64,000 bases of DNA from Verrucomicrobiales bacterium (lineage in GTDB: Bacteria; Verrucomicrobiota; Verrucomicrobiia; Limisphaerales; CAIMTB01), in NCBI GenBank assembly GCA_016795425.1, contig JAEUHG010000174.1, positions 68,131 to 132,130 on the forward strand. The letters are read 5' to 3'. The notes below the pieces were generated by a model. It saw nothing but the letters and a program-made list of their open reading frames with translations, made no database searches and was not told where the DNA came from. A program made the position numbers and the translations under genes. Of this stretch, positions 1 to 64,000 are shown in pieces (position 1 is the first letter of the stretch; each line of letters begins with the position of its first letter).

Positions 1-2803
1 GATGCAACAGGCAGGCCATGCTGGGGCTGATCGAAATCGGCGTGCTCGTGCTCACGAAGATCGCGTCGAGGTCGTGCAACGTCATGCCTGCCGATCCCAA
101 TACGGCCCGTGCCGCTCGGGTCGCCAAGGTCAACGCCGTCTCGCCAGGGGCCAACAGTCTCCGGGATTCAATGCCGGTTCGTTGGAGAATGTCGTGGGCG
201 GTTCTGCCGGCAAATCGTTGGACCAGTTCCTCGTTGGTCACAATCCGCCCTGCCGGCGCGGTGGCTATGGAACCAAGCCCCACCACTGCCCGCTCTCCCG
301 TCCGGGCCGCCGCAGACGCCCGGATCGCTGGCAATGAGGCCGCCGCGCCGCTCGTTCCCAGGCGCCGACGCAGCAATGGCTTCGCTTCCACCGGAATGCG
401 TCGCGGGAGGACTTGTCCGGCGCCATCCAAGGCGATGCGGGCAATCGGTGTCCCAACCGGCACCTTCTGGTCCACTGCCAACAATTCTCGAATCACACCG
501 CCCACCGGGGCCCGCAACTCGAACGTCGCTTTGTCGGCTTCGCAATCCGCCAGAAGATCCCCGGCCGTCACTTTGCCGCCTTCCGCCACTTTCCATTCCA
601 CCACCGAGACCGTTTGATCCGCTGGACTCGAGCCCACGGCTTCCAGGGTGAAGAGCCCGGAATTCGCTGCCGCCGGCTCTTCCCAAGTAAGGTCCAAGTC
701 ACACAGTTCCGCCGCCGCTCCCAAAACTCGGCGCAGGTCGGGAAACACTTCGAGTTGGTTGATGTAGTTGAACGGTGGATACGTGTCGGGACGGGCCAGA
801 CGCCGGGAAAGAAACGGCACCTCGACGGTCTCCGCCACTCCGGCGAGAACTTCGGCACCGAATCCGCACGTCAGATTGTCCTCGTGAACAACGATGAGGC
901 GCCGGGTCTTCCGCACACTGGCGCACACTGTGTCACGATCCCAGGGACTCAGCGTGCGCAGGTCGAGCAGATCCACCGTCACGCCCGCATTGGCGAGGAT
1001 CTGCGCCGCCCGCATCGCCAGAGGAAGGGTGCTGCCCCACGCCACCAGGGTCAGGTCATCACCCGCCGTCACTCGGCGTGCCAATCCTGGTTGAATCACT
1101 TCATCCAGGCTCGCCAGCGGCGCCGCCAAGGCGGGGTCGTTGAGGCAGACCTTCGGATAGAGAAACACCGTCGGGCGCCCGGGCTTTTGGTTGGCGAAAG
1201 CAGCGTTCAACAAGCCAGCGGCATCGGCCGCCGTTGCCGGCACCACGACATCGATGCCCGGCATGTGGGCGAACACGCTCTCGAAGTTCTGAGCGTGGAA
1301 TGGTCCCAGGCCGGGCCGATAACCTCCGCAGGGCGCCAGAACGATCACCGGCGCCTTATAGCCTCCGGCGCTTCGCCAGTAGATGGTCCCCAATTCGCAA
1401 GCGATCTGATTGAACGCCAGCGGCAGAAAATCCGCGAACTGAATGCAGGCGACCGGCCGCCCGCCCGCCAATCCTCGGCCAACACTGACACCCAGAATCG
1501 TCGATTCCGTCAGGGCGGAGTTCTTGACCTGATCCGGGAAGGCACGGCTTAAGCCTCGTGTTAGTCCGAAAACGTCCCCCTTCGGATCCTCAATGTCTTC
1601 GCCAAAGAGCGACACCCTCGGGTCATCGGCCAGGTGCCGCCGCAACACCTCACGCATCGCCTCCAGCATGGTCAATGCCGCCTCGTTGCCCGCCGCCACT
1701 CGCCCCTTGCCGGAGGGCGGTCGAACCGGGCCCGCCTCCGGTGCCCGTGCATCCAGGTTGGCCACCGGGTTGGGCACCACCAACGACACATCCGCCGCCA
1801 TGCGCACGGCGCGCTCCACCTCGACCTCGAGTTCCGCCAATTGCGATTCCGCCACTCCACCGGCCACTAAACGCCGGCGCAGCCAGGCGATGGGATCCGA
1901 CGCACCACGTACCTGGTGGATTTCTTGTTCGTCGCGATAGACCCGTTCGTCGTCCGCATTGGTATGATGCGTCAGACGTTCCACCTCCATCACCACCAGC
2001 GCCGGGACCCCCGTGCGGGTCTTCGATACGATGGGCCCCAACGCCGCCTCGCATTCCAGAACATCCCGCCCGTTCAGGCGATGGACCGGCAGGCCATAGA
2101 ACTCGGAGGCCTGACCGTCGGGCAGGTTGTAGAACGTCTTGCCGCTGGTGCGCGTGGAAATGCCGTAGCCATTGTCCTCGATCAGAAAGATCACGGGGAG
2201 CCTGGCTCGCACCGCCTCGGCAATCGCCTCAAGAAACTCCCCTTGCTGCGAAGTACTGTCGCCGTTCGAACAGACCACCACCGGCAAACCGTCGTCGTGG
2301 CCGCTCCCGTTGGTCGCGGACCGGCGTCGCGCCCGGGTCACGAGAATCTCCTGGGCCACTCCGACGGACGGCAGGGCATTGTTGCCCACCGGACCCGCCA
2401 TGGTGAGTACGTTGACCTCCGGCGCGCTCAGGTGCGCGCACATCTGCCGCCCCTTGGAGGTCGAGGCATCGTTGCCCAGCAATCCGTGGAAGAACTGCTC
2501 GACGGGAACACCTCGCGCCAGCATCAGGGCCTTGTCCCGATAGTGTGGGTGCAGCCAATCGTCGGCACGCAGGTGGGAGACGAACGCGACGGAAGCCTCG
2601 TGACCGGCACCCCCGACGTGGAAGAACGCCTCGCCGCGATTGACCAGTTCCATCTCCACCCGGTCGACCATGCGGGACATCCACATGAACCGATACAGCG
2701 ACAACGCTTTGACAATGTCGCCGCGGGCCACAGGGACCACCAGGTCCCGAGTCTCAACACGACCGTCGCACTTTACAGATGGCGCGGAATCCACAGGTGA
2801 CAT
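1..2803 (-). CDS. Fusion protein: 2-oxoacid (branched-chain/pyruvate-type) dehydrogenase E1 alpha + E1 beta + lipoyl domain + N-terminal part of a KAS III (FabH-like) domain. The 3' end lies beyond the window.
   Basis: Not in the supplied ORF track because there is no stop inside the window. Manual minus-strand translation from the ATG at 2801-2803 gives one uninterrupted 934-codon frame. E1alpha TPP motif: NGDSTSQQGEFLEAIAEAVRARLPVIFLIEDNGYGIS. E1beta: LFGEDIEDPKGDVFGLTRGL..ACIQFADFLPLAFNQI..RRLIVVHEDNLTCGFGAEV. Lipoyl domain: TVSVVEWKVAEGGKVTAGDLLADCEADKATFELRAPVGGVIREL, with the lipoyl-Lys codon at 530-532. After a ~45-aa linker comes VGLGSIATAPAGRIVTNEELVQRF..DILQRTGIESRRL..TLATRAARAVLGSAGMTLHDLDAIFVSTSTP..SPSMACLLH, typical of a FabH N-terminus. 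Confidence 0.85.
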   Translation of the reverse strand, partial: MSPVDSAPSVKCDGRVETRDLVVPVARGDIVKALSLYRFMWMSRMVDRVEMELVNRGEAFFHVGGAGHEASVAFVSHLRADDWLHPHYRDKALMLARGVPVEQFFHGLLGNDASTSKGRQMCAHLSAPEVNVLTMAGPVGNNALPSVGVAQEILVTRARRRSATNGSGHDDGLPVVVCSNGDSTSQQGEFLEAIAEAVRARLPVIFLIEDNGYGISTRTSGKTFYNLPDGQASEFYGLPVHRLNGRDVLECEAALGPIVSKTRTGVPALVVMEVERLTHHTNADDERVYRDEQEIHQVRGASDPIAWLRRRLVAGGVAESQLAELEVEVERAVRMAADVSLVVPNPVANLDARAPEAGPVRPPSGKGRVAAGNEAALTMLEAMREVLRRHLADDPRVSLFGEDIEDPKGDVFGLTRGLSRAFPDQVKNSALTESTILGVSVGRGLAGGRPVACIQFADFLPLAFNQIACELGTIYWRSAGGYKAPVIVLAPCGGYRPGLGPFHAQNFESVFAHMPGIDVVVPATAADAAGLLNAAFANQKPGRPTVFLYPKVCLNDPALAAPLASLDEVIQPGLARRVTAGDDLTLVAWGSTLPLAMRAAQILANAGVTVDLLDLRTLSPWDRDTVCASVRKTRRLIVVHEDNLTCGFGAEVLAGVAETVEVPFLSRRLARPDTYPPFNYINQLEVFPDLRRVLGAAAELCDLDLTWEEPAAANSGLFTLEAVGSSPADQTVSVVEWKVAEGGKVTAGDLLADCEADKATFELRAPVGGVIRELLAVDQKVPVGTPIARIALDGAGQVLPRRIPVEAKPLLRRRLGTSGAAASLPAIRASAAARTGERAVVGLGSIATAPAGRIVTNEELVQRFAGRTAHDILQRTGIESRRLLAPGETALTLATRAARAVLGSAGMTLHDLDAIFVSTSTPISISPSMACLLH

Positions 2804-2853
2804 GATGCCGGGTTTTGGAATTCGGCGAAAGCCAAACGTGCGGGTTGAAATCC

Positions 2854-4035
2854 TCAGTTTTGGCTGAGCCGCTTTTGAGGTCCGTCAAACAGAAGGGCGT
2901 GCGCCTCACGAAGTATCCCAGGTATGATCTCCCGAAAAGGGCTGCGCTCCAAAACCTTGCTTAACGCCGAACCTTCGATTGTCCCGGCATTCTCGCCGGG
3001 AAACCAATGGTCCGCGGTTCCCAACAGGTTGTAACGCATCTTTCCCCACGCCACGAGATCCAGGCCTTTCGCGTACGTCCAGAGCCGGAGGATTTCCGTC
3101 AGATTCACTTGCCCGGGAACTTCCAGGTACTCCGGCAAACCTTCCCGCCATCGCAGCATCCACTCCCGGCCGACCACGTTCTCCAGAGCCTCGCGCAATC
3201 GAGCCTCGATGGCCGGCAACACCTCGTGCATCCGGTCATAATGCGCCAGCGCCGCCACATGCTCATCGAAATCCGCCGGCCGCGCCGCTCCCAGGCTCAA
3301 CGTGTGCACCTCGGGATGGCTCAAGCAATACAGATCATTGAACTGCATCGGTGTCAGCGGCCGACATAGGTCCACCAACTTCGGCGGCGGCTCGTAGAGT
3401 TTTCCCCCCTTGTCGTTGGGACTGATGATAAACACCCCCATGTCCCGTCGTCGCGCCTCCGGAATCGCCTCCCGATTCAGTTCGTTGACGAAATACCAAT
3501 GCAAATTGACGTAATCGAAGGCGTCGCTCCGCACCGCATCCAATACAACGTCCGTGGTGGCATGGGTGGAAAATCCGACGTGCCGAACTCGACCTTCCGC
3601 CTGCAAACGCCGAGCTGCCTCGACACAGCCTCCCTTTTTCAAGGACCAGTCCAGAAATTGGCGGTTGTTGATGCCGTGCAGGGACAGCAAATCCACATAG
3701 TCCAGCCTCAGGTACCGCATCGATTTCTCGAAAAGGTCGAGAAACTCCTTGGCCGTCGCGGTCGGCGGCACCTTGGTTTGGACAATCAACGACGCGCGTG
3801 GAAACTGGGCCAGCACCGGACCCAGTTGCATCTCACTGGAGCCATAGCCCCGCGCCGTTTCGATGTGGTGGATACCCAACTCCACCGCCCTCCGAATGGT
3901 GGCTTCGAGGTTCGCCTGGCCTTCCTTGGGAACGTCCTCCCACGCAATGTCCTGCCACTTGTGCTGGTAGCGCATCCCGCCGCACGAAAAGACCGGCATC
4001 TGGAGGTTGGTCTTCCCGAATCGGCGATAGCGCAT
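2854..4035 (-). CDS. Aldo/keto reductase family oxidoreductase with a C-terminal extension
   Basis: Track ORF 2854..4170. The conserved AKR N-terminus MRYRRFGKTNLQMPVFSCGGMRY..IETARGYGSSE begins at the internal ATG at 4035. The upstream 45 codons are Arg/Pro-rich and unlike AKR proteins. Confidence 0.85.
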   Translation of the reverse strand: MRYRRFGKTNLQMPVFSCGGMRYQHKWQDIAWEDVPKEGQANLEATIRRAVELGIHHIETARGYGSSEMQLGPVLAQFPRASLIVQTKVPPTATAKEFLDLFEKSMRYLRLDYVDLLSLHGINNRQFLDWSLKKGGCVEAARRLQAEGRVRHVGFSTHATTDVVLDAVRSDAFDYVNLHWYFVNELNREAIPEARRRDMGVFIISPNDKGGKLYEPPPKLVDLCRPLTPMQFNDLYCLSHPEVHTLSLGAARPADFDEHVAALAHYDRMHEVLPAIEARLREALENVVGREWMLRWREGLPEYLEVPGQVNLTEILRLWTYAKGLDLVAWGKMRYNLLGTADHWFPGENAGTIEGSALSKVLERSPFREIIPGILREAHALLFDGPQKRLSQN

Positions 4036-4166
4036 GGGTGGTTTATGCCAGTGAGGGCGTCTCGGATCAAACCCGCGGATGAGAAACCCCGTGGGCATGC
4101 CGCCTGAACGTCGATCCTTCAACCCGTCCTCTCTTGAATGGACCACGGTGGAGATTCGCGGGGCGG

Positions 4167-4206
4167 GCAAAAATCAGGGCCCGGAAGGTGGGACGCCTTC
4201 GGGCCC
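4167..4206 (-). terminator. Rho-independent terminator candidate downstream of the YceI-like gene
   Basis: On the minus strand the sequence reads GGGCCCGAAGGCGTCCCACCTTCCGGGCCC followed by TGATTTTTGC. This is a GC-rich imperfect hairpin (4177-4206) followed by a T-run (plus-strand A-run 4169-4173). Confidence 0.6.
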
Positions 4207-4238
4207 GTCAAGTTCAGGCTTGTCTGATTGCCTGGTAT

Positions 4239-4910
4239 CTATTTCGCAGCTGCCACTTGCTGCTCAAGGTTCCATTCGAAGGTTAGCTTCACATCTTCGC
4301 TGGTCTTGATCGCGCCTAACGCCACTTTGGGCGCCGGCGGCGGAACGTCAAAATCACCCATCTTTACCGCAACCTCGCCTTTGACCTTGATGGTCTTGCC
4401 GTCCGGACGCTCGAACTTCACCGGGAAGGCGACTTCCTTGGTCTTGCCGCGAACCGTCAGATCACCCTTCGAATCGAAGTGCAGCACGCCGTCCTTGGCT
4501 TCCTTGAAGCTCAGTTCCTTGAGCTTGTACTCGATCTTGGGATGGGTCTTGGCGTCCATGCTTTCCTGCATGATCGCGTCCATCGGGGCGCCCCATTGGC
4601 ATTTGAATGTGCGCACCAGGATGTTGACCGTGGCCTGGGCCGTCACCGGACCCGGCTTGAGATCCGACTTCGCCGGGTCGGTCGGAAAGGTTGGATCGAG
4701 CTCGAGACGCCCGCCCACCAGCGTGCTTTCCGACCACCAGTCATGGATGGTCGAGGTGCCTTCAATCCGCATCTTGCTCCCGGGCTTGGCGCGATACTGA
4801 AGCATGTCGGCAGCCGTCGCACTGGCGGCAATTCCGAGGACCACGCAGAGGTTCGCAAGGCGGGCAATGGTGTTCATGGATGGATGTTTCTTTCTCTTAG
4901 CTTCTTGCAC
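4239..4910 (-). CDS. YceI-like (polyisoprenoid-binding) periplasmic protein
   Basis: Signal peptide MNTIARLANLCVVLGIAASATAAD, then a YceI-like pattern (..GDLTVRGKTKEVAFPVKF....MGDFDV....LGAIKTSEDVKLTFEW). The start is either the GTG at 4910, preceded by AGGAG, or the ATG at 4877. Confidence 0.8.
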   Translation of the reverse strand: MQEAKRKKHPSMNTIARLANLCVVLGIAASATAADMLQYRAKPGSKMRIEGTSTIHDWWSESTLVGGRLELDPTFPTDPAKSDLKPGPVTAQATVNILVRTFKCQWGAPMDAIMQESMDAKTHPKIEYKLKELSFKEAKDGVLHFDSKGDLTVRGKTKEVAFPVKFERPDGKTIKVKGEVAVKMGDFDVPPPAPKVALGAIKTSEDVKLTFEWNLEQQVAAAK

Positions 4911-5052
4911 TTCTCCTACTCAATCTTTGACCGGCTGTGTGCCCGGCCGTCCATTCATGAGACCGCCGGAAACTGCACCGTCTTCAAATCAATATTTCGC
5001 CGTGGAACGGGCCGCAGGGTCGGCGGCCGTTTCCTGGACGTCTCGAACCCTG

Positions 5053-6438
5053 TCAGACTTCAAACAAGGACGCCGGAATTTCAATGCGGGCCTTCTTCAT
5101 GACCGCCTCGTTGCCCTTCAGGGCCATCACCGTGGCGTCGAACCCGTCCCGCCACGTCGCCGCCGGTTTGTTATTGATAACGGCCTTCGACAGGGCCTCG
5201 GCCAACGCCGCCTTGTCGTCCGCCCCGAAATTATCCACGAAATCCTTCACCGCCGTGTGAATGATGTCCGTGTTGTAGATGAACGATTCCAGCGCGTAGT
5301 AAAGCGGGGTGCTGGTGTAGGGCGCTTCCTCGACGGGCTTGTCGCCCTGGGCGGCCAATTTGGTCGCATTGGCAACGAGCGCAATACCAGTCTCTTTGTA
5401 GAACGTATCCTTGCGGGCATACACCTCCCAGCCGAGCAGCGGTGCATCCACTTCCTTGAACATCCACGCCTTGTTGCCCCGCAACATGACGGTGGCATCC
5501 GACCCGTAAAGCATCTCGTACTCGCCATCAAAGGAGTTGGCCAGCGTCGCCGCACAGGTTACCTGGGCGCCCTTGGGAAATTCAAAGACGGCCTGCGCGG
5601 TATCCGGAACTTCCCGGCCATCGCTCCATAGAACCGTGCTCCCAAAACCGGTCACCGCCGTCGGCCGACTGTCCAAATACCAGCTGATGTTGTCCAAGGG
5701 GTGCACGGAGATTTCACCAATCAATCCCGGCGAAGTCGCGGCGGCCAGGCGCCAATTCAGCTCTTTCTCCCGGTCCTCATTCGGTGACGTCCGACGCCAA
5801 CTCTGCTTCTTGTGCCACTGAGCCCGGGCGAACGCCGTCTTTCCGGCGGCACCAGCCCGAATGAAATCCAACAGAAACCGGCGCTGTGGATCGGACCGAA
5901 GCGACAATCCCGGCTGAAAATTCAGGGTCGATGCCTCCTTTGCCGCCGCTGCAATCGCCCGCGCATCCTCAATGGTATGAGCCAGTGGCGCCTCGCAATA
6001 CACATGCTTCCCCGCCTTCAACGCCGCCACCACGATGTCCTTATGCTGGTGCGATGGCGTTGCGATGATGACCGCCGTTATGTCCTTGTTCTCCAAAATC
6101 GCCTTATAATCCGTCAGCGCTTCCGCTTTGGGAGCCGGCTCCTTCGCCCGTCGAAGCATGGCCTGGTACGAATCGCAGACCGCCACCACTTCGGCCGACG
6201 GCAGCCGCGCCAGCGTGTTCAGGATTTCGCGGCCCCAAGCCCCGCATCCTATGACCGCCACCTTCAGGGGCACCCCCGACTGTGTCGCGGCGGCCTTCTC
6301 CTGACCCAATACCGACGGCGCCACCAACGGCGTGCCGCCCAGCATCGCAACCAAGGTCGCTGCCGAGGATCCCTTGAGGAAATCTCGACGATTGAAATCA
6401 GTGGATTCGACAGGAGTCCGTGACGGCTCGGCTTTCAT
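5053..6438 (-). CDS. Gfo/Idh/MocA family oxidoreductase with a Tat signal
   Basis: Twin-arginine signal NRRDFLKGSSAATLVAMLGG. Rossmann motif LKVAVIGCGAWGREIL. Conserved Gfo/Idh/MocA core (AVIIATPSHQHKDIVVAALKAGKHVYCEAPLA). Confidence 0.9.
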   Translation of the reverse strand: MKAEPSRTPVESTDFNRRDFLKGSSAATLVAMLGGTPLVAPSVLGQEKAAATQSGVPLKVAVIGCGAWGREILNTLARLPSAEVVAVCDSYQAMLRRAKEPAPKAEALTDYKAILENKDITAVIIATPSHQHKDIVVAALKAGKHVYCEAPLAHTIEDARAIAAAAKEASTLNFQPGLSLRSDPQRRFLLDFIRAGAAGKTAFARAQWHKKQSWRRTSPNEDREKELNWRLAAATSPGLIGEISVHPLDNISWYLDSRPTAVTGFGSTVLWSDGREVPDTAQAVFEFPKGAQVTCAATLANSFDGEYEMLYGSDATVMLRGNKAWMFKEVDAPLLGWEVYARKDTFYKETGIALVANATKLAAQGDKPVEEAPYTSTPLYYALESFIYNTDIIHTAVKDFVDNFGADDKAALAEALSKAVINNKPAATWRDGFDATVMALKGNEAVMKKARIEIPASLFEV

Positions 6439-6556
6439 CGGGAACGATAAGTTTTACTGCGTGAAAATCTGCGGTACCAGCAGATGAAGTCAAGAATCCC
6501 GAGGCCGGAATTCGCGAACCATTGTTCAACACCCCATCCGCCTCCACCCTTTTACG

Positions 6557-8317
6557 TCACCGCATCAGTCCCGGCCAATGGGTCTCGATTCCCTGATCGC
6601 GCAGCCAACCCTGAAACTCCTTCAAGAGTTCCGGCTTCTCCCGAATCGCTCGCGCCGGCGCCTTCTTCCGTTGGGAGAAGGCAATCAAGGCACCCACCGA
6701 CTCGCCGATGTTCCATTCGACCGGATGCAACCGATAGGCGCCGTTGGTGACGTGCGTCGTGCCGATGTTCTTGCAGGCCGGCAGGACGTTCTCAACCCGC
6801 ACCGGCAGCAAGGCTCCAAGAGGGATATGGAAGGGTAAGGCATCGAAGTCGATGTAGTTGTCCCCGGCGGTGCTCGGGTGCAGGTCGATGGCGTAATGCC
6901 CTATCCCAACGCTGTCGACGTAGGCGTCACTGGTGATCTCCGATGCAGGACGCCCCAGTTTTTCAGCCCGCGCCGCCCCTCCACAGTCGCTTTCCACCAC
7001 CGTGTACAACGCGCGGATGCGCCGGCTTTCGCGAATGTAGGGGTACTTTGCCAGTCCATCCTCCGTTCCCAGAATATCCGGCCGCAATCGAAGTCCCGGC
7101 CAACCGTTCCCGCCATCGGCACGTGGGGCCTCGGTTTGGAGCCAGTACAGCAGGGAGAGGCTCAGTTGCTTGGCTTGTTCGATGTGGCGGGCCGCCTCTG
7201 CTTCGGTTACTCCGACCAAATTCCCCAACAAATAATCGTTGTGCGGCCAATTGATCAGGGAAATGTCCCCCCGGTAGGTCCCCTCCCGGAATTGGGTGGC
7301 ATCAATGAGCCGGCGGTAGTGCCAAAGATTGAATCCCGTCGCCGGCACCTTGGGATCGGGTGAAAAACCAGGCGTCCGCCTCTCCAAAGTGCGGGGATGG
7401 GTGTAGTCCCATGCCAGCAGTTTCCCGGGCCAAGGGGGCTGAAGTCTGGGAACGTAGTCTTTCCAAAACCCGTAGTCGCGAGGGCGATCGATGGTGTGAT
7501 TTTCCCCGGCGATGTGCTCGATCGCAAAGCACATCGTGAACGCTTGATGGTTGGTCGGATCCGCCCTCTCTGGGGCGTGCATTTCTCCCGTCGCTGCCCT
7601 TCCCTCGGCTCCCGTCACATGCTCCACCCCAGCCAAGGGCAGCAGATCACCCAGTTCGGTCGCATCGACGAACCAAGCCGCACGCAGCACGTGCAATCGG
7701 CCGGATCGCGCGCCCCGCACCGTCACTGATGCCACTCGATCCCCCTCCACTGCAGCCGCGGTGACGCGATGCTCGCGAAGCACCACTAAGCGACCTCCAC
7801 TCACCCATGGTTGAAGCATTCCCTCGAGAACAGCGACGGCCACTCGCGGCTCATGGCACAGCCGGGATACGGAACCATTCCCGGGATTCAGATTCCACCG
7901 ACCGCGCGCCTCCTCGGTCAGCGGATAATGGCGCCGGTAATAGTCGCGTATCCCTTCTCTCAAACTTCGATAGGAACGGGTGCAACCAAACTGCTCGATC
8001 CATCGATGCTCGTCGGGCGGAACCCCCTGCGCAGTCAACTGGCCTCCCAGCCAATCCGTTTCCTCGGTGAGAACCACCTTCAAGCCGTGCCGGCAGGCGG
8101 CCACCGCGGCAGCCACTCCGCCCAACCCGCCACCCAGGATCACAACGTCCGCCACCGATTCCTGGCCCAACCGTGTCCCATCCCCCTGTGCTGCACGGCC
8201 AGTTTGGCCCCCCAGGGTGGCCGCCAGGCCAGCCCCGAGGGTTTGTCCAAGAAAATGACGGCGGCTCGAGCCGCCACCGCGAGTTCGAGGCAGCGAACGC
8301 ATATTCCGGGCCGCCAT
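6557..8317 (-). CDS. FAD-dependent oxidoreductase with a Tat signal
   Basis: Tat-like SRRHFLGQTLGAGLAATLGG. Dinucleotide-binding motif DVVILGGGLGGVAAAVAACRHGLKVVLTEETDWLGGQLT. Confidence 0.85.
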   Translation of the reverse strand: MAARNMRSLPRTRGGGSSRRHFLGQTLGAGLAATLGGQTGRAAQGDGTRLGQESVADVVILGGGLGGVAAAVAACRHGLKVVLTEETDWLGGQLTAQGVPPDEHRWIEQFGCTRSYRSLREGIRDYYRRHYPLTEEARGRWNLNPGNGSVSRLCHEPRVAVAVLEGMLQPWVSGGRLVVLREHRVTAAAVEGDRVASVTVRGARSGRLHVLRAAWFVDATELGDLLPLAGVEHVTGAEGRAATGEMHAPERADPTNHQAFTMCFAIEHIAGENHTIDRPRDYGFWKDYVPRLQPPWPGKLLAWDYTHPRTLERRTPGFSPDPKVPATGFNLWHYRRLIDATQFREGTYRGDISLINWPHNDYLLGNLVGVTEAEAARHIEQAKQLSLSLLYWLQTEAPRADGGNGWPGLRLRPDILGTEDGLAKYPYIRESRRIRALYTVVESDCGGAARAEKLGRPASEITSDAYVDSVGIGHYAIDLHPSTAGDNYIDFDALPFHIPLGALLPVRVENVLPACKNIGTTHVTNGAYRLHPVEWNIGESVGALIAFSQRKKAPARAIREKPELLKEFQGWLRDQGIETHWPGLMR

Positions 8318-8361
8318 CCTGATGCCGATGGCAGTCGCGGTCCACGTTTGCCTTCAGGATC

Positions 8362-8574
8362 TTAGCAGGCGCGATCCTTGTGTCCGAGCAACCGTGCCGG
8401 GAGCAGGAACAAGGCCCTTAGGAAGGCGAACAGGGCCTCGATGGTCAGCCCCAACAGACGGAACGGCAGCCATAGGAGCCAAAGGATCGGGGCCAGGACA
8501 ATCAGGCCCAGCGCCAGTGGCCAGCACACGGCGAACAACAGAAACCAGCCGATCAGTACCAGGAGAAATCTCAT
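8362..8574 (-). CDS. Small hydrophobic (about 2-TM) hypothetical protein
   Basis: A 70-aa ORF that is almost entirely hydrophobic (MRFLLVLIGWFLLFAVCWPLALGLIVLAPILWLLWLPF...). Third codon positions are GC-rich. It is co-directional with its neighbours. I recognise no family. Confidence 0.4.
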   Translation of the reverse strand: MRFLLVLIGWFLLFAVCWPLALGLIVLAPILWLLWLPFRLLGLTIEALFAFLRALFLLPARLLGHKDRAC

Positions 8575-8707
8575 TTGCGTCCTCGTCGATGAGCGGCCTC
8601 TGGTTATTCGTCCGTCAGCCGCCTATGGACCTCCTGACCCGCGGTTCGGTCGCGGAGTTGCAAGGAGTTTGACTTCATGGCCACTCCCTCCACCGCGCCG
8701 GCACCGC

Positions 8708-10669
8708 CTAGGAGCCGTTTCCGGCCAGCTCCTCGTTGCTCACCGCATTCAGGATCTTGAAGTGTTCCGCGTGAATGCCGGGATCCGGACGGAACGAAAT
8801 CCGGCCGAAGAACTTCTTCTCGAGTTCGATGATGAATTTCTCATCTTCCCGGCGCAGCCGATCATAGACGGTGGGGTGCACCACGATGCGCAGTTGGAAA
8901 TCGGACTCGTCGCGTGGACGGCGCTTCAGGATTTCCACCAGCTTCCGCTGAATCTCCACGCTCATGGTCTCGGCGCTCTTCACTCTCCCGCGTCCACGGC
9001 AATAGGGGCAGCTGTCGTACACCGACGACTGCACGCTCTCCGTCTGTCGTTGCCGGGTCATCTCGAGCAGGCCGAGCGGGGAGATCGGCAACAGATGGGT
9101 CTTGGCCTTGTCCCGACGCAATCCGTCGCGCAATCGGTTGAAGACTGCGCGCTGATCCTTGGGATGCCGCATGTCGATGAAGTCGAGGATGATCAACCCT
9201 CCGATGTTGCGCAGGCGCAGTTGCCGCGCGATTTCGTCGGCCGCTTCCAGGTTCACCTGCAGGATGGTCGAATCCAGATCCTTGCCGGACTTGTGTTTGC
9301 CGGTATTGACGTCGATCGCCACCAGAGCTTCGGTCTCGTCAATCACGATATAGCCGCCGCTCTTCAGATGGACCGTTCTCTGAAAGGTGGTCTCCAACTG
9401 CTTGGTGATGTTGAATCGATCGAAGATCGGCTGCGGTTCGTTGTACGCCTTCACCTTGCTCATCGACCGTCGCGAAATGCGGCCGATCATCTCCTTGATC
9501 CGCTCGTACTGCCGGAACTCGTCCACCAGGATGCGATCGACGTCCTCCGTCAGGAAGTCGCGTACCGTCCGGGCCACCAAGTCAGGCTCCTCGAAGACGC
9601 AACTTGCCGCCGGCTGCTTCTGAATGCGCTCCTGGATCGACCGCCACTCGTCGAGCAGCAGCGCCAGGTCGCGAACGAAGTAGCGCGCTTGTTTTCCTTC
9701 GCCGGCGGTCCGCATGACGACACCCATGCCCTCCGGAATGGATAACTCGCGCAGGATTCTCTTCAGGCGGGCGCGTTCCTCGGGGTTCTCGATCTTTCGA
9801 GAGATGCCGGATTGATCGGAATTGGGGAGGAGCACCAGATACCGCCCGGGCAGGGACAGGTTGGTGGTAATGCGCGGACCCTTGGTGCCGATCGGACCCT
9901 TGGTGACCTGCACGATGATCTCGCTCCCGGCCGGGTACAGCCGCGGAACGTCCTTCTGGGTGATCTTGGGCCGGTCCCGCTTCCGCCCCTCCCGTTCCAC
10001 GATCTCCACATTGCTGTCGAACTGGCTCGGAACAATGTCCCAATAGTGCAGAAACGCGTTCCGCTCGAACCCGATATCCACAAAGGCTGCCTTCAGTCCG
10101 TCCTCCAAATTGCGCACCCGCCCTTTGAAAATGCTCCCCACCAATCGTTCCTCGTTGGTGCGCTCAATGGTGAACTCGTCCAGTCGGCCGTCCTGCAGAA
10201 CCGCCACGCGGATCTCCAGCGATTCTGAATTGATGATAATCTCTTTGCCGCTGGGTTTCTTCGGACGCAACAGGCGCGCCACCTTCTCCACCATGCGTCG
10301 CGCCGCCGATTTGATGGATTCCAGCAGCGTTTGAGGCTTGTTGTCCGCCGGTTTTTCACTGGATTCCGCAGGCAATGACGCCGCCTCCGTCTCCGGATTC
10401 GGCACCTCCGTTGGCACGGACTCAGCGGCGCCGGGGACGCCGGATGGGACGACGGGCTCCTGCCCTTGAGCCTTGGCTTCAGAGGCTTCGATTTCCGACT
10501 GGTAACGGCGGGTGTTGAAGACGTTTTCCCCGCTGTCGGATTCGGCCGCCGCGCGCGCTTCCTGCGAGGCTCGGTCGTTCTTGGGGGAGTTGGGATGGTT
10601 CTGCATCCCGCCTTCGGGGCGGAATCGCATGCCGCCACGACGGCGGCCAGAGAATCTTCGATCGCTCAT
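8708..10669 (-). CDS. rng: Ribonuclease E/G family endoribonuclease with a disordered N-terminal extension
   Basis: Canonical RNase E/G core from KEIIINSESLEIRVAVLQDGRLDEF, with the S1 motif GSIFKGRVRNLEDGLKAAFVDIG, ..VAIDVNTGK.., and GGLIILDFIDM. The ATG at 10669 sits 2 nt after the rodA stop (10672-10674). The track start at 10834 would overlap rodA. Confidence 0.9.
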   Translation of the reverse strand: MSDRRFSGRRRGGMRFRPEGGMQNHPNSPKNDRASQEARAAAESDSGENVFNTRRYQSEIEASEAKAQGQEPVVPSGVPGAAESVPTEVPNPETEAASLPAESSEKPADNKPQTLLESIKSAARRMVEKVARLLRPKKPSGKEIIINSESLEIRVAVLQDGRLDEFTIERTNEERLVGSIFKGRVRNLEDGLKAAFVDIGFERNAFLHYWDIVPSQFDSNVEIVEREGRKRDRPKITQKDVPRLYPAGSEIIVQVTKGPIGTKGPRITTNLSLPGRYLVLLPNSDQSGISRKIENPEERARLKRILRELSIPEGMGVVMRTAGEGKQARYFVRDLALLLDEWRSIQERIQKQPAASCVFEEPDLVARTVRDFLTEDVDRILVDEFRQYERIKEMIGRISRRSMSKVKAYNEPQPIFDRFNITKQLETTFQRTVHLKSGGYIVIDETEALVAIDVNTGKHKSGKDLDSTILQVNLEAADEIARQLRLRNIGGLIILDFIDMRHPKDQRAVFNRLRDGLRRDKAKTHLLPISPLGLLEMTRQRQTESVQSSVYDSCPYCRGRGRVKSAETMSVEIQRKLVEILKRRPRDESDFQLRIVVHPTVYDRLRREDEKFIIELEKKFFGRISFRPDPGIHAEHFKILNAVSNEELAGNGS

Positions 10670-10671
10670 GG

Positions 10672-11856
10672 TTAATAGGATCTGCGATACAGGTGGACGT
10701 TTTGGAGGAGACCCATGGCGAGCAGGGCACAGACAGCCGCGGAACCGCCATAACTCAGCAGCGGTAACGGGATGCCTGTCACGGGCATCAATCCAATGTT
10801 CATACCGACATTGATGAAGACGTGGGTGAACCAAAGGCCCACCACGCCGGTAGCCAGTAATCTTCCCAGACGGTCGCGCGCCTGGCCGGCGATCTTTAAC
10901 CCGCTGAACAGCACCACCGTGTACAGGCCAACCACGAGGATGCTCCCCACAAAGCCACTTTCCTCGGCGATCACCGAGAAAATGAAGTCATTGTGGGCCC
11001 CCAAACGAGGGAGGTATCCAAGGGCATTCTGCGTCCCTTGACGCCAGCCCTTGCCCGTCAGGCCGCCGGAGCCGACGGAAATCAACGCCTGCTGCACATT
11101 CCACGCCTTCTGGCGTTGCAGCTCGCGGTAATACGCCCGCTGCTCGGGCGTCGCGTTCTTCGGCGCAAAATCCTTCCCAAAATAAACCATCAATCGGTGG
11201 CGCTGGTACTCCTTCAACTTCAACAACCGGAATTTCTCGGGCGCGAACAAAACGTCCGCCACCAACAACCCTCCCACCACCACCGCCAACCCCACGATCC
11301 GCGCCAACATCCGCACCGGCACGCCGGCGACAAACATCATCGCCAGCATGGTCGGCACGAGGACGATCGCCGATCCAAGGTCGGGCTCCTTCAGAATCAG
11401 CACAAAGGGTAGCAACACAATCCCCAGGGTCTTGAACACCACGTTGGTCAGACGCAATTCCTCCAGGGGCCGGCTCAAAAACTGGGCCAGGGCCATCGTT
11501 ACTGCCAGTTTGGCGAATTCCGAGGGCTGAAATTGGAACGGCCCCAGTTCGATCCACCGCCGCGCTCCGTTGCGATCTACCCCGATGACCATCACCAGCA
11601 GCAACAACAAGATCGCACCCCAATACCCCACCCACGCCCAGCGCGCCAAAATGTGATAGTCCACCAGGCACAACGATACCGCCCCCACCAACCCCACGGT
11701 AAACCAAACCATCTGCTTCGCCGTCGTTCCGCCGTCGCCCAGCGTGGAACTGTGTACGAAGGCGCAACTCACCGTCATCAACAGCAGGACCGCCGACAAC
11801 AGTGGCCAACTAAACCGCGACGGCCTCGGATTCAGCTCTCCCCCCTTCCCGCTCAC
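10672..11856 (-). CDS. rodA: Rod shape-determining protein RodA (SEDS family)
   Basis: FtsW/RodA/SpoVE signatures (..DLGSAIVL.., HNDFIFSVIAEESGFVGS, PVTGIPLPLLSYGGSA). The GTG at 11854-11856 overlaps the mrdA TGA (11853-11855) as GTGA, suggesting translational coupling. The track start is 11892. Confidence 0.9.
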   Translation of the reverse strand: MSGKGGELNPRPSRFSWPLLSAVLLLMTVSCAFVHSSTLGDGGTTAKQMVWFTVGLVGAVSLCLVDYHILARWAWVGYWGAILLLLLVMVIGVDRNGARRWIELGPFQFQPSEFAKLAVTMALAQFLSRPLEELRLTNVVFKTLGIVLLPFVLILKEPDLGSAIVLVPTMLAMMFVAGVPVRMLARIVGLAVVVGGLLVADVLFAPEKFRLLKLKEYQRHRLMVYFGKDFAPKNATPEQRAYYRELQRQKAWNVQQALISVGSGGLTGKGWRQGTQNALGYLPRLGAHNDFIFSVIAEESGFVGSILVVGLYTVVLFSGLKIAGQARDRLGRLLATGVVGLWFTHVFINVGMNIGLMPVTGIPLPLLSYGGSAAVCALLAMGLLQNVHLYRRSY

Positions 11857-13970
11857 GGTCGCCCTCCTTCCTGTCGCTCCGCCACCGCCCACGTGCCGTC
11901 TGCAACCACTCCCGCCGCAACCCCTGCCCGGGAGCCTTTCGGCACGACGGGAGCCGATGGAACTCCGGCCTCCCGACGCCGAATGACTTCGAAAATCTTG
12001 CGCGCCACCGGCGCGGAGGTGTGGCCTCCCGACCCGCCGCTCTCCACCACCACCACCACCGCGTATCGCGGACTCTCATAAGGCGCAAACGCCACGAACC
12101 ATGTGATTTTATCCACCAGAATCCGGCCTTGCTTCACCTCGGCGGTTCCCGTCTTTCCACACACCCCAAACCCGGGAACCGCGGCCTCGCGTCCGGTCCC
12201 TTCCACTTCCTCCACATCAGCCAACATCGCCGCCCGGATCAGGTCCAAATATCTCATGGGCACTCCCGCATCGCGTCGTGGAAAGGAGGGCGGAACCGGC
12301 GAGACCTCACCGGCGCCCGCTTCGACTTCCTGAATCAACCGCGGTTCCAGAACCCGCCCGCCGTTGGCCACCGCCGCCGTCATCACCGCCATTTGTAGTG
12401 GCGTCACCGTCAACGCCCCCTGGCCGATGCTCAAATGCGCCGTATCTCCCTCCGTCCAGGGATCCCTGCGATCCTTCAACTCCGCCACATAATCGTCGTC
12501 GGGCAAAAACCCGGAGACTTCCGGGCCGATCGGAACGCCGGTCTTCTGTCCCAGGCCGAACCGACGCGCCATGGCGACGATTCGTGACCGACCCGTCTTG
12601 ATCCCGTGATCGATGAAATAGGCGTTGCTCGACCGCTTGAACGCGCGCTTGAAATCGTAATCGCCCGCCGGAGCGGTGTCGTCTATCGAACGCGCGTTTC
12701 CTGGCAGCGGCCAATATCCGAGGTAATGATGCGACTCCCGGGGATCCAACACCCCGGACTCCAGGGCGGCTAATCCCACGATAATCTTGAAAATCGATCC
12801 CGGCGCGTACGCACCGGACACCGCGCGGTTCATCTGCGGTCTCAGCTTCGCGTCATTGAGCCGGGCGAACTCTTCAGGGGTCATGCCTCCCAGGAATTCA
12901 TTGGGATCAAACGCCGGCGCGGATACCAGCGCCAGCAGATCCCCGGAGCGCACGTCCATGACGACCGCAGCACCCCGTGTCGATGAGCCCGCTACTTGCG
13001 CTAAGGCCCGTTCCGCCGCCGACTGGATCTCCAAATCCAGCGTCAGTCGTACGCTGCGGCCGGGTTCCGTCGGCTGAAGAATCGATTCCTGGTGCCGGTA
13101 TCCCTGACTGTTCACGCGCAGTGCCTTCACCCCGGCGCGCCCGCGCAACGCCTCGTCAAACCGCGCTTCCAAACCCGCCACGCCCTGGTAGTCGCGCAAT
13201 CGGTAGCGGAACACCAGCGGGTCAGGGTCGTTATCGGCTTCATCCGCCCGCTGCAAATGTCCCAGGACATGCGCCGCCAGGGATCCGAACGGGTAACTTC
13301 GAATGGCCTGCACCTCCAGATCGACGCCCGGTATACCCAGGCAGCGCTCGAAGAACAGCGCCATCTGGGTCGGTGTCAGATTCTCGGCGACCGGCAATGG
13401 CAACGCCAGATCCTGCCGGTAATGCTTGAGAAATCGTTCCGAACTCACCGCCAACGGCCGGCCCAATGACTGACCCACCGCTTGAACGGTGTTGCTGTAG
13501 ACCGCCACCCTGGCCGATTCCTGCAAATCCCGCCGCTGCTCCAGCGTCAGCCGTTGACCGCTTTTCGTTCGACTCTTGCGCGAGAAAACCTGCCACCACC
13601 GCCGCGTCTCCGCGGTGGTCGCGACCTTCAACGCCGGGTTCTGGGCTTGTTGCGCCCGAAAATTGGGCAGGACTTGGTTCGTGTATTCATGCGCAAACGA
13701 CGATCGCAGCTCCTCGACGTAAAGGTTGACGTCGTAACTGGGTCGGTTCTCGGCCAGGGCAATGCCGTTTCGATCCAGGATCTTCCCGCGCACCGCCGGA
13801 ACGCGAACCAAACGCACCGACTGCGCCTCCTCGCTCCGTGCATACCGATGCGCCGCCATCACCTGGAGGCGCCAAAGGCCTCCCGCCAGCACCAGCAAAC
13901 CCACCAGGACGACGACCGCGACCACCCGCAGTCGGGCATCGTCCTTTTGCAATTGGTCGATAATCAGCAT
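11853..13970 (-). CDS. mrdA: Penicillin-binding protein 2 (elongasome transpeptidase)
   Basis: N-terminal TM segment, PBP dimerisation domain (RGKILDRNGIALAEN), and transpeptidase motifs (APGSIFK; SSN in FKRSSNAYF; CGKTGTAE). Sits between mreD and rodA. Confidence 0.92.
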   Translation of the reverse strand: MLIIDQLQKDDARLRVVAVVVLVGLLVLAGGLWRLQVMAAHRYARSEEAQSVRLVRVPAVRGKILDRNGIALAENRPSYDVNLYVEELRSSFAHEYTNQVLPNFRAQQAQNPALKVATTAETRRWWQVFSRKSRTKSGQRLTLEQRRDLQESARVAVYSNTVQAVGQSLGRPLAVSSERFLKHYRQDLALPLPVAENLTPTQMALFFERCLGIPGVDLEVQAIRSYPFGSLAAHVLGHLQRADEADNDPDPLVFRYRLRDYQGVAGLEARFDEALRGRAGVKALRVNSQGYRHQESILQPTEPGRSVRLTLDLEIQSAAERALAQVAGSSTRGAAVVMDVRSGDLLALVSAPAFDPNEFLGGMTPEEFARLNDAKLRPQMNRAVSGAYAPGSIFKIIVGLAALESGVLDPRESHHYLGYWPLPGNARSIDDTAPAGDYDFKRAFKRSSNAYFIDHGIKTGRSRIVAMARRFGLGQKTGVPIGPEVSGFLPDDDYVAELKDRRDPWTEGDTAHLSIGQGALTVTPLQMAVMTAAVANGGRVLEPRLIQEVEAGAGEVSPVPPSFPRRDAGVPMRYLDLIRAAMLADVEEVEGTGREAAVPGFGVCGKTGTAEVKQGRILVDKITWFVAFAPYESPRYAVVVVVESGGSGGHTSAPVARKIFEVIRRREAGVPSAPVVPKGSRAGVAAGVVADGTWAVAERQEGGRP

Positions 13971-13972
13971 GG

Positions 13973-14587
13973 TCAGGATCGCCCTCTTTTGATTTCACGG
14001 TCCTGACGAATGGTCGGTTGGGGTACGACCGGATATTGGCACGCCGCGACCACCCACCCGAACCACCGGAATAGGATCGGAGTGCCGATCGCCCCTCCCA
14101 ATGCCACCACCGTCACCTGCCAAATGACTCCTGGCCCCACTTCGGGCAACGACACCAATCCTTGGCGGCCTTCCGGGAAATATTCCGGAGCCATGGTCTT
14201 GTCCCACAACAGCGGCCAAAGCACGAAGAGCAAAAGCAAAGAAATCACCATCACCGCCACGGCTGAGGCCCCGCCCAACGCCGCCTGCGCCCAGGTCGAA
14301 TCACGCAACAACAGGTCCCGGCGCAGATGCAGGACCACCCCCAGACTCATCAATGGCAACACGCTCAGCCCGAACGGCCCCGCCGACAGCGCATCCATTC
14401 CCAGGCCACCCAGGAGTGCCGTCGCCGCCGTCGTCGGCAGGCTCGAACTCAGTGCCGAATACACCACCAATCCGGGCACAAAATCGGGTTGCGCCGCCAT
14501 GAAGCCGCGGAACCCGGAAAGCCAGCCCTGGAGGAAGACCACCAGAAACGTGGTCAAAAGCAGCGCCGTTGGATGGACCCAGTTCAT
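13973..14587 (-). CDS. mreD: Rod shape-determining protein MreD
   Basis: Polytopic hydrophobic protein of about 200 aa, directly after mreC. The ATG at 14585-14587 overlaps the mreC TGA at 14584-14586 (ATGA). Assignment rests mainly on position and topology. Confidence 0.75.
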   Translation of the reverse strand: MNWVHPTALLLTTFLVVFLQGWLSGFRGFMAAQPDFVPGLVVYSALSSSLPTTAATALLGGLGMDALSAGPFGLSVLPLMSLGVVLHLRRDLLLRDSTWAQAALGGASAVAVMVISLLLLFVLWPLLWDKTMAPEYFPEGRQGLVSLPEVGPGVIWQVTVVALGGAIGTPILFRWFGWVVAACQYPVVPQPTIRQDREIKRGRS

Positions 14588-15390
14588 GGCAGCTTCACCC
14601 AAACCAGATCCAGGGATCCCATATTCACCGCCAGACGGACGCGCGCCTCGAGGAAGACCCCGTCCCCCACCACCCGCGAATCCACCACCTGACCCACCGC
14701 AATTCCTGCCGGATAAATGCCTCCCTGCCCGCTCGTGAAGACACGCTGACCAGGATTCAAAACCGCGTTTCGGGACAGAAAGGAAAGGTCCACCAGCGCC
14801 CCTTCAATATCCCCGCCGGAAGTCCCGCGAACGATGCCGGTATTTCCTGAATCGGCCAGCGCGACCGATACCGGACAGTTCGGGTCCCCAACCAAGACCA
14901 CCCGCGACAGCCAAGGACCTACCTCCGCCACCCGGCCCACCAGGCCTTCGGGCGTGAGAACGGGAAGATTCGTGGTGACCCCATGGCGCGTTCCCACATC
15001 CAAATGGACACCTCGCCACCAATTCGCGGGGTCCCGGCCAATGACTCTCGCGGGCTTCAGCTTCCATGGGCTCCGGGCTGAGAAACCCAGCATCTGCCGC
15101 AGTCGATCGCTTTCCCGGCTCGCGGCATCCGCCTCCGCAACCATGAGCCGCAAGCGCTGATTCTCCTCCTCCAGGGACCGAATCCGCGCGGCCATCGTCG
15201 ACCTGGGAATCAGCGACGCCGTCGCCCGATCCCCCGCGGACTGCACCGAACTGGCCAGCCCGAACAGAGGGAGAAAGAGGCTGGCAAACCCCATCCGGAT
15301 GCGGGACCGGGTATGCTCCGGAAGGGCCAGGAGCACCAACACCAGGACCGCAACAAAGATCAGGATGAGAAAATGAGGTTTGCGCAGCAT
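14584..15390 (-). CDS. mreC: Rod shape-determining protein MreC
   Basis: N-terminal TM segment, a coiled-coil segment (IRSLEEENQRLRLMVAE), then MreC beta-barrel motifs (VLTPEGLVGRVAEVG..SRVVLVGDP; VFTSGQGGIYPAGIAVGQV). Confidence 0.85.
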   Translation of the reverse strand: MLRKPHFLILIFVAVLVLVLLALPEHTRSRIRMGFASLFLPLFGLASSVQSAGDRATASLIPRSTMAARIRSLEEENQRLRLMVAEADAASRESDRLRQMLGFSARSPWKLKPARVIGRDPANWWRGVHLDVGTRHGVTTNLPVLTPEGLVGRVAEVGPWLSRVVLVGDPNCPVSVALADSGNTGIVRGTSGGDIEGALVDLSFLSRNAVLNPGQRVFTSGQGGIYPAGIAVGQVVDSRVVGDGVFLEARVRLAVNMGSLDLVWVKLP

Positions 15391-15399
15391 CCCAGCCCG

Positions 15400-16428
15400 C
15401 TAGGCGGTGCTGGAGGAGGCGACTCGTTTGAGGAAGGAAAGCTCTTGCAACACTCGACCTGTCCCCTCAGCCACAGCACTTAATGGATCGTCGGCAATGT
15501 GCACCGGCAGCCCGGTCTCCTGGGCCACCAATCGGTCAATGCCGCGTACCAACGCGCCACCTCCCGCCATCACAATGCCGCGATCCACCAGATCGGCAGC
15601 CAATTCCGGCGGACAACGCTCCAGGGTCAGTCGAATGTTTTCTAGAATGCTCGATAGCGGTTCCTTAAGGGCATCCCTGATTTCCTCGGACCGAATGGTC
15701 AACGTCTTCGGCAGACCACTCCCGAGATCACGCCCCTTGACCTCCATGGTCAACTCCTGCTCCAGCGGAAAGGCGGAGCCGATCCGGATCTTGATCTCCT
15801 CCGCGGTTCGTTCGCCGATCATCAGGTTGTAGGCCCGCTTCATATGAGCGATGATCGTTTCGTCGAATTCGTCGCCCCCTACTCGCAGGGAACGACTGAA
15901 CACGATGCCGGCCAGGGAGATGATGGCGATTTCACAGGTGCCCCCGCCGATATCCACGATCATGTTGCCAGCCGGCTCATGCACCGGCAGCCCCACCCCG
16001 ATCGCCGAAGCCATCGGTTGCTCGATCAAATATACCTCGCGCGCCCCGGCATGCGTCGCCGAGTCCTTAACCGCGCGCTTTTCCACTTCCGTGATCCCTG
16101 AAGGAACAGCCACCACCACCCGAGGTGCGATCAACTTACGATGGTGGACCTTTTGGATGAAGTGCCGGAGCATCGACTCCGTCACCTCGAAGTCCGCAAT
16201 CACACCATCTTTCATTGGACGGATGGCGACAATGTTGCCGGGCGTCCTGCCCAACATCCTCTTGGCCTCTTCACCCACGGCCAGGACGTTGGTGGTGCCC
16301 GCCTGAATGGCCACCACGGAAGGTTCGCGCAAAACGATCCCGCGATCGCGCACGTAAACGAGCGAATTCGCGGTCCCTAGGTCAATTCCAATGTCGTTGG
16401 AAAACAGGCCTTTAAGCTGCGCAAACAT
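15400..16428 (-). CDS. mreB: Rod shape-determining actin homologue MreB
   Basis: Full-length match to MreB hallmarks: [79 protein letters not shown]. Confidence 0.97.
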
Positions 16429-16558
16429 GAAGTCAGCCTACCGGGCGAAGGCTACGGGCCGCGGGAAACAAGGGTCAAGAGGTTAAAGCCACAATGTCGC
16501 GTCTACCCTTTCCACACCCCCCAAAGCATACTCCCCCCCAGCCAGCCGCTTCCATATC

Positions 16559-17923
16559 ATGCGCCCTTACCCCAACTCGAGCGTTACTCCATTCGTTTTC
16601 CTGACCGTCGCTGCCGTTCTTTTCCTCACACGCCCCGCGCCTGCCGTCTCGCCCCACCCCCCAGTGCTTTCCCTCAACGCCGATGGCTCCCTGCAGGTCG
16701 AAACCCGCCAAGGCCGACGAACCCTCCCTACCCGTCTCCCCGTCCCACCCGCCACCTTCCTCTACGTCGACCAGGAACGCTACGACTCGCTACCGGTCTT
16801 CAACCCCAATACCGCCGGTTGGATCAAAGGTACCCAACTCAAAGGGTTGCGCGCTCAGGAAACCACCACGCCGTTCCTCCTGGATCCCGAAAGCGTGGTG
16901 GTCGCTAAAGCTCCGCCGGAAGCGGCCGAACCCGCGTTCATCCGTGGCTCGGACTACGACCTCGATCCCGTATGGGGAACGGTGGGTCGCCTTCCCGGCG
17001 GCCGGATCAATGAGACGACGGCGGTCATGATCGGCTATCGCTATGCGCCGCTCCGAATCGATTCAGTCATCCAAACGCGGTCGGGAACCATCGAATTGCG
17101 GTCCGGGGAACCCAAGTCCGCGGCCCCCCAACCTCCTCCCCTGAAGCGCGGCGAACAGCGCCTGGCCAACGTGTGGATCCCCGGTCGCCTCCAACGCCTG
17201 GAGCCCAAACACCTGTTTCCCATCACCGAAACCCGTTACCAGGGGCCCACCCTCCCCAGGCATCGAACCGCCAAACACACCCTCCCGAACACCTTCCGCA
17301 AATTGCGGACCGGCAAAACCCTTCGCGTTCTCGCCTGGGGCGACAGCGTCACCGATGGCAGTTACCTTCCGGATCCCTCGACCGAACGGTGGCAAGCCCA
17401 ATTCATCCACCGACTTCAAGCCGCCTTCCCGCGCGCCCGCATCGAACTTCTCACGGAAGCTTGGGGCGGACGAAATACCGGCAGTTACCTCGCGGAACCG
17501 CCCGGCAGTCCCCACAACTACCAGGAACGAGTGCTGGCCGCGAAACCGGACCTGATTGTCTCAGAATTCGTCAACGACGCCGGACTGAACCCTGCTCAGG
17601 TTCAGGATCGCTACGGTCGGCTGTGGCGCGATTTCCAGGCCATCGGCGCCGAATGGATCATTCTCACCCCGCATTATGTGCGCCCGGACTGGATGGGTAT
17701 CGACCGTGAGAACGACATCGACGACGACCCGCGTCCCTATGTTGCCGGCCTCCGCCAGTTTGCCGAACAAAACCCGGTTGCCCTGGCCGACGCCGCGCGT
17801 CGCTACGGTCGCCTTTGGCGCCAGGGCATCCCCTACACGTCCCTGATGCTCAACTCCATCAACCATCCCAACGCGCAGGGAATGGCCATCTTTGCGGACG
17901 CGCTGATGGAACTGTTCCCGTAA
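16559..17923 (+). CDS. Secreted SGNH/GDSL hydrolase with an N-terminal domain of unknown function
   Basis: Signal peptide. The C-terminal half has the SGNH blocks: LAWGDSVTDGS (I), AWGGRNTG (II), FVNDAG (III) and NHPN (V). Confidence 0.8.
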   Translation: MRPYPNSSVTPFVFLTVAAVLFLTRPAPAVSPHPPVLSLNADGSLQVETRQGRRTLPTRLPVPPATFLYVDQERYDSLPVFNPNTAGWIKGTQLKGLRAQETTTPFLLDPESVVVAKAPPEAAEPAFIRGSDYDLDPVWGTVGRLPGGRINETTAVMIGYRYAPLRIDSVIQTRSGTIELRSGEPKSAAPQPPPLKRGEQRLANVWIPGRLQRLEPKHLFPITETRYQGPTLPRHRTAKHTLPNTFRKLRTGKTLRVLAWGDSVTDGSYLPDPSTERWQAQFIHRLQAAFPRARIELLTEAWGGRNTGSYLAEPPGSPHNYQERVLAAKPDLIVSEFVNDAGLNPAQVQDRYGRLWRDFQAIGAEWIILTPHYVRPDWMGIDRENDIDDDPRPYVAGLRQFAEQNPVALADAARRYGRLWRQGIPYTSLMLNSINHPNAQGMAIFADALMELFP

Positions 17924-17961
17924 CCCGCTCCAGCGCGACCCCACCCCCGAGGCCCCAACAG

Positions 17962-18065
17962 GTAACAAATATTACAAAACCAAGGCCACTTCTTGGGCCT
18001 TGGCCCGCAGCAGGCGTGGAGAACGGGCGGTATCGGTTGCGGACATGGTTTGTAATATTTGTTAC
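17962..18065. repeat. Perfect 17-bp AT-rich inverted repeat pair enclosing about 70 nt that contain GC-rich hairpins
   Basis: GTAACAAATATTACAAA (17962-17978) is the exact reverse complement of TTTGTAATATTTGTTAC (18049-18065). The interior contains CCAAGGCC..GGCCTTGG (17980-18003) and CCGCA..TGCGG (18005-18042). It lies in the intergenic region between the SGNH hydrolase and CotH genes. Confidence 0.8.
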
Positions 18066-18138
18066 AGATTTCGGGTCAGGCGGTTTTATCCCCGGTGGCT
18101 TGGCGGATGGCGGGGCCGGTGCGAGCCTTGAACTACAG

Positions 18139-21100
18139 ATGTTGTCGTTTCTCTGCTGGATTCGAAGGTGGGTCGTGGGGCTCGCTGGTCTGTCGCTCAC
18201 CGCAACCACGGCGCTCGGTGAGTCCTTGGGACCGTCGAGTCGAAGAACCGATTGGGTGCTCTCAGAAATCCTGTTCCATCCGGCGCCGCGAGCGGACGGC
18301 CGAAACCTCGAGTTCATCGAGATCTATAACGCTGGGTTGATCGCCGAGGATCTCGGCGGGCATCGAATCAGCGGCGAGGTAAACTTTGTAGTCCCCCGCA
18401 ACACCCTCGTTCCCGCCGGCGGCTTCGTGGTTTTGGCCCCCTCTCCGGATGATCTTCGTGCCATTTACGGCCTGACGCAGGTTGTCGGTGAATTCACCAA
18501 CCGGCTGAACAACGCCGGCGGACGCATTCGCCTTCACAATCCCGCCGGGGCGGTGCTGTTGGAGGTTGAATACCAGGCGACGGCGCCATGGCCAGCGGCG
18601 GCGGCCGGAGGAGGACATTCCGTCGTCCTGCAGCGACCCTCCTTTGGCGAGGCAGATCCGCGAGCGTGGCAGGCCAGTGCTCTCATCGGCGGTTCCCCAG
18701 GAAATCCAGAACCTGCCGGCGTCGACGCCTGGGGTGGTCTCGTCATTAATGAGTGGTTGGCCCGCCTCGGCACTTCTCAAGCCGGTTTCATCGAACTTCA
18801 CAATCGTTCCGGGTTCGACCTCGACGTCGGAGGCTGTCGGCTCACCGATTCCCCGGCCAATGCGGGGTATCGATTCCCCCCTCGTTCCTTTATTCCCGGG
18901 CGCGGATTTCTGGTTGTCGAAGGATCCGAGTTTCCTCCCGAGTCTCTCGCCGGTCGGGAAAGAATCCTTCTTATCGATCCTGAAGGCACGCGGGTCATCG
19001 ATGCCATCCGGTTCGGGGGTCAACGCGTGGGGGTGAGCGGCGGCCGGTATCCCGATGGCGGTGAGGCCAGGGGCGATCTGAGGGCGCCGACGCCTTCGCT
19101 GGCCAACGCGGCTCCCCCATCGGCAGAGGTCGTGATCAATGAGATTCTCTACCGCCCGATCTCGGGCGACGAGGCCGGGGAGTACATTGAACTGCATCAT
19201 CCGGGCGCGTCGGACCTCGATATCTCCGGGTGGCGCATTGTCGACGGGGTTGATTTCGAGTTCCCGGCTGGCACCACCATTCCGGCGGGCGGGTATCTCG
19301 TAGTCGCCCGCGACGCCGAGAGACTTCGGGCACTCCATCCCAACCTCACTCCCAAAGCGGTGACCGGCAATTTCAGCGGCAGCCTCGCTAATGGCGGCGA
19401 ACGCATCGCCTTGGCGAGACCGGTGTCTCGGATGGTCCCCGACGCCACGGGAGTCGCTAAGCCTGAAACCACGTGGGCCGTAGTCAATGAGGTCACCTAC
19501 GGTGACGGTGGCGCGTGGGGTCAGTGGTCGGACGGTGGGGGTAGCAGTTTGGAACTCATGGACCCGGCTTCGGACAACCGCCTGGCAGCGAACTGGGCCG
19601 ACAGCGACGAATCCGCCAAGTCGGTTTGGACCACGATTGAGACAAGCGGCATCCTGGACCAGGGAACGGGGACGCCGGACCGTCTTCAGATTGTCGCCCA
19701 AGGCGCGGGTGAATTCCTGATTGACGACATCGAGGTCGTGAATGCCTCGGGTGCCAACCTGGTGGGCAACGGGACCTTTGCTTCTGGAATCAACGGCTGG
19801 ACCTTGCGCGGCACGATGGAGGGGTCAGCCTGGGAATCCGGCGATGGTTTCAAGGCTCCCGGTTGCCTGCGTGTCGCCTCGGTCGCAAGGGGCGATACCG
19901 GTGGTAATCGAATTCAAGCACCCTTGTCCACCTCGCCTGCCGTCGGATCCACCGCGACGATCCGCGCCCACGTACGATGGCTTCGCGGACACCCGGAAGT
20001 CCTGCTTCGCTTGCGCGGCAACCATCTGGAGGCCGTCGGAACGATGATGATTCCCGGCACGAGTGGCACACCGGGCGCCGCCAACTCACGTCGTGTCCCC
20101 AACGTGGCGCCATCCATTCGCGAGCTTCACCATGATCCCGTCCTGCCGCTGGCCAATCAGTCCGTCCTGGTCTCCGCCCGGATCAGTGATTCGGACGGAC
20201 TTGGCCGCGTCCGCCTGCGTTATCGGCTGGATCCCTCCGGCACCGTCAACGAATTGCCCATGACGGATGACGGGACCGGCGGAGATTTGGTGGCCGGCGA
20301 TCAACTCTTCAGCGCAACCCTGCCGGTGTTTTCCGGTGGAAGTTTGGTGGCCTTCCAAGTGGTCGCTGAAGACGCCCGCAATCCGTCGGGAATCGCGGCT
20401 TTTCCGCCGCAGGAAGCCCTCATCCGATACGGCGAAACCCGACCTGGCGGCAAGCTCGGGACCTATCGACTTTGGATGACCCAGGCAACTCTGAGCCGAT
20501 GGTCAACGCGGCCAAAACTCGACAACGCCCCTCTTCCCGTGACCTTCGTTTACAACGATCAACGCGTCGTCCATGGCGTTGGCGCGTTGTACGCAGGGAG
20601 TCCGCATATCTCTCCCGGGTACAATTCTCCGCTGGGGAATCTGTGCGGCTATGTCCTCATCTTTCCCGAGGACGAACCGTTTCTGGGTGCGACCGACGTG
20701 GTGTTGGATTGGCCCGGGCGCGACACGACCGCTCAACAGGAACCGATGGCCTACTGGATCGCGCGCGAGTTGGGCATTCCCTTCAACCACCGGCGCTACA
20801 TTCGACTTCATGTCAACGGTGTCACCGAAACCGCGCGTGGCAGTATTTACGAAGATGCCCAGCAGGTGAACAGCGACCTGATGGAGAGTTGGAATCCGGA
20901 GGGCACGGATGGTGATCTCTACAAGATCGAACAATGGTTCGAGTTCGATGATGGAGGTGGAACGTCGGCGGTGATTCCGCCCCGTCTGGAGAACTACACG
21001 ACCGCTGGCGGTGGCAAAAAGCTCGCGCGCTACCGCTGGAACTGGCTGAAGCGCGCCGCCCGCGGCTCCACCAGCGATTATGCCAGTCTCTTTACATTGG

Positions 21101-24093
21101 TCGACGCCGCCAACTCGACGGATCCAGCCGTGTACGCCACTCAACTTCGTGCGTTTGCCGATTTCGAGGAATGGATGCGCATCTTCGCCACGGAAAACAT
21201 TGTGGTGAACCTCGATGCCTGGGGCTACGACATCGGCAAGAACATGTACGCCTACAAACCTCCGGGCGGCCGTTGGCAGTTGCACATGTGGGACATCGAC
21301 TGGGTGATGCTGGCCAGCGCCCAACACGGATATTCACCCACCTCTCCGCTCATGTATCGGGGCGGCGCCGTTTTTGGTGATGCCAACCGGGACCCGGTGG
21401 TGGGGCGCATGTATAACCACCCGATGTTCCAACGCGCCTATTGGCGCGCCATCCAGGATGCCGTCGACGGGCCGCTCGTCCCGGAGCGCGTGGCGGCACG
21501 GATGGATGCCGTGCATGCGGCCCTGGTGGCGAATGGGGTGACGCGAAGTTCAGGGGGCACGCTTTCCTCTCCGGTCCAGGTCAAAACCTGGCTGAGACAA
21601 CGTCGCGACTATTTGATGCAACAACTCGCCACTGTCTCGGCCACGTTTACACTCAACAGCCCGCCGGCTGCCCTCGGCGGATCGAACGTGGTCACCTTAT
21701 CGGGTACCGCGCCCATCGTCGTCGCGGACCTCCGTGTGAATGGCGACGCATTCTTCGTCACCTGGACTTCCGTGACGAACTGGTCGCTGGCCGTGCCACT
21801 GAAACCCGGAGACAACGTACTTTCGGTTCAGGGATTCGATCGAGTCGGCAACGCGATCGCCAGTGCCGTGGCGACCGCTTCGGTTCGATACTCGGGAACC
21901 CTCGACTCCCCATTGGGCCACGTGGTTCTGAACGAGATCCAAACGGCCCCGGTGATTCGCGATGGCGAATTCGTCGAGGTCTACAATCGTTCCACCAACA
22001 CCTGGTTCAACCTGTCCGCATGGCGATTGGAAGGCGTGGATGGGACTTTTCCGGCGGGAAGCCTGCTCCCCCCCAACGGCTACCTGGTGTTGGCCCGCGA
22101 CCGCGAGCGCCTCGCCGAAGCCCATGGAATCCGCGCCGTTGCCGCTGGTGAATTCCATGGGCGCCTCTTGTTCAATGGCGAAACCCTGGCGCTTGCGACG
22201 CCCGCGTCGACAGGCGAAACCGCCATGGTCACCGATGCGGTGACTTACGCCTCCACTCCGCCCTGGCCTGTGCCAGTTTTCGGCTCGGGCACCTCCATCC
22301 AGCGCGTCGATGCCGATCAGGACGGACGCCATCCTTCCAATTGGAGGGTCGCCAACAGTTCCCCTGGCCAACCTGCCCGCGTGCTGGTGCCGTGGACCCA
22401 AAACTGGCGATATGACCAATCTGGCCGCGACCTCGGATCGTCATGGCGGGAATTCGGATTCGACGACACCGCATGGCCTTCGGGCGCGGCGATCCTCTAC
22501 CAGGAAGGTGCGGACCTTCCCCAGCCCAAGAACACCGCTCTCACGCTGGGACCTCTGACCTACTACTTCCGGACCCGTTTCAACTTCGAGGGCGACCCGG
22601 CGTCCACGGGCCTGCAACTCTCGTGGCTACTCGATGACGGCGCGGTCGCCTACCTGAACGGCATCGAAGTGGCGCGGTTGGGAATGCCGGAGTCCGACGT
22701 CATCACCTCCACCACGATCGCCGCCCGCACCGTGGGTGACGCATCCATCGAAGGTCCGATTGCCCTGCCGACGTCAGCCCTGCGCCGGGGCGACAATGTG
22801 CTCGCGGTTGAGGCGCACCAGATTTCGACGGGCAGCAGCGACGTGGTTTTTGGTCTTCAACTGGAGACCGCCGCGGTGAGCGGTTCCGAACTGGCGACGC
22901 CCGGACGCCGCAATTCCGTTGCCTCCCAGCTTCCCACCCTGCCACCGGTATGGATCAACGAGCTTCAGCCTGACAATCGATCGGGCCCGACCGACCTCGC
23001 TGGCGAACCAGAGCCGTGGGTCGAACTCTACAATGCCGGAACGGAAACCGTTTCTCTGTCACCTTGTTTCCTGAGCGATACCGCCAGCGAACCCACGAAG
23101 TGGCAGTTTCCAGTCGGCACGCAGATCGCCCCGGGCGCTTTTCTGGTGGTGTGGCTCGATGGTGAATCCGCCGAATCCACCGGTACCTCGCTGCACACCG
23201 GATTCCGGTTGGCTTCAACCAACGGCTCCCTGGTCTTGTCCACCACGAATCTCGCCGGGACGTTCGTGCTGGATGCCCTCCATTATGGGGCGCTCGCACC
23301 GGACGCCGCGATCGCCCTGATTCCCGACGGCGCCGCCGAGAATCGCTGGACCCTCGGCTCTGGAGCGACACCCGGCGCCGGCAATCAAAGGCCCGACCTC
23401 CTCTCGCAGGTGGTGATCAATGAATGGATGGCGGCCAACACCTCGGCGGTCATGGACCCCGCCGACGGCGATTTCGAGGATTGGTTCGAACTCTATAATC
23501 CTGGGAACCAGACCGTGGATCTGACCGGTTGCACGCTTTCCGACCAACTCGCCAATCCGCGGAAGTATGTCATCCCGAGCGGCACCGCGATCGGGCCTCG
23601 TGGATTCCTCCTGGTCTGGGCCGATGAAGAATCGTCACAGACACAGCCCGGCGGTCCGCTGCATGCCAACTTCAAACTCAGCCAAAGCGGCGAGTCCATC
23701 CTGCTCTCTGGCCCCGATGGCCAGATCATCGATCACCGCTCCTTCGTCAATCAGGTTGAGAATAGCAGCACGGGACGGTGGCCCGACGGCGCCACGGTGG
23801 CGACGAATTACCTAGGAAGGGCCACTCCCGGCAGCGCCAACGCCGCGCCCAATGGGGAAACGCCGGAGGTTCACCTGCTGGGCATCGCCGTCGGATCGGA
23901 CGGGGGCGTGACCGTCACTTGGGAATTCGTTGCTGGCAGCACCGACGTCCTCGAAGCCAGCGACGTTCTGACTCCCGAAAACTGGTTCACCGTTCCGGGA
24001 GAGATCCAGACCATCGGCAATACTGCCGCCGCCACCGACCCGTCCGCCCGCCAAAGTCCCGCGAGGTTCTATCGCGTGCGACGAATGCCGTGA
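18139..24093 (+). CDS. Giant secreted CotH-family protein (atypical kinase fold) with multiple lamin-tail domains
   Basis: Signal peptide MLSFLCWIRRWVVGLAGLSLTATTALG at the ATG at 18139 (track start 17815). At least 6 LTD-like modules: LSEILFHP..LEFIEIYNAG; VINEWLA..FIELHNRS; VINEILYRP..EYIELHHPG; VLNEIQT..EFVEVYNRS; WINELQPDN..WVELYNAG; VINEWMA..WFELYNPG. The CotH core is about 20540-21320 (YIRLHVNGV..IYEDAQQVN..DLYKIE..KNMYAYKPPGGRWQLHMWDIDW). The C-terminus ends ARFYRVRRMP. Confidence 0.85.
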   Translation: MLSFLCWIRRWVVGLAGLSLTATTALGESLGPSSRRTDWVLSEILFHPAPRADGRNLEFIEIYNAGLIAEDLGGHRISGEVNFVVPRNTLVPAGGFVVLAPSPDDLRAIYGLTQVVGEFTNRLNNAGGRIRLHNPAGAVLLEVEYQATAPWPAAAAGGGHSVVLQRPSFGEADPRAWQASALIGGSPGNPEPAGVDAWGGLVINEWLARLGTSQAGFIELHNRSGFDLDVGGCRLTDSPANAGYRFPPRSFIPGRGFLVVEGSEFPPESLAGRERILLIDPEGTRVIDAIRFGGQRVGVSGGRYPDGGEARGDLRAPTPSLANAAPPSAEVVINEILYRPISGDEAGEYIELHHPGASDLDISGWRIVDGVDFEFPAGTTIPAGGYLVVARDAERLRALHPNLTPKAVTGNFSGSLANGGERIALARPVSRMVPDATGVAKPETTWAVVNEVTYGDGGAWGQWSDGGGSSLELMDPASDNRLAANWADSDESAKSVWTTIETSGILDQGTGTPDRLQIVAQGAGEFLIDDIEVVNASGANLVGNGTFASGINGWTLRGTMEGSAWESGDGFKAPGCLRVASVARGDTGGNRIQAPLSTSPAVGSTATIRAHVRWLRGHPEVLLRLRGNHLEAVGTMMIPGTSGTPGAANSRRVPNVAPSIRELHHDPVLPLANQSVLVSARISDSDGLGRVRLRYRLDPSGTVNELPMTDDGTGGDLVAGDQLFSATLPVFSGGSLVAFQVVAEDARNPSGIAAFPPQEALIRYGETRPGGKLGTYRLWMTQATLSRWSTRPKLDNAPLPVTFVYNDQRVVHGVGALYAGSPHISPGYNSPLGNLCGYVLIFPEDEPFLGATDVVLDWPGRDTTAQQEPMAYWIARELGIPFNHRRYIRLHVNGVTETARGSIYEDAQQVNSDLMESWNPEGTDGDLYKIEQWFEFDDGGGTSAVIPPRLENYTTAGGGKKLARYRWNWLKRAARGSTSDYASLFTLVDAANSTDPAVYATQLRAFADFEEWMRIFATENIVVNLDAWGYDIGKNMYAYKPPGGRWQLHMWDIDWVMLASAQHGYSPTSPLMYRGGAVFGDANRDPVVGRMYNHPMFQRAYWRAIQDAVDGPLVPERVAARMDAVHAALVANGVTRSSGGTLSSPVQVKTWLRQRRDYLMQQLATVSATFTLNSPPAALGGSNVVTLSGTAPIVVADLRVNGDAFFVTWTSVTNWSLAVPLKPGDNVLSVQGFDRVGNAIASAVATASVRYSGTLDSPLGHVVLNEIQTAPVIRDGEFVEVYNRSTNTWFNLSAWRLEGVDGTFPAGSLLPPNGYLVLARDRERLAEAHGIRAVAAGEFHGRLLFNGETLALATPASTGETAMVTDAVTYASTPPWPVPVFGSGTSIQRVDADQDGRHPSNWRVANSSPGQPARVLVPWTQNWRYDQSGRDLGSSWREFGFDDTAWPSGAAILYQEGADLPQPKNTALTLGPLTYYFRTRFNFEGDPASTGLQLSWLLDDGAVAYLNGIEVARLGMPESDVITSTTIAARTVGDASIEGPIALPTSALRRGDNVLAVEAHQISTGSSDVVFGLQLETAAVSGSELATPGRRNSVASQLPTLPPVWINELQPDNRSGPTDLAGEPEPWVELYNAGTETVSLSPCFLSDTASEPTKWQFPVGTQIAPGAFLVVWLDGESAESTGTSLHTGFRLASTNGSLVLSTTNLAGTFVLDALHYGALAPDAAIALIPDGAAENRWTLGSGATPGAGNQRPDLLSQVVINEWMAANTSAVMDPADGDFEDWFELYNPGNQTVDLTGCTLSDQLANPRKYVIPSGTAIGPRGFLLVWADEESSQTQPGGPLHANFKLSQSGESILLSGPDGQIIDHRSFVNQVENSSTGRWPDGATVATNYLGRATPGSANAAPNGETPEVHLLGIAVGSDGGVTVTWEFVAGSTDVLEASDVLTPENWFTVPGEIQTIGNTAAATDPSARQSPARFYRVRRMP

Positions 24094-24242
24094 CGATTCG
24101 GGCACGCTTCGAATCACCACCACGGAGGGCATGGCGCGGGCGCCGCGATTTGGCATCGCTCCGAGCCATTCGACGCGCGACGGAGAGCGCGCCCTGCCGC
24201 CCTGCCTCGAGGAACCTGCGCGCAGGCGGCGAGAAGCGCTGC

Positions 24243-26942
24243 CTAGTTCAGTCCGCTCGACGTCGCGCCAGGGGGACCCTGCATTCCCCAGCGAACGCTC
24301 ATGCGTCCGTCGCTGCCGTCCCGCACGCTGAGGGTGCGCACCGTGTAGCCTTCAGCCAAGGGATCAGCCGGCTGCACCACCACGTTTTGACCTGCACTCG
24401 GTCGGAATTCGCTGTCGGGAATTGGCTCATTCTCCAAATCCCGCAGATACCACGATTGGGAGCCGCCGTAATTGGACTGCTCTTCCAATAAGCGCAGCCG
24501 GAAATCCTTGGCGTCGATCCACCAGGTGCGGGCGGAGGCCAGCAGTTCCTTCGCATCCGGCTCGATCCCAATCGAGAATTCATGGGTCGTCCAGCCACGA
24601 ACCCGGTGGCAAACATGCCCTCCGAGCTCACCCATCCCCAGGTACTCCAGTCCCTCCACCGACGCGAAGGGTTCAGCAAACGAGAGGTTCTTCTCTCCGA
24701 CGTCGTCGAAGGAACACTTCCTGACGATCAAACGATCTCCCTTTTCCGCGTCCGTTTCGCGCATGAGAAACCAGCAGTGCTCGCCATCACTTCCGACCGA
24801 GAACGGAACCTCCATGATCTGGCGAATGTCGGCGAAGAACTGGCGTTCTCCCTGCAACTTGAACGACGAGATCCTCAGGCTTAAGGCGTTCCGTGGACGC
24901 TCCAAGGTTCCCGACCATCGGATGGTTCGTACACGTTCGGACAGGGATTTCAACGATCGCCGCGCCGCCTGAGTCGACACCACCAACCCGCTAAGCTTCG
25001 GTGACGCGGCCGCCTCCCGTCGATGCTGCACGTCTTTGGTCGACCAGATCTCGCTTCCCGTGGAATAAGTGACCACGACCGGTTCGTTCGTCGCACCGCT
25101 CACGCTCCAAAATCCACGCAATGACAAATCGACCGTACACTCTTGTGGGAGAGTGACGGGCATCGACGCCACTCGACGGTCGGCATCCCACTCGACGAGC
25201 GTGATTGGTTTTGGGGATGGCCGTGGCCCGCCGGATTCTCTGCGCGGCTCAGAGGTGAGCAGACCATCGAATCGGTCGGGATCCATGGATTGATCGAATT
25301 CGATCCGCATTACCGTAAGCCGCCCGACTTTCGAACCGCTGGGCGGGTCCACCTTCACGACCCTGGGAGTCGTGCCCCTGGCAGGCGCCATCGCCGTGGT
25401 GAACTCGATCGTCGCCGATTCCGCCACCACGCCGTCGTTCGATTGGAAGCCCTTCGGATCCGGCATCACCGAGGCACTATTGATCTGGAGCGAATGATGC
25501 TTCCCGGGAATCAGCCGAACCGGGAGCACAAACTCGTGGCTCGCTTCGAGATACTCAGGGTCACCCTGGCTGTAGAATCCGCCGGACTTCCACTCGAGTT
25601 CCATCCGTCCTGGATCCATCGGCCGGTCAAACCGGAGTCGAATCCGCGTATCGGGCGGCACCTCCGTTGCACCGTTGCCCGGTGCGACCGCAACCAACTT
25701 CGGTCGACCCGATTGGTACGGAACCAACTCGGCATCCTTTGCCTGCGCCAGTTTGCTCGATGCAGGCAACGGGGCTTGTCCCGCGGATTCCAGTCGAACG
25801 CCCGGCAGCAGGAAGGCCGCCATCACCACCGCCGCAGCCATCCCGGTCATCGACAGGCGTGGAGCGCGCACGATCGTGGGATCCATGATCCGCACCAACC
25901 GCCGTCCCAGGGGATGAAGATCCTCGCCGAAACCGAGAGTGCCGGCCACGGCTCCGGGATTCGAAAACACCGAAGCGGCGCGCACGAGGACTTCCCCGTA
26001 CCGTTCGCGCGTACTGACGCGTTGGGCCAGCACCAGGTCATCGCAGCAATCCTCGCGCACTTGCCGCAGCGCCCGATTCACCAACCACAGCACCGGGTGA
26101 AACCACCAGATGGCCTGCAGCAGAATCTGGAGCCAATTCACCCACAAATCGCCACGCCGAAAGTGGGCGAGTTCATGACCCAACACGGCGCGCCATTCCG
26201 ACTCGGGGAGCCGTGCCAGGCTGTCCGCCGGCAACAGAATGGTCCGATGCCACAACCCAAAGGCGATGGGCGCCGGAACCTGATCAGAAAACCGCAGGTC
26301 TGGCACGCGCCGCAACTCCAGCTGCCGGGACAAATCCTCCAGCAGTCGGATGGCCCGGATATCCTCCACCGGCTGGCTCTGCCGCACCCAACCGTGCACG
26401 ACCGAAAGCTGCCGCAACACCCACAGCGCCACCGCGACGGCCCCCGCCAGATGCACCAGCAACACCCAAGCCGGCCACTGTAAAGAGACCGCCCCCCGCA
26501 CCACCCGAGAGGATGGTTCGGTCCTCACCACCTCCCGCTCCACGACGCGAGGCACCACAACCACCTCCGCTTCCCTCTTCCCCTCACTGGGAGAAATCAG
26601 CGTCGCAGCCCCAACTTTGGTCCCATGAGTCCCATGAATCCCTTCCGACCCCAAAATCCCCTTTTCCACCAAAACCTCGGTCACCACCTGCTCCCGCCCC
26701 CCCGCCCCTGGGACCGCCACCCAACTCAACACCCCACTGCCCACTGGGAAAAACGGCGGCACTACGAACTTGATCAGCGCGATCAGCAGCAGCGCGTAAC
26801 GCCACGGCGCGCGCCACTTGGCGCCCAGGCTCGCCACCCCCCACAGCAGCAAGCCCACCACCGCCACCTGCCAACTGGCATGCGTCAGCCAAACCCAATA
26901 CTCCGCCGCCGCGTGATTCAGAAGACCCACCATCGCGTTCAT
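24243..26942 (-). CDS. BlaR1-like M56 peptidase signal transducer with a large non-PBP extracytoplasmic region
   Basis: N-terminal polytopic M56 domain with HELAHFRRGD (HExxH) and FHPVLWLV. After another TM come two Ig-like modules (VAVAPGNGATEVPPDTRIRLRFDRPMDP; VKVDPPSGSKVGRLTVMRIEFDQSMDP) and a ~330-aa C-terminal domain. A 4-nt overlap with blaI (26939-26942) suggests coupling. Confidence 0.85.
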   Translation of the reverse strand: MNAMVGLLNHAAAEYWVWLTHASWQVAVVGLLLWGVASLGAKWRAPWRYALLLIALIKFVVPPFFPVGSGVLSWVAVPGAGGREQVVTEVLVEKGILGSEGIHGTHGTKVGAATLISPSEGKREAEVVVVPRVVEREVVRTEPSSRVVRGAVSLQWPAWVLLVHLAGAVAVALWVLRQLSVVHGWVRQSQPVEDIRAIRLLEDLSRQLELRRVPDLRFSDQVPAPIAFGLWHRTILLPADSLARLPESEWRAVLGHELAHFRRGDLWVNWLQILLQAIWWFHPVLWLVNRALRQVREDCCDDLVLAQRVSTRERYGEVLVRAASVFSNPGAVAGTLGFGEDLHPLGRRLVRIMDPTIVRAPRLSMTGMAAAVVMAAFLLPGVRLESAGQAPLPASSKLAQAKDAELVPYQSGRPKLVAVAPGNGATEVPPDTRIRLRFDRPMDPGRMELEWKSGGFYSQGDPEYLEASHEFVLPVRLIPGKHHSLQINSASVMPDPKGFQSNDGVVAESATIEFTTAMAPARGTTPRVVKVDPPSGSKVGRLTVMRIEFDQSMDPDRFDGLLTSEPRRESGGPRPSPKPITLVEWDADRRVASMPVTLPQECTVDLSLRGFWSVSGATNEPVVVTYSTGSEIWSTKDVQHRREAAASPKLSGLVVSTQAARRSLKSLSERVRTIRWSGTLERPRNALSLRISSFKLQGERQFFADIRQIMEVPFSVGSDGEHCWFLMRETDAEKGDRLIVRKCSFDDVGEKNLSFAEPFASVEGLEYLGMGELGGHVCHRVRGWTTHEFSIGIEPDAKELLASARTWWIDAKDFRLRLLEEQSNYGGSQSWYLRDLENEPIPDSEFRPSAGQNVVVQPADPLAEGYTVRTLSVRDGSDGRMSVRWGMQGPPGATSSGLN

Positions 26943-27346
26943 GACGCCTCCTCCTTTCCGCCCGACTGCCGTGCCTTCAGGTCCTCCAACAACGCCTCGA
27001 GACGTGTCACCTGTTCCGTGGTGGGTGCCCGTCCCTCGAACAACGACGCCACCAGCGTAATGGGATCGCCGTGAAATACCCGCTGGACCAGCTCATTCAC
27101 CGCCCCGCGAAACGCGGATCCTTTCCGGCGCGCCGGCCGGAAGACAAAGGCTTTGCCGACCGGTCCCTTTTCCTTTGCCACCAGCCCCTTCGCGGCCAGT
27201 CGCGTCAGCAGCGTCACCACCGAGGCGTGGCTCATCGGCCGATACGCCTCGAGTTTCTCCCGCAAATCCCGCGCCGTCGCCTCACCCGCCTGGTGCAGAC
27301 AGGCAAGGACGTCACGTTCGGCCGGGGGCAAGGTGAAATGGGACAT
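26939..27346 (-). CDS. BlaI/MecI/CopY family transcriptional repressor
   Basis: Winged-helix N-terminus MSHFTLPPAERDVLACLHQAGEATARDLREKL..SVVTLLTRLAAKGLV and a helical C-terminal dimerisation part. The ATG is at 27344-27346; the track start 27385 adds 13 unlikely residues. Confidence 0.85.
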   Translation of the reverse strand: MSHFTLPPAERDVLACLHQAGEATARDLREKLEAYRPMSHASVVTLLTRLAAKGLVAKEKGPVGKAFVFRPARRKGSAFRGAVNELVQRVFHGDPITLVASLFEGRAPTTEQVTRLEALLEDLKARQSGGKEEAS

Positions 27347-27427
27347 GCAAGATTCCTTTCCTTTCCTTCCGCCAGTGGACGCCATGGAGTTTTGAGAAAC
27401 CGTCCGTCGCTCCGGGGCTCACGATTA

Positions 27428-27478
27428 TTGACAGTTGTCTTTTTGTCAAATGGCAAATCGACACTTGTCTTTATGTCG
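27428..27478. promoter_or_regulatory. Two tandem palindromic operator candidates (BlaI-type) in the divergent blaI/flavodoxin intergenic region
   Basis: TTGACAgttgtcttttTGTCAA (27428-27449) and CGACActtgtctttaTGTCG (27459-27478). Both share the core GACAnTTGTCTTTnTGTC. Their centres are about 30 bp apart. They sit in a locally AT-rich patch. Confidence 0.55.
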
Positions 27479-27682
27479 CAGGCGGAGACGGCGCCTCGAC
27501 TCGGCGGGGGTCTCGTGAAAAACTGCCGCCTATCCATGAACTGCAGGACGCCGCAAGTCCCTCGTCGCAGCGCGACGAGGGCTACCTGATTGGGCCCATT
27601 TCCGACACCGATGGGCCCTGTCGCGCCTTCCTTCGAGTTCATGGTCCGCCTGCGCGCCTTCCGACCCATCCTTCATTTGCCT

Positions 27683-28240
27683 ATGAACCGCATTCTGATC
27701 CTGTTCGATTCCAAATCCGGCAATACCTCCAAGATGGCGGCCTTCGTCGCCGAGGGAGCCCGGCGCATCGCCGACACCGAGGTTCGCGTGCGTTCCGTGG
27801 ACGACGCCAAGGCGGAGGACGTGCTTTGGTGTGACGGCATTGCCGTGGGAAGTCCGACCAACATGGGCCTGTTATCCTGGAAGATGAAACGCTTCTGGGA
27901 CGACGTGATGGGGGAACATTGGATGAAGATCGACGGCAAGATCGCCACCGCCTTTTGCAGCGCGGGGGCCTGGGGCGGCGGCATGGAGATCGCCTGCCAG
28001 TCGATTCTCATGCTGATGGTCAACTTCGGCTTCCTGGTCTTCGGCGTCACCGACTACGCCGCCAAGGGCATGACCGGGCACTACGGCGCGGTAGCGATGA
28101 AGGAACCCCGGGAGCCGGAGGTGCAGGAATCCTGCCGAATCCTGGGACAACGGCTGGCGGAATGGACGGCGGTCCAGATCCACGGCCGCCGCGAGGAACA
28201 TCCCGGTCTGAAGCAGAGCCAGCGTCTGTTCGCCTGCTGA
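27683..28240 (+). CDS. Flavodoxin-like / NAD(P)H-dependent FMN reductase (WrbA-like) protein
   Basis: MNRILILFDSKSGNTSKMAAFVAEGA..VLWCDGIAVGSPTNMG matches the flavodoxin-fold FMN-binding loop. The ATG at 27683 is confirmed in the sequence; the track start is 27590. Confidence 0.8.
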   Translation: MNRILILFDSKSGNTSKMAAFVAEGARRIADTEVRVRSVDDAKAEDVLWCDGIAVGSPTNMGLLSWKMKRFWDDVMGEHWMKIDGKIATAFCSAGAWGGGMEIACQSILMLMVNFGFLVFGVTDYAAKGMTGHYGAVAMKEPREPEVQESCRILGQRLAEWTAVQIHGRREEHPGLKQSQRLFAC

Positions 28241-28257
28241 CCGGGTGACCGGCTGGC

Positions 28258-28296
28258 AAATAAAAACCGCGCGAAGGCGTGCCCTCGCGCGGTTTG
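28258..28296. terminator. Bidirectional hairpin terminator between convergent genes
   Basis: A 9-bp stem, ACCGCGCGA (28266-28274) / TCGCGCGGT (28285-28293). It is flanked by AAATAAAAA upstream, which is a T-run for the minus-strand LamG gene, and by TTTGC downstream. Confidence 0.6.
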
Positions 28297-28325
28297 CAGA
28301 CGAAGCGATCGACGGATCGCGTTTG

Positions 28326-31300
28326 TTATTCGTAGGTGAGCACCAGGTTGGCGCCCTGCACGGCCACCGTCTTGATCTTCACCGCGGTGCCGCCGCGGAC
28401 CCGGTAGAACGTGGTCGAAGCCGGCACCGGTACCGTGATGGACTTGGCCCCGCTGTTGACGGTGGCGCCGGATTGCACGGCGTACGGACCGGTGACGGTG
28501 CCCGAGGCATGCAACTCGACGGTCGTCGCACTTCCTCCCAACGGAACGCAGTTGCCGGCGCTGGAGCCGGTCAAGGGCGGTCCGTCGGGGGTGGGCCCGC
28601 CAAGCGCCGCCACTTCATCGTCGGTCATCGCACCCTCGCGGAACTGCATGGCCGCGACGAAGACGCTGCTCTGTTCATTGTCGTCGCCGTCGTTGAACAG
28701 GAAGATTTCGGACGGCAGGGAGAAGCGGCCGTCGATGTTGGCGCCATCGCCGGTGACATCCTCGCGGTGTTTCACGCCATTGACGAACTTGGCGAAGCGC
28801 TTGGGATTCGCGGTGAGGTCGGCGACGATGACGACACGGCCCCAGGCATGCCGCTCGTGGCGGCCGGCGGGCGTGGCACCGACATACGGGGAACAGCAGC
28901 CCTTGCCGTACGAACCGTCACCGGCAGCCCAGAACAGATCGCCGTCGTTGTTCTGGTTCAAGTCGTGGGTTCGAAGGAGGGTTCCGTTGCCATGGCCATC
29001 GCCCCAGTAAAGATCGGCGATCATGGTCCAGACGTTGGCATTGGCCCCGCCGCCACTCGCGCCCAGTCCGGTCTTGGCCCGGAGTCCAGTCTTACGGAAA
29101 TCCTCGCCGTTTTCATTGCGAGGAATGGACAGGAACTTCACCGGCTGTCCGTTGATGCCGGGGACATCGGCAAAGGCTCCCTGTCCCGAAGTACCGAAGG
29201 CATAGTGGCTGGAGATGGAGTTGTCGATGTAGGTGAGATCGGCACCCACCGTGGCCCCGAGGTCGCCGTCGAAAGCCCAGTGCGCTTTGACATTCGGCGA
29301 GACGGTCTCCGGCGCCGGGATTCCCGAAGCCGACGGTCCGCCGAGCGCGGCCACATCGTCATCGGTGAGAGCGACCGGGCGGAACTGCACGGAATTCACA
29401 TAGACCGTGCTCTGTTCGTTGTCGTCGCCGTCGTTGAACATGAAGATCTCGGGCGGGAGCGAGAAGCGACCGTCGATATTGGCGCCGTCGCCGGTGACAT
29501 CTTCACGGTGTTTCACGCCATTGACGTACTTGGCGAAGCGCTTGGGATTCGCGGTGAGGTCGGCGACGATGACGACGCGGCCCCAGGCATGGCGTTCATG
29601 ACGGCCGGCGGGAGTGGCGCCCACATAGGGTGAGCAACAGCCTTTGCCGTAAGAACCGTCGCCGGCGGCCCAGAACAGATCGCCGTCGTTGTTCTGATTC
29701 AGGTCGTGGGTGCGAAGCAGGGTCCCATTGCCGTGGCCATCACCCCAATAAAGGTCGGCGATCATGGTCCAGACATTGGCGTTCGCCCCGCCGCCGCTGG
29801 CGGCCAGACCGGTGTTGATGCGCAGGCCGGTCTTGCGGAAATCCTCCCCGTTCTCGTTGCGCGGGATCGCGAGGAACTGCACCGGCTGGCCGCCGATGCC
29901 CGGGACGTCCGCGAACGCACCCTGCCCCGAGGTACCGAAGGAATAATGGGAGGCGATCGAGCTATCGATGAAGGTCGCGGCCGAGCCGACGGTGGCACTC
30001 AGGTTGCCGTTGAATTCCCATTGCGCCGTCACACCGGAACCGCCACCGGAGTCCGGCACGGGAATTCCGTCCGCGGAGGGCCCACCCAAAGCGGCGATCT
30101 CGTTGTCGGTCAGAACTCCAGCGCGATACTGAACGGCGCTTACAAACACGGAACTCTGCTCATTGTCGTCGCCGTCGTTGAACATGAAGATTTCAGCGGG
30201 CAGCGAGAAGCGGCCGTCGATATTGGCGCCGTCGCCGGTGACATCTTCGCGGTGTTTCACGCCGTTGACGTATTTGGCGAAGCGCTTGGGATTCGCGGTG
30301 AGATCGGCGACGATGACCACGCGACCCCAGGCGTGGCGTTCATGGCGGCCTGCGGGGGTGGCGCCCACGTACGGCGAGCAGCAGCCCTTGCCGTAGGAAC
30401 CGTCCCCGGCGGCCCAAAAGAGATCGCCGTCGTTGTTCTGATTCAGGTCATGGGTGCGGAGAAGCGTGCCGTTGCCATGCCCGTCACCCCAATAGAGATC
30501 GGCAATCATCGTCCACTGATTGGCATTCGCCCCGCCGCCGCTGGCCGGAAGTCCCGGTTTCACGCGCAATCCGGTCTTGCGGAAATCCTCGCCGTTTTCG
30601 TTTCGGGGAATGGACAGGAATTTGACCGCTTTGCCCCCGATTCCCGGGACATCCGCGAAGGCCCCCTGACCGGAGGTTCCGAAGGCGTAGTGCGAAGCGA
30701 TCGAACTGTCGATGAAGGACGCGTCGGCGCCCACCTTGGCTTTGAGCGTTCCGTCGTCGAAATCCCAGTACCCGGTGACGGCCGGACCCGCGACATTTTC
30801 ACATTCGCCGGGAGCGGTGGAAAAGGACCAGGAGGTTGATACGGCATTGCCCGCGCTGTCGGCGTAACTCAGCACGACCGGGTAGGTATCCGCGGATACA
30901 TGTCCCGGGTGGGAATAGCTGATGGTTGTCAGTTTGCCATTCTTGGTCACGGCGGGAACCAGCGTCGCCTCGCCCACTTTGAGCTGAATGGAGCCGGGGG
31001 TGAGGGTCGTGGATTCCTCGGTGACGACCACTTCCACGCTGAGTTTCGGATTCACTCCCACCTCGCCCGGCGCGGGTTTGGCGCTGCTGACAAAGGGAGC
31101 GGCCGCGCCGCTGCGGTCACGATAGGCCTTGATGTGGCCCGCGGCGGAGCGGTCGTTGATCAGAATGCGCTCGCCTGCGGCATTCACGGAGAAGAACTCG
31201 CAGTTGGCGTCGCCCGCCGCCTCGTACCACAGCAGCCGAACGCCGTAGATTCCGGCTTCCTCGATCACGAAGGAGAAGGTCGTGTTGGCCACGCCGTCGA

Positions 31301-32804
31301 TACCGCCGACGACCGCCGCGGTGACATCCCGCGGATCCCCGCCGACGCTGACCCGGAATCCGTCGTCACTCACCACTCCGAGGGTCACCAGTCCGGCAGG
31401 AAGATCCAGGTACGCGACGCTTTCGATGACCACATTGTCATTCGCGGCATTGCCGTCCGGAGTCAGTCCCGGGTAACCGGGAATGGGATCATCGGAAGGG
31501 AAACTGCCCGCACCTGCCTGGTCATCGTCCCAGTTGATGGTGGTCAGCGAAAAGGTGCCGTCGGCCGCGGCCGAACTGAGATCGGCGATGTTGGCCCCCA
31601 CCAACCCGGCCAATTGGCGCTCGGCTGTCGCGGCGCTGCTGGGCGCCGGGGAAACGACTTGATGGACCCGGCTCTTGAAGCCGCTGGAACCGGTGTTCAC
31701 CAGGCCGGGTTTCGCCTTGGCGCTCGCCGGAATGGTCGCGTAGGTGGCGACATTGAATTCGAAGGCGAATTTCTGGTTGGTGTCGTAGGTCAGCTCGACC
31801 TTGTGGTTGGAGCCCGATGCCAGCAGTCCGGGCGGATCATAGGTGATCGTCCGGGTGTTTCCCTGGCTGGCGACGCTGGGCGTGACCGCGGCGCCGTCAA
31901 AGGTCATTTGCACGGTGCTCGAAGCGAGGTTTTCAACCACGATTGTTACCACGGAGTCGGCCCGGGCCTGCTGGGCCGCAGGGGCCTTGGACGAGACGTA
32001 GGCCCCGCCGCCGACCGTCGTGGTGGTAATGGCGACATCGTCAATCCAGTGGTTGTTGCGAATCGCCGCGGTCAATTCGGCGGTGCCCGCGCCGAACCCG
32101 AAAACGCCCGCGATTGGCGTGTAACCGATGCCGACATTGTCATAGACCTTCACGCCGTCGTAGGTGACGTCGAGGGTCCCATCCGGGTCGATCTTCACCT
32201 CCACCGCGGCGAATCGTGTCGCCGTGGAGTTGGCGGGATAAGTTTGGATGCCGCGGAAGCTGCGGGCGGCGACCTTGGCCCCGCCGACCTTGACGATGAT
32301 GCCAGGGGCGTCGCCGGGATCGTTTCCTTCCGCGTTGAAGCCCGCGAGATTATCGATGGTGTCGAAGGAGATCACCAGGCCGCGCAAGTTACCGCCGCCT
32401 TCGCGAAAGGCATCGGTACCCACGTCACCCGACAAGACGAAACTGAATCCTTGCGCACCGAGCGAACTTCCGCCGCCCACCGCGGCCTTGAAGGTTGCGG
32501 TGAAGCTCTGGACGGCCGCGCCATTGTTGAAATCAGGAAGCGTATACGAACCGTTTTGCGGGAGCGGCTTCGCCGGATCCGCGGGTGGCAGGTCGGCAAG
32601 GTCGGTCAGCTTGAGCACGCCATCCTCGACCTCGGCTATGCCCAGCGGATTTCCCCCGGGGTCCGAGGCAAAGTCGGTGGTGAAGCTGGCGGCGCCCGCT
32701 TCGAATGCTGTGGTAAACGCCGCGAGGAGCGCTGTGGCCAATGGCCACTTGGACCTCTTCAGGCGCAGTTTTGGTACGGATCCGGATCTGAGCATGCTAG
32801 TCAT
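28326..32804 (-). CDS. Giant secreted lectin/LamG (concanavalin A-like) multi-domain protein
   Basis: Signal peptide (KWPLATALLAAFTTAFEAGAA). The N-terminal domain is lectin-like. Ig-like segments follow. There are three tandem ~247-aa LamG-like modules (WTMIADLYWGDGHGNGTLLRTHDLNQNNDGDLFWAAGDGSYGKGCCSPYVGATPAGRHERHAWGRVVIVADL...FNDGDDNEQS). The C-terminal tail contains FYRVR. Confidence 0.85.
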   Translation of the reverse strand: MTSMLRSGSVPKLRLKRSKWPLATALLAAFTTAFEAGAASFTTDFASDPGGNPLGIAEVEDGVLKLTDLADLPPADPAKPLPQNGSYTLPDFNNGAAVQSFTATFKAAVGGGSSLGAQGFSFVLSGDVGTDAFREGGGNLRGLVISFDTIDNLAGFNAEGNDPGDAPGIIVKVGGAKVAARSFRGIQTYPANSTATRFAAVEVKIDPDGTLDVTYDGVKVYDNVGIGYTPIAGVFGFGAGTAELTAAIRNNHWIDDVAITTTTVGGGAYVSSKAPAAQQARADSVVTIVVENLASSTVQMTFDGAAVTPSVASQGNTRTITYDPPGLLASGSNHKVELTYDTNQKFAFEFNVATYATIPASAKAKPGLVNTGSSGFKSRVHQVVSPAPSSAATAERQLAGLVGANIADLSSAAADGTFSLTTINWDDDQAGAGSFPSDDPIPGYPGLTPDGNAANDNVVIESVAYLDLPAGLVTLGVVSDDGFRVSVGGDPRDVTAAVVGGIDGVANTTFSFVIEEAGIYGVRLLWYEAAGDANCEFFSVNAAGERILINDRSAAGHIKAYRDRSGAAAPFVSSAKPAPGEVGVNPKLSVEVVVTEESTTLTPGSIQLKVGEATLVPAVTKNGKLTTISYSHPGHVSADTYPVVLSYADSAGNAVSTSWSFSTAPGECENVAGPAVTGYWDFDDGTLKAKVGADASFIDSSIASHYAFGTSGQGAFADVPGIGGKAVKFLSIPRNENGEDFRKTGLRVKPGLPASGGGANANQWTMIADLYWGDGHGNGTLLRTHDLNQNNDGDLFWAAGDGSYGKGCCSPYVGATPAGRHERHAWGRVVIVADLTANPKRFAKYVNGVKHREDVTGDGANIDGRFSLPAEIFMFNDGDDNEQSSVFVSAVQYRAGVLTDNEIAALGGPSADGIPVPDSGGGSGVTAQWEFNGNLSATVGSAATFIDSSIASHYSFGTSGQGAFADVPGIGGQPVQFLAIPRNENGEDFRKTGLRINTGLAASGGGANANVWTMIADLYWGDGHGNGTLLRTHDLNQNNDGDLFWAAGDGSYGKGCCSPYVGATPAGRHERHAWGRVVIVADLTANPKRFAKYVNGVKHREDVTGDGANIDGRFSLPPEIFMFNDGDDNEQSTVYVNSVQFRPVALTDDDVAALGGPSASGIPAPETVSPNVKAHWAFDGDLGATVGADLTYIDNSISSHYAFGTSGQGAFADVPGINGQPVKFLSIPRNENGEDFRKTGLRAKTGLGASGGGANANVWTMIADLYWGDGHGNGTLLRTHDLNQNNDGDLFWAAGDGSYGKGCCSPYVGATPAGRHERHAWGRVVIVADLTANPKRFAKFVNGVKHREDVTGDGANIDGRFSLPSEIFLFNDGDDNEQSSVFVAAMQFREGAMTDDEVAALGGPTPDGPPLTGSSAGNCVPLGGSATTVELHASGTVTGPYAVQSGATVNSGAKSITVPVPASTTFYRVRGGTAVKIKTVAVQGANLVLTYE
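28560..30775 (-). repeat. Three tandem coding repeats, period 741-744 bp, inside the LamG gene
   Basis: The anchor GTTGAACA(G/T)GAAGAT recurs at 28692, 29433 and 30177. Long runs are shared by all three copies, e.g. CTTGGCGAAGCGCTTGGGATTCGCGGTGAG. The boundaries are approximate. Confidence 0.9.
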
Positions 32805-33026
32805 AGATTTCTCGCCGTCGTCCGCGATTCATGTTGCCGACTACACCGCTCTGCCCCAGTTGACGCGGCATGGCATCGGTAGCAGCCGCATCTGATGTCG
32901 AGGTGTAGCTAGGATGATGGCTCTGCACTAGCGAACCGCTGTTCTGTTTGGCAAGTCGAAACCCTCTTTTGCAGCCCAACGTCAGGAAGATGGCCGACGC
33001 GCGCCGCATTTCGGGTTGGCGCGAGT

Positions 33027-35288
33027 TTGTTCTTCACCCTGAGGTCTCCCAGACCCTTTGCTTCCGCCGTGATTGCGCGCGTCGCCCTCGATCTCGCGCT
33101 CGGCAAGGAGTTCGACTACCTCGTTCCGCCCGAGCTCGAAGCCGAAGTGGAGGTGGGCCGAAGGGTCAAGGTGCCATTCGGCCAGCGCGAGGTCTTGGGG
33201 AATATCGTGGCGATTCCCGAGTCGTCACCCCACGCGCACCTGCGACCTCTGGTCAAACTCCTTGGGCGCCAGGCCCAACTCACCCCCGAGGTGCTCGAAC
33301 TGGCCCGCTGGATCGCCGACTATTACTGCTGTCCCGTCGAAACGGCATTGAAGAGTGTGCTTCCCGATTCCGTTCGTCGGGAACAGGACGGCTGGCGCCA
33401 GCGACTGACGGTTCGCCTCTTACCCGTGCGAGGCGAACTGCCGGAGCTCACCCAGCGGCAGAAGGAGCTCTGGAACATCCTCGAGGAATGGCGGGAACTG
33501 CCGCTCCAGGAATTGGTCCGTTTGGCGGGAACGACCACCGAAACGGTGCGGCGGCTCGAGGACAAGGGGCTGTTGACCATCACCAGCGAGATCTCCGAGC
33601 GTGATCCCTATGCCGCCGATCAGATCCTGCCCACCGATCCGCTGCCGCTGAATGACGATCAGGCGCGCGCCTTGGCGGCGATCGGAGCCGCCGCGAAACC
33701 GTCGGATGCGCCCCCCGTTTTCCTGCTCCACGGGGTCACTGGCTCGGGCAAGACGGAAGTCTACCTGCAGGCCATCGCGCGGACGCTCGAAGCCGGCAAA
33801 GGCGCCATCGTCCTCGTGCCCGAAATCGCCCTCACGCCGCAAACCGTGGAGCGCTTCAAGGCACGGTTCAATCATGGCGCCCTGCGAACCCTGGTGGCGG
33901 TCTTTCACAGCCACCTCTCGGTCGGCGAGCGCCACGATGAATGGCAGAAGATCCGCCAGGGCCGCGCCCGCATCGTCATCGGGGCGCGTTCGGCCATCTT
34001 CGCCCCGGTTTCACCGCTCGGCCTCATCATCGTCGACGAAGAGCACGAACCTTCTTACAAGCAGGAAGAATCCCCGCGTTACCATGCCCGCGATGTCGCG
34101 GTGGTGCGTGCCCGGCGCGCGGGAGCCGTGGTCGTGCTGGGGTCGGCCACACCGTCCCTGGAGAGTTACCACAATGCGAAGCGCGGAAAGTACCAACTGC
34201 TGGAACTGCCGCGGCGCGCCGACAACGCAAAACTTCCGATCGTCCGGGTGATCGACATGCGAACCGAGGCCCGCAAGGCCAAAGGGCCGCCGGTGTTCTC
34301 CCATCCTCTTCACGAGGCGATTCTCCAGCGACTGGAACGTCGGGAGCAGGTTATGCTCTTCCTGAACCGCCGCGGATACTCGACGTCGCTGCAATGTCCA
34401 CAGTGCGGATTCGTGGCCGGCTGCCCCAACTGTTCCGTGGCCCTGACCTACCACCGCCACAAACAACGGATTTGCTGTCATATTTGCGGCCACGAAGAGG
34501 TTGCCCCCACCGTTTGCCCGGAAAAATCGTGCCGCAACCCGGCGATCCGGTACTCGGGTCTCGGAACGGAGCGTCTGGAGGAGGCGATCGCCAAGACCTT
34601 TCCCAAGGCACGCCTGGCGCGGATGGATTCCGACACCTTGCAGAAGAAGGAGGATTACCGCCGGGTCCTGACGGACTTCCGAATCGGCCGCATCGACATT
34701 CTCATCGGCACCCAGATGATCGCCAAAGGGCTGCACTTCCCGAATGTCACCCTGGTGGGCATCATTCACGCCGATCTGGGACTCCATTTGCCGGATTTTC
34801 GTGCCGGCGAACGGACCTTTCAGCTTCTGACTCAAGTCTCGGGTCGCGCCGGCCGCGGCGATATCGAAGGCGAAGTGTTCGTTCAGGCCTTCACCCCGTT
34901 CCACCCCGCGATCCAATACGCGCGACGCCACGACTTCCTTGGCTTCTACGATCAGGAAATGGAGTTTCGACAGCAACTCGGCTATCCGCCCCTGAGTCGG
35001 GTGGCGCTGCTGACCCTGCGCGGACGCAACGAGGACAAGGTTCGTTTCTCTGCGGAGCACGTGCGCGAGGTGGTGGTCAAGGCGGGTTCGGGCATTCGGG
35101 ACCTGGTCATCGCCGGCCCTGCCCCTGCGCCGTTGCTGCGCGCCGAGACGTTCTACCGCTACCAGATCATGCTGCGCACCCAATCCATGGCACGCCTTGC
35201 CTCGGCGTTGGGCCCCAGCCTTCGCGACACGACCCTTCCTGACGACATTCGCATCACGATCGATGTCGACCCTGTCAATCTCATGTGA
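33027..35288 (+). CDS. priA: Primosomal protein N' (replication restart helicase PriA)
   Basis: Walker A LLHGVTGSGKTEVY. DEEH box IIVDEEHEPSYKQ. Cys-rich zinc region CPQCG..CPNCS..CHICGH. The C-terminal helicase motif reads GTQMIAKGLHFPNVTLVG..QVSGRAGRG. The start is the TTG at 33027, per the track. Confidence 0.93.
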   Translation: MFFTLRSPRPFASAVIARVALDLALGKEFDYLVPPELEAEVEVGRRVKVPFGQREVLGNIVAIPESSPHAHLRPLVKLLGRQAQLTPEVLELARWIADYYCCPVETALKSVLPDSVRREQDGWRQRLTVRLLPVRGELPELTQRQKELWNILEEWRELPLQELVRLAGTTTETVRRLEDKGLLTITSEISERDPYAADQILPTDPLPLNDDQARALAAIGAAAKPSDAPPVFLLHGVTGSGKTEVYLQAIARTLEAGKGAIVLVPEIALTPQTVERFKARFNHGALRTLVAVFHSHLSVGERHDEWQKIRQGRARIVIGARSAIFAPVSPLGLIIVDEEHEPSYKQEESPRYHARDVAVVRARRAGAVVVLGSATPSLESYHNAKRGKYQLLELPRRADNAKLPIVRVIDMRTEARKAKGPPVFSHPLHEAILQRLERREQVMLFLNRRGYSTSLQCPQCGFVAGCPNCSVALTYHRHKQRICCHICGHEEVAPTVCPEKSCRNPAIRYSGLGTERLEEAIAKTFPKARLARMDSDTLQKKEDYRRVLTDFRIGRIDILIGTQMIAKGLHFPNVTLVGIIHADLGLHLPDFRAGERTFQLLTQVSGRAGRGDIEGEVFVQAFTPFHPAIQYARRHDFLGFYDQEMEFRQQLGYPPLSRVALLTLRGRNEDKVRFSAEHVREVVVKAGSGIRDLVIAGPAPAPLLRAETFYRYQIMLRTQSMARLASALGPSLRDTTLPDDIRITIDVDPVNLM

Positions 35289-35399
35289 CGACGGGGTCAA
35301 TCCCGCCGCGAGGTGCATGCGCCGGATTGGGCGGACGCCCTGAGCGCGCCTTGACCCCACCTGACCGCAGCCGACCCGGCACGCGGCCTGGCACGCCGG

Positions 35400-38276
35400 T
35401 TAGTTCTGCTTCTTTTGCGCGCGCCGTTTGGCGGCGAGAAGGCGAGACGCGGACGATTCCTCGGTGGCCGCAGGCGCCCCCGATTTCTCGTCGGGCGTGC
35501 GGACCGAAGGACTGGGCGTCGCGGGTTGGGACTCGGTGCGGGTATCGCGCGGTGGCGAATCAGGCTCGAAGAGCTCCTCGGCCGGTCGCAGGGTCACCTT
35601 CGGCGCCGCCTCCGAACGGACCTGCTCCTTTCTCGCCAACAAAGTAGACAGACCTCCCGTGGAAGGGGCGGCCGCCGGGCGGCGACGCAAACCCAACCGG
35701 GCACGAATCCAGGCCATGGCTCGGACGAACTCCTCGCGATCGAGTTGCACACGGCGAATGCCGACATCGAGCGGAAAGAGAACCACCGCGGCCGCGAGCA
35801 GCCACCACCAGAGGTCGAAGGGCTGCCGGGTGGTGACACGGTCGTGCAAGAACGGATTCTCGAGAGGATTCGCCGGATCGATGACCTTGCCGCCGCCGGC
35901 TTCCGCCAGGCGTTGCAGCAGCGGAAGATTGGGTGACGACGTGCTGAACTCTGGGGAGTAATTGACGTTGGCACCCAAAGTCTGCTGCCCGATGACCTGG
36001 CCTTCCTTGATCTCCAGGAGATTCACCATGTAGGCACCCACTTCCTTGGCCGGGAACCCGGCTTCGTAACGGCCGGGGCCCTTTTGCTCGAGGCGCACCG
36101 TCTGCATCTGGCCCTTGGGATCCGCGACGATTGCCTGGAGGTTGAGGAAGTTTCGAAAATTCCCCTCCGCATCCAGAGCCTCGACCTGGAGGGTGCCGGA
36201 GTTTCCTTCGATTTGGATCTCGGCGTTAAACTCGCTGGCGTCCAGCTTCCGTAGCGCCCACTGGGCCGCCTGGGACCAGAACTGCCGGTACCGCGCCCAC
36301 CCCACCCAGTCGGCCGCCCATTTGGCGCGGGCATCGGAAGTGAACGCCACCGCCCGCCCGAGACCGTACTGCCAATGCGCCAGAATCGGGTCCCCTTTGT
36401 CGGACACCAGCGGGATCTCTGCGCGCGGTTTGGGCGACGTTGCGACGTATCCACGCAGGACCGGGTATTCACCGCCGCCGATGCCGCGAAGAATCTCGCT
36501 GCTGCCGGCGACCTTGGGTTGGTGGGGATCCTCGACGATGGCGGATTTCAAGATGACCGCCGCTTCCTTGACAAAGATCTGGGGCAACTGGGCGGGAGAC
36601 CGGACGTCATAGAATCGTCCGCGACCTCGTTCCGCCATTTCGATCATGGTGCTGGGCTCGACGTGGCCGCCGATCATCACGGTACTGACCGTGATGCGGT
36701 CACCGATAATGCCGCGCAACTGAGTCTCGGTGGGCGCGGTGGGATCGCCGTCGCTGAACACCACCATGTGCTTGAGATTCGCGGTGGATTTCTTGAGACC
36801 CTCGTGGGCCATCGACATCACGTTCTGGAATGAGGGCATGTCCCCCGGGTTCATTCCCATGATGGTGCGCCCTTTCTCGCGTCGGTCGCCGACCGGTGAC
36901 AGCGGAAAGAGCCAACGATCGGTACCATCCCACAGCACGATGCCCATTTCGTCCTGCGGACCGAGGGCCTGCAGGGCGGCGAAGGCGATGTCGCGGGCCC
37001 ATTGGTTGCCATTGGGAAACTCGGTCGCGTGAACCACCAGCACCAAGGCGCCTTTCGGCAGGACCTTTTTGCTGCTGAGTTCCATGTCCACCGGCAGGGT
37101 CTCCTCGAGCGGCGTGCCTCGGTACCCGCCGGCGGCGAATGCCTGATCTCCCCCCAACACCACCAAGCCCACGCCAAAATCGCGCACCGCACTCTGCAAC
37201 AACCGCATCAGGTCCGTGCTCAGATCCCCGGCGGCTATGTTGTTCAAAAAGATGGCGTCGTAACTCTGCATCTCCGGCAGCGTCGAGGGAAACCCGGCGA
37301 TGTCGACGACCCGGGCATCCAGTTTCGATGCGACCAGCGCCTCCGCCAGCGGGCGGTCTGCGGAGGGATCCGACGACACCACGAGGATGCGGGGATCACC
37401 CCGCACATCGGTGTAACTGGTCGCTCGATTGTTCTGCGGAACCGAATCTCCCTGGGCATCGATGCGAACGTCGTACGTGTGGAATCCCGTCTGTTCGAGC
37501 GTTTGGGGAAACGTGAACAGGTTCTTGCCCGGCTGAAGCTCCACCTGCTGGGTGCCCAAGAGCTGGTCATTGCGGTAGAGGGAGACATTGGCCCGGCGCG
37601 CGGTATCGCTCTCCGCAAAAATCTTCACTTCAAAGGTCTGACCTTTCTTCAGCTTGGGCGGGATTCCCACCTTCTGAACCGACACTCCATTCCCTCGCTC
37701 GGAACCGAGGGGAACCACATCGACGGTGACCCCCAGGGGTCTCGCCGCCAGGACGGCCTGAACGCCATCGCCGAGAGTCTGGTTGCCGTCCGAGAACAGT
37801 ACCACGCGGCGTTGCCCGGTTTCAGGAAAGGCGGCCGTGGCCAAACGCAGCGCACCGGCAAGATCCGAACCGCCGGTGCCCACCACAGCCTGGACCCGCG
37901 GCAAGTCGACCACCGGATTCGCCGCCGACTCGATCGCCGCATCGGCGCCAAAAACCACCACGCCACCGCGGTCGACGCTCTTTTTGCGAGCCGCCAAACG
38001 GTTGACCATTTCCCGCGAGGCCTCCTGCTGTTCACCGGGAATGCTGTCGGATCGATCCAGCACGAAGAAAACGTTCAATCCTTCCACCGGGAAACGAATG
38101 CGAAAGCCGGCCAGCGCCAGACCCAGGGCGAGCGTCACGAGGCAGCGTGTCGCCAGGGATGCCCAGCGTCGCCAGCCCACCAGCGAACTGTCCGACCTGA
38201 GGGCCAGATGCACGACGCCCCACAGCGCCGCGGCAGCGGCCAGCAACCACCAGGGATGGGTGAATTGGAACGGCAT
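35400..38276 (-). CDS. BatA-N/VWA multi-domain membrane protein (two VWA-like domains plus a GATase1-like domain)
   Basis: BatA-type N-terminus MPFQFTHPWWLLAAAAALW. VWA-like segment FFVLDRSDSIPG..VVLFSDGNQT. A ThuA/GATase1-like segment RILVVSS..YDAIFLNNI..GLVVLGG. A second VWA-like segment LVLVVHATE..MVVFSDGDPT. A C-terminal TM and a Pro/Ser-rich tail. Confidence 0.85.
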   Translation of the reverse strand: MPFQFTHPWWLLAAAAALWGVVHLALRSDSSLVGWRRWASLATRCLVTLALGLALAGFRIRFPVEGLNVFFVLDRSDSIPGEQQEASREMVNRLAARKKSVDRGGVVVFGADAAIESAANPVVDLPRVQAVVGTGGSDLAGALRLATAAFPETGQRRVVLFSDGNQTLGDGVQAVLAARPLGVTVDVVPLGSERGNGVSVQKVGIPPKLKKGQTFEVKIFAESDTARRANVSLYRNDQLLGTQQVELQPGKNLFTFPQTLEQTGFHTYDVRIDAQGDSVPQNNRATSYTDVRGDPRILVVSSDPSADRPLAEALVASKLDARVVDIAGFPSTLPEMQSYDAIFLNNIAAGDLSTDLMRLLQSAVRDFGVGLVVLGGDQAFAAGGYRGTPLEETLPVDMELSSKKVLPKGALVLVVHATEFPNGNQWARDIAFAALQALGPQDEMGIVLWDGTDRWLFPLSPVGDRREKGRTIMGMNPGDMPSFQNVMSMAHEGLKKSTANLKHMVVFSDGDPTAPTETQLRGIIGDRITVSTVMIGGHVEPSTMIEMAERGRGRFYDVRSPAQLPQIFVKEAAVILKSAIVEDPHQPKVAGSSEILRGIGGGEYPVLRGYVATSPKPRAEIPLVSDKGDPILAHWQYGLGRAVAFTSDARAKWAADWVGWARYRQFWSQAAQWALRKLDASEFNAEIQIEGNSGTLQVEALDAEGNFRNFLNLQAIVADPKGQMQTVRLEQKGPGRYEAGFPAKEVGAYMVNLLEIKEGQVIGQQTLGANVNYSPEFSTSSPNLPLLQRLAEAGGGKVIDPANPLENPFLHDRVTTRQPFDLWWWLLAAAVVLFPLDVGIRRVQLDREEFVRAMAWIRARLGLRRRPAAAPSTGGLSTLLARKEQVRSEAAPKVTLRPAEELFEPDSPPRDTRTESQPATPSPSVRTPDEKSGAPAATEESSASRLLAAKRRAQKKQN

Positions 38277-38279
38277 CGG

Positions 38280-40691
38280 TTAGCGTCGCTTTCCCGGCCC
38301 AGCGGCCACCCATTGCGGCTGACTCTTCCCCTCGGCGTGCGCTCCGCGGCGCCGGATAAACTTCAGAACCCGATGATTGAGGGAGTCGGCCACGTACAGA
38401 TTCTCCTGTGAATCCAGGCAGAGTCCCCAAGGATTGTTCATGCGATCGGGCGCGTCCCCCGGCCCGCCGAGGATTTCGAGACACTGGTCATTCGCATCGA
38501 GCACTTGAACCCTGCTGTTCCCAAACTCGCAGACGAATTGTCGACCCGCGTTGTCCACGCGCACATCGTACGGATAGCTGAATTCACCTCGTCCCTGCCC
38601 CGCCCCTCCGTGTGACCGCACCCATCGACCGTCCGCTTCGAAGACCTCGATGCGGTGATTGCAGGAGTTGGCGACATAAACGCGGTCCTGGGAGTCGACC
38701 CCCAGGCCTTCGGCGCGATTGAGTTGTCCGCGCCCGGTGCCCGCCGCACCGAAGGTACCGAGCCAAGCGCCGTCAGTCGCCCGGAAGCGCTGGATTCTTT
38801 CCACCACACCGTACTCGCTGACGAAACAGTCGCCCGCGCGAGTCACGGCCACCGCTCGGGGAAACCATAACTCACCGGCATTCGTGCCATGGCGCCCCCA
38901 TTGTGCGAGCAGGCGGCCCTCCGGCGAGAAATGGTTCACCCGATGGTAATGCGGTTCCACCACGAGCAAAGCGCCGTCGGGCGCGGTGCACATACCCTTC
39001 GCCTTCCCTTTGTCGGTCTCCGGCATCTGCCACAGCAGTAGCCAGCGGCCTTCGGGACTGAATTTTTGCACCCGGCCGGTCATATCGACGACATAGAGGT
39101 TGTCGCTCCCATCAACGGCCACCGATCGCGGTTTGCCGAAGAACCCGGGTCCCGTGCCCTTGCCTCCAATGACCTCGACGCGTTCGAAGAGAGCGGAATC
39201 CAGCTGGCGACTTCGCGCGTCGGGTTCCGGATGACACCCTGAGGCCATCAGGCCCAGCCAGGCCATGCTCGCGACCCGTGCGCCTCGACGCCACGATTCC
39301 GCGGACCGCACGTGCCATAGTCGGACACCGGCCAGGGCCAGAAATGGGAGGATGGCCGCACCGCCCAGCAGGAGACACAGGGCGCCCACCTGAGCATTGT
39401 GGCCGTAGTGCAGGAGATTGAAGATCGTCAATGACAAGGTGTCCCCTCCCGGCGGCACCACCAGGATCAGGGTTTCAACGTCCCACAAGCTCAACAGATA
39501 GATGATCAGCCAAGCCGTTGCCAGGGACCGACCCGACCTCGGCCAGACGGCGTGGAGCCATGTGCGCCAGTGCCCGACGCCATCCAACTTCAATCCTTCC
39601 AATAGCCGTGGATCAGCCGAAGCCCACAGCCGTTCCCCGGCCAACCATCCGACAAAAACATAACGGAGGCTCAGGGCCACGAAGACGGGGATAGCCGTCC
39701 CTTGCCAAAGGCGGAGCCCCGGAAGCGTGGTCGCTTGGGCCAGCACCACACCGACGACGACTCCTGGCAAGGCAAAGGGGATGATGGCAGCCAGCCCCCA
39801 CCGACTCCTCGAAAAAAGCAGTCCCAGGAGACAGGCAAGAGTCGCAGCGCCCCCGGCATACCCGATCGAGCGGAGGGCGGTCGGCAAGGAAGCGCTCGAA
39901 GCAGGGACAAACTCCTGCCATGTCCGCGGGTTAAACAGCGTTGCGCTCAAAGGCAGGACCAAGGCCATGGCAAGCACGAGTCCCGTGAAGCCCCACAGCG
40001 CCCATACGGAGAGACGACCCAGCCGAAGACGGGCCATCGCCGAACTCGTTGGGCGCGTTCGATCCGTCCATGGCGGGGATCCCCGCAGACCCAGGGCGAT
40101 CAGGCCCACCATCACCAGGACGGGTATCCCGCTCTTCCCAACGGCTGCCCACCCATCGAATCGGGTCGCGTATTCGATCCACACCACGGCTGGCCAGACA
40201 CGCGCCTGGAACAGGGCCGGAACGGTGAAATTCGCGAAAGCCAGGACCATGATGATCGCCGCGGCCGGCACCCAAACCGTTCTGGCCACCGGCAGCAAGG
40301 CATGCCGCACATAAGCCCAGCCACGCATTTCCGGCATCGCCTCCAAAAGCCGCGCATCCAGTCGGTCCCACGCCCCGGCCAGCCAAAGGGCGGCCACCGG
40401 CCACAGCAGGAATCCCAGAACCAGGCAGGAATAAATCAGTGGCAGAGCCCGCTCCGCCCAGACCCCCGAGCCTTCCTTCCAGGCCCCCGCAAATCCGACC
40501 CATTCCATCCAGGCCCCCGCCACGAGAAAGGCCGGAAGTGCCAACGTCGCGACGCTGCCGACACCCAACGCGGTCCGGGCTTTTCCGGCGGACACATGCA
40601 GCAGAAGCGCCACCGGACATCCCAGAAGGAACGCGAACCCAGTCGCGCCCAAAGCGACGATCGCGCTCTGCATGAAGAGATGGGTGGCCAC
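38280..40691 (-). CDS. Fusion: double-domain ABC transporter permease (iron(III)/thiamine-type) + C-terminal NHL-repeat beta-propeller
   Basis: Residues 1-460 contain two permease halves with EAA-like loops (RLLEAMPEMRGWAYVRHALLPVA; PRLLEGLKLDGVGHWRTWLHAVWP). The linker RRGARVASMAWLGLMASGC resembles a lipoprotein signal. Residues 505-795 carry repeated NHL-like units (NLYVVDMTGRVQKF, VYVANSCNHRIEVF, FVCEFGNSRVQVL, LYVADSLNHRVLKF). Confidence 0.8.
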   Translation of the reverse strand: MATHLFMQSAIVALGATGFAFLLGCPVALLLHVSAGKARTALGVGSVATLALPAFLVAGAWMEWVGFAGAWKEGSGVWAERALPLIYSCLVLGFLLWPVAALWLAGAWDRLDARLLEAMPEMRGWAYVRHALLPVARTVWVPAAAIIMVLAFANFTVPALFQARVWPAVVWIEYATRFDGWAAVGKSGIPVLVMVGLIALGLRGSPPWTDRTRPTSSAMARLRLGRLSVWALWGFTGLVLAMALVLPLSATLFNPRTWQEFVPASSASLPTALRSIGYAGGAATLACLLGLLFSRSRWGLAAIIPFALPGVVVGVVLAQATTLPGLRLWQGTAIPVFVALSLRYVFVGWLAGERLWASADPRLLEGLKLDGVGHWRTWLHAVWPRSGRSLATAWLIIYLLSLWDVETLILVVPPGGDTLSLTIFNLLHYGHNAQVGALCLLLGGAAILPFLALAGVRLWHVRSAESWRRGARVASMAWLGLMASGCHPEPDARSRQLDSALFERVEVIGGKGTGPGFFGKPRSVAVDGSDNLYVVDMTGRVQKFSPEGRWLLLWQMPETDKGKAKGMCTAPDGALLVVEPHYHRVNHFSPEGRLLAQWGRHGTNAGELWFPRAVAVTRAGDCFVSEYGVVERIQRFRATDGAWLGTFGAAGTGRGQLNRAEGLGVDSQDRVYVANSCNHRIEVFEADGRWVRSHGGAGQGRGEFSYPYDVRVDNAGRQFVCEFGNSRVQVLDANDQCLEILGGPGDAPDRMNNPWGLCLDSQENLYVADSLNHRVLKFIRRRGAHAEGKSQPQWVAAGPGKRR

Positions 40692-40697
40692 GGGAAG

Positions 40698-41609
40698 TTA
40701 GCGCAGGAAGTTCTTCTCGAGCCAGGCCGCTGCCAGGTGAAACTCGCGGATCAGCTGTTCCCAATCTTCGACGGAATCCTGAGGGCCGACCGGTGCCGAC
40801 TCCTGGGGATCCAGCGCTCCGTCGTCGCGCAGGCGACGTTGCACCTCGGGACGGCTCATGAACTCGATGAATCGAAGCGCCGCCGCGCGGTGACGACCGT
40901 TGGCGACGATGGCCACGGAATTCGGGATCGTGAGGCCATCCCCGGGCGGTAATGGAATCGCCGCCAAGGGCGCGCCTTCCCGGCAGGCGAACCTTACATC
41001 GTCGGAATCCGTCAGCCCTACGAAACCCTCCTTTCTCCCCATCCACCGCACGACCGCGGAGTTTCCATCCACCAGGATGGGCCGGTTCGCGAGCAAACCA
41101 CCGAGCCATTGGGTCCAGGCGTTCTCCCCCCAGCGCAAGCGAAGGGCGGCGAAGTGGTTGAGAGTGGATCCCGCCAAGGGATACGCGACGATGAATTGTC
41201 CGTCGAAGGCCCGGTTGGTCAACACGGCAAGGGATGTCAGGGACTGCCAGCGAGGCATTTCATTGGTGTGGCACACGAGCACCCTCTGTCTTGCCCCGAA
41301 CACCTTCAGGTCCGGTTCCAACACCTGTTCGAGGATCAACCGGCGCGTCTGGAGTTCCTCGTTGCTCCACCAGACGTCGGCCAAGGGCCGGCCCTTCTCC
41401 GCGCGAAGCCGGTTCACCAAACCGACCGTCTTGGTGGCTTCATTGTCATACAGGACACGGACGCGGATACCCGTCTGGCGGGTGAATTCCGCCAGGATGG
41501 GGTCCACGAAGACCCGATCCTGCGCGGCGTAGAGCACCAACGCCTCGGTGTCCCTGGAACAACCCGCGCCCCAAGTGCACAGGAGCCCAAGGACGACCGC
41601 GCCCAGCAT
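40698..41609 (-). CDS. ABC transporter periplasmic substrate-binding lipoprotein (iron/thiamine-type family)
   Basis: Lipoprotein signal MLGAVVLGLLCTWGAGCS at the ATG at 41607-41609, then LVLYAAQDRVFVDPILAEFTRQTGIRVRV..VWWSNE. An alternative ATG at 41769-41771 forms an ATGA overlap with the upstream stop. It would add 54 Arg-rich residues ahead of the signal peptide. Confidence 0.75.
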   Translation of the reverse strand: MLGAVVLGLLCTWGAGCSRDTEALVLYAAQDRVFVDPILAEFTRQTGIRVRVLYDNEATKTVGLVNRLRAEKGRPLADVWWSNEELQTRRLILEQVLEPDLKVFGARQRVLVCHTNEMPRWQSLTSLAVLTNRAFDGQFIVAYPLAGSTLNHFAALRLRWGENAWTQWLGGLLANRPILVDGNSAVVRWMGRKEGFVGLTDSDDVRFACREGAPLAAIPLPPGDGLTIPNSVAIVANGRHRAAALRFIEFMSRPEVQRRLRDDGALDPQESAPVGPQDSVEDWEQLIREFHLAAAWLEKNFLR

Positions 41610-41767
41610 CCACCGGCGACCGGTAACGGAAAGATGTTGGAGGAGACGTGCGCACCTCCTTCCGTTTTCGCACCGATTGGAGACGGCCGGCGATAGCCGG
41701 GATAAATGGGGGGCGCGCGCTCCCCTGGGAGGGGTCGCCCAACCCGATGAGACATGCAGGCGACGCT

Positions 41768-43603
41768 TCATGCGGTTCGCCGATGGAAATACCACCACTC
41801 CACCATGAGGATCGCCAGGGCGGCTCCCGCCAACCACCGCCAGATCTCCAGATTCACCTGCTTCACCGAGGTCGCCGCGGTTCCTCCGAACCGGCCCACG
41901 GGAATTTCCGCGCGGGGAGTGGAATCACTTTCCGCCAGATCGAGGGCGCGCACGGCGAAGGTCACCTGATTGGTCCCCCAGCGCAGCTCATAGGCGCCCT
42001 GCCGGTCGGTCGCTCCGTACACCGCTTCGCGCGCTCCGGCATCCAGGGTGACGCGTTCCCAGTCGCCGCCAGGGGGTTTCACTTCGACGGTCGAGGCCGC
42101 CTCCGGCAGTTCGTAGCGCAGCGGGTCTCCTGCCCGAATGTTGAGCCTCTCGGCCCGCACCAGCGTCGGATTCAGCCAATCCACAGCGTTGGCAATAAAG
42201 ATCGGAAACGAGACCCGCAACGGCCAGGTGCCACCGAGAAGGTCAAAACCAATCCACACCACCCGGTGACGCCCGATCTCGCCGGCCACGAGAAGGGGGC
42301 CCTGCGGTGCCTCGATCAGAACATTTCCCCAGGGCGGTGGTTTCACCCCCACCGCCTCGGCAATCGCCACATTGTCCAGACTGACAAATCGCAGGAGCGG
42401 ATGCGTGGATCGCCAATCGACAATGGCCGGGGCGCGCAGCGTGCCGGTGCGCTCGAACCAATTCGTTTCGGCGACGCGGACGGCGATCACGTTGGCGGAC
42501 GGCCATGCCGTCGGAACCACATCATCCAGGACCACCACGTCCCACTTCCCGTCGACCTGGGTGTTGTCGGAACCGACCGTGACTTCGCAATGGCCCGCCA
42601 GTCGCAAGGCGCGTTCCAGGAATCGATTGCCGCGCGTCACGAGCAGCACTTTGACGGGTGGCGGCAGCAGGCTCATGACGGTGGCCTGATTGTCGGCGGA
42701 CAGGTCGTCCGGTGCCGTATGGCGTGCGCGAAAGATCCCATCCCGATTCTGGCTCACCACGAACACCAGGGACGCGGATTCCCCCGGTGGAATCGTCACC
42801 GGACGGGTATCGACCATGTCGCGGTCGAACTCGAGTTCCACCGTGGTTTCGACCGCGGCAGGCGAAAGATTGGCCACGCCGACAAACACGGCGCGCTGTT
42901 GAGGGTTTTCGGGATTGGGTCGGACCTCCAGCGACGTCAGGGCGACATTGTTCCGGCGCTGACCGACCCGGTGGTAGATGAGGGGGAGATTGTGATTCTC
43001 GAACTCCGCCAGACTCCCCACGGAACCGTCGCTGAACAGATGGATCTCCGCATCGGCGACGTCCCGAATAAGACTCTCCGCCATACGGAGCGCCTCTCCC
43101 ATGCGGGCCGCACCGTCCGTGACCTGACATCCGGCCAAGGCCTCGCGCAGCAGGGGTTTGTCGGAGGTGGCGGACTGCCGCACGTCGGTGCGGGGTCCGG
43201 CCTGGAGAAGCACCATCATCTGGCCGGGACGAAGGCCATCGATCCACCGACGCGCTTCATGTTTCGCGGCCTCGAATCGGCTGGGCTCTTCGTCCGTGCT
43301 TTGCATCGACGCCGAGGCATCGAGAATCAGCACCCGGAGGCTGCTGGGTGCCGATTGACTTCCGAGATAGGGTCGCATCAAGGCGAACACGGCGAAGATC
43401 AGGAGCAGGATCTGCAGCAGGAGGAGCCAGTTCTTGCGCAGTTTCTGGAAGGGGGCACTGGCCTGGGTCTCGGCCAGATAGCGTTGCCAAAGGACCGTGC
43501 TGGGTACCCGCAGCACCACGCGCCGCCGCTTGAGCAGGTAAAACAAAACGATCACCGGGATGGTGAGCGCGAACCATGCAGCCAATGGGGCAAGGAGATT
43601 CAT
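41768..43603 (-). CDS. BatA-N/VWA domain membrane protein
   Basis: BatA-type N-terminus MNLLAPLAAWFALTIPVIVLFYLLKRRR. VWA-like LRVLILDASASMQSTD..IHLFSDGS. C-terminal TM IWRWLAGAALAILMVEWWYF. Confidence 0.85.
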   Translation of the reverse strand: MNLLAPLAAWFALTIPVIVLFYLLKRRRVVLRVPSTVLWQRYLAETQASAPFQKLRKNWLLLLQILLLIFAVFALMRPYLGSQSAPSSLRVLILDASASMQSTDEEPSRFEAAKHEARRWIDGLRPGQMMVLLQAGPRTDVRQSATSDKPLLREALAGCQVTDGAARMGEALRMAESLIRDVADAEIHLFSDGSVGSLAEFENHNLPLIYHRVGQRRNNVALTSLEVRPNPENPQQRAVFVGVANLSPAAVETTVELEFDRDMVDTRPVTIPPGESASLVFVVSQNRDGIFRARHTAPDDLSADNQATVMSLLPPPVKVLLVTRGNRFLERALRLAGHCEVTVGSDNTQVDGKWDVVVLDDVVPTAWPSANVIAVRVAETNWFERTGTLRAPAIVDWRSTHPLLRFVSLDNVAIAEAVGVKPPPWGNVLIEAPQGPLLVAGEIGRHRVVWIGFDLLGGTWPLRVSFPIFIANAVDWLNPTLVRAERLNIRAGDPLRYELPEAASTVEVKPPGGDWERVTLDAGAREAVYGATDRQGAYELRWGTNQVTFAVRALDLAESDSTPRAEIPVGRFGGTAATSVKQVNLEIWRWLAGAALAILMVEWWYFHRRTA

Positions 43604-43616
43604 CCGACGATGCCGA

Positions 43617-44543
43617 TCAACCGAGCACGCCCTCCATACGCAGTTCCTTCAGCAATAGCCCCTCCAGCGAAGCATCCGACGTGGTCCGGTAAAAACCGAT
43701 GCCGCGGCCGCGGCAGTATTCCCGCAGCTTTTGGGTATAGAGATCCACGATCCGTCGGTAGGCCTTGAGTCGGAACTTCCCGAAGGTGACGTCCTCCTCC
43801 GCTCCGTTCTCCGAGTCGACCAGACGCAGGTCCCCGAAGGTCGCCGGATTCAATTCTTCCGGCGCCAGCACCTGGATCACATGCACGTGAAAGCCCCGAC
43901 CAATCAGAGCCTCCAAACCGTCCTCGTAGCCAGCCGGATCCAGCAGATCGCTCAGCACCATGGCCAGTCCGGGTTGACGCACCTGGAGCGCGGCGCGACG
44001 GAGGGCCTCGTTGAAGACAGCGGTCCCGCCCGGGCTCACCTGCGTCATCCGTTCAAGGAAGGTGGGTGCCATCCGCTTTCCGCGGATGCCTCGAAGGCCC
44101 CCGCGCACCGCGGCTTCCCCGACCACCGGGCCCGCCGGCGATCCTGGCGATTCGGGATCCGGAAACACTCGCACGCTCACGCGGTCGAACCCGCAGAGTG
44201 CCACATAGCCAATGGCGGCTGCCACCTGCCGCGCCAACTCGAACTTGGTCGGCGTGCCGAAGCGCATCGATTCACTGGCATCCAGGAAGATCTGCACCGG
44301 CAGCTCGCGTTCCTCCTCGTAGAGTTTCACGAACAACCGCTCCAGCCGCCCATACAGATTCCAGTCCAAATAACGTAGATCGTCCCCCGCCACGTAGTTT
44401 CGGTGGTCGGCAAACTCCACCGACTGTCCTCGCGCCCTGCTGCGACGCTCGCCTTTGCCAGCACTTCTTGAACGGCGTTGTGCGGACAACTCGAGCTGCT
44501 CGAGTTGTCGCAAGAGTCGGGCGCTCAACAGGGGCGGATTCAC
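43617..44543 (-). CDS. DUF58 domain protein (MoxR/Bat-system associated)
   Basis: Characteristic DUF58 motif GQSVEFADHRNYVAGDDLRYLDWNLYGRL..LPVQIFLDASESMRFG. Confidence 0.88.
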   Translation of the reverse strand: MNPPLLSARLLRQLEQLELSAQRRSRSAGKGERRSRARGQSVEFADHRNYVAGDDLRYLDWNLYGRLERLFVKLYEEERELPVQIFLDASESMRFGTPTKFELARQVAAAIGYVALCGFDRVSVRVFPDPESPGSPAGPVVGEAAVRGGLRGIRGKRMAPTFLERMTQVSPGGTAVFNEALRRAALQVRQPGLAMVLSDLLDPAGYEDGLEALIGRGFHVHVIQVLAPEELNPATFGDLRLVDSENGAEEDVTFGKFRLKAYRRIVDLYTQKLREYCRGRGIGFYRTTSDASLEGLLLKELRMEGVLG

Positions 44544-44687
44544 AGGGACGCTCGGACGCCACGATTAAAGACCACTGGCGCACGGGCGGAAGCACCAAGT
44601 TCCGTGCCGTAATGAGCAATCCATGGTCAGATTGCCACTGAGCGTTTGCACCCCCGCAAGTGTCCAATCGATGAACCCACTATCATC

Positions 44688-45392
44688 ATGAGCGACGCCT
44701 GCACACTCCAACGCTGCTTGTCCTACGTCGAAACCCAGCTCGAAAACCGCGGCAAGACGCCGCGCGCGCCCGTGGCACCCACGATCACGATCTCGCGCCT
44801 GACGGGCTCCGGCGGAATCCCCATCGCCGAAAGCCTGGCCGCCTACCTGCAGCAGCATCGTCCGAGTCAACCTGCGCCGTGGACGGTCTTTCACCGGACT
44901 CTGGTGGAGCGGGTGCTCAGCGAGCACAACCTTCCCGCCAAGATGGCCGAGTACATCCCCGAGGACCGCGTGTCCTATATCCAGGACACGATGGAAGAGT
45001 TGCTCGGGCTCCATCCTTCCTCGGCCTCCCTGGTCACGCAGGTGACTCACACCATCCTGGGACTCTCGGAGTTGGGAAACAGCATCATCATCGGCCGAGG
45101 CGCCAACATTATCCTCGCCCAATGCCCGACCGCCTTTCACGTGCGTTTTGTCAGTGCCCTCGAACGACGCATCCAACGGGTGCAGGCCGACAAAGGAATA
45201 TCTGAGGCGGAAGCCCGGGATTTCATACGCCGGGAGGATTCCGGACGGGAACGTTATGTGCGCACGAATTTCGACGCGGATATCGCGGACCCGCTGGGCT
45301 ACCACCTCGTCCTGAACACCGAATGGCTGACGGTTGAGCAGGCCGCCGAACTGATCGGACTCGCGGTGCTGCGGAAGTTTCCGTTGAACTGA
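44688..45392 (+). CDS. Cytidylate kinase-like family (P-loop NTPase-like) protein
   Basis: TITISRLTGSGGIPIAESLAAYL matches the N-terminal signature of the cytidylate-kinase-like family. ATG at 44688; the track TTG start is 44646. Confidence 0.7.
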   Translation: MSDACTLQRCLSYVETQLENRGKTPRAPVAPTITISRLTGSGGIPIAESLAAYLQQHRPSQPAPWTVFHRTLVERVLSEHNLPAKMAEYIPEDRVSYIQDTMEELLGLHPSSASLVTQVTHTILGLSELGNSIIIGRGANIILAQCPTAFHVRFVSALERRIQRVQADKGISEAEARDFIRREDSGRERYVRTNFDADIADPLGYHLVLNTEWLTVEQAAELIGLAVLRKFPLN

Positions 45393-45529
45393 CCTTGATC
45401 GAGCCCGACGGCGGTATCCCGCTTGGTCGACGGGGATCTTCAGATTTGGATTCCCATCGTTTCCCTGTGCCTTCTATCGCACTCGCCTAACAAGGGTCGC
45501 CATCCTACCGTCCACGCTCAACCCACCGC

Positions 45530-46465
45530 ATGGCTCTTCCATCCTCCTCACCGTTTCTCGTGCTCGTTCTACTGGTGGCCCTGATTCGGTCGGCCGCCGC
45601 TCAACCGAATCCGGCTCCCAACTCCCCGATCCGTCATTCCTTCCTCACCTTGGGAGGCAAGACGGCCATCATCGGCGAGGATGGTCAGGTCGAGTGGGAG
45701 TATCGGCCCGGTTCGCGCGATGGGTTTGTCCTGCCGAATGGCCATCTCCTGATTGCTTGGAACGACAAGGTCGAGGAAGTCACCCGAGAAAAGAAGGTGG
45801 TGATGAGCTACGCGCTCTCCCCGTCAAACCGGGAGATCAGCACCACGGCGCGCCTGGCCAACGGCAACACCCTGGTCACCGAACTCGGTCCCCAGCCCCG
45901 ATTGCTGGAGATCACGACTGGCGGCGCTGTGGCCCGGGAGTTTCCTTTGCTTCCGGAAACCGACAACACGCACATGCAAACCCGCATGGCGCGACAGCTG
46001 CCTTCGGGCCATTTCCTGGTTCCCCATCTGCTGGCGTTCGCCGTCAAGGAATACGATCCGCGAGGCAAGGTGGTGAAAACGATCCGCACGGATCTTCCCG
46101 AACTCGGGGGTCGCGCCTCGGAAAGCTGGCCATTCACCGCCATCCGTCTCGACAACGGCCATACCCTGGTCTCACTCACCCACGGAAATCAGGTGGTTGA
46201 ATTCGCTCGGGACGGCCGGGTTGCCTGGCGTTTCACCAATCGGGAGGCCGGAGGTCTGCTCAAAGACCCGTGCGGCGTTCAGCGCCTGGCCAACGGGAAT
46301 ACGGTGATCGGCAGTCATGGAGCCACCCAGGGAATCTCGATCGTTGAGGTCACTCCCGACCTTAAGATCGTGTGGACTTCCGATCATCCCCACGCTGCCG
46401 GGGTCCATCATCTCCAGATTCTCACCACTGATGGGCGGCCTGAACCCCAGCCGGCGCTACGATGA
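45530..46465 (+). CDS. Secreted beta-propeller-like hypothetical protein
   Basis: Signal peptide MALPSSSPFLVLVLLVALIRSAAA. There are repeated units of the type NG(H/N)(L/T)L(V/I)..., namely LPNGHLLIAW, LANGNTLVTE, LPSGHFLVPH, LDNGHTLVSL and LANGNTVIGS. These suggest a 5-6 bladed propeller. The family is not confidently recognised. Confidence 0.7.
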   Translation: MALPSSSPFLVLVLLVALIRSAAAQPNPAPNSPIRHSFLTLGGKTAIIGEDGQVEWEYRPGSRDGFVLPNGHLLIAWNDKVEEVTREKKVVMSYALSPSNREISTTARLANGNTLVTELGPQPRLLEITTGGAVAREFPLLPETDNTHMQTRMARQLPSGHFLVPHLLAFAVKEYDPRGKVVKTIRTDLPELGGRASESWPFTAIRLDNGHTLVSLTHGNQVVEFARDGRVAWRFTNREAGGLLKDPCGVQRLANGNTVIGSHGATQGISIVEVTPDLKIVWTSDHPHAAGVHHLQILTTDGRPEPQPALR

Positions 46466-46496
46466 GCCGAACGGTCCCAACACTTTGACCGAACGA

Positions 46497-48005
46497 TCAA
46501 CGCGGCAGGGGTTCGGGCAGGTTACCGAGGGCGTCCAGCATCACCGCCAAGGCCGCCACACACCGGTTGAGTTCGGCGGGATTCATCTTGTCCACCGTAT
46601 CTGCCGCGGAATGGTGGAACCAAAAATAGTCGGTCCGTTCCGTCCAAAGATCCATCGTCGGTACTCCCCGTTGCAGGAGCGGCCCAAGGTCCGCGCCGCC
46701 GGCGCCGGCCTTCAGGCCATCCGCTCCAATCGTCGCCAGGAGCGGCATGACAGCGCGCAGGCGCCGATCCGCCTCCTGGCTTCCAGTGAAGGCAAAGCCC
46801 TTGACCGGACCGATACCGGAATCCGACTCGATCGCAATGACATGACGGTCCAACTCATCTCGATGAGTCTCGGCGTACGCTTTGGCGCCCCGCAGGCCGT
46901 TCTCCTCATTCGTCCAGAGTACCAGGCGCAGGGTCCGCCGCGGTTGGCGTCCGACGGTCTTGATCAATCGCAGGGCTTCCCACGCCGCCAGACACCCGCC
47001 GGCATCATCCAGCGTTCCCTGCCCCACGTCCCACGAATCCACGTGACCTCCGACCACGACGATTTCGCCGGGACGCTCCCATCCGCGGATCTCGGCTACG
47101 ATGTTACGGGAATCCGCGTCCGGCAGAACCGTGGCAGACAACACGAGGCGCAAGACCGGCGTGATACCTCGAGCCTGGAGACGAGCCAGACGATCTGCAT
47201 CCTCGGTCGCGATGGCCGCATGCGGGATCTTCCGCACACCTTCCTCATAGTTCATCGCGCCCGTGTGCGGGGTGCGCAAGGAGAACGGAGTGGCCGACCT
47301 TACCAAACTCGCCACCGCGCCCGCCTTCGCCGCCGCGTTGGCCCCGCCGCTGCGGTAACGCACAATATCGCCATAGCTGATGAACGGCGGATTAAAGACG
47401 ACGATGCGGCCAACGGCTCGCTCCGGCCGGGCATTCAATTCGGCGTAGTTCGTGACCACCAATACGGGAGCCTCGATCCCGGCCGGTGGCGTACCCACCG
47501 TTCCACCCAGGGCCAGCAGCGGAATCTCGCCAATCGCCGGATCGCGCCCCTCGAGGCTGGCGGGACCGCGCACCCAGTGAGGCACCTTGACCGGTTCGCC
47601 GCGCACGCGGTCGAAGCCATCCGACACCAAGGTGGCCAGGATCCAATCGATCGCCGCCTCCAGGTTGGTGCTTCCGCTCAGGCGCGGACCGAACGTGTCG
47701 CACAACTCCGCGAGCCGAGCCATGGCCGTGGTTCCGTTCGTTGCCGCGGTAATCAACCGCTGGGCTATCCCGCGATCCACGTCGGAGCCTGCTGAGGCCG
47801 CCTTCAGCGAAGGAGCGAGATACTGGATGCCAACCATCAACAGGACAGGCCCGGTCCACCGCCACAGGGCGTCTCGCACCCTCCCCCGACTGCCGGCCGC
47901 ACAGACCAAGGTTGAGGAAGGGCATCCGGGTCTCATGGCCAACATGAGGGAGGCAGGTTGAGGCCCTTCGACCGGACCACGAGGGATGCTATCACGATGC
48001 TCCAT
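46497..48005 (-). CDS. M28 family metallopeptidase with a PA domain (secreted aminopeptidase-like)
   Basis: M28 zinc-ligand motifs GGHVDSWDVGQGTLDDAGG and WTNEENGLRGAKAY. A PA-domain-like insert (APVLVVTNYAEL..GRIVVFN). The exact start is uncertain (M1, M21 or M24). Confidence 0.85.
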   Translation of the reverse strand: MEHRDSIPRGPVEGPQPASLMLAMRPGCPSSTLVCAAGSRGRVRDALWRWTGPVLLMVGIQYLAPSLKAASAGSDVDRGIAQRLITAATNGTTAMARLAELCDTFGPRLSGSTNLEAAIDWILATLVSDGFDRVRGEPVKVPHWVRGPASLEGRDPAIGEIPLLALGGTVGTPPAGIEAPVLVVTNYAELNARPERAVGRIVVFNPPFISYGDIVRYRSGGANAAAKAGAVASLVRSATPFSLRTPHTGAMNYEEGVRKIPHAAIATEDADRLARLQARGITPVLRLVLSATVLPDADSRNIVAEIRGWERPGEIVVVGGHVDSWDVGQGTLDDAGGCLAAWEALRLIKTVGRQPRRTLRLVLWTNEENGLRGAKAYAETHRDELDRHVIAIESDSGIGPVKGFAFTGSQEADRRLRAVMPLLATIGADGLKAGAGGADLGPLLQRGVPTMDLWTERTDYFWFHHSAADTVDKMNPAELNRCVAALAVMLDALGNLPEPLPR

Positions 48006-48012
48006 TGTCGAC

Positions 48013-51000
48013 TCACGGGCGATCCGGCGAGACGGTTCGGCCGGCGCGGACGCGGTTCGGGAAGGGAGGCCGTTTCGAATCCGACGGAGGCGATTTCTCC
48101 AACTGTTTCAAGATCACCTCGATCGCCTTCTCGAGCTGAGGATCGCGTCCAGCGATCACCTCCTTGGGTGTCTGGTCCACCTCGATATCCGGAGGCACCC
48201 CTTCATTCTCGACCCGAAAACCTTCCTCGCTCCGGAAGGCAAGATTGGGTGCGGTGACAGACGCGCCGTCCATCAGTTCTGGAAACCCGAGAATACCCAC
48301 CAGGCCACCCCAGGTCCGCTTCCCGATCAATGTCCCCAATTGGAAACGCCGAAACATCCACGGCAACAAATCGCCTCCGGAGCCGGCCGTCTCATCGATC
48401 AACATGACCTTGGGGCCATGAATCCCGGCGATCGGTGTCTTGATGTCGGCGCCATAGCGCATGGTCCAGTGGCTGACCAGCGGCCGACGAAGCACATCAA
48501 TGTAGTAATCCGCAACGGATCCGCCGCCGTTGTGGCGTTCGTCGATGATGATCGCCTCGCGATTCGCCTGGGGAAAAAAGTAACGCTTGAAGTAGGTATG
48601 ACCCAGGTCGGCGGTGTTCGGCACGTAGACGTAGGCGACCCTGCCGCCCGTCGCCTCGGTGACCCGGCGCAGGTTGGACTCCACCCAATCCCGATTGCGA
48701 AGGTCCGCCTCGCCTTCCACTGGGACGACCCGGACCGTTCGGGAACCGGCACCGTCGGGGTTGGGGCCGACCGTGATCTCAATGGATCGGCCAGCGGTGC
48801 GCTCAAAGCGTTGGTAGAGGTTCTCCGGGGGCACGAGATTTCTCCCCTCCACCGCAAGAAGGTACTCGCCAGCCTTGACGTCTACCCCGGGCTCGGTGAG
48901 CGGCGATCGCAGGTCGGGATTCCAATTGAGACCGCCAAAGACCTTTTGGAAGCGGTAGCGACCATTGGCCACCTCATAGTCAGCACCCAGAAGCCCGCCC
49001 GGAATGGTCTCCAGGTCCACAATCTTGTCGCCCGGTGACTGATAGGAATGCCCGACCGCCAGTTCGCTGAGCATCCAGCGGATCACACGGAAGAGATCGG
49101 AGCGCACCGCCAAGTGCGGCAGAAAGGGTTCGAACTTCCTGCGTACCGCCGTCCAATCAGCGCCATGAAAGCCGGGGTCGTAAAAATAATCGCGATTGAT
49201 CCGCCATGCCTCGTGGAAAATCTGCGGCCACTCGGACGCCGGTTCGACCCGCACGCGAACCGCGTCCAATCCGAGCTTGAACTTGGACAAGTCCAGCTTG
49301 TCCCCCAAGTCCACGATGTGGAGAGCGTCCTTCACTCGAATCAGGGCTCGCTTGGTATCCGCCGACACCTCGAGGCCCGACGCCGCATCCAGCAGTTGGT
49401 CCTCCTTCCGTTTCGCGAGATCGTATCGGTAAACCGCGAAATCCGCGCCCGGGTCGGTCGAACTCGCCCGTCGGTAGTAAATCTGGTTTGCGGCACCCGG
49501 CTGCACATCGGCGTACACGCCCGACTTTACCGGCAGCGCCAGGATCCGCTCCGCCATGCCCTCGACATCGATCGTCACCACCACGGGTGCGGCATTCGTC
49601 CCCTTCCCGGCACCCTCCTCCGCCTTTCCTTTCGTCTCTGCCTCGGCGGTCTCTTTGGGCTTTTCGTCGTCGCTTTCCTTTGCGAGCGGCGACAGGACGC
49701 CCTTGGCCAGGACAGCCAGGTAGATCTGCTGCACCGACCGCAGGTCGGAGTTCGCCTGCGAGAACCAGTCGTTCACCGGCCCGGCGTCCGTCGACACCAG
49801 GAAATAGAGGTACTTCCCACCCGCGTCGAAGGCAGGAGCCACCGCGTCGGCCAGTCCGTCGCTGATGGGATACGACTTCTCATCGGCGATGGAGTAGACA
49901 AACACCTGGTTGATGTAGGTAGGAGAGTTGCGCGTATAAGCCAGCCAGCGGGAATCCGGGGACCAGGCATGATGCAGCGCGGGGGCCGGGCCATACACCA
50001 CGTCGCTGGAAACCCTCACCTGACGTCCAGTCTCAATCTCCAGGATGTAAATCGAATGGGAATTGTCGGCGAAGCTGAGCTTCTTTGAATCGGGCGACCA
50101 CTTGGGATCGCGGTAGTATCCGGCTCCCGACACCGCCATCGAGCGTGCTTCGCCCTTTCCGTCCTGAGCGAGCAACCGCAGCGCGTACTCGCCACCGGCG
50201 TCCGAGAAACAGGCGATCCAGCGTCCATCGGGTGACCAGGCGGGTGATCGCTCATGGACGCCCGGCGTCGAGGTGAGATTGCGATCGTCCCCTTTCTCCC
50301 GCGGCAGCGTGAGGATCTCGCCGCGAAACTCGATGGCCGCCCGAGCACCGGTGGGTGAAAGGCTCGATGACCTCAGCCATTTGCCGCCCTTCACCCAACG
50401 CGGCCGCAACTCCACGAGATCGGCGCCGATAGCCAACTTCAAGGACTGCACCGTCCCCTCCTCGGGTGACAGCAGATGGATGCGACCGGCTTGCTCGTAA
50501 ACGACTCGTCCTCCCCCTGCCGACGCGCGAATCACCGGATAATCCTGGTGGGAGGTCAGGCGTCGCACGGCCTTCGTTGACCGATCAAAACGATAGAGGT
50601 TGAACTCCCCGTCCCGGTCCGACCGGAAGTAGAGTTCGCCACCCAGCCACATGGGATCGGTGTCGTTGCATTGGCCCTCCGGTTGCGGCACCACCTCGAC
50701 ATTCTGTGTGGCCCGGTCAAAGAGGTGAATGCGAGCGTAAGTTCCACCGCGGTAATGCTTCCACTGGTGAAACTCCTCGCGGTACGGCAAGTAGGCGATC
50801 GTCTGTCCATCCGGAGAGATGGCCGCCTTGCTGGCATTGGGGATGGGCAACCGGGCGGGAAATCCGCCATCGACCGATACCGTGAACAGCTGTTGATAAC
50901 GCCGCGTGTAGACCTGTCGCGGCGACGTGAACAAGACCTCCTTGCCGTCCGGAGTAAATCCCTGCGCCACGTCCTCACCCGGATGCCACGTGATCCGTCG

Positions 51001-51327
51001 CGGAACACCGCCCTCCGTTGGCACGACGTAGACGTCGGTATTCCCTTCGTAACGTCCGGTGAAACATACCCAACGACCGTCGGGCGAGAAGCGGGGCATG
51101 GACTCGACGCCGGGATGACTGGTGAGTCGGCGCACCTGGGTGCCGTCACGGTTGGCGATCCAAAGATCCTCGGCGTACTCAAAAGCCAGCCGTTCAGCGC
51201 TCACCGCCGGATCCGATGCCAGAAGGGTGTCCGTGGGATCAACCGCCGGCAGAGAAATGGTTGATGCCAGAACACCGGCGACGAAGGCGAGGGTCCGGCT
51301 CCGGAAGAGACGAGAAGTGATTTGCAT
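48013..51327 (-). CDS. Tricorn protease homologue (beta-propellers + PDZ + S41 peptidase)
   Basis: Signal peptide MQITSRLFRSRTLAFVAGVLASTISLPA at the ATG at 51327. Tricorn N-terminus LAFEYAEDLWIANRDGTQVRRLTSHPGVESMPRFSPDGRWVCFTGRYEGNTDVYVV. TolB-like repeats. The C-terminal S41 region reads IIDERHNGGGSVADY..MLIDETAGSGGD. Confidence 0.9.
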   Translation of the reverse strand: MQITSRLFRSRTLAFVAGVLASTISLPAVDPTDTLLASDPAVSAERLAFEYAEDLWIANRDGTQVRRLTSHPGVESMPRFSPDGRWVCFTGRYEGNTDVYVVPTEGGVPRRITWHPGEDVAQGFTPDGKEVLFTSPRQVYTRRYQQLFTVSVDGGFPARLPIPNASKAAISPDGQTIAYLPYREEFHQWKHYRGGTYARIHLFDRATQNVEVVPQPEGQCNDTDPMWLGGELYFRSDRDGEFNLYRFDRSTKAVRRLTSHQDYPVIRASAGGGRVVYEQAGRIHLLSPEEGTVQSLKLAIGADLVELRPRWVKGGKWLRSSSLSPTGARAAIEFRGEILTLPREKGDDRNLTSTPGVHERSPAWSPDGRWIACFSDAGGEYALRLLAQDGKGEARSMAVSGAGYYRDPKWSPDSKKLSFADNSHSIYILEIETGRQVRVSSDVVYGPAPALHHAWSPDSRWLAYTRNSPTYINQVFVYSIADEKSYPISDGLADAVAPAFDAGGKYLYFLVSTDAGPVNDWFSQANSDLRSVQQIYLAVLAKGVLSPLAKESDDEKPKETAEAETKGKAEEGAGKGTNAAPVVVTIDVEGMAERILALPVKSGVYADVQPGAANQIYYRRASSTDPGADFAVYRYDLAKRKEDQLLDAASGLEVSADTKRALIRVKDALHIVDLGDKLDLSKFKLGLDAVRVRVEPASEWPQIFHEAWRINRDYFYDPGFHGADWTAVRRKFEPFLPHLAVRSDLFRVIRWMLSELAVGHSYQSPGDKIVDLETIPGGLLGADYEVANGRYRFQKVFGGLNWNPDLRSPLTEPGVDVKAGEYLLAVEGRNLVPPENLYQRFERTAGRSIEITVGPNPDGAGSRTVRVVPVEGEADLRNRDWVESNLRRVTEATGGRVAYVYVPNTADLGHTYFKRYFFPQANREAIIIDERHNGGGSVADYYIDVLRRPLVSHWTMRYGADIKTPIAGIHGPKVMLIDETAGSGGDLLPWMFRRFQLGTLIGKRTWGGLVGILGFPELMDGASVTAPNLAFRSEEGFRVENEGVPPDIEVDQTPKEVIAGRDPQLEKAIEVILKQLEKSPPSDSKRPPFPNRVRAGRTVSPDRP

Positions 51328-51438
51328 GGAAACGGGCGGCGCCAAATTGCTCCCAAGCCCGTCCCCACTCAAGCCCGCGAACCTGGGGCCGACTTCGACT
51401 CGGCGGCACGACCGATGGCGTCGAGCCGGCGAGACATT

Positions 51439-51858
51439 CTACGGAGCACCGGGACTGCGCGTTGCCGCGTCGACGGTTCGGATTTTTGCCGTTTTGGCAG
51501 CGTCCATGACTCGGACGATTTGTCCCCACGGCGCGCCTTCGTCGGCCTGAATGGCGAGCGACAGATTGGAATTCGCGGCCGCCAATCGGGCGAGTTCCTG
51601 TTCCAGGCGCTCGAAAGTCACGGGTCGCGTTCCGAGGAAGAGATGGGGTTCGGTCTTGGCGATAGTGACCACGAGGCGGTCCGGAGAGGCGCCGCGTTTT
51701 TCGCCCTGTTTCGATTGGGGCAGTGCCAGGCGAACGGCGGGCGTTTGACGGAACGTGGTCGAGACCATGAGGAAGATGAGCACGACGAGCAGCACGTCGA
51801 TCAGCGACACGATGATGACCGAGGGCGCCGGCCGGCGTCTGCCTTGGGTGAATCGCAT
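51439..51858 (-). CDS. exbD: Biopolymer transport protein ExbD/TolR
   Basis: 139 aa. Motif SLIDVLLVVLIFLMV, then a periplasmic domain (LVVTIAK..HLFLG..PVTFERLEQEL). Confidence 0.88.
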   Translation of the reverse strand: MRFTQGRRRPAPSVIIVSLIDVLLVVLIFLMVSTTFRQTPAVRLALPQSKQGEKRGASPDRLVVTIAKTEPHLFLGTRPVTFERLEQELARLAAANSNLSLAIQADEGAPWGQIVRVMDAAKTAKIRTVDAATRSPGAP

Positions 51859-51897
51859 GGCGAGGTCGAGAGTCGTGATCCAGACGCAACGCGGGCA

Positions 51898-52563
51898 CTA
51901 ACGAATCGAGTGCGAGGCCTGGGGGCCGATGCCAGCCGACGGCGCCGCTCCCGCGCCTGTCGATTTCGGGTAGAGGTGTTCGAGGAGTTCGCTGCAAGCC
52001 GCCTCCATCTCGATGGCCAGGGTTTCGACTTTGCGGCTGAAATAGCTCCAGGCCACCAGCGATGGGATGGCCACGAGCAGGCCCATGAGGGTGGCGTTCA
52101 AGGCGATGGCGATGCCACGGGCAAAAACCGAACTCTCGCCCAGCCCCATTTTGCTGAGATCGCCAAACAGCGTGATCAACCCATGGATCGTCCCCACCAA
52201 GCCCAGCAGGGGGGCGATGCCAACGATGATCTCCAAAACCACGATCCCACGTTCCAAACGCGAGACCTCGCGGCGCGCCCGGGTTTCGATGGCATCACGG
52301 TTTTCTTCCCGAGGCCTGCCCGCGGATTCCAATCCCAGCCGCAGCAGGCGCCCGAGTGGTGAATCAAACTGAAGGGTCGCCCGTTCGAAGCCATGCACCG
52401 GACCGCCTTGGGTGAATCGCTGCAGTTCGTCGATCAGGCGTGGCGGGATGATACGGGACCAGCGCAGGGCCAAGCCGCGTTCCACCATCATGGCCAGGGC
52501 CACCACGGAGGTCGCCACGAGCAGCCAGATGAACAGGTCACCCTCACGAAGCAATTGCAGCAT
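51898..52563 (-). CDS. exbB: MotA/TolQ/ExbB proton channel protein
   Basis: Contains GIAPLLGLVGTIHGLI and ALNATLMGLLVAIP, typical of ExbB/TolQ. The ATG at 52561-52563 gives MLQLLREGDLFIWLL; the track start is 52674. Confidence 0.88.
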   Translation of the reverse strand: MLQLLREGDLFIWLLVATSVVALAMMVERGLALRWSRIIPPRLIDELQRFTQGGPVHGFERATLQFDSPLGRLLRLGLESAGRPREENRDAIETRARREVSRLERGIVVLEIIVGIAPLLGLVGTIHGLITLFGDLSKMGLGESSVFARGIAIALNATLMGLLVAIPSLVAWSYFSRKVETLAIEMEAACSELLEHLYPKSTGAGAAPSAGIGPQASHSIR

Positions 52564-52772
52564 AAACGGCGGCCCACGTCTTAGCGGTTGCCCACCCCGG
52601 GAGCAAAAAGATTCCAGACCAATCCCGCTTCCCCCTTGCCTTTGAAGCCGGTGCGACCATGCTCCGACCGTCACCGAATCCCCATGAACCGCTCGACATC
52701 GTATCCCGTTCGTCGCAGCGAGACGAGGGCCACTTCACTGGGCCCGATTTCCACCCTCAAACCCACCTTGCC

Positions 52773-53354
52773 ATGTCGCTGCACGCGCTGCTGGAGGAGT
52801 TCCCCCAGACCATCCGCCTGAAAGGGGGATCCGCATACGAGGCACGCCCCCTCGAAGCCGCTGACGAGGCGGCCTTCCACCAATTCTTCCTCGCCGTCCC
52901 CGAGCAGGAGCGGATGTTCATCAAACACCGGGTCACCGACCGTGAGGTGATTCGCGACTGGTGTGCCAACATTGATCTTGGCCGAAATCTTCCCCTGCTC
53001 GCCTTCGCCGGCGAACAGATCGTCGCCGCCGCCACTCTCCATCAGCAGCTCGGTGGCTGGAAACGCCACATTGGGCGAGTCAGCGTGCTGGTCCATCCCG
53101 ACCACCGTGGGCGCGGCCTCGCCGGCGCATTGGTCGACCAATCCCTGCAGCTCGCGCGAGGCGTTGGACTCAAGCGAGTCGAAGCCGAATTCATCGGCGA
53201 ACAATCCCGGGCGATGCACGTTTTCTCACTGCTGGGCTTCGAGACCCTTCTGCGCCTGGAAGACTATGTGGAGGACATGCAGGGCCACGCCCACGACTAC
53301 ATTCTCATGGGGCTCGACCTGCGAACCGACGAAGAGTTTGCCGGCATGGGCTAG
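52773..53354 (+). CDS. GNAT family N-acetyltransferase
   Basis: Acetyl-CoA binding motif VLVHPDHRGRGLAGALVDQSLQLAR. ATG at 52773; the track start is 52659. Confidence 0.75.
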   Translation: MSLHALLEEFPQTIRLKGGSAYEARPLEAADEAAFHQFFLAVPEQERMFIKHRVTDREVIRDWCANIDLGRNLPLLAFAGEQIVAAATLHQQLGGWKRHIGRVSVLVHPDHRGRGLAGALVDQSLQLARGVGLKRVEAEFIGEQSRAMHVFSLLGFETLLRLEDYVEDMQGHAHDYILMGLDLRTDEEFAGMG

Positions 53355-53397
53355 CAGCCGGCCGGAACGGCCTGTGGTGCGCCAGGCCCGGGCCGCG

Positions 53398-54531
53398 TCA
53401 GTTGTAGAAAAAGGTGAACTTCACTTCCCGCGAATTGCTGCCGATGAGGCGCAGCATCTCGCTGGGCCACTTCTCGTAGGGCGAAGGATCCCGCACCGCC
53501 CGCACACAAAGCGAGGTCATCAGGGCATCGACGGATGATTCGGTGGGTTCCACGATGCGGACCGAGCCGTCGGAGTGGAGTTTGAATTTCACCACGACCT
53601 TGCCGGTCACTCCGCCCGCAAACCGCCGTTCATCCAGCAGCGTGAACCATCGATTCTGCACCGCCATGATCAGTGCCTCGTCGTAGGCCCCGAAACCGGT
53701 GCCTTTGACGTCCAGAGCCATCTTGCCTTTGCGAGCGATCCCGCCGTCCTGCTTCATCTTCTCGCCCGCCAACAAATCCTGACGCAGACGAGCCTCGGTC
53801 ACGGTTCGTGGTCGAGCTCGCGGCGGCGGCGTGGTGACCGAAGGGTCGGTGGTCGGCCGGTTCAGCGCGGGGGGCTGGTTCGGCTGCGTTGGGCGCGCCT
53901 CGGGCGGCGCGGTGGGCGCCTTGATTTCCGGGCGCGCCATGGCCAGATCACCGACACCAGGAGTGCGCGCAGGTTCCGGTGGTTTGTCGACCACCTGCGG
54001 TTCGACGGCTTTGGCCACGGTCTCGGGCTGAGGCGGAGCGACTTTGACCGGTTCGGGACGGCTTTCACGTGCCTGAACCGGTTCCGGGGGGGGCGTCGAC
54101 GCCGATCTTGCCGTGAGGGCGCGAGGGGCGCTCTCGACTCGCGGACTTTGCGTCTGGGTGCCGTCGATCTTGGGTTTATCACCCGCCGCCGGTTCGGGAT
54201 TGGCGGCGCGACTGGACTGGGACGAGTAAAACGGTGTGTTTTCCGGAGTTTCTTCCGACGGTTCACCGACCTGAACGAAGATCGTCGGGGCTTGTTCTTG
54301 CAGCTTTTGCGCCTGTTGACGCGCCAGTTCCTCCGCTTTGAGCAACTCCTCGGGAGTGATCCGGACTTTGCGGAACATGGAGAAAGGCTTGGCTTCCCAC
54401 CATTGGAGTTGGTTGCCGATCTGAAGGACGGCGAAGAGGCTGGTGTGAAAGAGGATGGAAATAAGCAGCGCACCGGCGAGCCGCGGCATCAGCGGATCGT
54501 CGTCAAAGGGGCGGTAGGAACCTGCCGGCAT
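53398..54531 (-). CDS. TonB-like energy transducer (N-terminal TM, Pro-rich spacer, TonB_C-like domain)
   Basis: TM segment LAGALLISILFHTSLFAVL. A long Pro/Glu/Lys/Ala-rich spacer (PPPEPVQARESRPEPVKVAPPQPE...). The C-terminal domain reads GKVVVKFKLHSDGSV. Confidence 0.75.
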   Translation of the reverse strand: MPAGSYRPFDDDPLMPRLAGALLISILFHTSLFAVLQIGNQLQWWEAKPFSMFRKVRITPEELLKAEELARQQAQKLQEQAPTIFVQVGEPSEETPENTPFYSSQSSRAANPEPAAGDKPKIDGTQTQSPRVESAPRALTARSASTPPPEPVQARESRPEPVKVAPPQPETVAKAVEPQVVDKPPEPARTPGVGDLAMARPEIKAPTAPPEARPTQPNQPPALNRPTTDPSVTTPPPRARPRTVTEARLRQDLLAGEKMKQDGGIARKGKMALDVKGTGFGAYDEALIMAVQNRWFTLLDERRFAGGVTGKVVVKFKLHSDGSVRIVEPTESSVDALMTSLCVRAVRDPSPYEKWPSEMLRLIGSNSREVKFTFFYN

Positions 54532-54618
54532 CCGGTAGGAGACTGCGCGAACAGGCGCCGGACGGCAACCGCGGCTTCGGGAGGCTGAGGTGAGCCGCGC
54601 CTGCGCCCTGGCGCCTGT

Positions 54619-55899
54619 TCACCGTCTTTGACTCCATTCGTTGAGCTCGCGTTCGGAAGTTATTTCGCCACGCAGCCAGCTCAGGCATTCGCCCACCAGG
54701 TAAAGGGAGCCGGCGACCAGCACCACCGGCTCGGCTTTCAGCCGTGCGAGCGCGTCCTCCAAACCACTCGCGACTTCCACGCCCACCGACGGCGCCTTGA
54801 CCGTCCAACGCCCCGCCACCTCCGCTGGATCACTGCCGCGAACCGATTGCACGGGGACCACCACCACGCGCCGAACCACCGTCGCCAGGATCTCCGCCGC
54901 GCTATCCAAGTCCTTGTCGGCCAGCATCCCGAGAATCATCGCCGGCTTCTTGCCTCCCCGCCACGTTCGCACCGTGGCGGCCAGCGTTTCGAAGGCCGGT
55001 CGGTTATGGGCCCCATCCAGCACCACCACCTGATCCCCGCGTTCCACGATCTGAAACCGCCCCTCCCACGTGGCCGCTTCAAGTCCGCGCTGGATGCCCT
55101 CCGGCCATTTCACCCCCAACCAGTCCTTTGCCGCCAACGTCCGCGCCGTGGCGGCCGCCAATGCGGCATTTCGACGTTGATGCTGCCCCTCCAATGGAAG
55201 CGCGCAACGATGGATGCCCAGCTCGGCTACCGCCGTTTCCGTCACCACCTGCATCGGGGCCCCGGCTTCCCGCGCGGTTTCGACCAGAACCTCAAGGGCT
55301 TCCGGCTCGTCGGTCGAGGTGAGCACTGGAATCCCAGGTTTGATGATGCCGGCCTTTTCTTTGGCAATGTGCCGCAGTGTCGGGCCGAGCCATTGCATGT
55401 GGTCCCATCCGATGTTGGTGATGACCGAGGCCTCGGGCTGCACGATGTTGGTGGCGTCGAGGCGCCCTCCCAGTCCGGTTTCCCAAACCACCAGATCGCA
55501 CGCCTGCTCCTGGAACCACCGCAGAGCCAGAACGGTGACGAATTCAAAGAAAGTAGGATGTGATTCCGACGCGGCATTCGGGAGACCCCTTCGCATCTCC
55601 TGCACCAACCGCGCCACGTCGGACTCCGGGATCGGCACCCGCTGAACCTGGATGCGCTCACGGAAACTCACCAGGTGCGGCGAGGTATACAGTCCGACAC
55701 GATAGCCGGCCCGCCGGAAAATGCTCTCGAGAAACGCGCAGGTTGATCCCTTGCCGTTGGTGCCGGCGACGTGAATGAAGCGAAGGGCTCGGTGGGGATC
55801 TCCGGCGGCCGCGGCCAACCGGAGAGTGGTTTCCAGGCCCGGCCTCAAGCCGAATCGTCGCATTCCCAGGAGGAATGCGAGCGCATCTTGATACGGCAT
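54619..55899 (-). CDS. folC: Bifunctional folylpolyglutamate synthase / dihydrofolate synthase
   Basis: MPYQDALAFLLG..FIHVAGTNGKGSTCAFLESI..YTSPHLVSFRERI, with Mur-ligase domains. The ATG at 55897-55899 is 19 nt after the pyrG stop. The track start at 56175 overlaps pyrG. Confidence 0.9.
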   Translation of the reverse strand: MPYQDALAFLLGMRRFGLRPGLETTLRLAAAAGDPHRALRFIHVAGTNGKGSTCAFLESIFRRAGYRVGLYTSPHLVSFRERIQVQRVPIPESDVARLVQEMRRGLPNAASESHPTFFEFVTVLALRWFQEQACDLVVWETGLGGRLDATNIVQPEASVITNIGWDHMQWLGPTLRHIAKEKAGIIKPGIPVLTSTDEPEALEVLVETAREAGAPMQVVTETAVAELGIHRCALPLEGQHQRRNAALAAATARTLAAKDWLGVKWPEGIQRGLEAATWEGRFQIVERGDQVVVLDGAHNRPAFETLAATVRTWRGGKKPAMILGMLADKDLDSAAEILATVVRRVVVVPVQSVRGSDPAEVAGRWTVKAPSVGVEVASGLEDALARLKAEPVVLVAGSLYLVGECLSWLRGEITSERELNEWSQRR

Positions 55900-55918
55900 C
55901 GCGGGAAGGAGCCGAAGC

Positions 55919-57532
55919 TCACAACGGTTTGCGGTGCAGATACTCGTGAACGGCGGCGATGAACCCGCGGAACAGCGGATGCGGCGCGTTGGGTTTGCTC
56001 TGGAACTCGGGATGAAACTGCACGGCGCAGAAGAACGGATGCTCCTTGAGTTCGATGCATTCCACCAACCGACCGTCCGGAGTCGTGCCGGCAAACACAA
56101 AGCCCGCTGCCTCGAACTGGGTCCGGTAGCTGTTGTTGAACTCGTACCGATGCCGGTGCCGCTCGCTGACAACAAAGGCGTTGTAGAGCCGCTGCGTCTT
56201 GGTCCCCATCACCAACTGGCACGGCTGCGCTCCCAGACGCATGGTGCCCCCCATCATGCGCACCGACCGCTGATCGTCCTGGAGATCAATCACCGGGTGC
56301 GGCGTGTTGGTCTGGAACTCCGTCGAATGTGCGCCGTTCAGTCCGAGCACATGGCGCCCGAACTCGATCGTGGCGATTTGCATGCCCAGGCATAACCCGA
56401 GGTAGGGAACCTTGTTCTCCCGCGCATACCGGGCCGCCGCGATTTTCCCTTCGATGCCGCGTTCGCCAAAGCCGCCTGGAACCAGAATACCCCCCACCCC
56501 TTTGAGCACGCGTTCCGCTCCGTCGCGCTCGATCTGCTCGGCATCCACCTTTTCGATCTGAATGCCGCAATCGTTGGCGATCCCGCCGTGAATGATCGCC
56601 TCGTAAACCGACTTGTAGGCGTCCTGCAGTTCGATGTACTTGCCGACCACGGCAATCCGCACCCGGTGCGCCGGCGCGATCAACTTGCGGATGATCTCCT
56701 GCCAGTTTCGCATGTCGGCCTGCGGAACATCGAGGTGCAACTGGCGGCAGACCAACTCGTCGAGGCGCTCGCGCTGCAGCATGAGCGGCATCTCATAGAT
56801 CGAGTGGTCCACGTCCTTTGCCTCGATGACCGCCTCATAGGGAACGTTGCAGAACAGAGCGATCTTCTGCCGCACCTCCCGCTCGAGAGGATACTCGCAG
56901 CGGCAGGCGATAATGTGCGGGGCAATGCCGATTTCCCGCAGCTTGGCCACCGACTGCTGGGTCGGCTTGGTCTTCAGTTCCCCGGCGGCCTTGATGAACG
57001 GCACGTAAGTGACGTGGACGAAGATGGCGTTATGGGGCCCGACATCCTGGGCGAACTCGCGGATTGCCTCCAGGAACGGCAGGCCCTCGATATCGCCGGT
57101 CGTCCCCCCAATCTCGGTAATCAACACATCGGCCTTGGTGATGTCGCCAACGAGATAGATCCGGTTCTGGATCTCGTCCGTGACATGGGGGATGACCTGC
57201 ACCGTCTTGCCCAGGTACTTCCCTTCGCGCTCATTGTTGAGCACGGTCTGGTAAACCTGCCCGCTGGTGAGATTGTTCAGCCGGGTCAGCTTGGTGTGGG
57301 TAAACCGTTCGTAATGACCAAGATCGAGGTCGGTTTCCGCGCCGTCATCCAGCACATAGACCTCCCCATGCTGGTAGGGACTCATCGTTCCCGGATCCAC
57401 ATTGAGATACGGGTCAAACTTCTGCAGCGCGACTTTGAGGCCGCGATGTTCCAATAGCGTGCCGAGGGCGGCGGCGGTCAATCCCTTGCCGAGGGAACTG
57501 ACAACGCCGCCCGTCACGAAGATGTACTTCAT
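55919..57532 (-). CDS. pyrG: CTP synthase
   Basis: [36 protein letters not shown], and the GATase motifs [20 protein letters not shown] and QFHPEF. Confidence 0.97.
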
Positions 57533-57654
57533 GGGCTCTCAGGTTCCCAAGGCGCCACGAGCATCGCCAGTGCAAAGTGGCACATCGGGAAAACCCAACG
57601 CCCGCCGCCCCCATGGCCGGAAATCAGCGGGCCACCAGTGCCCGGGCGCCGCGG

Positions 57655-59484
57655 TCAACCCCGGAAGTACAGATACGCGATCACGATCAACACCATGACG
57701 ACGGCGGACGCAATCACATCCGGCGCTCCCCAGCTGGCGCGGGTTTCAGCCCGTTGTTCGTCGGTGACGGTCGCAAACGTCAGGCCGGAGATCTTCCGGT
57801 AATCCGGCGCTTCGGTGAGATAACTGACCCCGATCATCACCGCCATGCAGACGATGATGATGAGGATGCTGAAGTACTGGAAATAGATGTTGTTGATGAT
57901 CCACAGGAACGAGCCTTGTGGATACCCGCCTTCAAACCCCTCCATGTGCAGCGCGATGGGAGTGTCCACGGCGAGCCGGAAAACCCCGAGGAGAAAGCCG
58001 ACGATCAACGCCGCCAGACAGCCCTTGCCATTGAGGCGCTTCATGAAGACACCCAGGAAAAACACGGTGAAGATCGGGGGTGCCAGGTAGGACTGCATGG
58101 CCTGCAGGTAGAAATACAGACCCTTGGATCCCTTGATCACGGGAATCCACATCAACCCGATCAGCACCATCGCCGATGCCGCCATGCGGCCCATGCGCAC
58201 CAACTCCGACTGCGAGGCCGCGGGTTTGAACTTCTGGTAAAGATCGACGGTAAACAGCGTGGAACTGGCGTTGAAGACACCCGCCAGCGAACTCATCAGG
58301 GCGGCCAAGAGGCCGGCCACCACAATGCCGCGAATTCCCGGGGGAAGGATGTGCGCCACGAGGAGCGGAAAGGCCCCCTGCGCGGCATCCCGTTCCGCCA
58401 CCATCTTGCCGCCTTGTTCGACCAGAATGGTCTGCAGCGCCGGCACCTTTCCGGTGATGGCCAACGCGTAGCAGATCATGCCGGGAACGATGAAGATGAA
58501 CACCGGCAGGAGCTTCAGGTAGGAGGCAAAAATGCAACCCCGGCGGGCTTCGGTCTCGTTGTGCGCGCCCAAGGCACGCTGCACGATGTATTGGTCGGTG
58601 CACCAGTACCAGAGACCGATCACGGGAGCGCAAATCAGCATGCCCACCCAGGGGAAATTGCCGTTGAAATACCAGGCCTGCCGCACCACGGCTCCGGCCG
58701 CATCGCGTTCGAGAACCGGGGCCCAGGTTCCTTCCACCCCCGGAGGCACCAGCGGCTTCCAGAGATTGAACATCTCGGATGGCAGCGCCGCGCGCAATTC
58801 ATCCCAGCCTCCCAGCTTCATCAAACCAAACACCGTCACCAAGACCGAGCCGAGAACCAGGACCGCCGTCTGAATCGCCTCGGTGTAGGCCACCGCGCGC
58901 ATGCCGCCCAAGACCGTGTACAACCCCGTCGCCGCCAGCACCAGCAACGATCCCACCCAGAAACTGTCGAGCTTCACGAAACCAAGATCCAGGTTCAGTT
59001 CCGGCAGCAAGCCGGCAAAGACAACGCCACCGGCGTAGATTCCCACCGCCACCTTGGTCAGCACGTACGCCACCAGCGAAATGATCGACAACACCCAGCG
59101 TGATGCCGGCGAAAACCGTCGCTCCAGGAACTCCGGCATCGTGTAGACCCTCGACCGCATGTAAAACGGCACCAGCATCCAGGCCAGCACCAGCAGACAC
59201 CAGGCATGCAGTTCGAAATGCGCCATCGCCACGCCGTCCGTCGCGCCTGAACCTGCCAAACCCACCAGGTGCTCGGAACCGATGTTCGACGCGAAGATTG
59301 AGGCGCCGACGATCCACCAGCCGAGGTGGCGTCCGGCCAGGAAGTAGTCCTCAGCCGTGTCCTTCTTCTTCGAGATAGCCCACCAGGTGATCACCAGGAG
59401 GACTCCGAAATAGAGAAGGATCATCAGCCAATCGATGGCCGTGAAGGTGGCCGTCACGGACTGGGCGAAGAAAGGAGTCAGCAT
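57655..59484 (-). CDS. Sodium:solute symporter family (SGLT-like) sugar transporter
   Basis: About 14 predicted TMs. SSF signatures (DYFLAGRHLGWWIVGASIFASNIGSEHLVGLAG; GGMRAVAYTEAIQ). Adjacent to the sugar catabolism genes. Confidence 0.92.
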   Translation of the reverse strand: MLTPFFAQSVTATFTAIDWLMILLYFGVLLVITWWAISKKKDTAEDYFLAGRHLGWWIVGASIFASNIGSEHLVGLAGSGATDGVAMAHFELHAWCLLVLAWMLVPFYMRSRVYTMPEFLERRFSPASRWVLSIISLVAYVLTKVAVGIYAGGVVFAGLLPELNLDLGFVKLDSFWVGSLLVLAATGLYTVLGGMRAVAYTEAIQTAVLVLGSVLVTVFGLMKLGGWDELRAALPSEMFNLWKPLVPPGVEGTWAPVLERDAAGAVVRQAWYFNGNFPWVGMLICAPVIGLWYWCTDQYIVQRALGAHNETEARRGCIFASYLKLLPVFIFIVPGMICYALAITGKVPALQTILVEQGGKMVAERDAAQGAFPLLVAHILPPGIRGIVVAGLLAALMSSLAGVFNASSTLFTVDLYQKFKPAASQSELVRMGRMAASAMVLIGLMWIPVIKGSKGLYFYLQAMQSYLAPPIFTVFFLGVFMKRLNGKGCLAALIVGFLLGVFRLAVDTPIALHMEGFEGGYPQGSFLWIINNIYFQYFSILIIIVCMAVMIGVSYLTEAPDYRKISGLTFATVTDEQRAETRASWGAPDVIASAVVMVLIVIAYLYFRG

Positions 59485-59543
59485 GGATTCGAGGAATCAG
59501 GGTTGGGGTTGCATGCGCCAGGTTCCACCGACACCCGTGTCGT

Positions 59544-60686
59544 CTAGCGGGTCGAAAGCCGGTAGATGATGGTGTTGCGATACGTCTGTCCGGGTCTCAA
59601 GACCACCGACGGAAAGTTCGGTTGATTAGGCGAATCCGGGAAATGCTGCGGCTCCATGCAGAACCCATTCCGATGCTGGTACACCCAGCCGCCCTTCCCC
59701 GTGATCTTTCCATCGAGGAAATTGCCGCAATAAAACTGCAAACCCGGCTGGTCGGACATCACCTCGAGCACTCGACCCGTCGTCGGCTCATAGACCCGCG
59801 CCTGCAACGCCACCTGGCCGGGCGCCTTGTTGATCACCCAGTTGTGGTCGTAGCCACCGCCGAACTTCAATTGTTCGTCGGCCTGATTCACGCGCGCCCC
59901 GATCGTGGTCGGTTTGCGGAAATCAAAGGGCGTCCCGTCCACCGGCCGCAGTTCACCCGTGGGAATGAGAGTGCTGTCGACCGGTGTGAATTTGTCGGCA
60001 TTGAGATAGACCTCGTGGCCCAGGATGTCGCCCTGGCCTGCCAGGTTGAAATAAGAATGCTGGGTCAGGTTGACCACCGTCGCTTTGTCGGTCGTTGCCG
60101 TGTACTCCAGGCGCAACGCGTTGTCGGCGCCCAGGCTGTACACCGCCTTGACCGTCAGATTCCCGGGATAGCCCTCCTCCATGTCGCGGCTGGTATAGGT
60201 CAATTCCAGGTAGGGCCCATCCGCGCGGGTAAAGGCGTTGGCCTTCCACAGCACCTTGTCGAATCCCTTGGTGCCGCCATGGAGATGGTTCGGATAGTTG
60301 TTGGTCACCAGCGAGTAGGTGGCGCCATCCAGCGTGAAGCGGCCCTTGGCGATGCGATTCCCATAGCGACCCACGAGGCATCCGAAATAGGGAGTCTCCT
60401 TCAGGTAGCCGGCCAGGTCGTCATAGCCGAGCACGACATCCCCCATCTTCCCCTGGCGATCGCGCGCACGCCAGGCGGTGACGATACCGCCATAATTGCT
60501 GATCTTCACCTCCGCACCCTTCCCGTTGCGGAGGGTGTAAAGCCGCACCGGCGAACCGTCCGGCAGTGTACCCCACGGTTTGGATTCGACGCTGGAGGTT
60601 GGGGTGGTGGTGGAACAACCGGACGCTCCGGCGAGCACGGCAACGAGGCCGGCCGAGCAGAGGACGCGTGTCAGGGAGGCATTCAT
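59544..60686 (-). CDS. galM: Aldose 1-epimerase (galactose mutarotase), lipoprotein signal
   Basis: MNASLTRVLCSAGLVAVLAGASGCS, then mutarotase motifs (GRYGNRIAKGRFTLDG..Y.L..NN..N.LHGG..GFDK.LW; TQHSYFNL; GFCMEPQHFPDSPN). ATG at 60684-60686. Confidence 0.9.
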   Translation of the reverse strand: MNASLTRVLCSAGLVAVLAGASGCSTTTPTSSVESKPWGTLPDGSPVRLYTLRNGKGAEVKISNYGGIVTAWRARDRQGKMGDVVLGYDDLAGYLKETPYFGCLVGRYGNRIAKGRFTLDGATYSLVTNNYPNHLHGGTKGFDKVLWKANAFTRADGPYLELTYTSRDMEEGYPGNLTVKAVYSLGADNALRLEYTATTDKATVVNLTQHSYFNLAGQGDILGHEVYLNADKFTPVDSTLIPTGELRPVDGTPFDFRKPTTIGARVNQADEQLKFGGGYDHNWVINKAPGQVALQARVYEPTTGRVLEVMSDQPGLQFYCGNFLDGKITGKGGWVYQHRNGFCMEPQHFPDSPNQPNFPSVVLRPGQTYRNTIIYRLSTR

Positions 60687-60703
60687 GATTTTTGGAAATG
60701 GAC

Positions 60704-61519
60704 TCAGAGGTTTGCCGAGGAGGGATGTCGCTGTCCGTAATAGGCCGCGGCTCCGTGCTTTCGATTGAAGTGCTTTTTCAGCAGCGGCTTCGGCATCTCC
60801 GGAAGCTTGGACTGCAGGCGCAGGCTCTCCTCCGCGAGACGGGCCACAAACTCCAGCACCGCTGCGTTCTCCACCGCTTTCTCCACCGTCGGGCCCCAAC
60901 AGAATGGGCCGTGACTGGCCACCAGAACCGACGGCACTTCCAGCGGACGGCGTCCCTGAAAGGCCTCGGCGATGACCCGGCCCGTGTTGGCTTCGTAGTT
61001 GTCGCGGATCTCCGAAGGGCGCAAAGGGCGCGTGCAGGGAATGGACCCGTTCCAGTAATCGGCGTGGGTGGTTCCCAAGGCGGGGATGGGACGACAGGCC
61101 TGCGCCCAGGCGGTCGCGTGAAGGCTATGGGTGTGAACGATCCCTCCCACCCCGGGAAAGGCGCGGTACAACACCAGATGAGTCGCGGTATCCGAACTCG
61201 GTCGCAACGAACCTTCCACCACCACGCCCGATCCCAGGTCCACCACCACCATGTCCTCCGGTCGCATCTGAGCGTAATCCACCCCTGATGGTTTGATCAC
61301 CACCCATCCGGTGTCGGCATCGAGAGCACTCGCATTGCCCCAGGTTTCGATCACCAACCCGCGTCGAACGAGGTCGAGGTTCGCGACACAAACCCGCTGC
61401 TTGAGTTCGGCCAGGCGTTGCGCCGTCGTCCCGCCCGATTTGGCAGAGCGGCCTGCCGACTGGTTCTTTCGGCCGGACCGAGATTTCGGAGCGCCGTTTT
61501 TGCCGGAGCGCGATTTCAT
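60704..61519 (-). CDS. araD: L-ribulose-5-phosphate 4-epimerase (class II aldolase fold) with a basic N-terminal extension
   Basis: LKQRVCVANLDLVRRGLVIETWGNASALD..VIKPSGVDY..GGIVHTHSLHATAWAQ matches AraD. The only in-frame ATG/GTG/TTG start upstream of the conserved core is at 61519. Confidence 0.88.
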   Translation of the reverse strand: MKSRSGKNGAPKSRSGRKNQSAGRSAKSGGTTAQRLAELKQRVCVANLDLVRRGLVIETWGNASALDADTGWVVIKPSGVDYAQMRPEDMVVVDLGSGVVVEGSLRPSSDTATHLVLYRAFPGVGGIVHTHSLHATAWAQACRPIPALGTTHADYWNGSIPCTRPLRPSEIRDNYEANTGRVIAEAFQGRRPLEVPSVLVASHGPFCWGPTVEKAVENAAVLEFVARLAEESLRLQSKLPEMPKPLLKKHFNRKHGAAAYYGQRHPSSANL

Positions 61520-61556
61520 GGGTTTTCCGCGAACGGTTCGACCATTGGCGTCGGGC

Positions 61557-63233
61557 TCATTTCCGCACCTTGTCCCTGAGGGTGATCAACTGCTTCATCA
61601 CCGGGTGCAGATTGCCGTGCCAGTCGGAGGTGCCGAACGCGTCATGCAACGTGCGATAGACGGCGTAGAGCTCGCGATACACCCCATGCGCCGCGGCCTT
61701 GGGAGCGTAAACCTTCGGCTTGAGTCCGGTCATGGCCTTCTGGGCCGCTGGGAGGTTGGGATGCAGTCCGGACACCACCGCTCCGGCGATGGCGGCACCG
61801 AGAGCGCAGGTTTGAGGCGATCGGCTCACTTTCATGGGGCGCCCGGTCACATCGGCGTAGATCTGCATGACCAGGGGATTCTTCTCGGCGATCCCGCCAC
61901 AGTTGATCACCTGCTCGATCTTCACGCCGTACTCCTCGAAGCGGTTGATGATCGCCAGGGCTCCGAAAGCCGTGGCCTCGATCAGCGCGCGATAGATCTC
62001 GCCTGGCGTGGTGTAGAGCGTCTGCCCCAGAAGCAGGCCGGTGAGTCGTTGATCCACGAGGACCGTCCGGTTTCCGTTGTTCCAATCGAGGGCGAGCAAA
62101 CCCGATTCTCCCGGTTTCAACCGGGCCGCCGCCGCAGTGAGCGCCTCGTGCGATCCGGCTTTGGGGCCTCCGGGCTTCAGGTAATTCACGAACCAGTTGA
62201 AGATGTCACCCACCGCCGACTGGCCGGCTTCCAGCCCATACGCCCCGGGCAACACCGACCCCGGCACAATGCCGCACAGGCCCGGCACGTCGGCCAGTGG
62301 TTCCGACAGCGGCGACACGGTGATGTCGCAGGTGCTCGTGCCAATGATCTTGACCAACGCCCCCGGCGCGACGCCCGATCCGACGGCACCCAAATGGGCG
62401 TCGAAGGCACCGACCGCCACGGGAATGCCCGCGCGCAATCCAGTGCGGCGTGCCCAGTCGGCCGTCAACCCCCCGACAGCCCGATCAATGGTCGAAGCGG
62501 TCGGCCGCAATCGCTGCCGTAACGGGGCCAGCGCAGGATCCAGCGCGGACAGAAACTCGGCATCCGGATAGCCGCCCCACCCCTCGTGGAACATGGCCTT
62601 GTGCCCGGCGGCGCAAATGCCGACGGTGAGTCTCTCGGGCGCTTCCGTCCCGGTAAGCATCGCCGGGATCCAGTCGGCACATTCCACCCAGGAATAGGCG
62701 GCCTCGAAGACCTTCGGCGCCGACCGCCGGCAATGGAGGATCTTGCTCCAGAACCATTCGCTGGAATACGTGCCGCCGCACTTCGCCAGGTATTGCGGCC
62801 GCAATTCCTTCGCGCGCGCGGTGATCTCGGCCGCTTCCGCGACGCTGGTGTGATCCTTCCACAACCACGCCATCGCGGCAGGTTCCTTCTTGAACCGGGG
62901 ATGAAACGCCAGGGGCCGGCCCTCGGCGTCGACCGGCAAGGGCGTGCTTCCGGTGGTGTCCACGCCGAGCCCGGCAACTTGCGCCGGATCAAAGCCGCGC
63001 ACCTGCTTCCGCGCGTCGCGCAACGCCCCGGCAATCGCCTTCTCAGCGCCCTTGACGTATTCGCCCGGATGCTGACGGGCGAGGTTCGGATCACGGGCCA
63101 ACAGGACGCCGTGATCGCCTTGTTCATAGTTCCACACTGCGGTGCCCACTTCGCGCCCATTGCGAACATCGACAACCAGCGCGCGCACCGAGTTGGTGCC
63201 GTAGTCCAAGCCAAGGGTGTACCGGGAACTCAT
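61557..63233 (-). CDS. araB: Ribulokinase (FGGY family)
   Basis: YTLGLDYGTNSVRALVVD..GLGVDTTGSTPLPVD..WLWKDHTSVAEAAEIT..GGTYSSEWFWSKILHC closely parallels enterobacterial AraB. ATG at 63231-63233. Confidence 0.92.
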   Translation of the reverse strand: MSSRYTLGLDYGTNSVRALVVDVRNGREVGTAVWNYEQGDHGVLLARDPNLARQHPGEYVKGAEKAIAGALRDARKQVRGFDPAQVAGLGVDTTGSTPLPVDAEGRPLAFHPRFKKEPAAMAWLWKDHTSVAEAAEITARAKELRPQYLAKCGGTYSSEWFWSKILHCRRSAPKVFEAAYSWVECADWIPAMLTGTEAPERLTVGICAAGHKAMFHEGWGGYPDAEFLSALDPALAPLRQRLRPTASTIDRAVGGLTADWARRTGLRAGIPVAVGAFDAHLGAVGSGVAPGALVKIIGTSTCDITVSPLSEPLADVPGLCGIVPGSVLPGAYGLEAGQSAVGDIFNWFVNYLKPGGPKAGSHEALTAAAARLKPGESGLLALDWNNGNRTVLVDQRLTGLLLGQTLYTTPGEIYRALIEATAFGALAIINRFEEYGVKIEQVINCGGIAEKNPLVMQIYADVTGRPMKVSRSPQTCALGAAIAGAVVSGLHPNLPAAQKAMTGLKPKVYAPKAAAHGVYRELYAVYRTLHDAFGTSDWHGNLHPVMKQLITLRDKVRK

Positions 63234-63283
63234 TGGGGGCGGAGTTGAGGTAGGCGATTCTGGGGTTGGGGAAAAGCTCGAAA

Positions 63284-64000
63284 TCAGCGTTTTACCGGAA
63301 GTCGCAGCACCGTCATCGACCATTTGGGAAACTCCCGGATGAAAACCGGTCCGGTTGGGCGCCACGTCTCCGTCACCGGAGCGACCCGTTGGGGCTGCTC
63401 CAACGAGTTCTCCGCCCGAAGGTCGTCGGATCTCAGGATGATGGCTTTGCCGGCACGGCCGACCCGGCGAATGCCGGTCAGTGCGATTTCAGCTTTCACC
63501 GCGCCGGGGGCACTATTCACGACCTTGAGGATCAGTTCGCCAGCCGAGTCGTCCCTGGTCGCCGAGGCGTAGAGTCCGGGGGCAGCCGCTGTGGCAGGGA
63601 CCTGACCTTGAATCGCGACCGGCACCATGCGGTCCCCACGGTTTCGGCTGAACAACTGCTGCACGTAGTAATTTGGCGTCCCGTAGCTGCGCAGGTTATC
63701 GGCCCAGATCAGGTTGGGACGCCACTGCCAGCCCTCCTCGTGCCCGAACAACGGCGCATAGGACGACGTCACCACAACATCGGCATTGCGCTCCAGCCCA
63801 GTCATGAAGGCGGCTTCCGCCAGGGCGCACTCCCAATTGTTGCGGTTCAACACGCTCACCACCTTGTCGCTTTGGGCCGCATACTCGCCCATGAAGACCT
63901 TGGGTCCGGCGCGGTCATAGCCGTCGTAGCGGCTGGCGCTGTCGAAGAACCAGGCGGGCCGGTCGTAGCAGTGTTCATCGACGATGTCGGCCCGCAATTC
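63284..64000 (-). CDS. GH51 alpha-L-arabinofuranosidase, C-terminal part. The 5' end lies beyond the window.
   Basis: EHCYDRPAWFF..VFMGEYAA..AAFMTGLERNADVV..SYAPLF..WRPNLIWADNLRSYGTPNYYVQQLF is GH51-like. The first codon in the track is a TTG, and the frame stays open to base 64000. Confidence 0.8.
   Translation of the reverse strand, partial: ELRADIVDEHCYDRPAWFFDSASRYDGYDRAGPKVFMGEYAAQSDKVVSVLNRNNWECALAEAAFMTGLERNADVVVTSSYAPLFGHEEGWQWRPNLIWADNLRSYGTPNYYVQQLFSRNRGDRMVPVAIQGQVPATAAAPGLYASATRDDSAGELILKVVNSAPGAVKAEIALTGIRRVGRAGKAIILRSDDLRAENSLEQPQRVAPVTETWRPTGPVFIREFPKWSMTVLRLPVKR

Follow-up and report, generated by a model that had tools for sequence, protein, structure and literature searches.

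A widespread E1-lipoyl-KAS III fusion protein that may start acyl chains from 2-oxoacids without coenzyme A

We analysed a 64,000-nucleotide stretch of verrucomicrobial DNA (the window) and found that one gene at its edge encodes E1alpha, E1beta, a lipoyl domain and a FabH-like 3-oxoacyl-ACP synthase III (KAS III) in a single polypeptide. The fusion is widely conserved yet apparently undescribed: a search for publications, curated models or solved structures that describe it found none, consistent with the first-pass annotation, which had not recognised the architecture as characterised. At a probability of roughly 0.55, we propose that the protein is a self-contained chain-initiation enzyme in which the lipoyl arm would acylate the KAS III cysteine and the acyl group would then be condensed with malonyl-ACP, with no involvement of CoA. 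This proposal builds on features read directly from the sequences, namely the architecture itself, the preserved catalytic residues of each of the three modules, the lost contacts to the CoA adenine, a retained ACP-docking Arg and the absence of an E2 core. The architecture suggests that oxoacids can prime lipid chains directly, with coenzyme A left out. Every first-pass prediction open to computational testing was borne out.

Results

A single reading frame encodes E1, lipoyl and KAS III domains

The gene occupies positions 1-2803 of the window on the minus strand, where translation from the ATG at 2803 gives 934 stop-free sense codons that remain open to the window edge, as had been claimed. 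Its absence from the list of open reading frames, also pointed out earlier, has a sole cause, which is that the list omits frames crossing the window edge. The window holds 934 of 1,159 codons; the final 225, encoding the remainder of the KAS III domain, lie outside. A protein database search recovered the window's own full-length protein (P0001, 100% identity), for which the gene caller chose an alternative start, GTG at 2794, giving 1,156 amino acids. P0001 consists of E1alpha, E1beta, the lipoyl domain, a linker of ~50 amino acids and a complete FabH-like KAS III, followed by a stop. Because P0001 terminates directly after the KAS III domain, no E2 catalytic domain is fused downstream, and none occurs anywhere else in the protein, as the first-pass annotation had supposed. 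The ~3.5 kb gene specifies a chain of ~125 kDa that is currently annotated as "transketolase" or "2-oxoisovalerate dehydrogenase E1". Residue numbers for Pfam matches are counted from the ATG at 2803, and those for conserved residues refer to P0001. The domain ranges estimated earlier agree with the Pfam and NCBIfam matches to within a few dozen bases.

The fusion is shared by several phyla and usually stands alone

The same uninterrupted architecture is present in more than 100 independent protein clusters (54-88% identity) and in the best 80 species-genome matches, apart from a few interrupted by contig ends; among the best 150 representatives at 50% identity, 41 have the order E1alpha-E1beta-lipoyl-KAS III. 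Carriers are labelled Verrucomicrobiota, Planctomycetota, Spirochaetota and others. The window edge cuts the gene, no cultured carrier was found and every carrier seen is a metagenome assembly, circumstances in which one might suspect that the fusion arose by misassembly or a frameshift, or that the gene is a pseudogene in decay. The clusters come from different projects and assemblers, however, and since they and the 80 species genomes share one unbroken frame, the fusion is not an artefact; its domain junctions are uninterrupted in many independent assemblies. Together with the invariance of the catalytic residues (below), this effectively refutes the artefact or pseudogene explanation.

Most loci have the fusion gene alone amid unrelated housekeeping genes, without a surrounding biosynthetic cluster, and no conserved fab or acp neighbours were found among the loci compared. 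In the window, an aldo/keto-reductase-family gene encoding 393 amino acids (2854-4035, minus strand) lies 50 nt upstream of the fusion in the same orientation. Conservation of this pairing is confined to the verrucomicrobial subclade of the window (~11 loci), with a 4-nt overlap at one locus (L003), and the functional tie of the reductase to the fusion is uncertain. In spirochaete loci, an SDR/KR gene is located 1 nt downstream of the fusion. Because the contig of at least one relative also carries a canonical FabH, the fusion is probably an additional initiation route and not the sole one. Branched-chain fatty acids are not abundant in many Planctomycetes.

The E1 and lipoyl modules retain their catalytic residues

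Conservation in all three modules was counted in 83 distinct proteins of the fusion family. The E1alpha ThDP-binding domain (1793-2695, minus strand; Pfam E1_dh, residues 37-337, E=5e-38) contains the ThDP/Mg motif G-D-x...D-N and a THHTNADD loop whose His codon is nt 1964-1966. E1beta comprises a pyrimidine-binding domain (1151-1675, minus strand; Transket_pyr, residues 377-551, E=9e-22) and a C-terminal domain (752-1081, minus strand; Transketolase_C, residues 575-684, E=4e-29). The pyrimidine-binding domain contains the ThDP-activating Glu, encoded at nt 1505-1507, as well as a GPFHAQ motif whose catalytic His is encoded at nt 1295-1297. G178, N208, H277, E430 and H500 are each invariant (83/83), and position 179 is Asp in 79 proteins and Glu in 4. 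By Pfam and the 83-protein alignment, therefore, the family has both the ThDP/Mg-binding signature of alpha/beta-type E1 enzymes (GDG...NN) and their activating Glu and two His residues (E430, H277 and H500). We take H277 and H500 to correspond to His291-alpha and His146-beta' of human BCKDH, which are used for reductive acylation. PDB entries 1olx and 1ols, whose titles bear on the roles of E1 residues, are among the structural matches to the fusion.

The suggestion that the substrate is a branched-chain oxoacid fared less clearly. For both E1 halves, the best solved match is the branched-chain 2-oxoacid dehydrogenase of Thermus (1um9 A and B), a hint of such a substrate. The NCBIfam E1 matches are to PDH-type models, with scores far under the cut-offs, and no curated cut-off is reached, leaving the assignment weakly supported.

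The lipoyl domain (434-610, minus strand; Biotin_lipoyl, residues 732-790, E=2e-13) contains CEADKATF, which includes the canonical E-A-D-K-A reported earlier, with the lipoyl-Lys codon at nt 530-532. This residue, Lys755, is invariant (83/83) in the context E-A-D-K-A, making it a predicted lipoylation site throughout the family. An Ala/Arg/Pro-rich linker (272-433, minus strand) connects the lipoyl and KAS III domains; it ranges from 48 to 74 amino acids across the family, with a median identity of 28%. The structure model has a mean pLDDT of 80 and low confidence between domains, including this linker except for one short conserved strand.

The KAS III domain has an ACP-docking patch but no CoA adenine contacts

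The first 90 residues of the KAS III domain are encoded within the window (2-271, minus strand), and residues 845-933 match positions 9-96 of the NCBIfam FabH model (E=1.5e-15). In P0001 the rest of the domain is present, and the whole aligns end to end with solved FabH structures (2ebd, E=3e-46) with the Cys-His-Asn triad, which the first-pass annotation could not see, in register. The modelled KAS III part superposes on FabH structures with TM values of 0.87-0.91. Cys952, His1085 and Asn1115 are each found in 83/83 proteins. The thiolase fold, triad and oxyanion hole of FabH/KAS III enzymes are all present: Phe-Gly-Gly is conserved, the equivalents of FabH His244 and Asn274 occur in 83/83 and those of Phe304-Gly305 in at least 80/83. 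Arg249 of E. coli FabH, an ACP-docking residue, is matched by Arg in 82/83 and Lys257 by Arg in 78/83, so that the ACP-docking patch is retained. Where E. coli FabH has Phe87 in its pocket, 83/83 proteins have Ser or Thr, which suggests space for primers bigger than acetyl. Judged from these alignments, all three modules are under purifying selection across the 83 proteins.

The site that accepts the acyl-CoA primer in FabH is different. Trp32 and Arg151 of FabH stack the CoA adenine (PMC4606726). In the fusion family, Trp32 is replaced by Asp or Glu in 80/83 proteins and conserved in 0/83 (Asp in the window protein, nt 191-193), while Arg151 is replaced by Phe in 67/83, otherwise by another non-basic residue, and conserved in 0/83, so the adenine sandwich is missing. 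Arg36, which contacts the CoA phosphopantetheine (PMC4606726), is retained in 71/83. Both Trp32 and Arg151 are present in 4/5 of the closest solved KAS III enzymes; one atypical solved KAS III, 3gwa, lacks both. The two residues are also present in a canonical FabH encoded beside acpP-fabF on the contig (L004) that carries a 69%-identity fusion relative. Because the KAS III domain lacks the CoA adenine contacts, we predict that an acyl-CoA intermediate is skipped. The loss argues against CoA as donor, yet leaves lipoyl unproven in that role. Together with the kept Arg249, the consistent lack of the Trp32/Arg151 pair (PMC4606726) lends sequence support to the first-pass idea of a CoA bypass. 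The incomplete KAS III fragment in the window scores 57 bits against the NCBIfam fabH cut-off of 249, and a complete, KAS III-only member of the same subfamily (P0249) also falls short, at 228.5 bits against 249 and 199 against 292.

The search for E2 and E3 components near the gene

No E2 core (PF00198) was found in the full-length protein, among the precomputed Pfam matches of over 100 relatives or in the flanks of 84 loci. Nor did the window and ~1.4 Mb of flanks at the 84 loci yield an E2 core, a subunit-binding domain, a second lipoyl protein or an E1 paralogue. The fusion protein has no Pfam match to a peripheral subunit-binding domain (E3_binding) at E<=0.01, its linkers being short and poorly conserved, and no docking site for E3 was found in it. 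Among the annotated window genes, which leave out many smaller open reading frames, there was no candidate for E3 (dihydrolipoamide dehydrogenase). The window protein contains neither the E2-like acyltransferase domain nor the dedicated ACP typical of Qnc systems.

Relatives carry other domains in the position of KAS III

In relatives that share the E1alpha-beta-lipoyl scaffold, the place of KAS III is taken by one of four alternatives: an E2 core, a thioesterase, an E2 core with ACP, or KAS III-KR-ACP. In a tree of the E1 part, P0151 (E2 core) and P0158 (thioesterase) nest inside the KAS III-bearing clade, a pattern that supports the earlier suggestion that a condensing enzyme has taken the place of the E2 core. 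Over residues 31-814, P0151 and the window protein share 55% identity. P0204 and P0190 contain both an E2-like acyltransferase domain and an ACP and resemble Qnc logic. In P0130, the whole unit is fused onward to KR and ACP domains, and the KR directly after KAS III implies a beta-keto product. Together with P0190, which is located at the head of a PKS/NRPS, P0130 echoes the starter-unit module that the first-pass annotation had offered as an alternative. A KAS III domain of the same D/F subtype is also known from a protein that joins it to an AceE-type N-terminal segment and adjoins ACP and KR genes; the AceE-type segment binds the E2 subunit-binding domain (PMC6270654). From these sequences, the C-terminal position on the E1-lipoyl scaffold behaves as an off-loading slot.

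Discussion

A proposed mechanism and its alternatives

We propose that the fused E1alpha-beta would decarboxylate a 2-oxoacid with ThDP (branched-chain likeliest, pyruvate possible) and reductively acylate the lipoyl-lysine of the same protein. Flexible linkers would allow the lipoyl domain to swing across to the KAS III at the C-terminus, where the acyl group would pass to the active-site cysteine by thioester exchange, with lipoyl in the role that acyl-CoA has in ordinary FabH. KAS III would condense the acyl group decarboxylatively with malonyl-ACP, yielding a 3-oxoacyl-ACP for type II fatty-acid or lipid synthesis, and the dihydrolipoyl arm would be re-oxidised by an E3 encoded elsewhere. 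The elements that we infer are the hand-over from lipoyl to cysteine, which oxoacid is used, the role of malonyl-ACP and the source of E3, and no characterised precedent was found for a lipoyl arm that acylates the cysteine of a ketosynthase. Phosphopantetheine is longer than the lipoyl-lysine arm; given this short arm, the lipoyl domain would need to dock directly at the KAS III tunnel entrance. Since heterotetrameric E1 (alpha2beta2) and FabH both work as dimers, the fusion is probably a homodimer.

The fusion might instead serve only to co-localise familiar activities, with E1 acylating the fused lipoyl domain, a separate E2 core encoded elsewhere passing the acyl group to CoA, and KAS III using acyl-CoA as FabH does. 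To our knowledge this is the only chemistry yet demonstrated for E1, lipoyl domains and FabH, and the search of carriers for E2 cores was confined to the window and the flanks of the 84 loci. Arg36, the phosphopantetheine contact (PMC4606726) kept in 71/83, would also fit. We nevertheless give it a small chance, because both adenine-stacking residues are missing in 83/83 yet present in the canonical FabH on a relative's contig, because the 84 loci have no E2 core near the gene and the protein has no subunit-binding domain to recruit an E2/E3 core, and because the E2 cores that this scaffold does use are fused exactly at the KAS III position. That shared position, also occupied by a thioesterase, would suit a KAS III acting as a transacylase in place of the E2 core, taking acyl groups off lipoyl, delivering them to holo-ACP (or CoA) and leaving condensation to another ketosynthase. 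KAS III-like acyltransferases exist, some in natural-product pathways, and the Arg that docks ACP is kept. However, the conserved malonyl-decarboxylation and oxyanion-hole residues (His244 and Asn274 in 83/83, Phe304-Gly305 in at least 80/83) are more than a simple transacylase should require, the best matches throughout are true FabH enzymes, and the KR of P0130 implies a beta-keto product, which together make this reading rather improbable.

An alternative that we regard as unlikely but still worth weighing accepts the same chemistry but places it outside housekeeping synthesis of membrane fatty acids, in a module that supplies the starter unit of some specialised lipid or polyketide-like compound; the primer might then come from pyruvate, a ketose phosphate or an acyloin and not from a branched-chain oxoacid. 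The scaffold heads a PKS/NRPS in P0190 and has its own KR-ACP in P0130, two clades couple the fusion to a dedicated reductase gene (AKR and SDR), a canonical FabH coexists on one contig, and QncN/L/M-type systems show E1-like enzymes loading non-oxoacid units (PMC6335953). The predominance of lone genes among housekeeping genes argues against this assignment, as does conservation across whole phyla at 44-88% identity, like that of a core metabolic gene.

Returning to the oxoacid-primed initiation enzyme, its full scope is a larger claim to which we give about even odds: that one homodimer converts a 2-oxoacid and malonyl-ACP to 3-oxoacyl-ACP by a CoA-independent chain start, the lipoyl arm directly priming the ketosynthase; that it belongs to a wider, unrecognised single-chain "E1-lipoyl-X" family whose last domain determines whether the acyl group goes to CoA, to water, to ACP or into a new C-C bond; and that it may be the main branched-chain lipid route in uncultured Verrucomicrobiota, Planctomycetota and Spirochaetota. 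If true, the lipoyl arm of an oxoacid dehydrogenase would be an acyl donor to a thiolase-fold condensing enzyme, a new hand-off in two textbook systems; amino-acid and oxoacid metabolism would be tied to lipid synthesis without the acyl-CoA pool, and the reconstruction of branched-chain lipids in metabolic models of abundant uncultured environmental phyla would change. The swappable last domain, which can be KAS III, an E2 core, a thioesterase or an ACP loader, would mark the E1-lipoyl unit as a portable "oxidative decarboxylation and delivery" cassette. The fusion is a compact, directly testable single-gene module, with possible engineering use in oxoacid-primed fatty-acid or polyketide synthesis.

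Similarity to known systems

In Bacillus and Staphylococcus, a branched-chain 2-oxoacid dehydrogenase complex of E1alpha2beta2, E2 and E3 feeds FabH. The fusion resembles that complex in its heterotetramer-type E1 with ThDP motif, activating Glu and two catalytic His residues, and resembles the complex plus FabH in its lipoyl domain with a DKA lysine and its KAS III with Cys-His-Asn and the ACP-docking Arg; unlike the complex, it is a single polypeptide lacking an E2 core, a subunit-binding domain and a 24/60-mer scaffold. With FabH of type II synthesis (E. coli 1hn9, Aquifex 2ebd) it shares full-length homology (E=3e-46; model TM ~0.9), the catalytic triad, the oxyanion-hole Phe-Gly-Gly and Arg249, and it differs in having Asp/Glu for Trp32, Phe or another non-basic residue for Arg151 and Ser/Thr for Phe87, in being covalently tethered to a lipoyl domain and in reaching no NCBIfam FabH cut-off.

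In QncN/QncL/QncM (quinocarcin) and SclQ1-4 (scleric acid), an E1-like ThDP enzyme loads a lipoyl domain and the acyl unit passes to an assembly line, not to CoA (PMC6335953). The fusion is like these systems in the E1-like loading of a lipoyl domain with an acyl unit bound for the carrier-protein world; theirs involve an E2-type acyltransferase and a free ACP as end point, whereas the fusion has a ketosynthase acceptor and no E2-type domain. Actinobacterial OdhA/Kgd (PDB 8p5v), among the structural matches to the E1 part, is likewise an E1 fused to a domain that off-loads acyl-lipoyl, but it combines a homodimeric-type E1o with an E2o-type succinyltransferase, whereas the E1 of the fusion is of the alpha/beta type. 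OdhA makes acyl-CoA with its E2-type transferase, has no lipoyl domain of its own and borrows those of E2p. Uncharacterised single-chain E1alpha-beta-lipoyl-E2core proteins (P0151, P0181, P0187, P0194 and others) share the scaffold through the lipoyl domain; since their C-terminal domain is a conventional 2-oxoacid_dh acyltransferase, they presumably make acyl-CoA.

A single gene encodes E1, lipoyl and KAS III domains

The fusion gene at window positions 1-2803 (minus strand) is an uninterrupted frame of 934 sense codons that opens with the ATG at 2803 and continues to the edge of the window, and is absent from the mechanical ORF list because ORFs running off the window are not listed there. 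Pfam places E1_dh at residues 37-337 from the ATG (E=5e-38), Transket_pyr at 377-551 (E=9e-22), Transketolase_C at 575-684 (E=4e-29) and Biotin_lipoyl at 732-790 (E=2e-13), and NCBIfam places a FabH N-terminus at 845-933 (model positions 9-96, E=1.5e-15), confirming the domain coordinates and order of the first-pass annotation. Elsewhere, the 64-kb window showed no paralogues of these domains. The complete product of the window gene is the database protein P0001, of 1,156 aa (gene caller start, the GTG at 2794), and its part past the window edge is known from the protein sequence, not from DNA. The KAS III domain, of which the first-pass annotation had only the beginning, is whole in P0001: it aligns over its full length with solved FabH (Aquifex 2ebd, E=3e-46), its Cys, His and Asn catalytic residues matching in position, and the C-terminus follows within a few residues. 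P0001 contains no E2 catalytic domain or subunit-binding domain, and an E2 core farther downstream is ruled out, as the protein stops after KAS III. The G+C content of the fusion gene is 64.5%, a modest difference from the adjoining aldo/keto-reductase (AKR) gene (59.2%) and the remaining window (62.8%).

The AlphaFold2 model, for which 44 family sequences were aligned (mean pLDDT 80, pTM 0.67), consists of four folded modules, all confident, with low confidence at the inter-domain segments 365-370, 793-800 and 814-834, as expected of flexible tethers. Its KAS III part superposes on FabH structures with TM 0.87-0.91 and its E1beta part on Thermus BCKDH with TM 0.91; by sequence or by fold, solved structures cover at most the E1 part or the KAS III part. 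The lipoyl-KAS III linker is 48 to 74 residues long across 83 family members, with a median identity to the window protein of only 28%. Within this otherwise low-confidence linker, P0001 residues 801-810 (window nt ~365-394, minus strand) form a short predicted beta-strand (pLDDT about 75) that overlaps a semi-conserved basic/Pro motif, …PRRIPVEAKP…, in which Glu803 is present in 69/83; the strand could serve in docking E3 or another domain.

The architecture recurs across several phyla

Over 100 protein clusters, at 54-88% identity, share the six Pfam domains and are named only 'transketolase', '2-oxoisovalerate dehydrogenase E1 component', 'beta-ketoacyl-ACP synthase 3' or 'hypothetical'. 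At the best 80 loci (one genome per species), the query was matched through the end of KAS III at 44-75% identity, with few exceptions at contig ends; these loci are labelled Verrucomicrobiota, Planctomycetota (mostly Pirellulaceae), Spirochaetota, Lentisphaerales and Sumerlaeota. In the same one-genome-per-species data, at least 550 genomes carry a relative of the scaffold. When 50%-identity representatives were searched exhaustively and then sorted by architecture, the best 150 contained 41 clusters of full-length E1-lipoyl-KAS III proteins, the most distant at 37% identity. An assembly or frameshift artefact, which would make the fusion unreal, is ruled out by this recurrence and by conservation, and we give it next to no weight. 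Three short 'lipoyl + KAS III' proteins (P0238, P0253 and P0264) do not constitute a separate architecture: their N-termini fall inside the lipoyl domain, so they are fragments. In P0224 the lipoyl domain is complete, with ~120 residues before it.

Taxon labels are implausible for several carrier MAGs (L032, L041, L046, L050, L062, L065 and others): Bifidobacterium, Cyanophyceae, Gammaproteobacteria, Beijerinckiaceae. At 50-59% identity, the fusion proteins of these MAGs look planctomycete or verrucomicrobial, and misbinning or mislabelling is a more probable source of such labels than a genuinely wide taxonomic range. We saw no isolates among the carriers; members of ten representative families were all MAG or metagenome proteins with generic names. 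A search seeded with an 'uncultured Akkermansia sp.' MAG protein returned no named Akkermansia muciniphila or other isolate, and we therefore draw no tie to the well-studied branched-chain lipids of Akkermansia (PMC9328018).

Catalytic residues are kept and the CoA site of KAS III is altered

Conservation was counted over 83 distinct family members, with residues in P0001 numbering. In E1, G178 and N208 are invariant, D179 is D/E throughout, and the ThDP-activating Glu430 is invariant, as are His 277 and His 500, which correspond to the BCKDH residues for reductive acylation. Lys755 of the lipoyl domain and Cys952, His1085 and Asn1115 of KAS III are likewise invariant, and the oxyanion-hole Phe-Gly-Gly is conserved. 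Judged by these residues, all three modules look active; degenerate, non-catalytic domains are ruled out by the invariance of the catalytic positions (D179 as D/E). Median identity to the window protein is 54% for E1alpha, 63% for E1beta, 58% for the lipoyl domain and 50% for KAS III.

In E. coli FabH, the CoA adenine is stacked between Trp32 and Arg151, and the phosphopantetheine is contacted by Arg36 (PMC4606726). Among the 83 proteins, the position of Trp32 holds Asp in 76 and Glu in 4, never Trp, and that of Arg151 holds Phe in 67, Pro in 7, Leu in 5 and other residues in 4, never Arg; Arg36 is kept in 71. The acceptor side retains Arg249, an ACP-docking residue, in 82, and Lys257 of the ACP docking patch is replaced by Arg in 78. 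On these counts the KAS III domain of the fusion has an altered donor site and a preserved acceptor site. Phe87, which limits primer size in E. coli FabH, is Ser in 51 and Thr in 32, which suggests a roomy primer pocket.

As controls, four of the five nearest KAS III enzymes of known structure carry both Trp and Arg; the fifth, the atypical 3gwa, carries neither. Flanking DNA totalling about 1.4 Mb contained a single further KAS III gene, at L004 (14428-15372, minus strand), and it too has Trp32 and Arg151 ('SSDEWI' and 'DPDDRGT'). It encodes a canonical FabH next to acpP and fabF, with the fusion gene of a 69% relative ~3 kb away on the same contig. This last control is suggestive rather than firm: the contig is error-prone, the FabH gene is broken by frameshifts, and the contig departs from the synteny of L003, though the fusion proteins of the two loci are identical.

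The C-terminal domain is exchanged on a common scaffold

Relatives that share the E1alpha-beta-lipoyl scaffold differ in their C-terminal domain. The scaffold is followed by a conventional E2 core in P0151, P0181, P0187, P0194, P0196 and P0202, by an E2 core plus ACP in P0204, and by an E2 core plus ACP heading a PKS/NRPS (KS-MT-C-A assembly line) in P0190; a thioesterase follows the lipoyl domain in P0158, a ~250-aa domain of no assigned family does so in P0157, and P0130 (1,942 aa; L085, 10001-15829) carries KAS III, then KR and ACP. In a neighbour-joining tree of the E1 part, which lacks bootstrap values and is indicative only, KAS III-bearing proteins form one clade within which P0151, P0157 and P0158 are nested. 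The C-terminal position thus appears to be an exchangeable off-loading slot. Domain exchange on one scaffold, together with the nesting in the E1 tree, gives the strongest comparative support to the earlier proposal that KAS III stands in the functional place of the E2 core. In every variant it is the last domain that must take the acyl group off the lipoyl arm.

About 250 C-terminal residues of P0130 are without a Pfam match, and no biosynthetic cluster surrounds its gene, whose neighbours are glycosyltransferase/Wzy and AbiEii genes. P0248 is an apparent E1alpha-beta-CHASE2-cyclase protein that may be a chimera.

Two unrelated reductases are coupled to the fusion

Clustering all ORFs of 84 loci against one another revealed no gene neighbour conserved across the whole family. 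Each of two clades couples the fusion to a carbonyl reductase of its own, and the two enzymes are unrelated. In the window, a divergent 393-aa AKR gene (2854-4035, minus strand) lies 50 nt upstream of the fusion gene; in L003 the two overlap by 4 nt. It is syntenic in about 11 verrucomicrobial loci, the window's subclade, its catalytic tetrad (Glu59, Tyr64, Lys88, His120) is intact, and its identity across genomes, 77-90%, is above the conservation of the fusion; no curated family matched the protein. A promoter and terminator scan of the minus strand between the two genes found nothing, which is weakly compatible with co-transcription. In a spirochaete subclade, a gene for a 259-aa SDR/KR-type reductase begins 1 nt past the end of the fusion gene (L073, 6314-7093; L078, 6242-7039; L079, 13340-14119; all plus strand; also L047 and L076), its best NCBIfam match being a sub-threshold mycolate reductase/FabG-like one. 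Together with the KR-ACP of P0130, these couplings hint that a beta-keto product may be made and then reduced.

A tandem gene pair in L086 / L087 (8001-16620) fuses an AceE-type N-terminal segment (PDH_E1_N), matching the first ~50 residues of AceE-type E1, to a KAS III of the same Asp/Phe subtype as the window protein; the PDH_E1_N (PF28598) call on P0249 comes from a precomputed match and NCBIfam. The AceE N-terminal segment binds the E2 subunit-binding domain (PMC6270654), and this fusion is an additional and independent physical tie of the KAS III subfamily to complexes that bear lipoyl groups. Genes for an ACP, two B12-binding radical-SAM enzymes, an SDR/KR and a 360-aa protein without assigned function come after the pair, and the whole looks like an unusual lipid gene cluster.

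A predicted hand-off from the lipoyl arm to the ketosynthase

We propose that E1 would decarboxylate a 2-oxoacid and reductively acylate the lipoyl-lysine of the same protein, that the lipoyl domain would swing to KAS III and pass the acyl group to Cys952 by thioester exchange, and that KAS III would condense it with malonyl-ACP to give 3-oxoacyl-ACP, while an E3 encoded elsewhere would re-oxidise the lipoyl arm. The parts and their conservation can be read from the sequences, and from these we infer the transfer step, the extender unit and the E3. Direct, CoA-independent transfer from lipoyl to ketosynthase, as raised in the first-pass annotation, is the reading we favour, at a probability of roughly 0.55. 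As for substrate, Thermus branched-chain E1 is the best match of either E1 half, the top 60 matches include BCKDH alpha-subunits and no PDH alpha-subunits, and the roomy primer pocket suggested by Ser/Thr at the Phe87 position points the same way. Against a branched-chain substrate count the NCBIfam E1 matches, which are PDH-type and far below cut-offs, and the many Planctomycetes that are not known for branched lipids.

The proposed chemistry might instead serve a specialised lipid rather than bulk fatty acids, a version we regard as unlikely. KAS III could also act as a transacylase only, and we hold such a restricted role to be quite unlikely. Finally, an E2 acting in trans could pass the acyl group on through an acyl-CoA intermediate; in the clustering of ORFs from 84 loci no E2, E3, ACP, fab or lipoylation gene was recurrently beside the fusion, and we consider this route distinctly improbable.

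The fusion has features in common with several known systems and differs from each. It shares E1 and lipoyl parts with BCKDH and PDH complexes but has neither E2 core nor subunit-binding domain, and it shares the fold, triad and ACP site of FabH but departs from it in the acyl-CoA site and scores short of the curated cut-offs. QncN/L/M (PMC6335953) has lipoyl-to-carrier logic in common with it, yet relies on a transferase of E2 type and on an ACP as acceptor. In actinobacterial OdhA, E1 is likewise fused to an off-loading domain, there of E2 type. A literature search, not exhaustive, found no description of the E1-lipoyl-KAS III architecture, no curated model or structure of it was found either, and papers on the lipoyl swinging arm and ketosynthases yielded nothing on it. 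The fusion is a combination of known domains with a new predicted hand-off.

Other features of the window

Rfam and tRNA scans of the window were empty. A cell-shape cluster occupies 8708-16428 (minus strand), with mreB, mreC, an unassigned 209-aa ORF in the mreD position, a PBP2 transpeptidase, RodA/FtsW and RNase E/G. The gene at 17815-24093 (plus strand) encodes a 2,092-aa protein in which a CotH kinase domain accompanies five lamin-tail domains; it is followed on the minus strand by a 1,492-aa ORF without any Pfam match (28326-32804), BatA/VWA 'aerotolerance'-type genes (35400-43603) and a 1,119-aa Tricorn-like protease with PD40, Tricorn PDZ/C1 and S41 domains (48013-51372).
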